Origin: Marsupella aquatica
Lineage: Eukaryota; Plantae; Marchantiophyta
Length of the DNA stretch: 64,000 nt
Reading direction: 5' to 3'
NCBI GenBank assembly: GCA_973895155.1
Contig: OZ316891.1
Location: 1,045,324 to 1,109,323, forward strand
Shown: positions 1 through 64,000 of the stretch, one piece after another
Position numbering within the stretch: the stretch's first letter is position 1
Layout of the letters: each line of letters starts with the position of its first letter
Made by a program: the position numbers and the translations under genes
The notes under the pieces: generated by a model
The model's input: only the letters and a program-made list of their open reading frames with translations
Database searches by the model: none
What the model was told of the DNA's origin: nothing

Positions 1-922
1 GTTTGGGTCCTTTTAGTATAAGCACTACTGTTTTCATCATGACTCTTGGGCAGGAGGGCGGAGCGCTAACTAAGGGATGTCTTCCATGTGCAGAGTCGTT
101 CAGTTTTTGGCCGTAAACTGAACCGGAGGCATTCCAACACTGACTGAGATTTGATGCCTCTACCTCCTCCTTAGGCAGGCCTGATGGCATATGAGGATTT
201 ACGTGGTGGATAACCAAGGGCAAGGGCAGGAAGTTTTCCAGCCCAAACCTTAAAAATTGAATAAAACAAGATAAAGTTCACAGGTTAGTAGCAAAGTTCA
301 CACTTAACAAAATGGCAAATGACAATTTCTGTGGAAAATCAAAGTCCCCCTTTTCTTGTCAATTGAGGAGTGCTAAGCACCTTTAATATAATAAAAGGCT
401 CTGGACATGCAAGATGGCCCTACTGGATGGATTATCCCTAGAGAGCTACCTATTGCCATGTTGGCAGGAGAGCAGTTCACAACAACTGCTGTGAATCTTG
501 AATTACGCCAGCCATAGAATTGAATAAGTATAGTTGTCTATTCAGGGCTTAATTGTAAATCAGAGGGAGCATCGACTAGTACACAACCTCAATGCGCATA
601 AGTTCAGCGGCAATGCAAATGTAAGCAGTTCACGACTTTGACTACCTTAGGAAGAAAGTAGTCAAGACGTCATCAATGGTGATCCTGAGTAATGGCATGA
701 CGATGTTTTAATTAACTTTCAGGTTCAAGGTTGTCAAGTTACCAAGGAAACCGGTTCGGTAATGTAATTCAAACAATTTCACTACAAATAGTTTACATGT
801 CACATTCAATTAAAAGAGTAAGTGTTTGGTCATTTGCGGTGAAATTTGTTTAAGTTCTCAACTGTTTTAGTTTCCTCACCCTTGCTTCACTAATTTTTAG
901 CCATGAAACTTTGTATGTTGGA

Positions 923-1212
923 CTCGGGGGTCTTACTACATGGAGGCTTCCCCATCACCTGCGACATTTGTAGGCCTCGGACCCCCTAAAATGTAAGAAA
1001 AAACACATTATTTTTCCACCCCTATAAAGTTAAAATATTCCAAAATTTTGGTTACAAGGACCCTAATGATCTTATAAGTCTCAAAATTGGATTTAAAATT
1101 ATACCCTATTGTTTTTCTTAGAAAATTTTTAAGTCTTCCATTGAAACCAATAAAATGATCATATTCTTAGTCGCACGTGATGTTCCATTTTTGTGGAAGT
1201 GAAACACCCGAG
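923..1212. mobile_element. MITE (~290 bp), family A copy 1, imperfect 15-bp TIRs and 8-bp TSD
   Basis: Starts CTCGGGGGTCTTACT and ends AGTGAAACACCCGAG; flanked on both sides by ATGTTGGA (915-922, 1213-1220); closely similar copy at 8784-9080. Confidence 0.9.
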
Positions 1213-2394
1213 ATGTTGGACCTTCCTCTTCATGGATAAATCTCTCAAGTGGGGTTTCTTTTGATCTATTGATACATTATTTTTATTACAATAGGGAATA
1301 TATTTTGTCGACACTTTATTATCCTCACCTCTATTCTTGTTCAAAGAATGGGTAGTCAGGCTAGTCCTACTTATCATAAGATTAGTTCCTATGGAGACAA
1401 GTTTGTGTAAGCGCAAAGGTTTATTGGGGACATCAAATATATTTTTACTTTTTTTGAGAGGCAAGAGGCTTAAACCTGAGTTGAGCTTGATATATTAGGA
1501 ACTTAAAACATTTTTTGAAACATTTTTTGAAAATTGGAAGAGTCCCACAGAATTCAGGTTATTGTCCTATCTTGAAGATAGCTTAGACAAAGGTTGAGCC
1601 AGAAAAAGGGTGAACAGAGAATAACTCAGGAGTTGGAATCAATGGAATAGCAGGTGGAATAGTGCTCCTCCTAGTTAGCTAAAGCCCATATTTTCATCAG
1701 CCTTAAAGGAATTTTGGGCACAAAAACCGTAGTCTGCACTACTTTATTACCGTAATGCTTGGGTAGACTCCACCATATATTCAATGCAACTATTCATCTT
1801 TTCATCAATTCTCAATTGTGATGCAAATGCTGAACTAAAATCCCACATGGATTGGGGAGTTGTCCACAAAGACCCGGTGGACAAACAAAGCTTGCATGGA
1901 CTAGACCAAAACACTTGAATTTGCTCATGCATTGTTCAATATTGCTCTGTCTAAAATGTGACCTATAAATGGTCGGATGACCCAAGATTACAGGTTTCAG
2001 AGTTGAAATAATCTCCCGATCAACCAATCCTGACAGCAGGTCACAGACTTTGTCCGGCTCCCTTTCTGGTACTTTTGGCTAGAGTGACAGGGTGCGTTGG
2101 GAAGCTTGTTGTCATGTCTAAAAGGTGAGCGCAATCTTGCCTTGCTGGCTTTCTACCATTTATTGCTAATGTGCAATGTGGGCTGATTTGTCCACCATAG
2201 CTAATCATTTGTGTGGTATTATCTCTTATGAAGGAGCATCACCTCAACCTCTCTCTGGTACAGAAAAAACAGTTTTCAAAGAAAGAAACTCCCAAACACA
2301 TACTTGCTCCAGACAAGGTTGGACTTTTGAGTACCCTTTCTTTACTTCAGTTACGTGAGGCAATGTCTAGTGCTTTTGCTTTGAAAACTGTTAT

Positions 2395-2758
2395 TATTGG
2401 GATATGATCTAGACCGAACGAGACAACGTCAACGCATGTGAACAACATCCATAGACTCCGACAATGAAAGTACGTGGTTCACCCCGTCTGGGATACGTCC
2501 ACGGCCGTGAGAGAAATCCAGTAATACACACCTATTACATCCGCCATAGCCAACGTGCTAGAGCTCCTTCTCTCACTCCCTCACTCTGTCTTCTAAAGAG
2601 TGAACCTTCAAATGTGAGCACAAGTTTGTGTTACCCTTGGGTATACCCCCTCCCATGGTCTATGGGAACCTGGAACTCAAACTAGTACTATCCTAGTATA
2701 GTGAAGTCTAGCTAGTACTATGGAAGTATATAGGTTATACTAGAGGCATAACCTAACA
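2395..2758 (-). repeat. 3' LTR of copia element
   Basis: Direct repeat of 8059-8421; on the + strand reads TA..CA (terminal TG mutated); adjacent to the PPT. Confidence 0.95.
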
Positions 2759-2771
2759 AACTCCCCCTTGA
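2759..2771 (-). promoter_or_regulatory. Polypurine tract of copia element
   Basis: Minus strand TCAAGGGGGAGTT directly before the 3' LTR. Confidence 0.85.
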
Positions 2772-3099
2772 CTCTAGTCCTCAGCTAACTACCTGGTAGT
2801 GTTACTTCTAACTATCCGTATGAATCTCCTCGGGAAGTTCTAGAAGGTAAAACCAATGAGTTTTCCCTCTATACTTGAGAGCTAACTAGAACTAAACCGT
2901 AGCTGACAAAGTGTCAGATAGAGCAGACATACTTATAAATAAACTACCAACCTAATACTAGCTCTTGTTACCCATATGTATCTCCTCGGGAAATTCTAGA
3001 CAGAAAACCTATGTTCCCCTCTTCTCCATGAGGGTTAACTAGAATTAGACCGTAGCCGGTACATACCGGATAGAGAATACGTATACAAGAAAACTAACA

Positions 3100-6000
3100 C
3101 TAAGCATCCTTGTGCAAAATTTGAAGCCTTGCACAATGCTCCGTGAAGTTAGCCAAAGGAATGACTTTGGTTAACATATCAGCAGGATTGAGTTTCCCAT
3201 CAATCTTGATTAACTCAATCTCTTTCTCAGCAACAGCTTGCCTGAGAAAATGATACCTGATATCAATGTGCTTTACCTTGCCATGCGTCACTTGGTTTGC
3301 CGCAATATGTATAGCACTGTTGCTATCACAATGAAGATCCACTTCTTTTTGTGGAGTCCCCAAATCATGAGCCAACTTCCCCAACCAAATAGCCTCCTTT
3401 GCTGCCTCTGCTGCTGCTACATACTCAGCTTTAGTAGATGACTGAGATATGCACTTCTGCTTCATGGATCTCCAACTTACACATCCTCCTATCAACGTGA
3501 AAGAATACCCTGTAGTAGACTTTCGTTGATCCAAATCACCACCGTAGTCTGAATCCACATATCCAACAAGAGACATCGCATTGTTTGAATGTGCATCAAA
3601 CAACAAACCAACCTCAGATGTGCCGTGTAAGTACCTTAGAATCCATTTGACTGCTTTCCAATGTACCTTCCCTGGGTTAACCATGTACCTACTCACCACA
3701 CCCAGAGCATGTGCTATGTCTGGTCGAGTACTAACCATAAGGTACATCAAACTGCCCACTGCATTGTCGTAAGGAACCTTAGACATCAACCCCTTTTCAA
3801 TTGCATCTGTGGGACAAGATGCGGCTGAAAGTTTGAAATGTGCTGCCAGAGGAGTAGTTATATCCTTAGCACTTGCGATGTTGAACTTAGCAAGTACCTT
3901 CTTCGTATACTTACTCTGCGTCAGCCACAATTTCCCTTCTTCCTGTCTCTATGAATCTCCATCCCAAGTATGCATCTGGCTGATCCTAAATCCTTCATAC
4001 TAAACTTTGAGCTCAATTGAGTTTTGAGTTTAATAATCTCTGCCATATCCTTGGCAACAATGAGCATATCATCCACATAAAGGACCAGAACAATGAAACC
4101 AAACACTGCATTGCTTATCTTCTTCATGTAGACACAACAATCATATTCACTCTGAACAAAGCCCAGTGACAACATAAAGGTATAAAACCTTTTGTTCCAC
4201 TGCCTTGAACTTTGTTTCAGACCGTAAAGTGACTTCAACAGCTTACACCCCAAGTGCTCCCTACCCTTCGCCACAAATCCTTGTGGCTGCCTCATGAATA
4301 TCAATTCATCTAGTAGTCCATACACAAAAGCTGTGACTACATCCATCTGCTCCATGCACAGATCAAACAGAACAACCAATGCCATAATCAAGCGCAAAGT
4401 AGCCATCGCTACTACTGGTGAGAAGACCTCATTATAGTCCACACCCTTCCTTTGGGTGAATCCCTTGGCCACAAGCCTGGCCTTGTAGATCTTCTCTGCA
4501 TGTTCAAAAGTGTCATCCTTCTTCTTGAACACCCACTTGCTGTCAATGACCTGTTTACCTTCAGGAAGCTCAACCAACTCCCAAGTCTTATTCTTATGTA
4601 GTGACTGCATCTCTGTTTGCATGGCAGCACTCCATTGTGCTTTATCCATAGAAGACATGGCTTCACCATATGTAGATGGATCACCATCTTCTGTAAACAT
4701 AACGGCTCCAGAATCATCAATATCATCATCACTCTCCAACTGGTCTAAGGGGAACCATGTACCATACCTTTTTGGAGCTTGAACTGGCCGTGAAGATGAC
4801 CGCCTAGATGACTCACCCACATCAGGAGCAACTGATTCTCCACTAACTATAGCTGCTGGTACTGGTGCCAATGGTACCGTCGGTGCTGGTGTTGGTCCAT
4901 GAGCATACTCATGCTCAATCTCTCCCTCAATCGTGTCAACATCAGGACTATGTGGCATTTCTTCCCCCTCCTTCAATGATGGACCTTCATTGAAGGTAAC
5001 ATCCCTGCTGACTACCAACTTCTGCGCCTCTGGGTCCCAAAGACGATACCCTTTTACTCCCTTCTGGTAGCCAAGAAACACTCATTTCACAGACTTTGGG
5101 TCAAGCTTATTCCATGAAACTGGAGGCAACAACGCATATGCCTCACATCCAAACCCACGCAACCTCGTGTAATCTGTAGGTCTCTTGTGCCACATCTCAA
5201 ACGGAGTCTTAAGACCAATACTGCTAACTGGAGACAATGTTAGCAGGTAAGCTGCTGTGTTGACAGCTTCAGCCCAAAAGATCTTTGATAGACCTGCTTG
5301 GCTTAACATACTTCTGTACCTCTCCAATAGTGTCCTGTTCAGCCTCTCAGAAACACCATTTTGCTTAGGAGTATATGCATTGGTCAAATGTCGAGTAATG
5401 CCTTCACGCTCTAAATAGAGATGAAACTCATTAGAGATATACTCACCTCCATTGTCTGAACGAAAAAATTTCACCTTCTTCCCTGTTTGTATCTCAACCT
5501 GCATCTTCCACTTCTTGAAGATTGAGAACACCTCAGACTTCTCACGCATAAAGTATACCCAGATTATCCTTGAATAATCATCAATAAAAGATACGTAATA
5601 CTTCATTCTTGACATTGAGAGCTCAGGTGATTCCCACACATCAGAATGAATGTAATCCAAAATATCTTTAGAGGTATGACTGGCTACTGAGAAACTTACA
5701 CGATGTTGTTTACCAAGGACACAGTGCTGATAAAATCCTAACTTGCACGATTTTGCACTTGGCAAGAGATTATGTTTGCACAACACATTCAGCCTTTTCT
5801 CACTCATGTGACCTAATCGTGCATGCCACAATCGTGTCTGATGCACCTCTAATGAAACTACATTGGCACTACCAAGAATTGTGGTGCCTACCAGGATATA
5901 TAGATTACACTGCTTCCTACCTTCCATCACCGCTAGAGGACCATGTGTGACCCTCAAAAATCCATTGGTTGTACTCCATTGACAACCAGATGTGTCCAAT

Positions 6001-7061
6001 GCTCCCAAAGAGATCAAATTCCACTTCAAATCTGGAATGTGACGAATGTTTGTCAACGTATGCACAATTCCATCAAACATTTGAATGCGCACTGTACCTA
6101 TGCCAATGACTTGACAGGGTTGATCATTCCCCATCAAGACGTTCCCTGATTTTGGCTCATAGGTGCAAAAGACCTCCTTGTCATGGCACATATGAAAGGA
6201 ACATGCAGAATCTAAAATCCACTCCGGTCCCCCACCCTGGGAATCGGTACATAAGGCAAAACCAACATCATCATCAGTAGTAACAAAACTCGCCTGACTT
6301 TGAATGCTACCACCACTCCTGCAATTCCTTTTAATGTGGCCCTTCTGACCACATTTCCAGTACTCAACACCCTTTGAGTCACGTGACTTCGATCTAGCCT
6401 TGGTTTTACTAGAGGAGCCTGTAAAACGCTCTCGTGACCTGCCCCTAGTAACTGCTAGTGCTGATCCAGATGAAGAAGAAGAACTGTTGTGTATCTTCTT
6501 TCGCATTTTGTCTGACAGTAGAGTATTCACTGTCTCATCATAGGTCAACGTTGTCTTGCCATACAAGATTGTCTGGACCAGGTTCTCATATGACCGTGGC
6601 AAGGAAGTAAGCAAATGAAGGGCCTTTTTCTCATCCTCCACCTTCTCATTGAGACTCGCCAACTCTGCAATGATTAAATTAAAACCATCAATATGTTCGT
6701 GCATAGTTTTACCTTCAGCCATCTTGAAGTTCATCAACTTCAAGCTCGTGTATAGTCGATTTGTCAACGACTTCTTCTCATACATTAGCTTCAGTCGATC
6801 CCACAGCTTTGTAACTGTGTCCTCCATCATAACCTGAAGTAAAACTTTAGGTGCCAAGTGGAGCCTAATCAAACTGAGAGCACAATTGCCAATGTCTTCC
6901 CACTCCTCATTGGTCATGGAGGATGGCTTGGTGCTGAATGCTGAACCCAAGCCCTGGGAAACAAGAACGTCCTTCATTTGTACTTTCCATAACGTGAAGT
7001 TATTGCGCCCGGTGAATTTCTCCACTTCATACTTTGCACTGGTCACCTTTCGAGATGCCAT
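3100..7061 (-). pseudogene. Copia gag-pol polyprotein with an in-frame stop (~5082) and a frameshift (~3921-3930)
   Basis: Gag with degenerate zinc knuckle (YWKCGQKGHIKRNC); protease WILDSACSFHM; integrase (HARLGH, HSDVW, RSDNGGEY, NGVSERLNRTL); RT (YKARLVAKGF, LYVDDMLI); RNase H (YVDSDYGG, KHIDIRYHF). TGA stands where Cys is expected in 'K*VFLGY'. Confidence 0.95.
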
Positions 7062-8044
7062 GACAATGTCCCCTACTCTTACTCGAGTGTCCTTTTGATC
7101 GCAAGGGGGTCAAAATGTCATTTCGGACCCCCTCAAGGAATCTTTTTAATAAAAAATTCCATGCACCTCAGTTTCCTAAACCTATTTTCAGGCCCCTCCC
7201 TAACTCTCCTGGGAACACATCTGCAAAAAATCTCAGAAAACGGAACCGTTTGCCTTGCCAAATCGCTTATTTACCGCTGAATTTTAACGTTCTGGAAATT
7301 GAGAATATAGGGAATAAAAGTACAAGGGGCGTTTGGCCCTGCGCAAGGGGCGAAATGCCCTGTGGCACCACAAACAGGACAGCGCCTGTTTGCATCGCGC
7401 CTCACCACCCCAAGCGCCCTGCCGCTCCCCCTTCTGCCCTATCACCCTTCCTGTACCCGGCCGAACGCCCTTCCCGCGCCCTGCCAAATGGCCAAAGTTA
7501 AACCCGCTTTGACTGCCCGTATCTCGGCCGTCTGATGTCCGATCTATCTATAATTTATATGGTTGGAACGAGCGCGACGAGATCTTTCCAACAAGCCTAT
7601 GGGCGACCCAAGATCATGACTTTCGAAAATTGACCTAAATTCGTACCATCATACGACCGTCACTTTGAGTTCATGGCTATGGCTGCCTGAGCTTAATAGC
7701 CAACTTCAAAATCAAGTTAGTGGCCGCACACACCACCAAAATGTTTCCCGTTCGTTGTAAACTGATCCTCTTCCCGTTTGTAACTCCCCGGATCAAATCA
7801 ACAACAAAAATGAACAAGCAAAACCCGGATTGCGCTCACATTCAAGAAAACCGTCAAAAACCCGTCGAACACGAAGGAAATTCTTCCCACCTTCAAATTG
7901 GGCGCAATCTTCCGCCTAAACAACACAGGGACAGACCAAAGTCTGTGTTACTCCGCCTAGAAGATGATTCACACTCATATCCCGCACCGAATGCCACAAA
8001 TCGGTCACGATGAGCCCCAAGCGCTTCTCAATCTCGGTTCCCAA

Positions 8045-8056
8045 GCTCTGATACCA
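8045..8056 (-). promoter_or_regulatory. Primer binding site complementary to initiator tRNA-Met
   Basis: Minus strand TGGTATCAGAGC 2 nt inside the 5' LTR. Confidence 0.92.
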
Positions 8057-8058
8057 AT

Positions 8059-8421
8059 TGTTGGGATATGATCTAGACCGAACGAGATAGCGTCAACGCA
8101 TGTGAACAACATCCATAGACTCCAACAATGAAAGTACGTGGTTCACCCGTCTGGGCTATGTCCACGGCCGTGAGAGAAATCCAGTAATACACACCTATTA
8201 CATCCGCCATAGCCAACGTGCTAGAGCTCCTCCTCTCACTCCCTCACTCTGTTTTCTAAAGAGTGAACCTTCAAATGTGAGCACAAGTTTGTGTTACCCT
8301 TGGGTATACCCCCTCCCATGGTCTATGGGAACCTGGAACTCAAACTAGTGCTATCCTAGTATAGTGAAGTCTAGCTAGTACTATGGAAGTATATAAGTTA
8401 TACTAGAGGCATAATCTAACA
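8059..8421 (-). repeat. 5' LTR of copia element
   Basis: TG...CA; about 11 substitutions and 1 indel versus the other LTR by manual count. Confidence 0.95.
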
Positions 8422-8783
8422 GTTATAGTGTTTTTGTTGCAGCCAGTCCATGGCCTTTCTTAGCGGCCATTGTCTTCTTAGCTTTTGTTGCATTTCTCTG
8501 TATTGCACCTGCACACCCATATAATGGCACATCTTACTACAATACTCTGTTCCCATCTGACTCACAGTCCTGCTTATAGTATATGCTCTCGAGCTGTCTT
8601 TGAGCAACTACTAGAAATTTAGCTGGGAAGATCAGCAAGCAACAACAAAATAGTGTATTAGCATTTGTAATGTCTCATCCCTATCAGACCAGTTGAAATG
8701 TTTATGAACCAATGCCCAAGCAACACCATTGATCGATGGTCAAGATAAGATATTGAACAAACATTTTATTTGTGCTCCACACT

Positions 8784-9080
8784 CTCGGGGGTCTCACTAT
8801 ATGGGGACCTCCCCATCACCTGCGACGTTTTTAGGCCTCGGACCCCCTAAAATGTAAGATTTTTTTTTAATTTTTCAACCCCTGTAAAGTTGGAATATTC
8901 TTGGAATATTCCAAAATTTGGATTTAAAAGACCCTAATGTTCTTATAAGTCTCCAAATTGAATTTAAAAGACCCTATTGTTCTTCTGCAAAAATTCTTAA
9001 GTCTTCCCTTAGAACCAATAAAATGACCCTATCCTTCGTCGCACATGATATGCCATTTTTGTGGAAGTGAAACCCCCGAG
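8784..9080. mobile_element. MITE (~297 bp), family A copy 2
   Basis: TIRs CTCGGGGGTCTCACT / AGTGAAACCCCCGAG; TSD TCCACACT (8776-8783, 9081-9088); absent from the paralogous GRDP copy 2 site (~33270). Confidence 0.92.
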
Positions 9081-12000
9081 TCCACACTTGAAGGACAAGT
9101 GTGCTAGATCAACTTATAACTAGCTTAAACTCACCCAGATGACCGTCAGCGGAAGCGTCTTTTAGGTGAAGCTTTAGGTTGAAAATTCATATCCCGCAAG
9201 GATGCACTGATTGCACTAGCAATTAGCAAAACCAATATCACATTTTCATCTGGTCTCACCTGCAACCCACAATCAATCCATACCCACTTATATCATGAAT
9301 GGATGAATGTGACATCCAATCTTACTATAAAAGCACATTCAAACTAAAGTCTAGTTCTAGAGTAAAACCTCTAGACCCTAATTCCCAATACAGACAGAAC
9401 TGATAATGAGGACAATTAAAACTTAAAATGATGATGCTGGACAAATGTGATATTCATTTGACTCTAAGTAAAGACCAAAAAATGAAATGAAGGTGGACAA
9501 AAAATAAGGATGGGACAGAGATCATCAAAAATAGCGCACACATTTTATTGTGCAAGATTTTCTTCTTCATATCTAATACATTCAAGAAAGGGTAAGTAAC
9601 CGGCTAGCATTGTTATATTATCAAACTGTGCAACTCTCTTACCACGTAGTTTTCTATCTTTATCTGGTGTCTATATTGGCTAAATCAAGGGAAAATGAAT
9701 CTTGACAAATGCCGTGTGAATCAAAGCATTGAAAAACTTCATGGACACTACTGATTGAAGCCTTGGAGAGAAATTGTCAATGAAAGAGTTGATGGTACCT
9801 CAGTAGAAGCTGCCTGCCAATTGACAACTGCTGTAGCTTTCCCCATTGGAGCATCTGGTGTGTAGCGGATCAGTGTTAGATACTCAATCTCATGCCGGGT
9901 CTCTTGCACATTGTTTGGCCCTTCTGCTGCCTTGCACTCCAACAATCTCCCACTCAGTAATTGCATCTGCAACTTAACTTACGCTACATTAGCCATAGGG
10001 CCACCTGAAACAATTAAGGTTAAATTTCAAGATGTTCCAAATTAAAAAGCTGAACAAAAAACAAATCTATGATAGCTCTCAGTAGAGATCCGTTCAATAT
10101 TTCAAGTACTCACAAACAAGGCTGTTCTTTGCTAGTGCATTGCAATTGTAGTACATACATATCTGAAATTCTTGGAAGGTCTGACGCTATAAACAATATA
10201 AGTGAAGATAAACATATCTTTTCATTGAAGAGATGGATTATAACCGCAAGAGCCACAAAGAGAACAATGCATCTGTGAGGGCATTCCTAGAAAAGATCTA
10301 TTTACCGGGTAGCCAATCACACCGGGTACTGCTCGGAGCTCACAATTTAGACGTCCATCGGACACAGGTTTATGCACAGTAAGCATAGCAACCCCGTCAA
10401 GCAATGACCAGTGTCTTTTAACCATAGTGTGTCCCTGTTCCACACCCAACTGATTTGTTTGGCCCATCCCTGCAAGAACATTGAATTGAAAATGATAAGT
10501 CCATTCAGATGAACCTCTTTGCATGCATGGTAGCTAGCACCGTTAACTCTGTGATGGTCGTTGCAATCTGCACAATTGGCTTAGACTTTCTCAGGCTGGT
10601 TGAAGCACTGATCGACCCAATACAGAGTTCCCAGTGAGGACGGGACGAAACATTTGGCTTCATGAAAATTACTATTATCTACACTCTCCCAACTGCCCCA
10701 CCTTTACTTATAAAAGTCGTGATAACCAATCTTCTTCCTTCTGTCTGTTGCTCTTACCATAATCCCTTGCAATGCATTCTTGAGTTCTAGCAAGAAGACT
10801 TTGATGCCTGACCACGTACTCTGTTGTGATTAAAACTTTATGACCAATGCAACACCTTCTTAATGAGTTAAATTAATTTTGTTAGATGATTAAATTCCCG
10901 GATGAAATTATGCCATTTGGTAAGAACTAAGAGACCCGGAATGACTACCCCTTGGGAAAAAGCGAGTGAGAAAACAACACCAAACAAGGACCTGCCAACA
11001 TCTTCAAGTAGTGGCCTGGCTACGAGTTATGCACAAACTTACAAAGGGATGGAACCTGAACGAGAGATTCGTATTGATAATTTTTTGTCTGGTGGTATGA
11101 CAATTCTCTCAATTGTCCTTCATATACTTCAATAACTATTTCACCCCCAGAAACCCTTGCTGGCTGGATGTCCTTTATCTTGGCTCCCTTTGCCCACCTG
11201 GACATCAGTTTCAATGGGGTCAAATTATGATCTCTACTTTGCAGGAGTCGATCTACTGGATTGAAGTAGACAACGTTTTTGGAACTAGAAAAGTAATGGT
11301 TTCCCAACCTAGGCCAGGTTCCTTTGCACATACTGCTCCAACCTTTGTTGTGCAGATCGTACAACCTGTTTTCAAAAGCAACTAATCCTACATGGGAAGA
11401 GCTTAACGAGAGCCAAAAATAATGTGCCTAATCCCTTCCGTAAAAGGTCTTAACATGCTCTCTTGATAAATGCTCTCACTGATAAACTAGAGCATGATAA
11501 TAATTTATTATCATGCTCTAGTTTAGCTGACAAAAAGTCTCGTTGCCCGCCTTCAACAATCTTGGTCCAAGATTTTGGGCCCTCCAAACACTTGCTATCT
11601 TCAAAATCCTGATCATTGACTACTCATTCATTTCAGTTGATGTGGAATTCAGAAAGCTCGCTCCATCCTTTGTGTACATACCTAGTCCGGACAACAAACC
11701 GTTCCTCGTGACTACTGTAGCCCATAACTCTCATTGTAATCCAGCGCCCTTCTTGCCAAATTTTATCAGCTGGCACCAACTTGGCGACTTGAATGCCCTT
11801 GTCATCAGTAACAGGCGCTGGCATCATATGGAAAAGTTGAGGTGCAGGCATTGGAGGCGTAATTGTCATGGAGAAGTGGAGTCTAGGAGAACCACCAGGG
11901 AACTGCTGAGGAGCACCATATCACCGTCAGTATCTAGAAATTACTCAAGATCCAATCGGGTTCCTCAACCCAAGTGCGCCAGGGGACTTAGTGCAACTAC

Positions 12001-13144
12001 TTCAAAATACTCATAAAAGTTCCTGTCTGGTGGAGTGTCTTGTATCAAAATTTGTAGGGTATGATTTGTGAGGTTTGATCTGCCTCTATGCACTGCGGTG
12101 GGCAGCTAAAATAATTAAGAGAATTCTCCGAATGAGAATTAAACCTGAGGTTTTTATGGACAAGACCTAAGAGATATCACCCCATCATAAATGGACAATG
12201 TAGCAATACTCGAAGCTTCTATTCTAGTTCTAGCTTGCACTCTATATCTGGTCTTTGGTGAGTACGAAGCTCAGATGGATAGAGGGGTTTGTTCTGCCCA
12301 TCCAGTGGGCAGGCCAGTGGGTAGAGTAAGTATCCAGTTTACACCTAAAAGAAAAAAATGACCAACTGTTTTTGGAAAGACTTATTTTTGAGAAGGACAC
12401 ATCAAGTGGATTTATGAGGGGCCCCAATGGACTGTATTGTTGTTGGGTTTGACTTGTGCATCTCATGTTTGGCAAACTTGTGCATTATTTGGACAACTTT
12501 TGTATCTATGTTCACTTATTTCAAATGTTACCACATGTTCTTTGATGTCCAATCTATTACCTTCCAAAATTTGAGATTTTAATGAGATCATTTATTTCAT
12601 TTCCAGTAAGCACAAAAATGATCCAATATTACAAACCAATTGCCAATGGATGTTTAAGTTTTGTGAGGAACACCCAAGCAGATTGAATATTAGGGGCAAA
12701 TTAGGGACACTTCACTTTTGAGAATGCATGAACAACAAATTGTCACTTTAATGGCCCTTTTAGGTCAATTAGGTCTAATATAAAGCATAAATAAAACAAA
12801 GAGGGAGTAAGGGAAAAGAATCTACAACAAGTTGACACGTAGTCAGAGAAGTTTTGGAACAAACCTGTTTATATCCATGTGCCACCTGTTTATATCCATG
12901 TGCCGCCTGTTTATATCCATGTTTCATCCAGCTCCAATTCGTAAGAGAAGGCCCTGAATTCAACAGGTTTCTGTGGCACTCGATCAAAACCTCTCCGATG
13001 GATTCGGCTTTCTTTTCGGACTCTGGAATCAGGAAAAACCGTAATTTACGCAGCAAGCTTCTCTGTTCGCCTTCAACACGTACCTTTTCAGTGAATCTCA
13101 TAAGCTCCATGCGCAGGCCCTGCATTCAAATTTTAAACAATTAA

Positions 13145-13349
13145 ACCACACCTGCCACTATAAAAGTCTCATTCCATGGTTCACTACTCACCATAAAAGG
13201 AGGAACACTAGCACCTTTCTTGGAGTACTTGCCAAAAACAGCTTTTGTAGTCAGCACCTTTTGTGGAGCTCAAAGCCTATTTCTGAACTTGTACTCTTCA
13301 GAATGAGAGCTACGGGTTACCCGTAGCCCTTTATAGGGGCAGGTGTGGT
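13145..13349. mobile_element. 205-bp non-autonomous TTAA-specific element (Kolobok/piggyBac-type MITE)
   Basis: TIR ACCACACCTGCC(A/C)CTATAAA, 19/20 match; TTAA at 13141-13144 and 13350-13353. Confidence 0.9.
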
Positions 13350-13465
13350 TTAAACCGCCAGTGTCCATATAAATAGCACATGCGCCAAGACCCGGGCAGT
13401 TCATTTTCTCCCCAGATGCCCAGCGAAGGCTCAGCAAAAGGGCTCCGCAATACGTGTTGTGTAGG

Positions 13466-13631
13466 AAGTATGCCTAAACGTTTTCGCTCCTATGCATTCG
13501 TCAGGAGGGTTTGTGACACGTCCATGAGCATGAAAGCCTCTCTGCCTAGCAAGTATGCCTAAACATTTTCGCTCCTATGCATTCGTCAGGAGGGTTTGTG
13601 ACACGTCCATGAGCATGAAAGCCTCTCTGCC
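13466..13631. repeat. 85-bp direct tandem duplication, left subterminal region of the transposon
   Basis: AAGTATGCCTAAAC...GCCTCTCTGCC at 13466 and 13551, nearly identical. Confidence 0.9.
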
Positions 13632-15865
13632 GCTATGTTGCCATAGCCATGGGCCGGGGTTACAGCTGAGCTGGGCTCGGAAATCTTCTCCCTTTGCCGC
13701 GTTCCATACGGTCTTCTCCTTCTTGACTCGCCGAATCCCGCTGCCAAGTCCTAATCCCCAATACCGGCCAAGAAGTTTCGCTCACCTTGGAAATCAATGC
13801 TTCGTGTCTTTACGATGTGTAGTTGGTTTGAAGGGGAGAGGCCGAATTTGGCTAAGTGCTCTGCACGTTTTTCTATTGGCATGCGCTACAAGGTTGGTGG
13901 GAGACGGAGCATTCGAACAAGACTCCCATAAATAAACAACTCATAAATGAAGAATTGAAGCTTGCTCATATCGATCACTTCATCATAGAAAGTGCAAATC
14001 TGTCATCAAACTTCACAACTTCAAAACTTCCCAATTACTGCTGCTAATGTCTAGATCCCTACAGATGGCAGGCAAGAAACATTCATTCGAGCACTGCCTC
14101 TACTGAGATGTCCCTCACTTGCACTTGGAGACTTCCAAATTGAACCTGGGACTGGAACCATAATTCTCACATTGGACCGCAATGTGGGCTGCGGCATCAC
14201 TTAGGTCTCAAGAGAAGGTTAGTGCGATAGTTCAGTCACCGACAGCCAAGGAAAACGCAGCTCGTTGTAAAGTTGGGGCCACCCTTCAGCACAAAACTCA
14301 TCCAGCTCAACAACCACTCCACCTCACCAACTCGGTAATTTGGTGTTGTTGACATGCAGGCATAGTGAGATACGAGGTGGGTTTCTGAAATTCGGAGCTC
14401 TGATGGTACCCTGTCGACTGTGCTCTCATGAACAGCTCCCAAGTCTCATTCAATTCATGATTCCGGACAGGAAGGAAGAGCTATTATTCGTTATCTGGTG
14501 ACAATCTTCTCAGACAGTGAGAGATTATATTGATTCCAAGTCTATTATAAGGTGCAATGGCACAACCGAGCTGTCACGCTGAAGCCATTACGGGAAGATT
14601 GTGCTTGATTTCCGTCTCTGCTAATTTGCATGCACCAGTGAGCTCTTTACGTTTGCTGAATACAAGATATCACATTAATAAGGCAAGATCGGGCTTCAAC
14701 CTTTCATTGATACCGGACACAGAACCATCAGCCATAGTGGACACAAGCCATCGAGACAACAGGATCGGCTTCACAGAACTCTGCGAACCTTCTTTGTCTA
14801 TCCCCTCAATGAAGCACAAGCTCTTCGAACAAGGAAAATTTTGGCAATGCTTCTCCTTCAGTTGGACACTTGAAAACGCAGAGGACCCAAAGAGTGAAAG
14901 CGATGCATTTATCGGTGATAAAGAGGACTTCACTACGGCTGAAGCTCGGGGGCGATTGAGTTGCGGTCATTGGTTTGCACAAAATGTACACAAGCATTGT
15001 TTGCAACAGTTTTTAGACGGACCCCGCCTCTAGCAGCCTTCAAGCACCTGCACATCCCAATGCACTTTGGCAAATTCATCGTCTACAACCTGGGGAAATG
15101 ATCGATAAACCTCATTCAAACTGGGCTGAACGGAAACGCTCCATGCAAGTATGTCGATTCAAACAAAGTCCATGAAAAGTTTTAATGTAGCTTCGGGATG
15201 ATGTGAGTGTACATTATGCAAAATTCACAACATCCAATTGAGGTCCGTAGTTGTGTCCTGTCTTGCGTGATGGAGGTCCAAGAAAGTATTCATTACTTGA
15301 TCTAGAAGTGAAAGACCAACGTATTGAGTCTTCTCACATTGAGGCTACAAAAGTATGCACTTTCAGGGAGGTTACAAACAAATCCGCCCTCGGCTTCAAA
15401 ATGACGGGAGTTGAAAGGGAACTAGCCTCCTTTGTCTCGTCCTAGGAGCTCACATTATGACCATGTGTTTTGTAGAACCTGCCAAAGATCTGGCCACTGA
15501 CGCGCAGCTTTGCCGAGTGAAACAACAAAGATTTTTTTCAGACCTTGCCATTTACAGTACTAGGGTACCATACTGTATCTGGATTTGCTTTGACGGAAGG
15601 TATGAAACAAACTATCCGCTTAGAGCATATTTGGGAATGGTGTGGGGCTCCTTTTTTCTTACTTGCTGCAATTATTATCCTCAGTGTATTCTTATGGAGT
15701 ACATCTTGCTTCAGACATTGTATTCATGGACCTGGTGTGAACTCGTGCATTTTCATTCATAACTGCATTCTTGCAAGCATGCCTTTTGACTTACTAGACA
15801 AATACAAGGACATCTAATTCACAAACTCTTGTTTGTTGTATTGTTAGGTTGCTAGAGTAGGACAA

Positions 15866-18800
15866 ATGGTCCGTCCACCGGCTGCAATTGATTATCACCA
15901 AGTTGGAGGCAGTCTTCGAGTAAGGCTTCCTGGAAGTCATATACGTAGATACCATGCCTTACAGGGTGCCCTCAAAATGTCTCATGGGAGGATTATGGCT
16001 TGGCTCATGGATGGTATGTCCATGCAAATATCAGCTGCTATTAGTGCTCATGACGGACACGATGAAGAAGTAGGGGATGTAATCGCATTTGAGGGTCCTG
16101 ATGACTTTGGATGGATAAATAATCATCACCTTGCTAATGACGAGGACTTGGGAGCATTTGGGGTGATTGCTGAGGTACTTTTAATAACAATTTTCATTCT
16201 ACTTTGAACTTGCTTTGCAGATTTTAATTTAATTGGAGTAGACCTCTTTCACCATCTCTCCTTTTCTATGTGTTTAAAAGCTTGGGTTATCCAAATTTTT
16301 AGAGGTTTTATCTTTGCTGGTACATCATGTTTTAGTATTGTTAACCTATGTTTGTATTTATTTATTGCAGCCATTTTGTGGTGCATCATCATCCCTTCCA
16401 AACGATGACGATTCCAATTTTGATGCGGCATCACCTTCACATGATGATCAAGTTCATGCATACTTCAACACGAGTGTATTTGACCATATTCAGTCTGGGG
16501 AGGAGGATGCAGAGCACATTTTTGACTCCAACATAGAAATGGAAGATGGTTCTATGATATCCAATTCCCAGGTAACTTAGAAGCTGAGCTTTTTAAAAAA
16601 AAATTCTTTGTGCTACATTTGTTCAATACATTAATTTTATGTACCCTAACCCTAAACAGAAGTCAAATGAGGATGGACCCATTCGTTTGCTGGATGTGGC
16701 TGATCCAACAGCATTTGGATTAGACGAAATGGTTTTCATGGATTCTGGATTTGAAGAGAATCCAACTCAGGTATTATATTATTGCACATTCTTTTACTTG
16801 TCATTTGCATCAATTCATAGTCTCTTGTAGTTCTTCATTGTGAATACTACCTTTTTTGTTAACTTACTAATTAAATATTGTATGTTAATTTTTGTAGGCA
16901 TCTAGTTCTTCTGAGCAAATAGAAGTTGACTGCAGTTTGGATTCAGAGTATGAGCCATCGTCTCAAGAAACTACAACCGAGTTAGACCCTGAGAGTCTGG
17001 TGGAGTATGCTTTTTGGCAAAAGAGTAAGGTCCATGAATTTTTCCAGGAGTTTTGTGTGAAATGTCGTATTGAAGGTTGTGACGGTAGGTACTCGGTTGA
17101 GGACATTGTGACACACCATCAGTTGTGGATATTGAAGCTAAAGTGCCCAATAGGGCATGCACAATCTTTCATGACCGGAGAAAATGAACTTTACAGAGGT
17201 ATGTCATCTCCTTAATTTTCTTATATACTTATGTCTTTTTGTACCTAAATGACTTAATATTGTATGTAACAAAAAGTTTCTAATTTTATTTAATTTATGA
17301 ATACAGGTGTTCCTGCAATCACTGGATTGATTTACCACTTTGCTCTTTCTGCTGGTCTAACACACAACATGATAAGTGAACTCTTCTCTCACATTCAAAT
17401 CCATGTTCCAAGAAATACACATTGGTTCCGATTTCAAAATGGAGCCCGAAGAGACATTGGATGGATTGGAGCAGTATTGCAAGTTTGGAATAGTAAGAAA
17501 CAAAGGTTGCAACGAGGCCTAGCAGAAAGAGACGGTATATATGAGTCTTACTTAAATTAGTGCACAAGCATGTATTATTTACATTGAGTAATGAATTTCT
17601 CATTTTACTGGATATCAAGTTGTTAGAGCATGCTTGTAAATGATGGTTACTAAACATTATTTTGTGGTTTATGATGATTGTAGATTCCACTCCATTGATT
17701 CTATATGTGGATTGTCGTTGGGACTCATCACGTTCTGGATATCATGGCACTGTTCCCGTGATAGACATGGCTACTGGTAAGATAGTAGAGCTTGTAACAA
17801 TTGACCGGGTTGAGGCTGGGAGTTCAGGCGCTATTGAGGCAATTGGTGTTCGTCGTGCCTTGGAACATCTTCAGAATGTTGGGATTGCAATTAATGAGGT
17901 TGTTCACGATGATAACAACGTTGTTAATAATATTCTTTGTGAATTCAATATTGATAACCAAAAGGATTTGTGGCACAAATGCAAAAATCTATTGAAGCAG
18001 TTTAACAAAGAGTTAGCAAATGTGAAAGAAACAGCGCCTGCTAGTGGGATTGATGGTGCAACATCCTTGGAGGAATTGGGTAGATTCACTGTCCGAGTGT
18101 TGTCAGATTGGTGTAAGAACCAAAATTTGAGACATACGGGTAATAAGACAGAGTTGGTACATCGCATTGGAAGACATAGAGGATTGCCGGAGGAGGACAT
18201 CACATTGCGCACCAGGAGGCAGTTGAAGTATCCAGAATTGACAGAGAAGCAACTTGGTGATAAATTGAAGAGTTGGTTTTACTATTGTTGTTGCAATGCA
18301 AAAGAAAGGTAGGATGATAACTATGGTATTTATTTGCATTTACATGGCTTCAATGAATGTTACTATTGGATTTAATTGAGCTGACTTAATGCTTGAGTTG
18401 AATTTTAATGACTATTTACAGGGGAAATGATGATGCTGCCATGTTAGCTAGGGAGATAATCACTGCAGCTGATCACTGGGCTGGTAACCATGAACCTTGC
18501 AAAAGTTTTCTACCTGAGCGCAAGTGTTGTGAGGAAGGTGCAATTTATAGTCCATACTATGTTGCGGGTAAGTTAAATCCTACTATCAACTATACCTGGT
18601 TGTAAGTAGTTAGGACATAAATAAATGTTTGGGTTGTTATGTAATCTTTTAATATTTCTAATACTTTTTTAAAATGGATACTTTTGGATTTTACAGGGGG
18701 CCCTACACATAGAGCTCTAAAGCAATGGTTGTTTAAGAATGTCACTACTGGCAATGCTCGCTTTTACACTAGAGCCCGAGCAAACTTCCTTAGTGAAACA

Positions 18801-19058
18801 TTTCATGGCAACATCAACAAATATGCTATGAAGAGGATCCATTTTGCCATGACCCACGAAGCCCGCATGGCATGTGCTGCAATGTGCTGGAATGAGAACA
18901 TCGGTCGGGAGGTGTTACGAGTTAGAACACGACAACCTAGTAATACTTGCACTCGTCAACGTACATCCAGAGTTCGTGACCTTGTTCCTAGAAGCATAAG
19001 ATGGAAGAAAGATGTGGCTCGTATCATATTTGAAAGAGGTGTAGACTATGATTCATGA
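15866..19058 (+). CDS. Kolobok-like DDE transposase, 760 aa, 8 exons (15866-16174, 16371-16571, 16660-16770, 16898-17198, 17307-17534, 17684-18308, 18422-18567, 18697-19058)
   Basis: All introns GT-AG with consistent phases (2283 nt, open frame). Candidate catalytic residues in YVDCRWDS, VVHDDN and LSETFHG; also QKDLWHKCK, NKYAMKR..EARMACAAMCWNEN, a Cys/His cluster (CVKC..C..CPIGH) and a SAP-like motif (FTVRVLSDWCKNQNLRHTGNKTELVHRI). Confidence 0.88.
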
Positions 19059-20191
19059 ACACTTCATAAATTTATCTTATTTCTTGCATTATCTTTTCTT
19101 GCTTTAAGTGTACCATATTTCCATGTCATCAACTTGCATTATTTATTTTTTGCTCAATAAGTCCTTTTTTGTACGTTTTACTCAAAAACTCCCCAAACTG
19201 AATCCCATTGAATGTGTACAAAATGGATTTATTATTGATGACCACTATGTTAGAAGTGAAGAGCTTGTCAATAGCTTTCTATTGGGCCTAACATTAGGTG
19301 TAATAGAGTGCACGTTTCTTAGATATCCAATTTTGAAACAAGTGGTCCAAGAGCCTGCCCTTGCAAAAATGAATTTTTTTGAAAGTTCTCAAGTGGAACC
19401 CAAACTCACTAAGTAGGGTAAGTAGCACCCCCTGATTCCGAATATGAACTCAGTTTTATGAGATCATGTCCCCTTACCTTAATATCCGTGTCTACTAGTA
19501 AGATAGTAGAGCCATGGCCCAAGTATCCTTCACTTGCTCTGCCTATGAAGAGTAGCATGCATGGCATGGCATTACAGAAGAACCTTACTAGTAGATATAT
19601 AAATTTAAATATTTTTCTAGAATTTGACAATACTCCAAAGGGGAATTGAACCCCTCATGCTGCCATCCAGTAGGAGTTCCAACCCAGAGAAGGGGGAAGG
19701 AGGCACAAGCCAAAGAAACACATGGAAAGAGAGTAGCACAAAGAACCCATACAATGACAATACTAGTAATAAACAAATAAATAAACATAAAACACAAGTG
19801 AAACTCAAAAAGTAAATGTGGAAAAGAGGATGGTATTTGCCTTGCAACTCCCAAGTTAGGGCTCTACATTGCAGTTGGGAGAAGGAGGCACATGATGCCA
19901 AACAAAAACAATAAAATAGTATAGTAGAACAAAGAAAGCATGGAACAAGAAGTAACTATGGATGAAAAGATAACCACACAACCTTTGAAAACTACAGTCA
20001 TACACCAACATGGTGTTTGCTTAGCAGCTCCTAGGTGGCCTGCACTTGCAGTTGGGAAACGAAGGGAGGCACATGGCACATGCAAACCAAAGACCCAAAA
20101 AATGGTAGAACAAATAACCCAAGCATGGAAAAATAACTCAAGTGAGAAGAACAATGGTGAAAAGAAAAACAAAAAAAAACAACCTCCAAAC

Positions 20192-20948
20192 CTAAAACCG
20201 GAAACCCACATGTTGTTCACCTGGTAGCTCCCAAGTGGACTGCACTGTAGTTGTGACCGCTGCCAGGAAGGGTGTTCTATCCGCAAAACTAGCAACATGT
20301 GCTAGTTTGTGGTACACAATGTACCTTTGTCTGCGAGGGACAGTTTCAGTGTATGCCCATGCAGCACACATATGAAAAGCCTGAGCTGTCGCGGGAGAAA
20401 GAGCCTGGGCAAAGTTGAGGGCATCAAGATTTTCGTCTATTGCTGTGCAAAAATCTGGGAACCTAGCAACAATGTCTACATGCCTCAAAAGTCGGAATTT
20501 CCGACGTCCTGGTGGAGGGACAGGCCATGACAAGCGGTATATGCCATTTCCATAGGAGATCAATTCAGCTGGTCTGTTTTGATGCTCGACGCTCCTACAA
20601 CATGGCCAATTGAAATTCAAGATTCATGCACTTATAAACCTTAGAAAAGTTGCTCATGATGCTAGTTATTGTCAATGAATACATCTTATTTTATAAATGG
20701 TATATTTAAACAAGACAAAACAACTATTGTGCAAGAAAGTGCATGATGGAAAGTAAATTCTACACAAACTTATAAATTTTGTGCATGTAAGACCCAATTA
20801 CATGATTGAGAAAGAAAAGGGGCAATTTCTATGCATACAAACTTACAAGCCAAAAGCAAAGCAGACATGAGCAAAAATAGTTTGAAGGGGAAGTAGCAAG
20901 TTTAGGGTTTTTTGTTTGCAAATATATAATTTACCTGGGATTATTCAT
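20192..20948 (-). CDS. KolX-like / P2X7 intracellular-domain-like accessory protein, 138 aa, 2 coding exons (20935-20948, 20192-20594)
   Basis: ATG AAT AAT CCC AG|gtaa...tgtag|G AGC joins in frame. C-terminus RQRYIVYHKL..DRTPFLAAVTTTVQSTWELPGEQHVGFRF resembles the recalled KolX/P2X7-tail pattern R-Y-AYR...R..LP.C.V..IR..FP...Y.GF; tail-to-tail with the transposase. Confidence 0.7.
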
Positions 20949-22349
20949 GCTGAGTGACTGGAAGGTCGATGAACAATGACAACAACTGCACAGCAGAAGG
21001 ATGCATAGCATAAAAATGCAATGAATAAGAGAGTGGGTTGCATAAGTGATTTGAGCATGCCCTTTCTTTGATAGTCCTCCTAAAAAAAGAGTAAACTCAA
21101 GGGGACATAATGATTATGAGAATTTTATTTGGTTTTGGATGCAGTAATCGAATGCACCGTCTTGGCAGGGCAGGGCAGTGAAGGGCAGGGAAGGGAACTA
21201 GGGAAGGGAAGGGAAACAATGAGAAGAGGTCGGGAGGACAAACCAAAAAACTCCTCGAGTTTGTAGTAGAGAAGGAGATCTGCTCTATTTCTGAGAAGGG
21301 TGATTGAAGCAGTGGAAGAGTTCGTGTGGCCAGCTAATTAATGTTCAAGGTTCCTGCTTTTCGTCATCTACTTGCAATGTAGTCTCTAGTCTGCTGTTGT
21401 TGATGGGCGAGTCTCTAGGTACATTGCAGGCATTTCTTGGGTTCCGAGGCTTCTTCTTTTGGAGCTGCAAAATTTAGATCTTTCCCAGTGAAAGCTGAAA
21501 ACGTATGGAGTGTTCCGGGAAAGTGCAGGACTCGTTCGATGGGAACTAAGGCAAGGGAAAGGGAGATCCAAAGATGGCTGAAGTTTCAAAGATAAGCTAG
21601 CGTAGCGGGAGGGGGAGGCCGTTTCTACTGCATCACGGCGCAACGGGAGTAGGAGGGGAAAGCAAATCCACCTACTAGCAATCAAGGCCGGGGCTCAATG
21701 AATGGTGAAACCGGATCAGCAGTGGCACCACTACAGAGAAAGCCCAATTAGCAAATTGAGCGGATTTGTTCTTGACATGTGGGACAAGTTGTTCTGAACG
21801 AGAAATAGAAACTATGGCATTCCAATTTGACTCACTCTCAGAACTGCAGGATAGGACTAAAGCCCGAGCTCGTTCAGTATGATAATCCACCGTGCCAAGC
21901 AAATTCGTTGAGTAAGAAATGTGAAAGAAACTGAAGGCCAAGCTCAATCAGTATGACAATCCACCTTGCCAACCAAACTCGTAGAGTAAGAAATGTGAAG
22001 GAAACTCCTACTTCTCTGCTGACAACTTGCGCTGAACATGTGAAATCTCTGTGAGTCAGTGGCTCTGTTGATGTATATATAGAGCAGAATTAGGTGCGTA
22101 GTAGAAGGAGAATTGCACGAGTTTGCTACTGAACAAGTATCTGCAGTAACATTGGTTCATAAGTAGTTGCTTATGATTCATTACGATCCATCCTGCACTT
22201 GCGCAGCATGGGCGGAGGAAAGGGACATAAAATTTGCCTAATTTTCTTTAGCAGCATGGGTTCGAATCAGGATAAATGGTCGACTTGATGTGGGCTGAAC
22301 ACTTGCACGACTCTAGGTTGCTAAGCACTAGAGAGCAAGTCTGCTCCTG

Positions 22350-22512
22350 ACACTCGCATAGCATGGGCGGAGTGTTGCTGCAAAAGGATCTCTCGTGCCC
22401 TCCGCAAACACTCACGCAGCATGGGCGGAGTGTTGCTGCAGAAGGATCTCTCGCGCCCTCTGCAAACACTCGCACAGCATGATCGACTGAACTGTCTCGC
22501 GCCCTCCGCAAA
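22350..22512. repeat. 58-bp tandem repeat (~2.8 units), right subterminal region of the transposon
   Basis: ACACTC..GCATGGGCGGAGTGTTGCTGCA.AAGGATCTCTCG.GCCCTC.GCAA units begin at 22350, 22408 and 22466 (third degenerate). Confidence 0.85.
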
Positions 22513-25500
22513 TGTCGTAAGGACACCAAAAGCCATTTCCCTCACACCTGACCCGGCCAAAAAGCGCCGGCCCCACTGACTGGCCAAAAACTATCGAGGA
22601 TGCACGGAGCTGGACATGCCCTATATTAAGAAACCTGGTGGATCCAGGTTTTGGCGGTGGACAGTGGCGGTTTAAGCATAAGCAACCATCAATGGGTCGG
22701 ATTTAACCAGTCATAGTAGAAAGCTATGTGCAGCCTAAGGAATCACCTTGCCACAGGTCAGTTCGAAAACTGTACATAAAATGGAAGATTGTTCTTCAAG
22801 CCAAATCTGAATTTAGTGTACACGTTACAATCTTCATCTCTCTCTCAAGGTGCACCCATTGAGTGTCCGAAAACTATCAGGCAAGAAAGCAAACGAGGTT
22901 AAGCTCGAGGCCTCCTATTGCTGTATGGTTGAAATCACCTCAAAACGATAAAGCGTTTGTTTAAGGGCAGCAATATGCCCTAATTTTATCAGTGAAATTC
23001 CTCTCCTCCAATTGACCAAAATCTTCCTATTACCTTTGTGGATAGCTCCGCTTGCAAGGAGAATCCTTCATTCCATGTAACCTCGTGCCGAGTGCATGGA
23101 ACCGCGGCGGTGGTGAGGTTCAGGTCAGCGCATTTTCTCAATGGCGATACCTTGAGAAAGTAACGACTTCTACGCCCGAACTTAGAAGTGGGATTCACAT
23201 TTGCGGCACCTAATACCACCAAGTTAACCTGCAAATATAGAAACTCTCATACTTCAATCCTCTCCCCAGATATAGGTGGGTTTCAACGCCCATCTCTCGA
23301 ATGAATGTCGGGCAAATGACTGTCTTACGTTCATGAAAAGACTTCTCATGTCGTGTTAGACAGGAAGACGAGTCTCTCTACGTCACAATATAACAATTTC
23401 CCAGGACTGCGAAACACGGTCTTAAGTTCATACCTGCACTGTCTGCCTCTGGGAACGTACTTGTCCCAGCTGCAGCTGATTCACTGGATAACGCAATTCG
23501 GGATCAGCATTCGGAGTCGGAGGGGCTGCTCTAGTTGGCTCTGATCCTCTGTACAAAGAGCCTGCATGCTCATACACCGTGCCAAAGGTAGCCTGCCAAG
23601 GTGACAATGAAATTCAGTTGCGTAGTAATTCTTTGCTACAAGACAGTCCATGTCACAGCTTCGTTTCTCATTTTGACAGAATTAGTCCTTAGTACATTTT
23701 ATGCGTCCTCCATTTTATGCTAGGATCAGTACACAACCGTATTTCTTCACCAACTGAAGTCTTGCCGTAAAACTGAGATATTCATGCTTTAATTTGTAGG
23801 TGCTGTCTTGGTGAGTAAAGTCTTCGAAGTACTGTTTTTGGATTCGCTCAATCGAAAAAGATTTCCAATCCAAACTTGAACAAGTTAATCCTTCAATTTT
23901 AATAAACGCAACACCTCCTGCAATTGCTAGTAAGGACATTGTCCTGCTAAGTTCAAACAGAGTAATGCATTGGTGGAACTAGTTATTCACCAGCCATTGC
24001 TGACAAGTATCACCAAAGCTGGTCTGCGGCTTTGCATTGGGTTCCAGATCGCTGTCAGGGTCGTCATGATCCAGAACTGTTCCCATGCAGAAGAATGTAT
24101 TTGCCCTGTAGGCAGTGGGAGAGAGGTGCCGTGAGTGCCACAATAGGTCAATGTCGTATGTGGGGACAACAAATGGCCGTGGACCTCCTTTGGCCTCCTT
24201 TTCCTTAGCCAGTTTTATGAGGTGAAGGAATCCTCGGTACCTCGCCAGAGCCACCTTCAGATATTTGTCGTCAGACATCCATGGCCGGCATACCTGCAGA
24301 ATGATGTGAGTTCCACCAAAATTAGAAGGGTCGAATCCTTAACTATCAAACATTCAAGTCTCCATATCTCGACTGTCCCTTGCAAGTTCTGAGTTTACTT
24401 ACCAGAATTTCCCCTGCCTCACGGAGTTACTACAGATTCATTGGGTTTAGTGTCAACCTATTCCTACTCGCAAACTAGCAATGTGGCTTCTTCTTCGATT
24501 CGGTCGTTACCGCAGTCGTTCCATTCTCTAGCTCTGGGCTTTCATTCCGGACCCAAGTGCAGTTTCTCTGGTCCGCGTTCGATCTTAGTGGACTCTCACT
24601 CATATCCTTCACTTTAACAAATCTAACTTTCCGCGGTACATACATTCATGAACGTTTGAGTTATTTGTAACCTTCAACACGAGGGTTCATATTAAATATC
24701 CTGAGTAACAACTAACCTGGTAATAAAACGAGGTCTGCCTGTCAATTGCCGCAATTAGATCATAACCAATGGTAGCATGAAACTTCTGCTGCTGTTGCCA
24801 AGCCGCATCATCACCGGCTCTGATGAAATCGTAAGGTACATCTGGGTAAGCAGTAGTCCAGACTTGGGTGGCGACAATTGTTATGTTTGAACCTGGAGGA
24901 CCAACATCGACAAGCTTTCCAAAAAGTTGCAGGCAATCCTTTGAATATTGCACCTGCAGAGAAAAATAAATACAATCATGCTATTAGTACGTTCGGTACT
25001 GAAAACGATAGTCGTTCTAAATCAACTGGCCGGCCTTGCAGACCTCCAAATATGTTCAACAAGCTTTCCAAAAAGTTGCAGGCAATCCATTCAATATTGC
25101 ACCTGCACAGAAAACAGATCAATGAACTGGTGACCTTCTCCAAATATGCTCTCCACGAGCAAACTAAGGCTTTCCCATGAGGAAGCCTTGTAATCGTTTA
25201 GAGAAAACCCTGAACGCCATCTTACATGCTCCAGTGTACACAAACAGTCAATGGAGAGCTCTGGTGAGCGAGAAACAAAAGAGATTCAGAATCTTACTGG
25301 ATCGAGCTTATGGTAATGCCACACCCATGCACAATCAAGGGGCGGTTGCAGGGCATCACTGGGCGTGTATTTGCTCGCAAGGGGAAGCCAGCAGTTCAAA
25401 TATCTGCACCCAAAGCAGTCACCAAGGTCACTTTAGCAGCCGCAATTCCAATGAATTAAGTGTCCAGCTTTCTTGCCTGGATAGCGAGGAACCAAATGGG

Positions 25501-26497
25501 ATGGACCTGATCTTCAAATCTGATTGTCGCACAAGTCAACATTGAACAATGTGATATAAACACTTCATGGAGAGGATCTCAATTGGAAAACTCACATCCT
25601 TGGACATGGAGATCGAATTGCCGAACTTACCTAGCAACAGCACATTCAAGCACCTGACGATCCACAGTGCCCAAAAATCTGAGTTCCTGCTTAGTCGCAG
25701 CGACCAAATCTATGCTAATCTGCACCTGCTTGGCCTTCTCCCATTCCATTGAGGCCTGCCCTGGTGACGCCATCAGGCTTGATCGTCCTTAATAATCCAC
25801 CCTCCGCTCAGTCTTAATTTGCACCATGACGGAGCGAATTTCTCTTATAGTTCTCTTACATGCAGCTTACAGTGCCAAACTTTTGCTACAAGTCAGCGTG
25901 AGCACACTCTTCAAATTGAAAGCAGGGAATAGGAAAGAGAAATTTCCCTCCCAAGACTACGAAATTGACGACAATTACATGCTGGTAAAGAATCAACTGC
26001 CTTCTTCCTCTGATACTCTCTTCACTCCACTCCACCCAATAGTTTCAGCTCTACACTCCGCAGATCGCTCATGTAGGCGATGAAAATCATGAATGACGTC
26101 TGCGAGCACGCCAACGGGCCGCTCAAATTTCAGCTGTCAAATGAGTGTGCACATCGCCACACAGGTGAGAGCTGGTCAAGTCAACCAACGTTTCTGAAGC
26201 ACTCTCTGGTAAAATTCCAGAAGAATCGTTAGATCCCGCGTTAGATGCATCTCCATGCATATAACGCAGCCAAATTCTCAAGTCGAATTTACCGAGCTTT
26301 ATCGTCTGTCACGCCGAATCATTGGAAACTATGTTCGTGGCTCGTTATCGACAACCGAAGGAAACGCATGACAGACACGACACGAGCTGCAGATTCGTCG
26401 CTATGAGTAAATCCAGAACCAAACACCGGAGAAGGACTCTAATTTCCAGGCAGGTCCTTCATGGATGGATTGTCAATAGCTCACACTGAACACCATG

Positions 26498-27501
26498 AGT
26501 TAAATCTATGTCAAGTTAATGTTCTCCCACTTTTCCCCCTTAGTTAAATCTATGTCAAGTTAATGCTCTCCCACTTTCCCTGGGCGCCGTACACTTCACG
26601 TCCCAATCCCCGATGCTGCTGCCCGCTCCGGCCCAAGTTTGGCAGAACATAAACCAATATTCTACGATTTAACTCATGAGCTCCGGCCTGATCAACTTTG
26701 CGCCATCGACTTCAGGTTTATGTTTTGGCACCCAAAACTTTTTGTCGGCATTGACTTTGTGCCATCAATTTTTTGGAAAGAAGTGTTGCCAAAACATAAA
26801 ACATCACTCCATAGAGAATAAGTATTTGGCACAACATAAACCAAGACTATCAATCAAGACTCTCAACCAAAGTATTAGGCTCCCGTTGAATGCTTAGACT
26901 CTATTACAAAATAGGTATGACTCCATTGGAAAGAAGTGTTGCCAGAACATAAACCCTGACTCCATCGAGAAGAAGCATTTGGCAAAACATCTACCAAGAC
27001 TCTAGAATGATGACTCTTAACCAAAATACTAGGTTGTGCTTAGACACTTAGATTCTATTACCAAACAAGCATGACTCCCTTGGAAATATGTGTTGCCAAA
27101 ATATTAATAATCACAACTCCATAGAGAATAAGTATTTGGCACAACATAAACCAAGACACTATAAATCATGACTCTTAACCAAAGTACTAGGTTTGCCCTG
27201 AACACTTAGACTCTATTGGAAAGAAGTGTTACCAAACATAAACCAAAATTCCACAAGGAAGAAATCGATGACACAAACTTAAGTCGTCAGGCCGGAGCGA
27301 GCGAAGGTGCCAAAACATAAACCCAAAGTTGATGACCCAAAGTTTATCGGGCTGGTCCAGGAGCGCATGACAAAATGGTAGAGTATTGGTTTATGTTTTG
27401 CCAAACTTGGGCCAGAGCGGGCAGCAACATCGGGGACAGGGATGGGCAGTGTACTGCATCCCGGGAAAGTGGGGGAGCATTAACTTGACGTAGATTTAAC
27501 T
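26498..27501. mobile_element. ~1-kb non-coding foldback/MULE-like element with long imperfect TIRs and internal direct repeats
   Basis: 26542-~26735 is the imperfect reverse complement of ~27305-27501; the first 44 bp of the left arm are duplicated (26498, 26542); the interior consists of GCCAAAACATAAACC-type subrepeats; no clear TSD. Confidence 0.75.
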
Positions 27502-27689
27502 TGGGGTCACGGAACGCAAAGCCCTTTCATGACGGCACAAGCTCTATGCCCGTGCATGCACGTCGCAAGGAGGGAGTTGACCCTGGGCATTTATGGGGCA
27601 GGGAATACACATTTTTCTCATCAATAGTCACTAAAAACAACCAAGAGTGCATATTTCTTTCATCAATGGTCAGTGAAAACAGCCGGTCT

Positions 27690-27878
27690 AATTTAACAAC
27701 AGCTGTGAATCTTTCCCAACCAATTGAATCCAATGGCTGTGGATCTTTCCCGCCCAGGAGCTTTTTTATATTGGAATAAAAAGTCAAATTTAACAACAGC
27801 TGTGAATCTTTCCCAGCCAATTGAATCCAATGGCTGTGGATCTTTCCCACCCGGCCAGGAGCTTTTTTGTATTGGAAT
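27690..27878. repeat. 97-bp tandem duplication
   Basis: AATTTAACAACAGCTGTGAATCTTTCCC...ATTGGAAT at 27690 and 27787. Confidence 0.88.
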
Positions 27879-30800
27879 GAAAGACCAAAAAATGGCGGGA
27901 TCCCTTAATATAGCTGTAGATTAGGGTGTGACTGCCAAAGTAAGCCATAAGAACCATCTGCTGGTTTGCGTCTGAGTTTGGGTTCTCTGTTAATGTGACA
28001 TAAACCACAACAATGAACAAGGAAATGATAAACCATTGCAAGATCTTAGAGACTTACTTATTTTCTGAAATAGGTTTGTGGAATCCTTCAGGAGGTCATC
28101 TGTGCCCATTGAAATTCTGCCCAAGCAGAACACAAACAGGAGTTTAATGAAAAAGTGCAAGGAAGAGAGAAGCTCATCCCAAATGTTTAATTGCTTGGCT
28201 AACATAGGGGGTTTGCTCTAGCATATTGCCAATTAAAACTAAAAAATATTTCAATATATGAATATCAAGCTATTACAATTGAACTCAATTTTTGCAAAAT
28301 GTGGTCAATGGAAGTTTCAAAGACCAACCTTGTTATCTGGGCTTCAATTAACAAAGCACAAACAAAAGCTATGGCTTAACCTAGCTTCAACAGTAGACTC
28401 AAGCAGTGACTCTGGGATGGCAGAGCACTTGCAGTGGGACCCAGGGGCCCTCACTCAATAGAAAATAACCAAACCCGCTTGTAAACGACGCCCCTTATAA
28501 TAAGCTTCAATATTTTATGTGGTACTTACAAAAATTTATTAATAACTAAAATTAATAATTTAATCCTATTTATGAAAGTTAAGCCCGTATGGACCAAGAG
28601 GTTTCATTTGCCCATCCCATGGACTGTGGTCAACACACAATGCTTCACTTTACACACAAAGTTTTCATTGTCAGGCTACCTTTAGGAGGGCACTCCACTT
28701 TTGAGAAGGATGCCCCAAGTAGTTTTTCCATGTGTCTCGACCAACTGTAAAAAGTTAATTTTCAGCAAGCTTGTGCATTTATTTGGACAACTTTTGGATC
28801 TATGTTTCAGCTCAAAAGTTTCCAGCATGTCCTCTGATGTCCAATCTAGTTTTCCATTTTTTCTTTAAATCTTTATTCAATGGAGAACCAAAGAAAGAAC
28901 AAAAACCAGCCTGGGAGGAGAAGGCAGGAAAGAACAAGAGCAATTAAGGGGGCAATAAAAGGAGCACACCAGTGAAGATGAAGGGCAACCTCCACCCTGA
29001 CCCCGATGTCCAATCTAATTACCTGACAAAGTTTCATTTTTCTGAAACCATTTTCTCCATTGCCAATGAGTGCAACTATGGTCAAATATTATAAACTAAC
29101 TGCCAATGGACACTTCACTTTGTGCAGAACGCTCTCAGTACTTACTTCAGCAGGAGCACCAACTTTACCACTTTAAGGAAATTTGCTTCACTTTTGTTAA
29201 GGATGCCCTGAGTAATTTACATGATTGAGCCACAACTTGCCACCATGCATATTATTCAATGGAAACCTGTTTACATGTCACATATGAATCAAAACTGTAA
29301 AGAGTGCTATCCGAGCACATTTTGATGTTTGAGTCAGTCTATCCCAGCTTTGGAAATCCATGATTGGGGGCTTCACATGAAACCCCTCGTCCACCCAAGC
29401 TTTACTTTCTCCTATTTATAGAACCCTTCTGGTCATTTTATAATACTCTAAATTTACTATTATATGGCCTGTACGGCAGAAAGAATTTTGTTTGTGATTG
29501 CACATTGTTATTTTGCCCTTTGGTATAAACCAAAAAAAATACTCAGAACCAAAATTCACAAAACCGTCACCCCTTGGACCCCACCTTATGTAATCAAAGA
29601 TATGGGTGCGAACAAATGTAGATGGGTTTTTACATTGTTTGTGCTATCATTACATCTATTCTAAATGTTTTAAGAATAAAGTTATGGGTTCACTCTTAGT
29701 GGGCCCAAAAGTGCCACACCATAGCAATCTAGTGACTAAGAAACTTTGTTTACTATAGGTAAACATTAAACAATGTATTTGTCCCAATCATGGTGGGACA
29801 TGTCGGCCTTCGCGATACATGGCGTGCCCATATTAATTGCCCTTGAGAAAGCTACTCGAGAAGCTTGTTTAGAAGTAACACATTTAGTCATTATGACCAG
29901 ACACGCCATTTCTAAAAAATAGACAATATATCTGAAAAATGAGTTACAAAACAATTGTGCCTTTTGCACCAGGCTCCATACTAAGGGTTAGGGCTTGGAC
30001 ACTATGAGCACACTGCCTAATAAACATGGATACCATAGTCTCTTCAGTCCCTAAGACAGGCATTGGAACTTGTTTAAAAACTTCAACAGCTAGCCATGCC
30101 AAAAGATTGCATAACCAAAGGTCTAGTACTACATTGCAAACAAAACAGTTGGCATCACTACCACAAACTGTATCTTCAATATGACAAACAACATATACAT
30201 GATCTTTGACAGTACGATTATTTTTTATTAGACTGAGAGGCAAAATATATATTCAAAACTACACACACACACACACACACATGATGTACCATTCAACTTG
30301 TAAAGTAGGGAAAGAAAAGGAATGGGGAATGATATTTTCCAAAAATTACTCATCTGCATTGCCAAGATACCCGGGGTCCTCACTTCTTTTCTCCCAACCC
30401 CATTGTGCATAGAGAAGTTTGGTATTTTCTAATTCAATTCGGCAAAAGACTTTTAAATTTTGTGTTGAAGAAAACTAGGGGTGTTTTAATCCAATTTTGA
30501 CAATTATAAGACCTGTAGAATTGTTGATGATTGTTTTTAATCACATGCAGGTGGGTACAACAATGAAAGAAGGGGATTGTACCTGTGATTGTAAAAGGTA
30601 TTTTGGGGGGATTCATCTAAACGCGTGATAGTTTTGGGGGTAAACTTTTGCAAAAATGGCACATCTTATGCTCATGAAACCCCTGGGGCCCGCCCTGAGG
30701 CTATTTTTTCTCTGATTTTGTTTGGCATTTGAATAAAAACTTGTTTCAGGAATTTGGCAGACATTGTTTGGTCTGTCCGGCATTCAAATGAAAACATATT

Positions 30801-32565
30801 GCAGAGTTGAAATATAGACTATACTAGCCCCAACTACCCGTTCTTTGAATGTGAATATATAGCGGGGAGGACAATAAAATTGTCACCAAATATGTTCTTT
30901 ATTCACATTTTTTGAAGGTTAATGAAATGATAAAAAAAACCATCATACATGTCATCATTTTAATAATCATACATAACATACCATACTTTTTTCTATGCAC
31001 ACATGTTATGGTGGGGCTATGGAGCTCATTTTTTAATATAAATAGAATTCATGATAAAAAGTATGTATGATTATCAATTTTCATATATCATAGTCATGTA
31101 AGTTACAGTCTAGCTCAGGCTTCACTCTAGAAGCTAGGCCCCAACTCTAGCTTGTGGTTGGTGAAGTAGGATTATAAGTAAGATTCCTAGAACTTTAACA
31201 TCATAAAAAGGGGGATTTAACTTAGCGAGGCTAGGTTTACATGTGGTATCTCAAAATATACACTTATTTAACCCCCACTATAATCCCTTGAAGCTAGAAC
31301 TTGGAGAATCAAGTAACACAATGGCAAGAAAAATTAACATGCAAAAAATTCTACATGGATTGTCACCTACAATTTTTTCTGGTCATCCCATAGAAAGAAG
31401 AGGTCTGACATCTATACAGTGGAAAATGTAGAAAACAGTTGTTGCCCTAAATTCTCTTTGTACATCATTCAGTTGAATAGAGTGGAATATATTATTGGCA
31501 TCAGACAGGTGAATTGTATACCCGAGATCTTATATATTTAAGGACTGCACAATTTCTTTGATCTTAGATCCCATAGACGGTCATAATGGGACTTGTGCTA
31601 CTAAAGGACAATAACATTTCAAGATCGAGAGCACAGATTCTTGAAATTAAATACTGTTAAGACTATGTTGTGATCACATTTGCTCCTAATGTAAACCATA
31701 TAATGGAAGTGATGCTCGAAAGGTCACCAAAATATACTCATTATCTCCAAAAATTAGTTGTATGTACATGCACATTGATTCAGAAATATTTCCTTTGTAT
31801 GAATGCTCTATCACAAAGTGTTGGTCCATCAAAGTACATGGCAGTTGTAGTGGACAACCTCCCAATCTAGCTAGGCTTCCATTTCCTGACCAATATACAC
31901 TTATTTAACCAGGCCCTGCACGGCCAAAGCTATGTGGTCACAATACCCTGAACAATATAGTTTGTGACAATACTATCGAAGTAAGTTAGCTGACAATATT
32001 TTATGCTGGACAACATTCTGCCTAATGTTTTGGACCCCATACTGGACTAAAGTCCAACAGTAAAAACCGTACAAAAAAACAATTCAATTCTCCAGTGCTC
32101 AATGGGCCACGCTGGGTTTCTGGGGAGTCCATTTCTCCTTCCATTTGAGGACTTGACATTCTCAATTCAGTTATGAGCCCTTGACTAGGGTATATGGATC
32201 CTATTAGTGGAGTAGGGTGAACAGTAAAATAGTTCCATCCAGGTTTGGGTGGTCAATTCTTCACGATCAGCCATGACCCTTGTATTCTGCCTGGCTTTCA
32301 AATGGACTATTTCACATCATTCAGTGAAGAAGAGCATCGCCCCCCCTTTGTAGGTTGCCTGCGCCGGATGCTGGCTATAATTAAAGTTACGGAAAACAGT
32401 GGATGCTGGCTATAATTAAAGTTACGGAAAACAGTGGTGCACAAGAGAAGGACATTACAGACTTTCATTTGAAAGTGGGAGACCGTAGTCCCCTTCTTTG
32501 ACAAACAAAACGCTTAAAGTCCCCATTGTTATTTGCAGGATCATTCTTGCACATCAGGTGCCTCC

Positions 32566-35500
32566 TCATCCTCCACCACATCCTCCACAACCCCCACCGC
32601 AACTCCCACCTCCACAACCTCCAGAAGATGAACATGCTCCACCTCCACAAGAACTCGCAGTGCAGGCCCCACCCCCGCACCCAGCACCATAGATTTGGGC
32701 ATTATAAATATCTTGGCTCCTTAGCTGCCACCAGAATACGGAGTAGTAGTAGAGCAGCGAGGAGTTATCTGTCTCCCAGTCATAAGCTTCTTGGTTTGAG
32801 GAGCGCCTCCTCCACTGGTCTGACAACCCATTTCTCTTGAGCTGTATCGCACCTGCACAACCATATGGCACATCTTAGAAAAGCAGACGAATATAGCTAG
32901 GTCATGACCCATGTGATTGGCTTCGTTACATGTTTGTGCCTCTCACATAGTTGTAAGCGGGGTTGTAAGCACCAAAATCCCACTGAGATCGATGATGGAG
33001 ATTTTCACTCAACAGCCCTGGCCCTCACAATGTAGGAACCACCACGCCATCTTGAGACTGTGTTCCCATCTCACACAATGTTCTTGATCTGTCCTGGCTT
33101 GAGCGGGTACCAGAAATTCAGCTGGGAAGATCAGCAAGCGACTTTAAGAAACACCTGTGTACTGGCGTTTGCGTTATTTCATCCCGATCAGACCAGTTGA
33201 AATGTTTATGAACCAATTTTCCAAGCACCACCATTGATCAATGCTTAAGATGTCAAACAAGCATTCGTTCCTGTCACTTGAAGGACTGTCTGCCAGATCA
33301 CTTCATTTTTACTTGTAACTCACCCAGATGACCGTCACCGGAGGGTCGTTCGCGTCTTTTAGGTGGAGCTTCATTTGAGGGTTGAAAATTCATATCCAAC
33401 AAGGATGCAATGATTGCACTGGCAAGTAGCAAAACCAATATCACGTTTTCTTCTGGTTTCACCTGCAACGCACAATAAATCCATACCCAGGCACTTAATC
33501 ACCTTTCTGTGCCAACTCTCCTACCACAAAGTTTTCCATCTTTATCTGGAGTCATTATACGATCCCTCAACTGAGAAAGCCCCATTATATTGAAGGATAT
33601 ATCCCACATGAATCTATGCATTAAAAGAGTTTACACACAGAAGCCATTGAAGCCAACAAGAGAAACTCTCAAAAGAGTTGAATGATGGAAATACCTCAAT
33701 AGATGCTGTCTGCCAAGCGATGAGTGCTGTAGCTTTCCCCATCGGAGCATCTGGAGTGTAGCGGATCAGTGTAAGATACTTATGCTCGTGATTGCTCTGC
33801 CCACGTGCTATCTCATACTCCAACCATCTCCCACTCAGTAATCGCATCTGCAGCATACCTTACGGGACATTAGAAATAGGCCATCCTAAACAATTAACTA
33901 CCTAAAGTTTAAGTTTCAAGATTTTCAAAATAAAGTCAACGTTCAACAATCAGGCAATGACAGATAAGGCTATTCTGTGCTACGCTATTGCACTTGTAAT
34001 ACAGACATATCTGACATTTTAGGAAGATGTGTGATAATGTAAGGGACGTCTCCTTCCATTAAAGAGATGGATTAGAACAGAAAGAGCCACGAAGAAAACA
34101 ATGCATCTATGGGTGGATTTCTGGAAAAGATTACCGGGTAGCCTGTAACACCGGGTACTGCTCGGAGCTCACAATTTAGACTTCCGCCGTATACTGGTCT
34201 ATGCACAGTAAGCATAGCAAGCCCGTCAAACAATGACCAGTTTCTTTTAATTCTAACCTCTCCTTGTTCAACACCCAGCTGATTTGCTTGGCCCACCCCT
34301 ACAAGAAAGTTGAATTCAAAATGATCAGTCCATTTAGATGATCGGCATGCATTGTAGCATGGCCGTTGCAACCTGCATGATTGGCTTAGATTTTCTCCTG
34401 GCTGGTTAAAGCACTGATCGTCCCAATACAGAGTTCCCAGTGAGAAAGCAACTCGGAAAGCAACATTTGGCTTCATAAAATTACTATCAACTACACCTCC
34501 GAGCCACCCGACCTGTTCTTATACGAGTCATATATGGTAACTCAATTTTCTCCCTCCGTCTTCTGCTCATAAGATAATCCCTTGCAGTGCATTCTTGAGT
34601 TCTAGCAAGAAGAAATTAATGATGTCCACTGTCGTAATTAAAGCTTATGACCACTGTAGGGCCTTTAAATCTAGTTTGAAGAACGTCGTGGTCAGTAATG
34701 CCCAATATGGTAAGATCCTACGGGCCCAGAATGACTATATATCCCTTGGGACAATTAATGGGGACCGTATTACCCTAAACTCCTGGTGGTGGCCGAAGAA
34801 TTATTAATGCACACACTTACGAAGGGACGGCGCCTCAACAAGAGACTGGTGTTGATAGTTTTCTGTTTGGCTGTGTGACAGTTTTCTCAGTGGCCCTTCA
34901 TGTACTTCGATAGCTGTTTCCGCCCCAGAAACCCTTGCTGGCTGGATTTTCTTTACCTTTGCTCCCTTCGCCCACCTGGAAATCATTTTCAACGGGGTCA
35001 ATATATGATCTCTACTTAATGCAGGAGTCTACTGACATTGAAGTGGACGACAATTGTTGAATGATCTCTAAGCAGGACAATAATCGTTTTCGCAAACTAG
35101 ACCAGGTTCCCTTGCACATACCGCTCCAACCTTTGTTGTGCAGATCTTAAAACCGGGTTTTGAAAACACCTACTGATCGGACTACGTGGGAAGGGCTTAC
35201 AGAGAGCCAAATTGAGCCTACTCCCTTTCGCTGAAGGTCCGGATATGCTCTCTTGAAAGTGCATGATAAGAAAGTCCCATGCTGGACTTTATCAGCTGAC
35301 AGAAATTAATTCGCTTTCCCCGCCTTCAGCATGATTCCGGGTCCGAGATTTGGGGCCCCCTGAACACTGGTGACCTTTGAATCCTGATCATCTAGTCATT
35401 CATTTCAGTTATTCATTTGATGTGGAAATCCAGACGGCTCACTCCATCCTTGTGTACATACCTCGTCCGGACAACAAACCATTCCTTGCCACTGTGGTCC

Positions 35501-38500
35501 ATAACACTCCTTGTAATCCAGCGTCCTTCTTGTCTAACTTTATTGGCCGGCACCAACTTGGCGACTTGAAGGCCCTTGTCATCAGTAACAGGCGCTGGCA
35601 GCATACGGAAAATGTGAGGTGCAGGCGTTGGAGGCGTAATTGTCATGGAGAAGTGAAGTTTGGGAGGACCATCATGGAACTGTAGCACCATATCATTGTT
35701 GGTATCAACAAATTACCAAATCTTGATGCAATCGGGTTTTTCAACCCAAGCCAGTGCATTTAGTGCAACGACTTCACAACACTCGTAAAACTTCCTATCT
35801 GGTCGAGTGTACTCCGTTTTTTTTTTAACTCACTCACTTGTGTTGCAAAGATATTCCAGGAGGTCCCCTCTTGCAGGCATAGTTAAGCATGTAGCTGCGG
35901 ACCATTACATATCACATTATTAAGCGGTAGAACTTTATTTTCTCATTATTTTCTACTTTGATTCTAGTTTTCGGGGCTTGCATTTCACCTCTTCTTTTGA
36001 GTTTTGAATTGTCCTCCCTGGACCTATCCTGCTTTTACTCCATTGTAGATTGTTTGGGCCCTATTTAGTACATTGGTACTTGCAGGTGTAACATTAAAAA
36101 AAAAAAAAAATTAAGAGGAAAGTACGCGAAAAGAATGTAGACCAAGCCTACGTCTCGAGAAGTCTTGGAACAAACCCTTTTGAAACTAAGCGCCATGGAG
36201 ACCCATTTCGTAAGAGAAAGCCCTGAAGTGGAATTCAATAGGTCTCTTTGCCACTCGATGGAAACCTCTCCGATGGATTCGGCTTTCTTAGTGGACTCTG
36301 ACATCATCAAAGCCTTTAACTTATGCAGCAAGCTTCTCTGTTCGCCATCAACGCGTACTCTTTCAGTGAAAGTCATAAGTTCCATGCGTAGGCCCTGCGT
36401 TCAAATTTTGAACAAGTAAGCATAAGATACCATCAATTAGTCAAGAAGAATTCAACAATTCGTACTAGAAAGCTCTGTGCGGCCTCACATTGTCACAGGT
36501 TAGTTCGAAAACTGTACATAAAACAAAATTCTTCAAGCTAAATCTGAATTTAGTGTAAAGGTTAACAATCTTCATCTCTCTATCCTTGTGCACGCTGTAC
36601 ACGCGACAAAATCAAAGAAGATGTGTACATGATTGAGTGACCGAAAACTATCACGCACGAAAACTAAAGAGGTTCTACGTGCCTATTGCTAAATGGTTGG
36701 AATCAACTCAAAACCTTAAAGCGGTTACGGGCAGCAATATCCCATAATATTAACAGTTAAATTTCTCTCCTCCAATTGACCAAAATCTTCCTATTACCTT
36801 TGTGGATAGCTCCGCTTCAAAGGAGAATCCTTCATTCCATGTAACCTCGTGTTCAGTGGAAGCTGAGGAACAAGCAACCGTGGCTGTGGTGAGCTTCAGG
36901 TCAGGGCATTTTCTCAATGGCGACACCTTGAGAAAGTAACGACTTCTACGCCCGGACTTTGGTGTGGGATGAACATTTGCGGCACCTAATACCACCAAGT
37001 TAACCTGCAAAGATATATAGAAACTCTCATACTTTAATCCTCTCCCCAGCTATAGTGGGTTTCAACGCTCATCTCCCGAATGCGTGTCGGGCAAATGACT
37101 GTCCTGGGTTCATCAAAAGACTTCTCATGACGTGTTAGAACAGAAAGGCGAGTCTCTCTACAATGCAAAAAAGCAGTTTCACACGACTGTGAAACACCGT
37201 CTGAAGTTCATACCTGCACTGTCTGCCTCTGGGATCGTACTTGTCCCAGCTGCAGCTGATTCACTGGATAACGCAATTCGGGATCAGCATTCGGAGTCGG
37301 AGGGGCTGCTCTAGTTGGCTCTGATCCTCTGTACAAAGAGCCTGCATGCTCATACACCGTGCCAAACGTAGCCTGCCAAGGTGACAATGACATTCAGTTG
37401 CGTAGTTATTTTTCGGTACAAGATACGAGTCAATGTCACCGCTTCGTTTCTCAATTTTCACAGAATTAGCCCTTACATTTTATTCGTCCTCCATTTTATT
37501 CTAGGATCAGTTATGTAATTTTAATTCTTCACCAACTGAAGTCTTGCCGTAAAGCTGAGATATTCATGCTTTAATTTGTAGGTGCTGCCTTGGTGAGTAA
37601 ACTCTTCGAAGTACTGTTGTTTGGATTCGCTCATTGATCGGAAAGATTTCCCACCAGGATTTGAACGAGTTAATCCTCCAGGTTTATAAACGCAACACCT
37701 ACTGCAATTGTTAATAAGAACATTTTTCCTGCTATGTTCAAAAAGAGTAATGCATGGTGAAACTAGTTACCCACCAGCCATTGCTGACAAGTATCAACAA
37801 AGCTGGTCTGCAACTTTGCACCGGCCTCCCGATTGCTGTCAGAGTCGTCATGATCCAGAACTGTTCCCATGCAAACGACTGTATCTGCTCGGTAGGCAGT
37901 GGGAAAGAGCTGGTGCGAGTGCCACAATAGGTCGATGTCGTAAGTGGGGACAACAAACGGCCGTGGACCACCTTGGGCCTCCTTTTCCTTCGCCAGTTTT
38001 ATGAGGTGAAGGAATCCTCGGTACCTAGCCAGAGCCACCTGCAGATATACGTCTTCATACATCCATGGCCGGCATACCTGCAGATGTGAGTTCCACTTAA
38101 ATTAGAAGGGTCTAATCCTTGATCAAAAAATCAAGTCGAGTTTCCCTTTCAAGTTCTGAGTTACCAGAATTTCCCCTGCCTCACGGAGTTACTGCAGATT
38201 TCATTGGGTTTGGTGACAACCTATTCCTACGCGCAAACTAGCAATGTGGCTTCTTCTTTGTTTCAGTCGTTCCAATCTCTAGTTCTGGGCTTTCGTTTCG
38301 AACTCAAGTGCATTTTCTCTGGTCCGCGTTCGAATTCAGTGGACTTTCATTTCCTTCACTTCAACAAATCTAACTTCGAAAGACCATGACCTAACAACAA
38401 CCACTTTCCGCCGTCGTTTAAGTTATTTGTAATTTTCAACACCAGGATTCATAATTGTCCTGAGTAACAACTGACCTGGTAATAAAAAGAAGTCTGCCTT

Positions 38501-39445
38501 TGATTGCCGCAATTAGATCATAAGCAATTGTAAGTTTATTCGGCAGAGCATCAAACTTCTGCTGCTGTTGCCCAGACGCACCATCACCGGCTCTGATGAA
38601 ATCGTAAGGTATATCTGGGTAAGCAGTAGTCCAGACTTGGGTGGCGACCATTGTTATGTTTGAACCTGGAGGACCAACATCGACAAGCTTTCCAAAAAGT
38701 TGCAGGCAATCCTTTGAATATTGCACCTGCAGAGAAAAATAAATGCAATCATGCTATTAGTACGTTCGGTACTGAAACCGATAAATCAACTGGCCGGCCT
38801 TGCAGGACCTTCTCCAAATATTTTCTCCAAGAACAAAGGCCTTCCAAGGAGAGTGCCTGGTAATTGTTTAGTTAGAGAAATTGCACACAACAGTCAGCGG
38901 AGAGCTCACGTGACAGAGAACGAACGAGATTAATTCAGAATCTTACTGGATTGAGCTTATGGCAATGCCACACCCATGCACAATCAAGGGGTGGTTGCAG
39001 CGCATCACTGGGCGTGTATTTGCTCGCAAGGGGAAGCCAACAGTTCAAATATCTGCACCCAAGCAGTCACCAAGGTCACTTTAGCATCCGCAATTCCAAT
39101 GAGCTATAGGTCCAGCTTTCTTAACCTGAATAGAGAGCAACCAAATGATGGACCTGATCTTCAAATCTGATCGTCGCACAATTCAACATTGACAATGATT
39201 GAGATACAAATAGATTCATGAAGAGGAGTCTCTCAATTGGAAAACCCACGTCCTTTGACACGGAGAATTGCCCCGGCGTACCTAGTAACAGCACGTTCAA
39301 GCACCTGACGACTCTTGAGCGCAGGAGTGCGGTCCACAGTGCCCAAAAATTTGAGTTCCTGCTTAGCCGCAGCGACCAAATCTATGCTAATCTGCACCTG
39401 CTTGGCCTTTTCCCACTCTACTGAGGCCTGCGATCTTGATGCCAT
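32566..39445 (-). CDS. Glycine-rich domain-containing protein (GRDP/DUF1399), copy 2; multi-exon, with an apparent 1-nt frameshift in exon 3
   Basis: MASRSQASVEWEKAKQVQISIDLVAAAKQELKFL; YLNCWLPL..PPLDCAWVWHCHKLNP; VPTYDIDLLWHSHQL; C-terminal GAGCGGGAC..GGCGGGSCGGGCGGCGGG stop, typical of plant GRDP1/2; internal exon boundaries not all resolved. Confidence 0.85.
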
Positions 39446-42400
39446 TACGCTCGATTGTTATACTACAAAGACAACTCGCAGATGTACGTCATAGAATAAC
39501 AAGACATGAAATACATGAACGGAATGCTCAGATCTGCTTCTCAAGGTTTGCCTGATTGATAATCAAATCACTGCAAGGGCAGGAAAACAACAAAAGGAAC
39601 AATCATCCGCAGCAGAAGGGGCACAGCAGAAGTGGGGCTAGAGCGCGTCCAGGTGCCCTGCTGGCGACCAGGTGATCGGAAACAAATTCTTCACATAGAA
39701 AGAAGAACAATGAGAATTATCTACCTCCTGTCACTACTAATTTTGAATGCAGCCTAACCTGTCTACTATATCTATATCTATACGTCTCAACAGGTCGGTC
39801 CGTCCCAATAGTAATAATGTCACATTTAAGGAAGACGCATTCAGATTCACAGTAATCCAACCTCCTCTAAGTATTTGCAACATGACGGAGCGAATTCCTT
39901 CCTCTTTTATATAGGTCACTCTGCGAAACTTTTGCTACACGTCGAATTCAACGCAGGGAATAGGAAAGAGAAATTTCCCTCCTAGTACTACGAAATTGAC
40001 GAAAACTATGTGGTGGTCACAATCAATTCATAGTCGACAATCCACTGCCTTCTTCTAATCCTCTCTCCACTCCACCCAATCCTGTCAGCTCATATATGGC
40101 CGCGGGCAAAAAATCATGGAGGGAATGACGTCTCCCAGGACGTCAACAGGGCGCTCAAATTTCAGCTGTCAAGTGAGCTTGCACGCCCCTGAGAGCTGAC
40201 CAAGCCAACCGTGCTTCTGAAGCACTCTCTGGTGGAGATCCGGACCGAAGAATCAATAGATGCTGAATTTCCATGCATAAAAAGTAACTTCTCGCTTCGA
40301 ATTGGCCGAGCTTTATTGTCTCTCACGCCGAAGCGTTGGAATATATGTCCGTGACGCCTTTACCCTCGCCTGAAGCAACGAAGGAGGAGAACACGAGCTG
40401 CGGCAAATTCGTCGACATCAGGAAATCTAGTCCAAAGCCCGGACAATTCCGGAATCTCCTTCTGAAATTCTTCTTCTCCGGCATCTCCTTCTGAATACAT
40501 CTCAATAGCCCAGCCATTTTTTTGTGGGCGAAAATTAGCCCCTCACTTATTTAAAAAACAGTCAGGATAATGATACTCAAGCGTGTTAGCCAGAAATATT
40601 CTGTAGTAGTCACAAAGTAATGTATAATTGAAAGAAAATACTAAGTAACACCTGTGCTTGTATGTAGGACAAAATAGTACAGTAGCTACCTTGGCAAATG
40701 TTTAAACAAGAAACAAATGGCTGGGTCAGCGCTTTGATGAGGAGATTGTCCAAGTTTAGAGCTATTTATTAGTTTCTAGTCAGGGCCATCTATCTAAAAC
40801 AAATTGGTGGCAAATTAGTACATACTAGCCTGCAGAATGCCCCTTCTTTGAAGCTTAACAGACGTGAGGACAAAAATTAAAGACCTTGCAATAGAAAATG
40901 ACATCTATTCATCTGCATTTATGAATCTTGTTTTCAATTATGCTCCCACTCAGGTCTAGAGGCTTCACTCCAGAGGGTGGGCATGAAGAGTAGCTTTTGA
41001 TTGGGATTATGTAATTAAAATTTTAGTGTAATTTGGGATCAGGTTTGTAGTAATACTCAGCTTGGGGGGCATGTATGTTTGTAATACACGCAGTCTTGTA
41101 TACAGATGGGCAAGCTGAAAAATGTTTGTGTGGGTGGTCGTTAGTCATCAATATTTATTCTCGTTTGTGTTGAGGTAAGCCAACTGTTTCATTTTAAGAT
41201 ACTTTATGCAATCCTGACCTAGTTTAAATATCCATCTTTTACAAGATGCTAGAATATGGTCATTCTTTTTTAATTTTAAGAGTAATTTTAAGAGTAATTT
41301 TAAATGACCTATTTTTACTTTTTACATGTTCACAGAACAAAAGGTGTTTTTGAGTCTTGAAAGTGATTCCTGCAAGGTACGTACACCCAATTGTGAAGCG
41401 CCAAAGGTGCTCGCAGAGGGGTTATTAAAAAAAATCTTTTATTTCATAACAATCATTCTAATACTTTTGTAAATTAAAACAACGTTATGAAAATGTCTAT
41501 TTGGGGTCTCATGAAGTCACATTTTCTTGTAATTGACATCTCAAGTTGAAATCCCTTGTTATGAACACAAGTAATATGCCCAAGTATATTATACACACCC
41601 TAAGATATTTACACTTCTTGGATGATTGGTGTTTTAGTTGACAAGGCTAAATATGGAAACAAAGTAGGAATTTATATATCTCTAAAATGAAGAACTTTAG
41701 AAATTAAGATACCACTCAAAACCAAAAAAATAAAACATCTACTTCACAATTTGGAACTTCAAGCCTGGATAGACACAAACATTTGAAAAAAAGCCCTGAT
41801 GGACAAACACAACCTGGTTGGACACATAACAAACCTAAGATTGTATTTGTATAACAGGCTTTTCATTTGTGCTCCAATGGTGACATGTAAGGAGCTATTT
41901 GACCGGGAGCAGGAGGTTTTTGGTTGTTTCTTCCCGTAGTCTGTCCAGGCAGGAGCAACAGAGGAGGTTAAACATACTTAACGTAATGTCTAAATCTTGG
42001 TTAGCTTCCGTTCCTAAGACACCTGTATTCCATTGGGGTGTCATTAGGGATTGGTGTTACAGTGTCAACAGGCTGTGTCCATCTGGGTTGCCCCTACAAA
42101 AGATTGGGTCTATCCCGGCTTTAAGTTCTCACAATTTGCTAGGTAAGTTTAAGGTATTATATGAGAAATGCACTATGGAGTACAGAACCTTCTAAATTTC
42201 CTTGTTAAGTTGTTATCAATTGTGATGGTGAACGCCCCTGAATCAAGGCCTTAATAAGCTGTTTATTGTCCACTAGCCCAATGAATGTCTATGAGTTGCC
42301 CAGTATTTGTCAGTTGCCCAGTACTTGTCAATAGTAAGTGATATTTGAGCATAAGTGAAGTGGCCAATAGTCAAACCCTAAACTGAGTGAGTCAGTGATT

Positions 42401-43852
42401 GGATTTCAAGGAGTGTGCAAGTTTGGGAGAGAGGGATGGGCTGGGCATTGGAAAGGTGCACAATGACACCTTTATGTCCATCTCTTTGTTAGGACAGAAT
42501 GTCACAAAAATCAAACCGCTAGGGAGGCTTCCAGCCAGAATTACATTTTGTAAACACAGCATGAGAAAGAAAATGTACAATTGCATATATACTCATTAAA
42601 TTTGAGGCCAGTGGCAGGGGTAACATGCAATAGAGACAAAGCTTAATATTCAACCAAGTACCCTTAATGTCAATTGGAAACTTGCCTCTTTAGGTTCATG
42701 AATAGCATCCAATCACAATTGAACCAAAACCAGCTATAACAATAGAGTACAGGGGATATCCCGCCACACTCAAAGGTCATCTTTTGGACAGACATGTAAA
42801 GTGTACTATCCGAGCATAGGGATGTTGTGTGGTACTACATACCGGACTACATAAGCGAGTATTACAGCAGAGAACATAGGATCACTGCACCATCCCGGAG
42901 TTCAAAACCCATGAGCAGGGGGCCGGGATAGCGGGTTTTCCGTGTTTCTGGCACCAACCTAAAATCAATCAACCTGTTAGAGAGTTATGTTGCGAGGAGG
43001 TTTCCCCAAATATCTTGACTTCCGTGATTGGCCACGCATTTGCTTTTCGCATAGAAGCAAACCTCACGAGAGCGCATTGGGTACCCAAAACGACTAGCTT
43101 TGAAAGATATCCCTTGGTACTCAAGTTACATATAAAGCGGGGCAGTGGTGGTTTTAGGGCTTCTAGACATATTCCTGTAAGTTCAGGACCCTCCTATGCT
43201 AGGGCTTCTAGAGTACATATTCCTGTTCAGGACCCTCCTATGGTGTTTCTTCCAGAGTTGCTTTTCATTTGTTGCTCACTAAGGCCTTAGTTCTTTTGTT
43301 TCCTCCCTTTTATTAGGTCTCCCGCCTTTCAAGATTCTGTCTTCCCACAAGACACTTTTTGTTTCTTTACTCGTGAGATATATATCCTATGTCATCTGTT
43401 GGACAGAACCATGAAGTGTACTATCTAAGCCAGTTAGGCGCTTTGTGTTTAGTGGAAGTCCAATTTGCATATATTACAGATCATCTAATGCGCAGAACTG
43501 TAAAGTGCACTATACAAGTATATTTCGAGGTTTACGCACGGTCCATGCGAGCATCACGGACAACGTGGCGGTCCATGGGAGGTTCTTTTCTGAAGACGTG
43601 TTGCGCATCGCAATTACACGAAGGAAGAAGATGTACTGAAGCCAAAAGATGGGCTGTGACAATTTCAGTGTGTGGAAGCTGAAGCTGAAGCTGGCGGAGG
43701 AACGAAATTGGCGGAGGAACGAAATTGAGGAGGCTATTGAGGAGGCTGAGAAGGTTGATTCTTGGCGAGATTGATTTGCACACTTCGAGTGATGGCGTGC
43801 AAGAGCTTCCGGTGCTGACGGGCTTGAGTTTGGGGTTTCGGGTTTAGAGGCG

Positions 43853-45115
43853 ATGGGGAACGGTCAAGGCGCCTCCCGAGGGAGTATGGAGTACGAATCA
43901 GCTTCTAGGGCGTTCTCACAATCGGAGCTGGAAAGGATGAAGAAGGTATACATCTCCCTTGCTGCACAGTCACGTAGCCAAGGTGAATTTGTGAGTGCAT
44001 CAGTTTTTCAGGCCCATTTTGGAATTCGTGGATCACTTGGAACACGACTGTTTGATATGATGACCCAAATGAGAAAGGACCAGCGTCTTTACTTTGAGGA
44101 CATTGTCATTGCCAAGGCAACATACGAGAAAGGCTCTCCTAGTGAAATGGAGGACTTCATGTTCCAGCTATTGGATTTGACAGGGGACGGTGAAGTGCAG
44201 AAAACAGAGGTGGAATCTGTAATGCTTTCAATACTGGCCACCGTGCTCGGCTCGAAATATGCCAGCCTGCCAGAAGAGAGTCTACAAGCTTTTCTCAGTA
44301 CAGCTGAATTTTCTCCAGATTCTCGAGGTGAAGCAGAGCCTTGCATGTCCATGCAACAGTTTCGAAAGTTATGCACTGCGATACCTTCTATTAAAAAGTT
44401 TCTTGCCTCCCTTCTGACAACCCCAACTGCAGGTCCGGGTGGTAGACAAATACCTAATTTAATAATTCCGGACAATTTTGGCGCATCTCCTCTGCTGAGA
44501 GCAGAACATGCATGGCATATTTCTGGAATTCTTCAGCAGCAGGACACACAGGAATGGGGACTCCTGTATCACAGCTCTGTGAATGGACTTAGTTTCAACA
44601 CCTTTTTGGGTAATGTAGTGGGTGTGGGAGGTGCTACCATTCTTGTTATCAAGGATACGGAAGGATGTATATATGGTGGCTATGCTAGTCAGCCATGGGA
44701 AAAACACCCGGATTTTTATGGGGACATGAAGTGCTTTCTTTTCACCCTTCATCCGCGAGTTTCACTTTACAGGCCTACGGGTTCAAATAGTAACCTTCAG
44801 TGGTGCGCTTGTAACTACATATCCGAGAGCATCCCCAATGGCATTGGATTTGGTGGCCAAATCCATCACTTCGGAATGTTTGTATCAGGGAGCTTCGACC
44901 GTGGGCATACTCGGTATTCGGTGACGTTCGGTAATCAACCGCTATCAACAAAGGAGGACATCGTACCTGAAATTATTGAATGTTGGGGAGTACTTGGAAA
45001 TGATCAAGGACCAGAGAAGCTGAAAGGGACCTGTTTAGAAAGATTTAAAGAAGATCGCCAAATCTTAAACATGTTAGGCAGAGCGAATGCAAGCGACTCC
45101 GTTGGACCTGAGTGA
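43853..45115 (+). CDS. EF-hand plus TLDc domain protein (MEAK7/TLDC1-like), 420 aa, intronless
   Basis: N-terminal MGNGQG myristoylation-like motif; EF-hand-like DLTGDGEVQKTE; TLDc motifs LLYHSSVNGLSF, IYGGYASQPW, FYGDMKCFLF and GIGFGG. Confidence 0.93.
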   Translation: MGNGQGASRGSMEYESASRAFSQSELERMKKVYISLAAQSRSQGEFVSASVFQAHFGIRGSLGTRLFDMMTQMRKDQRLYFEDIVIAKATYEKGSPSEMEDFMFQLLDLTGDGEVQKTEVESVMLSILATVLGSKYASLPEESLQAFLSTAEFSPDSRGEAEPCMSMQQFRKLCTAIPSIKKFLASLLTTPTAGPGGRQIPNLIIPDNFGASPLLRAEHAWHISGILQQQDTQEWGLLYHSSVNGLSFNTFLGNVVGVGGATILVIKDTEGCIYGGYASQPWEKHPDFYGDMKCFLFTLHPRVSLYRPTGSNSNLQWCACNYISESIPNGIGFGGQIHHFGMFVSGSFDRGHTRYSVTFGNQPLSTKEDIVPEIIECWGVLGNDQGPEKLKGTCLERFKEDRQILNMLGRANASDSVGPE

Positions 45116-46871
45116 CATGTGGATCAATTCCATTGCACCAGTCTTGTCCTTGTTACAAATTCTTCTCTTACCTTGTATAAGTTTAGTTTCTTAGAGCAAT
45201 CGCACTCAATTTAAATGGATACAAACAGGGAAAAGTGTTTTAAAAACGCAACAGGGAAAAGTGTTTTTAAATACTGTCAAGTGTACGTCAGGAGAACTAT
45301 CTAATATGCTCCACCAGCAGTATGTGTATAGGAAAATCATAGACAGAAGTGTTGATGCATCTTATCGATAACAAGGATGCATAGCTTCTCTTACGGGTAT
45401 GGACTGACTACCCAAAGGTGATCAGGCTGTATCAAGAACAAGTTAATCATATCAGTCGGGTATGGCACCAGCAATTTGTGCCCGATCGAAGCTGTCCAGC
45501 AACATCTGTAACCTAGCAGAGTTCCCTGGAGAACGTACGGGAGGTGGAGAGGTGATAATTCTGCATTATATTAGTCCACGTGAATATCCCTCCACAGACT
45601 ATAGCTATAGCTTTGATCAATTTGCTGTCTCTTTTGTGTCACATTTCAATACTATAGAAATTCATTCTTCTCGATATCTGGAAGGTCGCCTCATGGAGAC
45701 GCATTCTAGATTTTCACAAAATGAGTCACTTTGTCCATTCCCAACTTTGGCAGGAGCAGAGTCATTATAAAGGGTCTATGCTCATCTAAATCTAGGCAAG
45801 TCCCCCGTTAAACATCTTCTAAGTCGGCACAAGCGTATGTACTACACGTTTCAAACTTTGCTCAAGTCGGACTTCTTGGTGCAAGGATAGATGCGCATGC
45901 CGTCTACATAAAATCGTTTTGCTATATCTTCTACAAGTGACAAATTGTACAATGACTGATCGAATCAAAGTGCCAAACTTTGCCCCACACAAATGTAGCA
46001 ACAGGATGAACGACAATGCTCTTCTACATTTTAAAAACTCTTTGACACACTCTCGATCTGCTCAAGATGCATTCACATTGACCCACTGCACATTCACTTG
46101 AATCTGTCCTCTGACGTTCGTTCTCCACTACCTCAGGAGGACATCAGTTGAGCTTATTTCTCAGCTAAAGTAATCAATTTGCAGTATTCGTCAAATTACG
46201 AACCCATGAGCAGATCTTTGCCACATGATGCAATCTTCTAAAATTGGAAGAAAGGTCCTGTCTAGCTTCCGAGTAACTAAATGCATTAATCTGTAATAAT
46301 GTGGACCTGGAGTTTGCTTAGACTTATTTTCAGAAGTATTTATAGTTCTATCTCAAAAGTTCTCCGACGGCAGAACCACTTTGGCAGTTCTTCCGCACTC
46401 AAAGTGGCAGGTCCAACTTAAGCACATAAATGACATCGCCAGTTGGCCATGGGTTGTCACTGGGACGAAGTTCTTTAATCTTTTCGACTGTTGGACATTA
46501 TCATCGTGGCCCATGACACAAGTATAAATGAATAAGGAGTATTTTTTCTATCTTCAAGACACGGAGTCCATATCAATCTGCAGACTTGATGCTCCTGGCG
46601 GTCACTGTATGGGAAATTGAGTTGTACTCCACTACACCACAGACCTGGCAAAGAAAAAAGATTTTCAATGAGCATTCTGAACAAATTTTGAACTAGAAGG
46701 ATTTGGAACGAAAGATTGCCATCTAAGAATATTCTTCAATTGACCATTCAAGCTTTTGTCGCTCACCTGCATCGTTAATGATCGTTCAGCATTGGCTTTG
46801 AGTTTGAGAGTCCAACTCAGACTAGTGGGCCACGGTGAGTACAAGATAAGATGGCCCTATGGATTCGCCAT

Positions 46872-49413
46872 TTAGCCGTGAAGCAAATACTTGGACAGCG
46901 GGAAGCGAATACTGCTTGATACCTGAGAAACACGTCACAAGCACGTTATCTCCTGGGCGACTTTCAAGTTCTAGCCAGTACACCATCAAAAGAGAATTTT
47001 TCCAGACCCATCTGTAAACAACTGTCGGCAAGTATGTAATGGAACACAAAGCCACCATAATGGCCAAGATCCATAGCAACAGTATTCCTTCTCACAAACT
47101 AAGAGTTAACCAGGACGCTCAGTTAGCTTGGACCTAAATGTTGGCTCAAGGTTCACTAAGTCGGACGAGCCGATTTGAACCAGTCTTGCATGGAAAGGGC
47201 TATTGTAGAATGTAACCCATCGGAAAAAACATAATTCAAAGGGAAAACGATTGCCTACCTTATGAATGAAATCAGCGTCCACATTGGACCGGAATCTAGG
47301 AAACCCATCGAGTGGGCTACTTGAGCTTCGCAGCACGAGTTTCACACTGGTCAGGTTGGCAAGCTGCATGAGTACGTCTGCTGTCACACCGTTAATGTTG
47401 CCTTCCTCATCTTTGCCCATTGGACACAGGCTGCTCCTCGCACCTTCCGAGTCAAGATCATTCTCCTCGGCAACACACTTGTAAATAGCCAACAATCTCT
47501 CCAACGGACAGTTACTGGGGCCCTTGAGGTGCTTCTCGTGCATGTCTGCGTCCTTTTTCTCCATGGCAGACATTGAGGCCCTGCGTAGGGGGCAAGACAA
47601 TTGCATATTAATGAGTCCACCAAGTGCCCGACCAAGAATGTCTTCACTCTTCAAATTGCAGCATGCGGGGCCATATGGTAGCAATGACAATTGTCTTCAT
47701 GTTTCTTCATGTGGAAAATATAGCTTTCCAAGAAAGTATAAATATTCTTCAAATGAAAACAACCACAAAGATCTCATGGCGTTTTCCAGTTATGCTGGGT
47801 TCATGGTAACTGCTAACCCGGCTTTCTCAACCATGTAATTATCCTACCAACAACTTTTTATTTCATAATACGAAAGGTTGCCACAATCTCAACTTGAAGA
47901 AACACGTATCATTGAAAGCGGCGAAAACAAACCGGCTAATCTCCTAAGGTAGCAATCTCCATTTAGCTGAGTCAAGAAAAAATGAAGAAAACTTACTTTC
48001 GTTTCCTCTTTCTGCTCTTATCTGCATCCCCTGTCCCAAATAACGCATCATCGAGTTTGGAAGGATTTCGGGAAGCAATGTACGACGCCAGTAGTAAATA
48101 TTTGCTGCAGAGGGACAGATGAAATTCCGCCGGTCTCTGCAAACCACCTTTCCTTGCCGCGTGACTGGCAGCACACCCGCTGAAATCGGATTCAGAAATA
48201 AAAAATGTTCGAGAGAGAGCTAGCTGGGTGTGACCCTTCAAATAGTTGAAAAGCTCCCGCTTCCCTTGATCTTTCGGCTCCACTTTGCCTTGGAGCACCG
48301 GTTCGCAAAACTTTTCGAAAAGCGGGTGAAGCCCTTCGGACAGCTCGGTTAGTATTCTGCTAGCCCTACTGAAGGGTGCTAGAGAGGTCCTGTGATGAAA
48401 CCCACACGCCATTTTATTCCCAGCAGTTGGTGAGATCACGGAGAATGAAACCCACTGGATACCAAGCATCGACCGTGAGATCCCAAATCCAAACTTGTTC
48501 TCATTTCGAAAAGAGTTCAAGCCCATAGCAATCCTTCACATACATCCTAAAACAGATAACCGGATGAAGTCCATCCCAACTTAACAAAACCTATCGACTA
48601 GGCCATTCCAAGTTGCACAAAATTACATTGGCAAGAGAACTGTGAGGGCCAATGGAAGTGCACTTACGTGAGGAAGAAAGGGTACAATCCAGAATTAGGC
48701 TGCCACTTGACAAGGATGGAATACAGCTCTTCGCTAGTGTACTCCCTGAAATAGAGGAGGAGAAGCTCTCGTGCCGATGTACCTAGATGAAACGTGTCCG
48801 GGCCAGCACTGCTAATAAACACAAGCCCTAGATTCGGGAGCTTAGTGAGCTGCGAGAGCGTAACCAGTGAAGCCACGAGTGTGCCCCCGCCGGTCCACCC
48901 TCGAACCAACTCTACATCATCAAAAATGAGATAAACAACTTCTTGAATGCTATCATGGCCCCGGCTAACTGAGCTCTTTCCTGTGCGGGTCCTTGAGGAC
49001 GCAACAGCACAGGCCTCCTCGAGCTGACAGACAAAATCGGACATCCTCTCACATTTCTTAGCGCTGGCGTAGTTGTTGGCCTTGGAGCGAACATGGCCGA
49101 GGAGCTGGTTCAGTACAGACTCAAAGACAAGCCTGGGACTGTGGCAGGAGCGGCAGGAGACGTAAGCAAACGGCCTCTTCAACAAGGCCATCGTTTCCTT
49201 CACCACGCTCGTCTTCCCTGTTGCAGCGCTGCCATAGATCAGAACGGGGGGCATTGCATCCCCAGGCTCTCCTAGAAGACACATCAGCTCGTCAATCTCA
49301 GCCTTGCGACCCGGAAAAAGCACCTCCAGACGTTTCCGAGATTGCTCCACTGATTCAACATTCCCACTTTGGTCCGCTGCTGACCCGGTATCAATCTTGC
49401 CTACCATTTTCAT
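46872..49413 (-). CDS. ORC5: Origin recognition complex subunit 5; exons 49413-48668, 48389-47997, 47580-47259, 46922-46872 (start may extend upstream)
   Basis: FPGRKAEI; Walker A IYGSAATGKT; FHLSLCSKYLLLASYIASRNPSKLD; PLERLLAI; C-terminus VSSSIRFPLSKYLLHG*; GT-AG junctions join in frame. Confidence 0.93.
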
Positions 49414-52400
49414 TGGCGCTATCTTGCTTACTCTAGCGGTCCTCCTTTCTCCCGCTCGGATCTGAGAGAAGAACTAAGTCTTAGCCAGGGAACTACCACA
49501 GCCTGCACACCCCTTAAGGTTTCTCACTGCCTCCCTTTCATGCCCTATGTCCTGAACGCGGCCGCTCAGAATCTGGAAGGAGAACTAACTTCTTGCTCAA
49601 ACACTTGAACGACCAGACAGTAAATTTGAATAAGTGAATCAATTTCTGCCCTCGTTCATGAACACCTAAAGACTCTGTTCAAATAGGAGAGGAGGAGAAC
49701 TGACCCTTCAGCAGCCTGCTGGGACCTTCCTTAATTTCTGCCTTAGTTGATTGACATTCTCCTTAACATCTTCCTCTACAATTGGGTATCAATAGATTCT
49801 ACTCAGAGCGCAATGTAGGTCGATATTAGCACTCATGATATACACCCCAAGTCCGGATGCGGCTTCTCCCTCCCTGCATTCCTTTCAGACAGAGGAACTG
49901 AGTTGGCCTTCCAAAAGCTTGCAAAACCTGAGAAATACTTTCTGATATGAATACCTCTGTCCTTGCCCTTTTCAATCCAGAACACCCACTCCTCATCTTG
50001 GTATCACACGGGACTCTCCAAGGTGCGGGGATTGGCATTCACGAGACAGACCGCAAATGCAGACAAAAACTCCTCCGGAAATTCATCAGAGATAATTACC
50101 AGACTGTTGCTCCAAAACTTCCACAACGTGCAGGGAACTTGTTCACATCAGTAACTCAATTCACGCCCTGTCCTGGATAACTCCTCGTTGGGCGTAAGTT
50201 TCAGCTGTCTAAATCAATGATAGGACGCTGCCGGTGAGGGCGAATCTAGGCCTGAACCCATAGATTGGACGTGCGTGCTGAGGACTAGCAGTTCAAGCCA
50301 ATGTCTGTCGTTCGGATCACTCTTCTCCTATAAAGCCTTTCGTAGGTTTAAACGATCCCAACGGTATACAACAGACATTGCTACTGTCAAATGCGGGCCC
50401 CAGTCTAGCTAAACTCCTCAAGCACCCACGAAAGGAGACACGATGGGAACAATCTCTACGCACGAGATGGATTTAACGCAAGTGAGGGAGAGCTGGAATT
50501 CTGAGTCCTTCACTAGAGCCTGATCAGAAAGAGCTCAGCCGTTCCGGACAAGTTAACTCACCAGACGCGCAGTCCCTCCCCTCATACCCCAAAGACGCCA
50601 TTCTCACTGAATTCGCATTGTCTTGATCCAGATCGATTCTTTCAGTAGAACTGCCCTCAACATCCTCATCCTTCATGAGCGGAAACGTGACCGATATTTC
50701 ATATAATCTCTTCGGCCGAGGTTGTGCATCCAACATTCAGCATGGCATTTTGATGTTCTGATCAGAGGGCCCGCCTCCGAAGAAGATCGATCAATAGATC
50801 TGCAGTTGTTGGAGAGCAGAGGAAGGGAGTGATCTCGATGAATGATGGCATCGGCAGTGGCGTGGCAATAGCGCGCGAAAGAGAGGTATGGCGCGAAACT
50901 TGTCACTGTACAAAACACGCGGGAAAAGATCAAGCCAAAAGAGGAGACCGTTGGGAGTCAAGGGGGTCAGCTGAAATCCTCCCTCTAGAGCAGTTAAAAC
51001 CCTAAACCTCCCCTCTTCACCCTAGTTAGAGCACTCCCATCCACTCCCATCTGTGCACACCAAAACAGCCCTGCCATGTGGGAGATTTAGTGAGCCATGA
51101 GGTGCCCACAAATCCACATACTTGAAGGAGACTTAGGGTAGGGGGGGTTTACAAGAAGTGGGGGCCCTTAAGTGTCTCTCCATCCAAAGCAAAGCTGATG
51201 GCCATTTCCTTACACAAAAGTTAAAATGTTTAAGCCAAAATGTGTCAAGTTTGGAAATGATCAATGCAATTCACTGAAAATAAGCAGCTGTTTACTCCAG
51301 GTTTTTAGACCACCTCAAGAGGAGGTCTAAGTTTTTGACAAAAAAAATCTTGCTCACATCAGCAAAAAAAGGGGCCCACTGAGAGATGACTAGGTTAGGT
51401 AATGCCTTTGTTTGATTGTGCCCCCAAGTTCATGCAAAGTGAAGTGTGGCCAGTTCCCACATATGAATGGCTAGGATTGCATCTCTCACTTAGAAAAAAA
51501 GGGATTGCTACCCCCAAATTCTTGTAAAGCCACCCTTAGGGTTTGCCACCCGCCACCTTTCACACTTACCAAAATCACTAGCAATGGTCTGAAACATGAG
51601 AAAAACTGAAGCATTGAGTGCACTTGCCAGAGCGGCTGCAGAGACGTTTAATCAAAAGTGAGAGGGCTGTCTCGGCTATCAGTCCATCTTGATAGGCTTC
51701 ATCCAACTGGGAATTTTGAAATCCCCACTGTGCCCTGGTCTGTGCACTCCAACGTCATGGCCCAAGTTTTTTTCCTCCAAGGGCAAAGGGAAGTTGACCA
51801 AAACGCTCATTCTGTGAAGTTGGCCCTATCATTGGTGTCCTATGTAAATTTGAAGGTGTTCTTAAGGGGGTCCCTAGTAATTTGCACCTCTGTTAATAAG
51901 GATTTATTTTTTTTAATTAAAATGTTTTAGCATAACTTCTACATTCTTATCTTCACACCCTAAGAATAGTTGCCACCCTGAAGAGCCACCACCACGTCAG
52001 GCCCAAAGCCCACTTTTCTTTCATTGCAATTTTGCAGATTTCTGGAATTATGGGTACATGCCTAAAGTGACAGAAAACAAATTTAAGCTTATTCATTACG
52101 GACCTCATTAGGGGTCTCTTGCAAATTCTCTGTCATGAGGTTGTGCCACATCATTACAACCAGCCACAAACAGGAATGATCATATTTTTAACAATAACAA
52201 ACGTGCACATTCCTGTTTGTGGCAAAAGCAACATAATTTTTGGGGCGCCATGCCGTAAATATTAAACGTAAAAAAACCAAAATACAAAGAAAGAGATGTC
52301 ATTTAGTAAAACAAAGTTACCATTTTGATGTTTGTCAAAGATATATCAATGTTTTATATCAAAATGCTTGTATTTTTTAATTGTTTGTAAGTTTGAAAAA

Positions 52401-52464
52401 ACCAATCGATAGAAATGTACATAGTTAAAACCTCTTTGGCTTTACATTGTAAACCAAATATTAA

Positions 52465-52950
52465 TAAATCTCCTTAGTACTTGATAAACTCTGTCAATGT
52501 TTGATTCATTGGAAAACTCAAGATCAAGATTTAGAAATTCGTGACCTCTTTAGTAATGTCTTGATAAAATCTCTCAACGTCACACGCATTAGAAAGCTAT
52601 AGTAAAAGTAAAAACTCATCATCTCCTTAGTACTTGACAAAATTTATCAATGTTAGGTTCATTGGAAAGTTAGAGAAATTTAGATACTCATGATCTCTCT
52701 ATATATTGACAAATAATCTCAATGTCACACATTAGAAAGCTAAAGAAATTCAAAATCTCCTGATCTCTCTAATACCGTGACAAAATTTAACATGAAATTT
52801 GTCAATGTCGGACTCAATGTTGGAAAGCTAAAAGAATTCATGAACTCATGATCAAAATTTCTTATTCTCACACTCATTGGAAAGGCAAAGAAATTCAAAA
52901 ACTCATATGGAACTTGACAAAATTTTGTCAATCTGAGGCTCATTGGAAAC
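52465..52950. repeat. Degenerate AT-rich tandem repeat array (~65-80-bp units, roughly 6-7 copies)
   Basis: Recurring ATCTC..TAGTACTTGA(T/C)AAA...TCAATGT...CATT(G/A)GAAAG blocks. Confidence 0.7.
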
Positions 52951-55900
52951 CCATTCTCAATTAAGAGGTATCACAATCTCTTCACCATCACAAACTTAGC
53001 CGCTACAAATTGATTTCTTTGATTACGTCGTCATTGCTTGTCCACAATGCATGCTTCCCGACTTGAATTGTTTGCATCTCTTAGATAGTCTTCAACTAAA
53101 GCTCACTCTGAACAGGTTAACGCCAAATGCAGCCTCTGTGTCAAAGAAACAATTGTTGGTCTTCCCCTCACACCATAGCTTTCTTAAATAAAAATAACTA
53201 TAAATCTTTTGTGTGCAACGATTGCTCGTTCATTTTGTGTGTTCTTCCCATCAAATCGACAAGCGCTCTTTCGCCAACAGTTGAGTGTTGTGCTCAAGTC
53301 TCTCTTGTGGCGGTAATGCTCAATGTAACTCACAAACAATCAATCAAGAATGGTTGAAACATGATTTCTCCAATGTGTAAGCAAAACCTGTCAAAAAACT
53401 CAATTCTTCCACATTCAACCTTCCGTTTGATAAATCTATATATTTTGAGCATTTCTTTTGTGCGAGCACACACCAACACCATCGGGAGACTCAAAATTGT
53501 CAGTTACCGTCTTGCTGAAAATTGATTTCACTTAATCACACACACATTCCTTGGATGAACATGGGGTCCACTGATTAATTTGGTTATGTGTTGAGTCCAC
53601 TGGCTTTCTTTGACGCCATGTTACAAAATCTACAGCCTCCTTGATTCTCACCCTTGCCCTCACATCCATGCATGCAACAACCAACCCAATGAATCCCGGC
53701 ACCTTAAAAAGGGCTTAAAAGAAATGCCCCTCTCTTTCCCCAAAGGAAAAAATCCCTACTTTGCAACAACCAACAGGAAAACAAATATGGCCTCCTAAAA
53801 ATTATAACAAACCTAAAAAGCTGCTTCTCCACCTCATAAAACAATTACAAATGGAGAGGTGAAACCTTTGTACATATAACAGGAAAAATCTATTCAGCAA
53901 AGCAAAAAATATTTTGTGTGTCGCCATTGATTCTTTGTATTTCCCTGGTGGTCACACCCACTACTGACTCATACGTACCGACAACGAGGATTGTACCTTG
54001 CTAACCTTGGCCAAGGGCAGCGAGCTCAGGAGGAGGGAGACTGAGGTGGGCATACTGGCAAGGAGGAGGGCAAGCGTACTACATTCAGGGACACTCATAC
54101 CTGCAAGGACAGTTGTACCGGTGTGCTTCAGGAGGGTGACTATTGATAGCAGGAGGGTAGTTGGCATGGGGAGTTGTAACCCTTTTCCATGCAGTTTTTT
54201 TTGCCTATTCTTTTCATTTTTATCTTTTTGCTTTTTTTCACCCAAAATGGCCCAGTAATTTTGAATGACGAATTTTTTGGTACAACGTTGTATTATAGTT
54301 CTTGATGGCATGACTTCATTCAGATTCAAGGTAGTCCAGTGTAAGTTACTGAGGAGACTGGTTCAGTAATGTAAGTGAAACCGGCTGCAGACGGTTAGGA
54401 GACCGTTTATAGTTTCCATGTCAGTCAAAAGTGTAAACAATGTTATTTGAGTCAATTTAAGTGTTCTGATCCAAGCTTTGCCAGTCCATCTGGGGCTTCA
54501 TAGACAATGTGGAGGTCCATCCGGGCCGGGATCTGGGCTTTAGTTCTGACATCTTTTGAACGCATGGATATTGAGCTATCAAGTAGAATGATAGACAGTC
54601 CTTTCAATTTGCTACATGACAAAATTTTGAAGCAACGTGAGGATGAACTTGATATAATGTGGAACTGGGTTTTTTTTTTGTATATGATTCACAAATGAGG
54701 GTACATGACTAAGTGGGTTGCATCTCCATTTGATATCCAGATTTGTAATTGTAAGAAATGTATGTCAGATTGACAAGAGTTTTGGATATTGTCCACCATT
54801 TTACATTAGATGTATATAATTATGTTTAATGTCAATGGATTGTATATCCAATATTTTAGGTGAACTTATTGATTGGGTATTATAGAAATGACATCAAATG
54901 GATGTAGAAATTTGCACTAATCTATTCTACATTAAAAAAACATCAAAATGACCCAAATTTATTTATGTGAGGTACCACTTTATATTCTGTTTAGTCAAGC
55001 GTTACTTACTTTGGTCATGACCTGGTACACTGTGAGTCTCTTGCTATGATTGTACAATTGATGTCAAGCTGGTCATGTCATTTAACAAAATTTAATTTGC
55101 AGAGGTGGCATACTAGTAGTGTCATGAGTTGATGAAACCAAGGGAAACCAAGTCCATGAACACAGCATACCTTAGTGTGTGATGACATTGCGCAATTCAG
55201 TAACTTCCTTTACCTAACAGTAATTGCACATAAAAAAGCAACAGCATCTGATGTACTTTATTATGTGGCAAGTGCCCACAGGTTGAATGGATTTTTGATA
55301 CCACTATAGACCCTAATATTTTTTATACCACTAAGTTAGTGTTGTTACTTCTACATACTTGATTATACTTGATTGCTCCTATTGATGTGCAATTACCACG
55401 TCCCACTTTCATTGCATAGAGGAAGTTCATAACCACAACGTGAGAGGATGAATAGTTGCTCTCAAAACACTCATCAATGAAAAAGTACATATCTCTTTGT
55501 ATTTATGCATTTCATCTAGTAATGCCCTCTTCCGGTGCATTGTGTGCTATAATTTCCTGCTCTGGAGCTAATCATATTATAAAAGCATCAACAAAATCTA
55601 TTCTTAAGGGTCTAGAGTAAAGCCTCTAGACCATAACCCTCAGTATAGACAAAAGTGATATGAGTCTCAATTTAAAAAAACTTTAAATGACGACGAACAA
55701 AAATAATATTGATTTTAAATAAAGACAAAACTGAAATGAGAGTTAATCATCCTTGTTTTTTGCAAAACAAAAAAATTAATTGAAATAGCATAAAAAAATA
55801 TTATGCAAGATATTTTTTCTTCATATTTATTTATGTTCAAGGAGGCTACTACAATTTCATCCGTGAACAAGGTTTCAGCCTCGTAATATGTTTTATTGAG

Positions 55901-56074
55901 TTCTTACACTTTAATCCCAGAAAGATTTTTCACTCCTACTATTTTTTTACTCTCTTTCTCCTTTCTTCACACAAACCCAAATTTCATGCTATTTCAGATT
56001 TTACTACGTTTACCAAATGAGACGAGTAGAGGACATATGCCCTTGCACCGCCTGTGAAGGATATTCTATTCGAG

Positions 56075-56280
56075 AAAGTACAGAAATATACAAAGAGAAA
56101 ACTCTTGCACGGATTTAAGGCACACAAGACCAGAGTTCTGTTGAGAACGTACAGAAATAATATACAAAGAGAAAAATCTTGCACGGATTTAAGGCCCACA
56201 AGACTAGAGTTCTGTGGAGAACGTACAGAAATAATATACAAAGAGAAAAAATTTGCACGGATTTAAGGCACACAGGACTA
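56075..56280. repeat. ~77-bp tandem repeat (~2.5 units) upstream of the FMO gene
   Basis: AGAGAAAA.TCTTGCACGGATTTAAGGC.CACAAGAC..GAGTTCTGT.GAGAACGTACAGAAATAATATACAA repeated. Confidence 0.85.
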
Positions 56281-56776
56281 CAGTAGAGGTGGAACTCAGC
56301 TGTCTTCGTTGGACTTGCCCTCGACTCCCTTTCGTCACCAGATTGGAGCTGGTCTTGGGAATTGACTAGTGACCCACCAACTCGGTAGCTCCCTTCATCT
56401 CGTCACATCAATCACATGGCGCTTGCTACCAGGCTTGGTGACAGATTTGCAACTGGGTACTGTTTATCGCTCGGCTCACCCAGAACTCAAATTGTTCTCC
56501 GTTGCTATTCGTGAAGATCCCATCAATCGAGCTCCAGCTTCCTGTTTGATGTCGATATTAATCGTTCTCTCTAGTGATGTCCCTCCCCTCTGCCTTCTTG
56601 ATGACGATCCCAAAATGTTTCGTGGTTGACTCCTGACTCTGCAGCTGAATCTTCTCTGCAGGACTCCCATACCTCGTCTCGATGATGGCAAGGTCGGCGG
56701 TACGGTGGTGAGGTCTAATCGATTGGTGTTACTTGCTTCGAACGCAGCTGGCGGTGGTGGTGGTGATCTGAACACA

Positions 56777-58759
56777 ATGGCAACGCCAGGGAAGAAGATG
56801 GTGGCAGTCATCGGTGCAGGTCCGTCGGGCCTTGTGGCTGCGAAGAGCATGCTGGAGGTCGGCCTGTCTCCAGTTGTGTTTGACAAGGCACCTTGGATTG
56901 GTGGAATGTGGAATCCCAAGTCACAGAAGTGCTGGGACACGTTGAAGACCAACATCTCTCGATACTCTTGCTCTTTCTCTGATTTCCCATGGGATTCTGG
57001 GCTACCTCTCTTTCCTTCCCAGCGTCAGATGTTCGAGTACCTGCAGGGGTACGCCCACAAGTTCATTCCACCTGAACACTTCTCTCTTGGCTCAGAAGTC
57101 ACAAGTGTTTCGAGAAGTGATGGAAGATGGGTAGTGTGTTATTCGTCTTCTTTGCAGGAAAAATTGTGTAAGGAATTTGATTTTGTGGTGTTTGCATCAG
57201 GGTTCTTGGGCAAGCCCTACACACCCAGCATTCCAGGGCTGGATACCTTTGCTGGGGAAGTGATGCACAGCTGTGAGTACCGGAGTCCAGAGAGATTTCG
57301 AGGCAAGAGGGTGGTCGTTGTTGGCGCAGCATACAGCTCAGCAGAGGTAGCAGGGGAGATTGCTGCATGTGCTGCACAAGTTGTCAATATAGTGTGTCGA
57401 CCAGTGTGGATTATACCACGTTGCGTTGCTCTTGAACCTGACTCTCCGGCCACTCCTTTTGTCCCTCTAGACTTTGCCTTCTTCCGCTACTCCAGTGCGA
57501 GGCAGACGGGGAGTCTGGAGGAGCTGTATGTGCGGCAAAATGAAGGTTTGCGTAAGTTATGTTTTGATCAAGGGATCCTCAACCCAACCCCGGAACATGA
57601 CACTGATCCACCACATATGGGCATCTCTGACGAGTACAGAGAACATCTCCGATCCAAACGCATTGAGGTTCGCCGTGGAAGAGTGCAACTGGTGCAGGTT
57701 CGTGATGTGATACTTGACGATCAGAGTGTGATTGCTGACGTCGACTGCATTGTCCTCAGTACAGGTTTCCAGACATCACTACCTTACCTTTCTTCGGAAA
57801 TGCTTGAAAAGCTGTCTTTTGATCCTTCCGACGGTTTTCTCCCTCTTCTCCTTGACCGTTCGACCTTCCATCCCTCCCTCCCTGGATCTGCATTTGTTGG
57901 TGTTCATAAGGGCCTTTTCATGGCCGTCATGGAATTGCAGGCCAGGTGGGCAGCTGCCATTTTTGCAGGGGTGTTGCCTCCCATACCAGACTCTGTTCAA
58001 CAGGAAGGAATTGCTCTGGAGCGAAAGATGAAAGCTCATATACCCCGACCCCAATTTCCTCACGGGGAGTATGTGAATTTCTCACAATCCATTGCTGCAG
58101 AACTCAAGGTTCTTCCCGCAGAGGATTGGCGTGAGGAGCATGACATCCTTATTCCGGCCCATTTTCGTTCAGGAAGTTTGGCAGAAACAGTTCTGGCAAT
58201 GGTTGAAAAAGAATGTCAGGAATTATCAGAGGGTAAGATGGTACCAAAAGCAGTATTCCACTCACTGGCTGGTTCGTGGAATCTCAATAGAACAATTGAT
58301 AACCGGATGGATACATCTCAGTCTGGAACAGTGCAAGGGACAGCTACCTTCGCGACCACAGGCCCCCTTGAATATCTCTACAGCGAGATTGGCGAGCTTT
58401 CCCTGGCAGGTGGGCAACATTTCAAAGTGTATCGCAAGTATGTATATGTGTATGACATGTTTGCCAACCGGATTGACGTGTTCTTTGAAAAGGAAGGGAC
58501 CCGAGACTACCTTTTCCATTCCCTAAAATTCCTTTCTCATGGAAGCTCTTCTACAGCAGAGAGTGAAGGATCCGAGAAAGTGTCAAGTGAGATCTCCAGG
58601 GGTTGGAGGGCAGAGGGTGAACACCTTTGCAACAAAGATATGTACTATCCTTCGCATCTGTTCCAATTTCAAGGAAACTCCCTTGCAAAGATGGAGATTT
58701 CATACTCTGTGACAGGGCCCCAAAAAGATTACACCTCTGTTGCAACTTATGTCCGGTGA
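56777..58759 (+). CDS. Flavin-containing monooxygenase fused to a C-terminal DUF6314-like domain, 660 aa from the ATG, intronless
   Basis: FAD motif VAVIGAGPSG; IGGMW; FMO signature FAGEVMHSCEYR; degenerate NADPH motif VVGAAYSS; LSTGF; MELQARW. C-terminus: GSWNLNRTI..YLYSEIGEL..YRKYVY..IDVFF..LFHSL..HLCNKDMY..VTGPQKDYTS. Confidence 0.9.
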   Translation: MATPGKKMVAVIGAGPSGLVAAKSMLEVGLSPVVFDKAPWIGGMWNPKSQKCWDTLKTNISRYSCSFSDFPWDSGLPLFPSQRQMFEYLQGYAHKFIPPEHFSLGSEVTSVSRSDGRWVVCYSSSLQEKLCKEFDFVVFASGFLGKPYTPSIPGLDTFAGEVMHSCEYRSPERFRGKRVVVVGAAYSSAEVAGEIAACAAQVVNIVCRPVWIIPRCVALEPDSPATPFVPLDFAFFRYSSARQTGSLEELYVRQNEGLRKLCFDQGILNPTPEHDTDPPHMGISDEYREHLRSKRIEVRRGRVQLVQVRDVILDDQSVIADVDCIVLSTGFQTSLPYLSSEMLEKLSFDPSDGFLPLLLDRSTFHPSLPGSAFVGVHKGLFMAVMELQARWAAAIFAGVLPPIPDSVQQEGIALERKMKAHIPRPQFPHGEYVNFSQSIAAELKVLPAEDWREEHDILIPAHFRSGSLAETVLAMVEKECQELSEGKMVPKAVFHSLAGSWNLNRTIDNRMDTSQSGTVQGTATFATTGPLEYLYSEIGELSLAGGQHFKVYRKYVYVYDMFANRIDVFFEKEGTRDYLFHSLKFLSHGSSSTAESEGSEKVSSEISRGWRAEGEHLCNKDMYYPSHLFQFQGNSLAKMEISYSVTGPQKDYTSVATYVR

Positions 58760-60846
58760 TCCATACGACGGATCAATAGATACAACCTCCTACAGAGCCA
58801 ACTAGAACTTGGAGAAATGACAACTCCAGTCACAGCTGCGACCTATGGCCCTACGTTCTTCTTCTTCTTCTTCTATTTTGGCTTGAGTTAAGAATGGCAA
58901 TGGCTGGATACCCTTAAAAGGTCACAAGGCTGCAGCGACACCTATATCCCAGAATATAACAAGAAGACATGTACATCTTCGCTTGCTTAGATACAATGAG
59001 AGCTACTGCTACTACTACTAGTAGTAGTGACGCAGCTCCAAAACTAGATCAATTATGACAAAGAGTAAGCACAATGGGATGTGGCAATTATCAGCTGTTC
59101 AGAATAGGCAAGCGGTGGTGAAGAACAGTAGGAAAGGTTTTTCGCCAAATGTGACAAAGAGTGAAAAGTTTGACCATTATCAAAAGGCATTGTATGTCTT
59201 CTGTCCAGAATGTTCTTCAGCTGTATGTTGAAGTTATGACGTCCACAATGTGCCCATGTCGGGGCTCTCCTGAGCCCTCCACTTTGCTCACGCAGCTCAC
59301 AGCAACTCACAGCAACGTGATAGTAATCTGGCCTTACCCAAATAGGTCAAATGTCTCCGTGACATGGTCCAGATTTCGATGGTGAAATTGCAGCAGATCT
59401 TCTTGGCTGAATCCTCAATCGTCGAAATATATGGTAAGAAACTGGAATGAAGAGATCACTGAAAACCTAGCCCTAAATAAACTAAGCATATCTAGGCAAA
59501 AACCCTGTCTAAAAGAGCAGACAAACATTCAAACATCTGTGCTTCAGATGGAAGAAAAAAAATTCAGTACCTATAATTGCATCTAGTAGAGTAACATTAG
59601 TCATTGACTTCTCGAATGCTACATCACGTGTAGGGTATAGCCCATGATTCTCTCTAGGGGATTATGGATCTTAAGCATCTGATGGAATGTTTCTACTAAC
59701 AAGATGTTGAATTTAAAATTCCACCATCTACTGGCCAGGCTAGCAAAGGGTTCCATCTTCTCTCTGGTGAAATAGCTTCTTACAATTTGTAAGGTGGGCC
59801 AGAGTGGAACTTACTTGAGTCCAAAACCCAAGCAAGGTACTTATCAAATCTAAGCCTCTTGAATGTATAAATTACCAGAAAGGTGTCTTCCTTTTGAAAT
59901 CGAATAGATCATCAAATTTTACAAAGAATCTGAATAAATAGGAGTAGTTTTGATATGAAAAACTATGAGCACAGGTACAAAGGAAATTTACTATCTGAGT
60001 GAAAATATAGTAGTTCAGGATGGTCCACCAAACTGTTGCAGACATATGTCTTGGGTTTGTTGTTAGCCATTGTAGCTGAGGGGCCTTCTTTGTCCCCTTG
60101 AGGACAAAACAGGAGTCAGAAGCTCAGATGGGTTCTCCAATAAAACTTTGAACTTGGAGATCTCTACTGTAACCCCATGTCATCCTAGTTGAATATTTGT
60201 TTCCATGGATGGCATTCAAGCTTAAGAAACCTAGTATCCTGGCTAAAGGTTCGGATCAGACCAAAATATATACACACAACAAGAATAAAATCAAAAGAAA
60301 ACACTACAGAGTATGTCTTTTTACACTGAAATTTACTTTGTTGCCACAGTTAACACTCACTGACACCCACGCCAGATGTATCTGGTTGCTTTGAGCCAGG
60401 GATGCAACTCAGAGGTATAGTTGAAGCAAAATAGTTTTCCACCAGTGTACTTATCTGGTCGCAAACAGTGGAACCTCAAGTAGAGTTGAGGTAATAGATG
60501 TGTCACATATTATGTAAACATGAGTGAATGTCTTCTTCCAATTTGAAACCTACCTCAAACTTGAACATAGTTGCCTAGTGGGAAATTGATTTTTCGTTGA
60601 ACAAAATTCAATTGTTGTGATGGGGCCCATAAATGAACCCCGGAATGTATTCTTGGAAACATCTTTGGCCATATTGTCTGAAATATTACATATTGTTGTG
60701 ATGACCACCAAAATGATTTGATGATCTAGCCCACAATTTAGTCATCAGTGTGGATGCTCTTAAGAATTTCCCCTACTAGGGAGTACCCGCAAGACTTTGC
60801 AACACAAGACTCCAAAGTGCAATACCACACTTGCAAGCTCCCTTTA

Positions 60847-61500
60847 AGTGCCCTCTGGGATGACATCCCATTACCCTCTTTATGTGCAGGTAACCCGTCC
60901 CCAAAAGGGGGTAATGGAATGTCATCCCAGAGGGCACTGAGCCCGCGGGGGTTACGAGGGGGGTTGCAGCCATTATTCCCAATTGGGGACGAGTTACCTA
61001 TTGTAAAACCTGAGTGAATTTTTTTGAACCATTCAGCTCAATTTTACACAGCAAAAGCGCATCTGTAACTGAGTGTCTGCCACTTGCACTTTAGTCTATT
61101 TCTCATTCAAATTTCATGATCCCCAGGCCAGGCTGGCCCTGTGGTTCTGTGGCTTCACGAGGGGTAGTGCCTCATAACCTTTATACAAAAGGAAAAAATG
61201 CATGAGGGAAGGGTGGGGTACTAACATTACGTGTAGGGTAACCCATCCCCAAGAGGGGGTTACATCCATTATCCCCAAGTGGGGATGAGTTAGCGAGCAT
61301 AAAGCCTGAGTGAATTTTTATAAAATATTTGGTTCAGTTTGACACACTAAAAGTCTGATCAGTCACTATCTGCCACTTGCAATTACCCTGTTTTTCATTC
61401 AAATTTCATAATCCCCAGGCCAGGCTGGCACGGCACGGGGGTTCCGTGGCTTCACCTGGGGTAATGTCTCATAACTTGGTACACAGATATAAAGAAAAAC
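60847..61500. repeat. Hairpin (60847-60938) overlapping a diverged ~300-bp direct duplication
   Basis: AGTGCCCTCTGGGATGACAT(C/T)CCATTACCC inverted arms; ~60880-61180 resembles ~61230-61480. Confidence 0.7.
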
Positions 61501-61905
61501 ATTCACGAGTGGTTTACGGGTGAAGGAAAAACATTTGTGGTTGCGGGAAAATCCCGAGGACAACTCTTGCTGGGGTGACACACAAGCTTTCCGACCACAT
61601 CCCGGCCCTAGAATGGATTACCATAGTCAGGTGCCAGGAGCATCTGTGACCCCCCCCCCCCCCCTCCCTAACTGTAGTAAATCTCAGACAACTATAATAG
61701 AAAAAAAGGACGGAGTTGGGCAGGACTACAGTACATGCGAGGAGAGGGAGGGGAGGAGAAGAGAGAGAAGAAAACTGAAGTGACGAAAGCAAAAATTCTA
61801 CTTGACCAATTGAGCTCGAGAAGAAAGGGACGAAGGCAAGCGAGCAGCTCGAGCTCGAGCAGAGGCGATCGAACGAACAAACAAAGAAACGAGACGACAG
61901 GCACA

Positions 61906-64000
61906 ATGTGGAGGACGGCAGGCTCTGCGTTGCGGAAGCAGGTGGCATCGCTTGTCGTGCCTTCCACCGCGGTCGCCAAACAGCCCGTGGCTGCAGTTTC
62001 CACACAGGTACGGTACTATCGATCGCTGCACAGGATCCATGTGTTCTACCGTGGATTGCTAGGGGGATGGGTTCTTTTCCCGGGGATGATTCCTCTCTCT
62101 GAGTATAGGATCGGATTATCTGGCCGGCTTTCCTGCTCGATGTGGGTGGGAGTAGAGTGCTGTTCGTGCATCTTATGGCTTCGGATTTGGGTTTCCTTTG
62201 ATGGCATTGTTGAGATAATGACGACATTTTGTCTGGAGGAGAGTAATGAAACCCTAAGCTAGCGGTGAAGACATAATGACAGTAGAATTGCCCACCTAAC
62301 TGAACTCAAAACATTAGAGGCAGGGATCTTTGGCATGAGGTATCTGTGAAGCAATTGTGGTTCTGATTCGAGGTTTGAAGGATGTCATTTTCTCATTGTT
62401 TATTTTGCTATTTTACTGTGGTTGGTCGTCATTCTGTTCGTGTGATCGGGGCTACTCGCCAGTTTTCTTGACGAGGCAATTTAGGGCTTGGTTTTCTTAC
62501 TTCTGTCGGACTAGGGTTCCTGCATTTCCTCAGGGAGATCCACAGTAGCTGTTGGCGTAGCTTACTTAAGTTTCTTCTTCGCTGGGCCTGAGTTGCTTGC
62601 TACTAATTCTGAGCTCCGTGAGGGCTAGAAGTCATGGAATGCAGTTCTCTTCCCAGTTTTTGTGTCACGTCTTTTCTCAGCACGCCTACTCGTTTGACGT
62701 TCTCACACTTGAGTACTGGGATTGTGTTACAGATTGTGAGGGGCTTCGCTGGCAAGGCAGAGCCTAAGCAACAGGAAGTCCAGGTGGGCTCTTTTCCTCT
62801 GCTTACCAAAGTTGCTCTCTTTTCATATTTCACCGGTAATGACGGCAAAGTTTCTGTGACTCAAGGGGCCTCCTTACACATGAAGAGGATTTATTAGTCC
62901 AGTCTGTATCTCAGTGGACGTGGATGATAGTGTGTTTAGAATTTGATGAAACTTGCGAGCCAGGTATTCCACCTCCATGTTTCGAACACAATACCGGGTC
63001 TGAGTTTATTCCCGAGCTAGCCATTTTAGAGTGAGTCTTCCCTTTTACTCACCAGGGTTTGACATGTGTTACCTCCCTCATGACCTTAAATCACATGAGG
63101 AGCTCTCTTGATTGGTTTTATCGAGGAATTGCTTGCACGAGTCATCCAGAGATGGGACTAAAAACTGGGACGACAGAAAATGATATCTTTAGGCACCATA
63201 CTTATTGCATTCCCCACCTGTAGCTACTACATGAAAGTAAAATACAAAATTAAACCGAAGAGAATTGAACTCTTGGCTGTCGGTGTTTGTGCCAATGTGG
63301 TGAAATCAAGGTGTGTATATAGCACCATTGCTTAGCACCAGCTATGTAACTGCTATTTTGATGCAGGTTCCAATTACTATGTATGGTGTAACTGGGAAGT
63401 ATGCATCTGCGTTGTACGTGACGGCGGTGAGGGGTAATGTGTTGGAACCAGTCCTGGTGGAGCTAAAGGACATTATAGGTCTCGCAGAGAAGAATGAAGT
63501 TTTCAGTGAATTCTTAAAGGATCCCTCTGTTACCAAGGATGTCCGAATGAAAGCAGTTGAAGAAATTTTTGGAAAAGAGTCAAAGTATTCAGATGTTACG
63601 AAGAATTTTCTTGGTAACTATCCTTGATTCCCCTTTTGCCCGTAGCTTTCGTTAGTTTAAGATGTGTGGATGTCGTAAAAGTTTTTCTCTGCTGTTTTAT
63701 CCGCCTTTAGTTTGTAAAGTAGATCAAGAGTTCTTCACAGACTCATGGAGTTGAAACACCGATTGCTGTTGTACATGACTCGTTTAGACTGAAGCAAGTG
63801 GAAGACCATGTAAGATCATGTTTACTAGGATTTTTTTCTGGCCATCTTTGAATTTAATTAAGTACTCTCTTTGAAAAGATTAAGTTCCATGGGTCTTTCT
63901 AAACGTTTTGGATTAATGCAATTGGACTGCAGCTGTGCTTGCCGAGAATGGCAGATTGAAAGAACTGCACAAGATCTTAAACGCTTACTCAGAGCTTGTC
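61906..64000 (+). CDS. ATP5: Mitochondrial ATP synthase subunit O (OSCP), 5' part; exons 61906-62007, 62733-62783, 63367-63613, 63933-beyond window
   Basis: Presequence-like MWRTAGSALRKQ; VPITMYGVTGKYASALY; FLKDPSV; TKNFL|AVLAENGRLK; GT-AG junctions in frame. Confidence 0.93.

Follow-up and report, generated by a model that had tools for sequence, protein, structure and literature searches.

We are confident that the window, a 64,000-nt stretch of the Marsupella aquatica contig OZ316891.1, contains a TTAA-flanked transposon that was recently inserted and carries an open DDE transposase model, and that this element likely moves by cut-and-paste and likely belongs to an old Kolobok-like branch of green plants. 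We also lean, with some reserve, towards a wider reading, in which a still-mobile, TTAA-specific green-plant lineage with AC..GT ends, an SAP domain in its core and a Cys-poor second gene has been inherited at least from the ancestor that Chara, Closterium and land plants share, jumps in liverworts with a high-copy MITE, and has been overlooked by Pfam-based surveys of plant transposable elements.

Table 1. Features of the transposon, the adjoining MITE and their host locus (window positions)
Feature	Position	Strand	Description
Host GRDP-like gene (PF07173)	9146..25773	-	Hand-built model, 12 exons, 796 aa, no internal stop
TTAA, left target-site copy	13141..13144		Sole TTAA of the empty allele (X5 joint)
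MITE	13145..13349		205 bp; AC..GT ends, ~25-bp imperfect TIRs
Shared TTAA	13350..13353		Right TSD of the MITE, left TSD of the large element
Large element	13354..22671		9,318 bp; TIRs, TTAA on both flanks, subterminal repeats, two predicted genes
Left TIR	13354..13367	+	14 bp, starts AC
Left subterminal tandem repeat	13462..13631		85 bp x2, 97% identical
Predicted transposase gene	15866..19058	+	8 exons, 760 aa
Transposase exons	15866-16174, 16371-16571, 16660-16770, 16898-17198, 17307-17534, 17684-18308, 18422-18567, 18697-19058	+	
SAP-like domain	18076..18168	+	aa ~515-545, between DxxH and His/Cys finger; Pfam SAP
Predicted ORF2	20192..20948	-	138 aa; exons 20948-20935 and 20594-20192, 340-nt GT-AG intron
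Right subterminal tandem repeat	21856..22006		74 bp x2
Right subterminal tandem repeat	22350..22481		58 bp x2.3
Right TIR	22658..22671	-	14 bp, ends GT
TTAA, right target-site copy	22672..22675	n/a	Sequence and X5 empty allele
Paralogous empty site, second GRDP-like copy	36413..36419	n/a	Reads GTAA

The element sits within intron 6 of the minus-strand host gene, which measures 383 nt without the insertion and 9,914 nt with it; the 3′ splice site of this intron is 22-25 nt away from the left TTAA. Sequencing run X5, from a closely related sample bearing the same species label as two runs that contain the window sequence, contained the empty orthologous allele: one 790-nt contig joined positions 13013-13140 (2 differences) to 22672-22846 (4 differences). 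This allele omits 9,531 nt and retains a single TTAA, and four letters at the joint (13140->22672) fit either side. Since the orthologous site is empty with one TTAA, the insertion is recent and not a contaminant. The recent activity that the first-pass annotation thought possible is supported as a recent insertion, and its argument against contamination, drawn from the intronic location, is strengthened. The TTAA duplication it described stands on the TTAA at both flanks and on the single TTAA of the X5 allele, but the in-window paralogous site invoked in its support reads GTAA.

The structure of the element is largely as first described. The TIRs (ACCGCCAGTGTCCA / ACCGCCACTGTCCA) are identical at 13 of 14 positions, both ends carry subterminal tandem repeats, and the AC..GT termini, already recognized as unlike the usual Kolobok RR..YY, were found in the MITE too. 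With three mismatches allowed, the TTAA plus TIR pattern occurred at just two places in the window, the ends of the element (chance mean 0.19). No protein matches were found in the 2.2-kb left spacer or in the right spacer, and the spacer regions were sparsely covered in run X5. Diverged sister copies of the element were present in the same sequencing runs. In run X3, two exact contigs inside the element had 2-3 times the depth of the flank contigs, a ratio that does not equate to copy number.

The uninterrupted transposase gene reported earlier was upheld as a predicted model: its 760 codons contain no internal stop, and its seven GT-AG introns are 88-196 nt long and 71-79% AT. Exons 1 and 4-8 align with Riccia proteins, and the acidic exons 2-3 were modeled from splice signals alone. 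Among the exonic differences between the X5 copies and the window, 15 of 28 are synonymous, and 12 of 18 from codon 306 on (in the 40 rows listed of 960). Landmarks of the protein include a C2CH-like finger (residues ~260-294), D393, D459, the DxxH motif DLWH (478-481), a putative zinc finger of His/Cys type (610-628, with H610/H615, C618 and C627) and E674. In the alignment, the three acidic residues are kept in most relatives, D or C xxH is found in 15 of 15, and the first Cys of the His/Cys finger in all 14 that cover the region. The motifs D..R.DS, S...E, HD, DxWH, H.G.H..C...C and E.FH follow one order throughout 15 relatives, except that the last E is missing from some Chara copies and parts are missing from two fragments. 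The proposed DDE transposase with Kolobok-type motifs is therefore retained, this order matching, as read by eye, that of the Kolobok cores in Data S5 of PMC9587614.

Pfam SAP matched the window transposase with an E-value of 6e-5 and 23.0 bits, slightly below the 23.9 cut-off, and 9 of the 14 alignment members (best 4e-8). In an AlphaFold model (mean pLDDT 63) of P0001, a relative from Riccia, the RNase H core bears a helical insertion. The best fold matches of this model were Hermes (Z 11.8, rmsd 11.2, 262 aligned) and ISCth4 (Z 11.4, rmsd 6.3, 232 aligned), which tied, with integrases also matched; a Foldseek search gave nothing at E<=0.001. By fold, Kolobok is not distinguished from hAT or Mutator/IS256. 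In the Atlas, matches to the transposase core scored 0.82-0.84, and two of the three had PF20700 as a minority label; these are a lead only.

Among liverworts, Calypogeia (62%) and Riccia have named relatives of the transposase; others occur in Chara, Closterium and a cluster labelled Pyramimonas, which also contains a Prorocentrum-labelled copy. The 150 protein matches listed mostly lack an organism name; the 20 top matches looked up were all green-plant or nameless, except for one Prorocentrum label. Pattern matches to related loci were confirmed in 0 of 134 and 0 of 375 cases in metagenome contigs, 0 of 42 in viral contigs and 0 of 54 in prokaryote genomes. In a careful tree of 17 selected proteins, built without outgroup (a 46-row tree was a quick search), the window protein grouped with Calypogeia (100/100), and this pair fell within a group made up of liverworts alone (98/97), where Riccia was its sister; deep nodes were not resolved and the Pyramimonas branch was long. 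The SAP-like insert is common to the relatives in liverworts, Chara and Closterium. This distribution speaks for a long-standing lineage of green plants, not for a transfer out of animals or fungi in recent times, and, of the two origins proposed earlier, favors ancient retention over recent horizontal acquisition, as far as a tree with this depth of resolution allows. Horizontal transfer into liverworts from an alga, protist or fungus is unlikely. It would agree with the long, unresolved algal branches and with the fact that the 20 matches looked up and the 38 further rows listed include no name of a moss, fern or seed plant, but names are known for a minority of the 150 matches, so this patchiness rests on those. 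Moreover, the Calypogeia-type and Riccia-type proteins are sister groups, mirroring a deep liverwort split, and Chara and Closterium have the same insert.

The 205-bp MITE was absent from the earlier description of the locus, though it adjoins the left TTAA of the element. Over its first 20 bases it agrees with the left end of the large element at 13 positions, and it is present in high copy, with 17-46 contigs per run showing loose ends at 13141 and 13353. The unrelated flanks of these copies, on both sides, argue against a movement of MITE and element as one 9.5-kb composite, from the left TIR of the MITE to the right TIR of the element, which we rate slightly below horizontal transfer. Both units are missing from the X5 empty allele and from the paralogous site, which lacks 13145-22671, no MITE-only allele was seen among the joints listed, and composite-like forms (KolobokP) occur in the Kolobok superfamily (PMC9587614). 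However, the outer TIRs are unlike in sequence, each unit having its own matched pair, and successive use of a duplicated TTAA requires no special mechanism. The composite bears solely on how events followed one another and does not conflict with the family assignment.

Kolobok elements are characterized by short TIRs with 5′-RR...YY-3′ termini, a TTAA target, a second gene in convergent orientation and, in every lineage except Kolobok1, a zinc finger that lies between C/DxxH and the catalytic E (PMC9587614). The window element displays a 4-bp TTAA duplication, short TIRs, DxxH, a putative finger before the last E and, in the model of its relative, a DDE/RNase H fold; its ends, like those of the MITE, read AC...GT. 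The convergent small gene announced earlier was recovered as a predicted two-exon ORF with a presumed start codon, and is covered by diverged copies in runs X1, X2 and X5, but its identity as KolX is not established: ORF2 has 2 Cys versus the 7 conserved in KolX of Kolobok0 (upstream exons may have been missed), and matched no PDB sequence and no Pfam family at E<=10. A homologue search scored 0 of 20 candidates, and matches in the Atlas at 0.94 were to clusters without names. KolX of Kolobok0 takes the fold of the P2X7 cytoplasmic ballast; a weak single-sequence model of ORF2 (pLDDT 60, C-terminus <50) gave generic helical matches (Z<=6.8) in two fold searches, neither of which listed P2X7, and says little for or against this fold. 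Its last ~45 residues fit by eye the spaced R..Y..R.P..W..GF pattern of a Cys-poor KolX-like tail; this pattern matched one shuffle in 20,000 and had a single occurrence in the six frames of the window, but was written after seeing ORF2 and is thus only a lead.

The Kolobok affinity of the transposase is suggested by its motifs and fold, the references being compared by eye. Since the termini depart from RR..YY, the element is filed as a Kolobok-like variant rather than a proven member; the plant Kolobok lineage proposed earlier thus stands for motif order, target and TIRs, but not for the termini or KolX. The AC...GT ends of both units, the SAP insert, for which no counterpart of that length was seen in the cores of parts 104-106 of Data S5 (PMC9587614), and the green-plant or nameless identity of the 20 top matches, bar one Prorocentrum, could also mark the founding member of a separate superfamily-level lineage in the C/DxxH group, sister to Kolobok. 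We hold this to be improbable, and a shade more so than the composite, given the Kolobok traits that the element shares and the close motif match by eye with the Kolobok-16_CGi, NaeGru, TV and CCri cores.

Target and end structure place the element outside MuDR and piggyBac, the two affiliations against which the first-pass annotation had set its Kolobok reading. MULE/MuDR target-site duplications are 8-11 bp long, and piggyBac elements have CC..GG-type ends and a transposase without C/DxxH; the present element has the TTAA of piggyBac, but neither its ends nor its lack of C/DxxH. An atypical MULE or piggyBac element is therefore very improbable and largely refuted, despite weak, below-cut-off PF20700 ("Mutator-like") matches in 5 of 14 members (best E 3.5e-4), ISCth4 among the tied best folds and the TTAA targeted by piggyBac also: the Pfam search of the transposase and its relatives matched no family of either, piggyBac lies outside the C/DxxH superfamilies (PMC9587614), and MULE TIRs span 20-1479 bp with mostly random targets in the part of a plant survey drawn on here (PMC12973397), versus a fixed 4-bp TTAA and 14-bp TIRs. 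No piggyBac transposase figured among the 50 rows listed from two fold searches, too narrow a view to count against piggyBac.

For the Kolobok-like element, a mechanism may be proposed by analogy with the hAT/P/MuDR/Kolobok/Dada group. Binding to the TIRs and subterminal repeats would fall to the N-terminal part of the transposase, and cutting at the AC..GT ends to D393, D459 and E674; the cut ends would then be joined to a staggered TTAA, which repair would duplicate. The SAP domain in the helical insertion may give extra grip on AT-rich target DNA, and ORF2 could be a Cys-poor KolX-like accessory protein. The MITE may be mobilized in trans by the family of the window element or a sister family, both units probably having inserted successively, the second at the TTAA duplicated by the first.

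A survey of 1,007 plant genomes screened 17 superfamilies, including Kolobok, with HMMs and, in the part drawn on here, reports recently active clusters in just seven others (PMC12973397). Our literature searches turned up no description of such Kolobok-like transposons as intact elements in land plants. Kolobok rows in angiosperm genome papers (510 hits/56,595 bp; 385 hits/36,480 bp; part of 67 spinach elements) average ~100 bp where sizes are given, and are read as library cross-hits rather than described elements. The standard plant TIR inventory holds a handful of superfamilies; if confirmed, a land-plant Kolobok-like element that is both intact and polymorphic would add a superfamily-level lineage to it. 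It would also re-label dozens of liverwort and algal "SAP domain-containing" proteins as transposases, give a TTAA MITE family its parent, supply a plant-native, TTAA-specific transposase as a candidate tagging tool for bryophytes, and allow the influence of an inserted SAP domain on target choice to be tested in a natural case.

Several known systems invite comparison. KolX-like proteins of some piggyBac families (Data S6, PMC9587614) resemble ORF2 by eye in their C-terminal pattern and few Cys. Proteins of Riccia sorocarpa, R. fluitans, Calypogeia fissa, Chara braunii and Closterium sp. belong to the same transposase family (28-62% identity, same insert); they are deposited as "SAP domain-containing" or hypothetical with no Kolobok label, many as fragments. 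Kolobok_1_MicRcc299 and Kolobok_1_KlNi, the latter presumably from Klebsormidium nitens, share a Kolobok-type DDE core in green plants sensu lato, but lack the SAP insert and have a CCHC finger following the first D, and are therefore regarded as a separate lineage rather than algal ancestors of the window element. Kolobok families are thus on record for green algae (Micromonas and Kolobok_1_KlNi; Data S5, PMC9587614). Finally, Kol0/Kolobok0 (type Kolobok-1_XT, Kojima and Bao 2022, PMC9587614; Xenopus XKol, PMC6004289) shares with the window element the TTAA duplication, short TIRs, a size in the 7-14 kb range, a DDE core with DxxH, a finger ahead of the last E, the absence of a CCHC finger following the first D, a small second gene and partner MITEs (T2-MITEs in Xenopus), whereas the window element differs by its AC..GT rather than RR..YY termini, the SAP-like domain in its insertion region, the 2 Cys of ORF2 against the 7 of KolX, and its land-plant host.

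The transposon insertion lies in intron 6 of a GRDP-like host gene, close to the 3′ splice site (distance 22-25 nt), and lengthens this intron from 383 to 9,914 nt. Comparison with contigs from five sequencing runs (X1-X5) revealed the orthologous empty allele of this site in X5, a run bearing the same species label as X2. One X5 contig joins positions 13013-13140 (2 differences in 128 nt) to 22672-22846 (4 in 175), skipping 9,531 nt and keeping a single TTAA. The TTAA duplication is thus proven, the insertion is younger than a split that left the flanks about 2% apart, and contamination, which the first-pass annotation had argued against, is ruled out. Sequence words of the element were present at 57-84% in X1-X4 (two studies) and at 3% in X5; X1-X4 give no independent support, since one may be the window's own sample. 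The paralogous empty site that the annotation had cited for the duplication is a less clean case: the tandem paralogue at ~33-39.5 kb lacks the insertion and reads GTAA there. This insertion-free copy carries a one-base frameshift in exon 3, whereas the insertion-bearing copy is open. A TTAAT is kept just upstream of the host acceptor after insertion and may preserve a branch point, which, as a speculative proposal, may explain the intact host frame. Separately, an X4 contig follows the left flank to 13144 and continues into sequence only ~70% like the right flank, which suggests that the site is also empty in a further GRDP-like paralogue, the third.

Features of the window, in window positions
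Feature	Position	Strand	Description
Copia LTR retrotransposon	2393-8421		366-bp LTRs, 96.7% identity; pol region split over several ORFs
GRDP-like host gene (PF07173, E 2e-17)	8.5-26 kb	minus	hand-built 12-exon model, 796 codons, open
GRDP-like tandem duplicate	33-40 kb		insertion-free copy
Dispersed repeat, 85 bp	12472-12556 and 28765-28848		loose ends at 12534 in 11-16 contigs
21-bp tandem repeat (x2.9)	12863-12922		host exon 7; in-frame AAHGYKQ-type repeat, absent from paralogue
MITE	13145-13349		205 bp; AC..GT ends, ~25-bp imperfect TIRs
TTAA common to MITE and large element	13350-13353		
Large element	13354-22671		9,318 bp; TTAA each side, 14-bp TIRs
ORF2 (predicted)		opposite to transposase gene	two exons, 138 aa; 1,133 nt past the transposase stop
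Second, non-autonomous element	26497-27502		~1 kb; ~190-bp terminal inverted repeats (83% identity), internal 154-bp tandem array
TLDc + EF-hand protein	43793-45115		single 440-codon ORF, apparently without introns; adjoins ORC5 (47.1-49.5 kb)
Flavin monooxygenase (PF00743) fused to DUF6314 (PF19834)	56630-58759		single 709-codon ORF, intron-free in appearance
Palindrome and 220-bp duplicate near 61 kb	60847-61475		

The intact structure reported earlier was borne out. The TIRs are identical at 13 of 14 positions, read AC..GT, and are accompanied by subterminal tandem repeats at both ends; nowhere else in the window is the TTAA+TIR pattern present. Inverted pairs flanked by TTAA and matching at 13/14 or better numbered five, against none in 20 shuffles; the large element and the neighbouring MITE account for one each, and a separate element at ~26.5-27.5 kb for the other three. 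The predicted transposase gene comprises eight exons separated by seven AT-rich GT-AG introns, giving 760 codons with no stop, exons 1 and 4-8 aligning with full-length Riccia proteins and exons 2-3 being predicted from splice signals only. Each of the five runs contains diverged sister copies, 80-99% similar, that span the transposase exons as well as the ORF2 region. Their exonic differences, a small and filtered sample, were synonymous in 15 of 28 cases in X5 (among the 40 rows shown of 960) versus 7 of 17 among the rows shown for X1-X4.

The block skipped in X5 includes the MITE, whose first 20 bases are identical at 13 positions to the left end of the large element. In each of X1, X2, X4 and X5, 18-46 contigs per MITE end break off precisely at 13141 or 13353, with unrelated DNA beyond (agreement 0.36-0.41), and 17 contigs from X3 end at 13141; AC..GT ends and TTAA are therefore used at many loci. 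The MITE interior does not match the large element, so we infer that its autonomous partner is this family or a sister family. Speculatively, the MITE would be moved in trans, and the two elements would be successive insertions at one TTAA.

In two sequence searches with the transposase, Riccia proteins headed the list and made up 8 of 10 and 28 of 28 rows, respectively; a profile search returned 1,123 representatives at E<=0.001. Twenty of the 150 listed were looked up by name: six from Chara braunii, four from Riccia, two from Closterium, one from Calypogeia fissa (62% identity over 350 aa), one Pyramimonas/Prorocentrum-labelled cluster and six with no name. Across 15 relatives, the motifs D..R.DS, S...E, HD/SD, D/CxxH, H.G.H..C...C, E.FH and W.N keep their order, which, read by eye, is that of the Kolobok cores in the accessible portion of Data S5 of PMC9587614. 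An insert between DxxH and the finger is present in all 15 and is scored as SAP by Pfam in 9 of 14 alignment members; no SAP-type insert was seen among the Kolobok cores read in Data S5. Two Closterium-type relatives (P0118, P0127) carry a further ~200-residue acidic insertion immediately after the SAP-like segment. For the Riccia relative P0001, the predicted structure (pLDDT 63 overall, 80-90 in the core) combines an RNase H fold and a helical insertion. Its closest folds are Hermes (Z 11.8) and ISCth4 (Z 11.4), and Foldseek gave no match at E<=0.001; the modelled fold fits the C/DxxH group without singling out a superfamily.

The annotation's assignment to Kolobok stands in part. Motif order, TTAA and short TIRs fit, while the termini are AC..GT instead of the RR..YY of the Kolobok rule in the available text of PMC9587614. 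Judged from sequence, the transposase appears to be of Kolobok type and the element to work like a Kolobok; because this defining feature failed, we file it as a Kolobok-like variant lineage. By analogy with the superfamily group, the transposase would bind the ends, excise by DDE catalysis and transfer the strands into TTAA; the SAP insert would, speculatively, have a target-binding role.

The second gene holds as a small predicted convergent ORF, its place and orientation being those of Kolobok second genes. Compared by eye, its last 45 residues are spaced as in the KolX-like protein that Data S6 of PMC9587614 gives for piggyBac-2_GrCh, which is Cys-poor; ORF2 itself has only 2 Cys, and sequence, Pfam and fold searches gave no link to KolX or P2X7. 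We consider KolX ancestry an even call. ORF2 would act, speculatively, as an accessory protein.

In an unrooted tree of 17 selected rows, the window protein pairs with Calypogeia (100/100). This pair and the Riccia proteins (96/97) are the two halves of a group made up of liverworts only (98/97), by which the host is probably a liverwort; Chara and Closterium sit on separate long branches, the deep nodes having no resolved order. The pattern in this unrooted tree agrees with descent from an ancestral streptophyte or green plant; transfer between green lineages could also have produced the same distribution.

Our literature search, with Repbase, Dfam and subscription journals outside its scope, retrieved no description of the element and no pairing of Kolobok with a SAP domain; Kolobok with Marchantia gave unrelated mentions in one review only. 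In the portions available, PMC12973397 reports no recently active Kolobok cluster among 1,007 plant genomes, PMC6337768, PMC13180808 and PMC13501114 give Kolobok only as minor annotation rows, and PMC5751038, PMC8616336 and bioRxiv 10.1101/2021.09.26.461848 (whose supplements may list plant hits) describe no land-plant family. Mechanistically, ordinary cut-and-paste is predicted, and Kolobok families are already recorded from green algae. What transposon specialists would not expect, and could test directly, is an intact, polymorphic element in a land plant that has new ends, a SAP insert and MITEs of its own. Among known systems, the accessible part of PMC6004289 describes Xenopus elements of 6.8-13.9 kb with AG ends and T2-MITEs, and that of PMC9587614 defines Kolobok by TTAA and RR..YY, names chlorophytes and rhodophytes as its plants, and adds in Data S5 a CCHC-type family, Kolobok_1_KlNi. 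By motifs compared by eye within that part of Data S5, the closest counterparts of the window's transposase are Kolobok cores without a CCHC finger, such as Kolobok-16_CGi, NaeGru, TV and CCri.

Follow-up and report, generated by a model that had tools for sequence, protein, structure and literature searches.

A cysteine-poor accessory gene, probably related to KolX, in a TTAA-inserting Kolobok-type transposon of the liverwort Marsupella aquatica

The 64,000-nt stretch of Marsupella aquatica DNA analysed here (the window) holds on its minus strand a gene for a glycine-rich-domain protein (GRDP-like; 9085..25790, ends approximate), recognised by PF07173 matches, a weak C2_GRDP match and an exon-by-exon match to a paralogue on both sides of an insertion. 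The two GRDP-like genes stand in tandem: the second, at ~33000-40500 and also on the minus strand, is 68-83% identical to the first, introns included. A MITE and a Kolobok-type element sit together in an intron of the first gene, ~20 nt from its inferred 3′ splice site. Within the paralogue, 36203-36419 corresponds to 12934-13144, and 36417-38831 to 22673-25063. Where it aligns to both flanks of the insertion, this copy has one tetranucleotide (GTAA, 36416..36419), which is the empty site. The first GRDP-like copy also bears small deletions and a local duplication near 24900-25130 and, with its insertions, may be damaged. The MITE (13145..13349, 205 bp) has 20-bp inverted ends beginning ACC and TTAA flanks, and lies at the same insertion site as the larger element. 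It is present in high copy, many contigs having loose ends at 13141 and 13353, and was probably moved by a related transposase.

The Kolobok-type element (13354-22671, 9,318 bp) holds a transposase gene and an accessory gene, both with open frames. Its 14-bp terminal inverted repeats (left, 13354..13367, plus strand, beginning AC; right, 22658..22671, minus strand) are identical at 13/14 positions. A TTAA target-site duplication flanks both ends, the left copy (13350..13353) being common to the MITE and the element, and the right copy (22672..22675) corresponding to the single tetranucleotide of the empty site. After TTAA the termini read AC ... GT and do not follow the published Kolobok rule, 5′-RR ... 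YY-3′; TTAA with AC..GT ends reads the same as a TA duplication with AA..TT ends, and the two are indistinguishable. As its ends break the RR..YY rule, the element is named Kolobok-type here and not a canonical Kolobok member. Contigs of four runs from two studies contain many divergent copies over 15340-21679, where the summed depth is not a copy number.

The first gene of the element (15866..19058, plus strand) encodes a Kolobok-type DDE transposase of 760 aa in an open frame of eight exons (15866-16174, 16371-16571, 16660-16770, 16898-17198, 17307-17534, 17684-18308, 18422-18567 and 18697-19058), all introns being GT-AG. The catalytic residues are present (D393, D459, D478-L-W-H481 as DxxH, and E674). 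Between DxxH and the last E lies a zinc-finger motif, H-W-A-G-N-H615-E-P-C618 with a later Cys, which by eye resembles H-W-R-G-D-H-S-Q-C of Kolobok_1_CCri. Again by eye, the order and spacing of the motifs fit the Kolobok rows seen in Data S5 of PMC9587614. A SAP domain (18081-18173, exon 6) is inserted after DxxH and before the zinc finger; it is common to the Riccia and JGI homologues and is found in none of the Data S5 rows read (PMC9587614).

Searching with a transposase exon returned eight Riccia sorocarpa and two JGI proteins, and the transposase is 33-45% identical to these ten homologues; PF20700 gives weak matches in 3/5 transposase homologues. The JGI relatives are P0006 and P0010, and P0006 represents 18 cluster members on contigs of 1-8 kb. 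Among the variants listed for the transposase exons, 6/16 are synonymous; they mostly fall at sites where the window copy departs from the majority, and we therefore make no selection claim for this gene. A piggyBac-type transposase was considered, given the TTAA target, and rejected on motifs: the exon scans returned no piggyBac family, and DxxH is the signature of the Kolobok/hAT/MuDR/P group (PMC9587614).

The accessory (KolX-like) gene lies on the minus strand and converges on the transposase gene, whose end is at 19058. Exon 1 (20935..20948, 14 nt) carries the ATG and a GT donor and encodes MNNP plus 2 nt. It is followed by a GT..AG intron of 340 nt (20595..20934) and by exon 2 (20192..20594), which encodes a predicted three-stranded sheet, helices and a F/H-V-G-F/Y tail that falls in the register of the ballast C-terminus. 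The product has 138 aa before the stop, with Cys at 54 and 81 alone. A sequence-only reading of this DNA had proposed a spliced, Cys-poor, 138-aa ORF with this C-terminus, convergent with the transposase, and its model proved exact. The splice model is supported at the sequence level. Divergent copies lose their match at 20600, just beyond the acceptor, in 3/4 runs among the loose ends listed; their contig depth drops across the intron and climbs back over exon 1; and the Riccia homologues start MPRNPK, resembling MNNPR in the window. There may be an additional exon upstream of exon 1. About three degenerate ~185-nt repeats occupy 19689-20256, between the two stop codons, and the last one reaches into the accessory ORF at its 3′ end.

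The copies and homologues indicate that the accessory ORF is a real gene, linked to the transposase and under purifying selection among copies. This follows from copies in which exon 2 is retained while the intron has diverged, from an excess of synonymous changes and from homologues in liverworts. Indeed, 10/15 of the exon 2 variants among the variants listed are synonymous, against 29% expected (p 0.002); these 15 belong to 40 listed variants, with 315 further ones beyond them. A profile of 11 homologues, built with the window protein left out and run against the 2,147 six-frame ORFs of the window, picked the accessory frame (E 5e-25; runner-up E 0.59). Because this profile picks out that frame alone, the ORF is more than a chance reading frame.

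A HMMER search of 1.84 billion proteins gave 12 matches to the accessory protein. Nine are short true homologues, three from R. sorocarpa, one from Calypogeia fissa and five from other assemblies; the three others, giant proteins of 5,000-7,300 aa (titin-like, Mollicutes and an ENA protein), were dropped as chance hits. A profile search added six further R. sorocarpa homologues. A word-seeded search with exon 2 found no homologue among 20 candidates, and no related locus turned up in the metagenome and viral contigs scanned. In the Atlas, unnamed clusters matched the accessory protein at 0.94, the first of them eukaryotic, and a search with the Calypogeia accessory protein gave no match. For 2/8 R. 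sorocarpa transposase genes, an accessory homologue occupies the next locus tag and accession (R1sor_027006/027007 and R1sor_003870/003869; chance ~1.5e-5), and an adjacent annotated accessory partner is absent for the other six. The proteins of R. sorocarpa and C. fissa (e.g. CAM6082157.1) thus belong to the same transposase and accessory families, and they are annotated merely as hypothetical or SAP-domain proteins; the R. sorocarpa genome paper makes no mention of Kolobok. The sequence-only reading had looked to other copies and related elements for co-occurrence, and this was found: exon 2 is kept in the copies, and homologues occur in liverworts, two of them beside a transposase gene. The accessory family was also compared with the transposase as a possible fragment of it, which was rejected (hhalign probability 0.06).

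KolX is a known partner of Kolobok transposases (PMC9587614) and matches residues 476-595 of P2X7, with seven zinc Cys (Kojima and Bao 2022, PMC9587614). The last motif of the ballast domain is (L/I/V)PSC(C/S)x3IRx2(F/Y)Px5Y(S/T)G, and R546, A549, Y550 and Y/F553 are conserved (Rump et al. 2020, PMC7016195). We scored the published ballast motifs with BLOSUM62 on 16 family sequences, against shuffles and 142 control windows. They fit best at the same C-terminal site in 15/16 sequences, motif 3 without gaps. The joint score has a shuffle p <= 0.013 in 12/16 and lies above all 142 control windows in 11/16, the family members being related, and so not independent tests, and the controls coming mostly from the three very long chance-hit proteins. 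For the window copy alone p is 0.045. Motif 3 by itself scores 13-28 in the family and is not above the controls (maximum 34); several ballast-motif residues are substituted, and the upstream helix can be aligned in two registers. By eye, the protein is in register with the piggyBac-2_GrCh KolX of Data S6 (PMC9587614). Other copies have P115 and R100, nearer to the ballast motif. The window copy has L and H instead, and by this difference it may have decayed in part.

An alignment-based model of the accessory protein (pLDDT 80.5, pTM 0.76) shows three strands followed by helices. Compared with 48,161 chains, it places rat P2X7 (6u9v) at rank 37 with Z 3.6, tied with dozens of unrelated helical domains. 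In this match residues 57-138 face P2X7 508-593, with 59 aligned and an rmsd of 2.4 Å, the lowest of 50 rows; although weak, it has value because the target and range had been named beforehand. A single-sequence model (pLDDT 60) yielded nothing useful in the fold comparison. P2X7 was absent from Foldseek on PDB and BFVD and from a second-look alignment, so that the Foldseek comparison with the P2X7 intracellular domain proposed by the sequence-only reading came back negative. At the sequence level, two PDB profile searches at E 10 gave no P2X7 chain, Pfam gave no family, and hence no DNA-binding family, for 15/15 accessory members, and the window protein by itself had no Pfam or PDB sequence match.

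Taken together, we consider it likely that the accessory protein descends from KolX/P2X7-ballast stock and is homologous to it in the C-terminal half. From the model, the kinship likely covers the helical C-terminal half only (~57-138), the predicted N-terminal sheet matching nothing in KolX. The earlier proposal of a divergent, Cys-poor KolX homologue therefore stands for a conserved, Cys-poor accessory gene of likely KolX kinship, but only for this half of the protein. The similarity it anticipated is mixed: no significant profile match, a structural match at low Z, and an ORF that is conserved in related elements.

In the KolX/ballast ZCD (PTHR36981), as described, seven to eight Cys grouped in three clusters coordinate zinc. 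None of the 15 rows of our alignment carries Cys at C572 or C573, and the predicted three-stranded sheet stands where the zinc-cluster motifs would be, motifs 1 and 2 being absent. Judging from these residues, zinc binding by the accessory protein is very unlikely, and having lost the zinc ligands, the protein is not filed as a canonical KolX/ZCD. It nevertheless resembles KolX in context, and probably in fold. The best conserved residues are Y99 and A103 (15/15), W126 (14), and R111, P115 and G135 (13 each). Set against the P2X7/Nanor ballast (ZCD; PMC7016195, 6u9v), the family has like residues at the A549/Y550, P570, I577, F581 and G590 positions, but the window protein is a free-standing one of 138 aa, with no dinuclear zinc site and with GDP contacts mostly changed.

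The closest described arrangement is that of the Kol0 lineage (Kolobok-1_XT type, PMC9587614), in which KolX is likewise a second gene beside a Kolobok-type DDE transposase, with TTAA duplication and a C-terminal motif probably in the same register. In contrast to Kol0 KolX, the window protein lacks the zinc cysteines and has the predicted N-terminal three-stranded sheet. Kol0 is recorded from animals (PMC9587614), whereas the window element is in a land plant. The transposases differ too, the window one having the SAP insert and D-S-S-R-S-G-Y-H where the Kol0 rows seen have D-S/T-P-G-H/F after the first D (PMC9587614), and the AC..GT termini are unlike the RR..YY of Kolobok. A C-terminal KolX-like protein without most zinc Cys is also known from a few piggyBac families (PMC9587614). 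Of these, piggyBac-2_GrCh and piggyBac-14_PI (Data S6, PMC9587614) share a likeness over R-V-Q-I-P-R-C ... W-P ... Y-M-G-F. However, they ride piggyBac elements and retain the Cys of the L/I-P-x-C motif (PMC9587614), while this Cys is gone in 15/15 rows of the window family, in which the loop before the motif is also shorter.

The reading that we favour, and hold to be reasonably probable, is that the accessory ORF, conserved as the second gene of a Kolobok-type transposon that inserts into TTAA, encodes a reduced, zinc-free KolX that serves as a protein cofactor of the transposase. The transposase would cut the element and paste it into TTAA; the accessory protein would dock on the transposase, or on the transposase-end complex, with no need of metal or nucleotide. 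The docking surfaces would be the R-x-x-V-Y helix, the R-T-x-L-P-x-x-x-E-x-A-I-K-x-T-W helix and the F-V-G-F/Y tail, and the sheet predicted at the N-terminus would take over from the zinc cluster as a structural cap. By analogy with MURB (MULE) and the accessory proteins of Harbinger and CACTA elements, for which accessory-protein binding in transposition is described, we suggest, with some reserve, that binding to the transposase or its end complex may occur through the conserved helices and tail.

Other roles and origins have to be weighed against this one. A KolX-derived protein might be directed at the host, for example by countering silencing of the element or by targeting chromatin on its behalf, a role for which VANC-type proteins offer an analogy. 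The accessory protein does have its own gene with a long upstream region (20949-22657), and the CpG depletion of the element (observed/expected 0.46-0.64) would fit a methylated element, but the host flanks are equally CpG-poor (0.40-0.71). Nanor, a likely domesticated KolX, occurs without a transposase (PMC9587614). The homologues are mostly acidic (pI 4.6-6.1 in 9/10 computed; the window protein has pI 9.4) and no DNA-binding family was found, so that we regard a host-directed role as rather unlikely. An unrelated, lineage-specific accessory protein, whose likeness to KolX/P2X7 is convergent or due to chance, would agree with the lack of a significant profile or Foldseek match, the low Z, the unmatched N-terminal sheet and the total lack of Cys at the aligned zinc positions. 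Yet the motif register, the C-terminal position, the 508-593 range and the Kolobok context converge on a target named in advance, which makes this origin unlikely.

A third reading keeps the nucleotide and drops the metal: a zinc-free ballast domain still binding GDP/GTP would tie transposition to nucleotide state. The likely R546 equivalent is Arg in 10/15 rows (in one of two possible registers) and the R578 equivalent is Lys in 13/15, and both positions are retained by the ballast domains of invertebrates (PMC7016195). On the other hand, the R574 position is Glu in 13/15, Phe/Tyr prevail at H547, the K583 position is unconserved and the window copy itself has Gln at R578; moreover, GDP binding is unshown for non-mammalian ballast domains (PMC7016195). 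From these substitutions GDP binding by the accessory protein is doubtful, and a nucleotide-sensing role quite improbable. Finally, the long arms of the element contain no recognisable genes (0/67 ORFs matched Pfam, hence no third gene), and capture of a host-gene fragment or a neutral passenger is thereby conceivable. It is, however, highly improbable and already largely refuted by the purifying selection among copies, the exon-limited conservation and the linkage in Riccia to the same transposase family.

The preferred reading, a reduced KolX serving the transposase, bears on two questions, the function of KolX and the role of the P2X7 ballast. Since the gene is kept under selection while every zinc ligand is lost, the helical pair and the C-terminal tail would be the part that the transposon needs. 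With Cys-poor KolX-like proteins of piggyBac elements already in print, two points are new here: the host is a land plant, and the zinc cluster has been lost altogether. The curated distribution of Kolobok covers animals, fungi, chlorophytes, rhodophytes and protists (PMC9587614), and the window element extends it to land plants. In the literature, no curated land-plant Kolobok or KolX appeared among the papers listed. A survey covering 1,007 plant genomes included Kolobok in its screen, and the recently active clusters it reports belong to seven other superfamilies only; in a paper on spinach, Kolobok is named a single time, among 67 leftover elements. We tentatively propose that a liverwort-type Kolobok lineage, unrecognised in land plants, carries a minimal ballast, that is, a zinc-free and nucleotide-free helical core with a new beta-sheet cap. 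If true, the ancestral job of the P2X7 tail domain would be protein docking on a transposase. As both of its frames are open and its ends are defined, the element is a ready test system for KolX function, and if the minimal-ballast proposal is true its compact two-gene design would allow a direct test in Marchantia or yeast.

Other features of the window lie outside the element. A high-copy element at 26500-27900 has long inverted arms (26537-26670 / 27373-27506) and internal repeats of 154-158 nt, and the frames of a Copia-type LTR retrotransposon (gag, integrase and reverse transcriptase) are found at 3103-7109 on the minus strand. The window also holds TLDc, ORC5 and OSCP genes and, at 56630-58756 on the plus strand, an intronless frame of 709 aa in which a flavin monooxygenase is joined to DUF6314.
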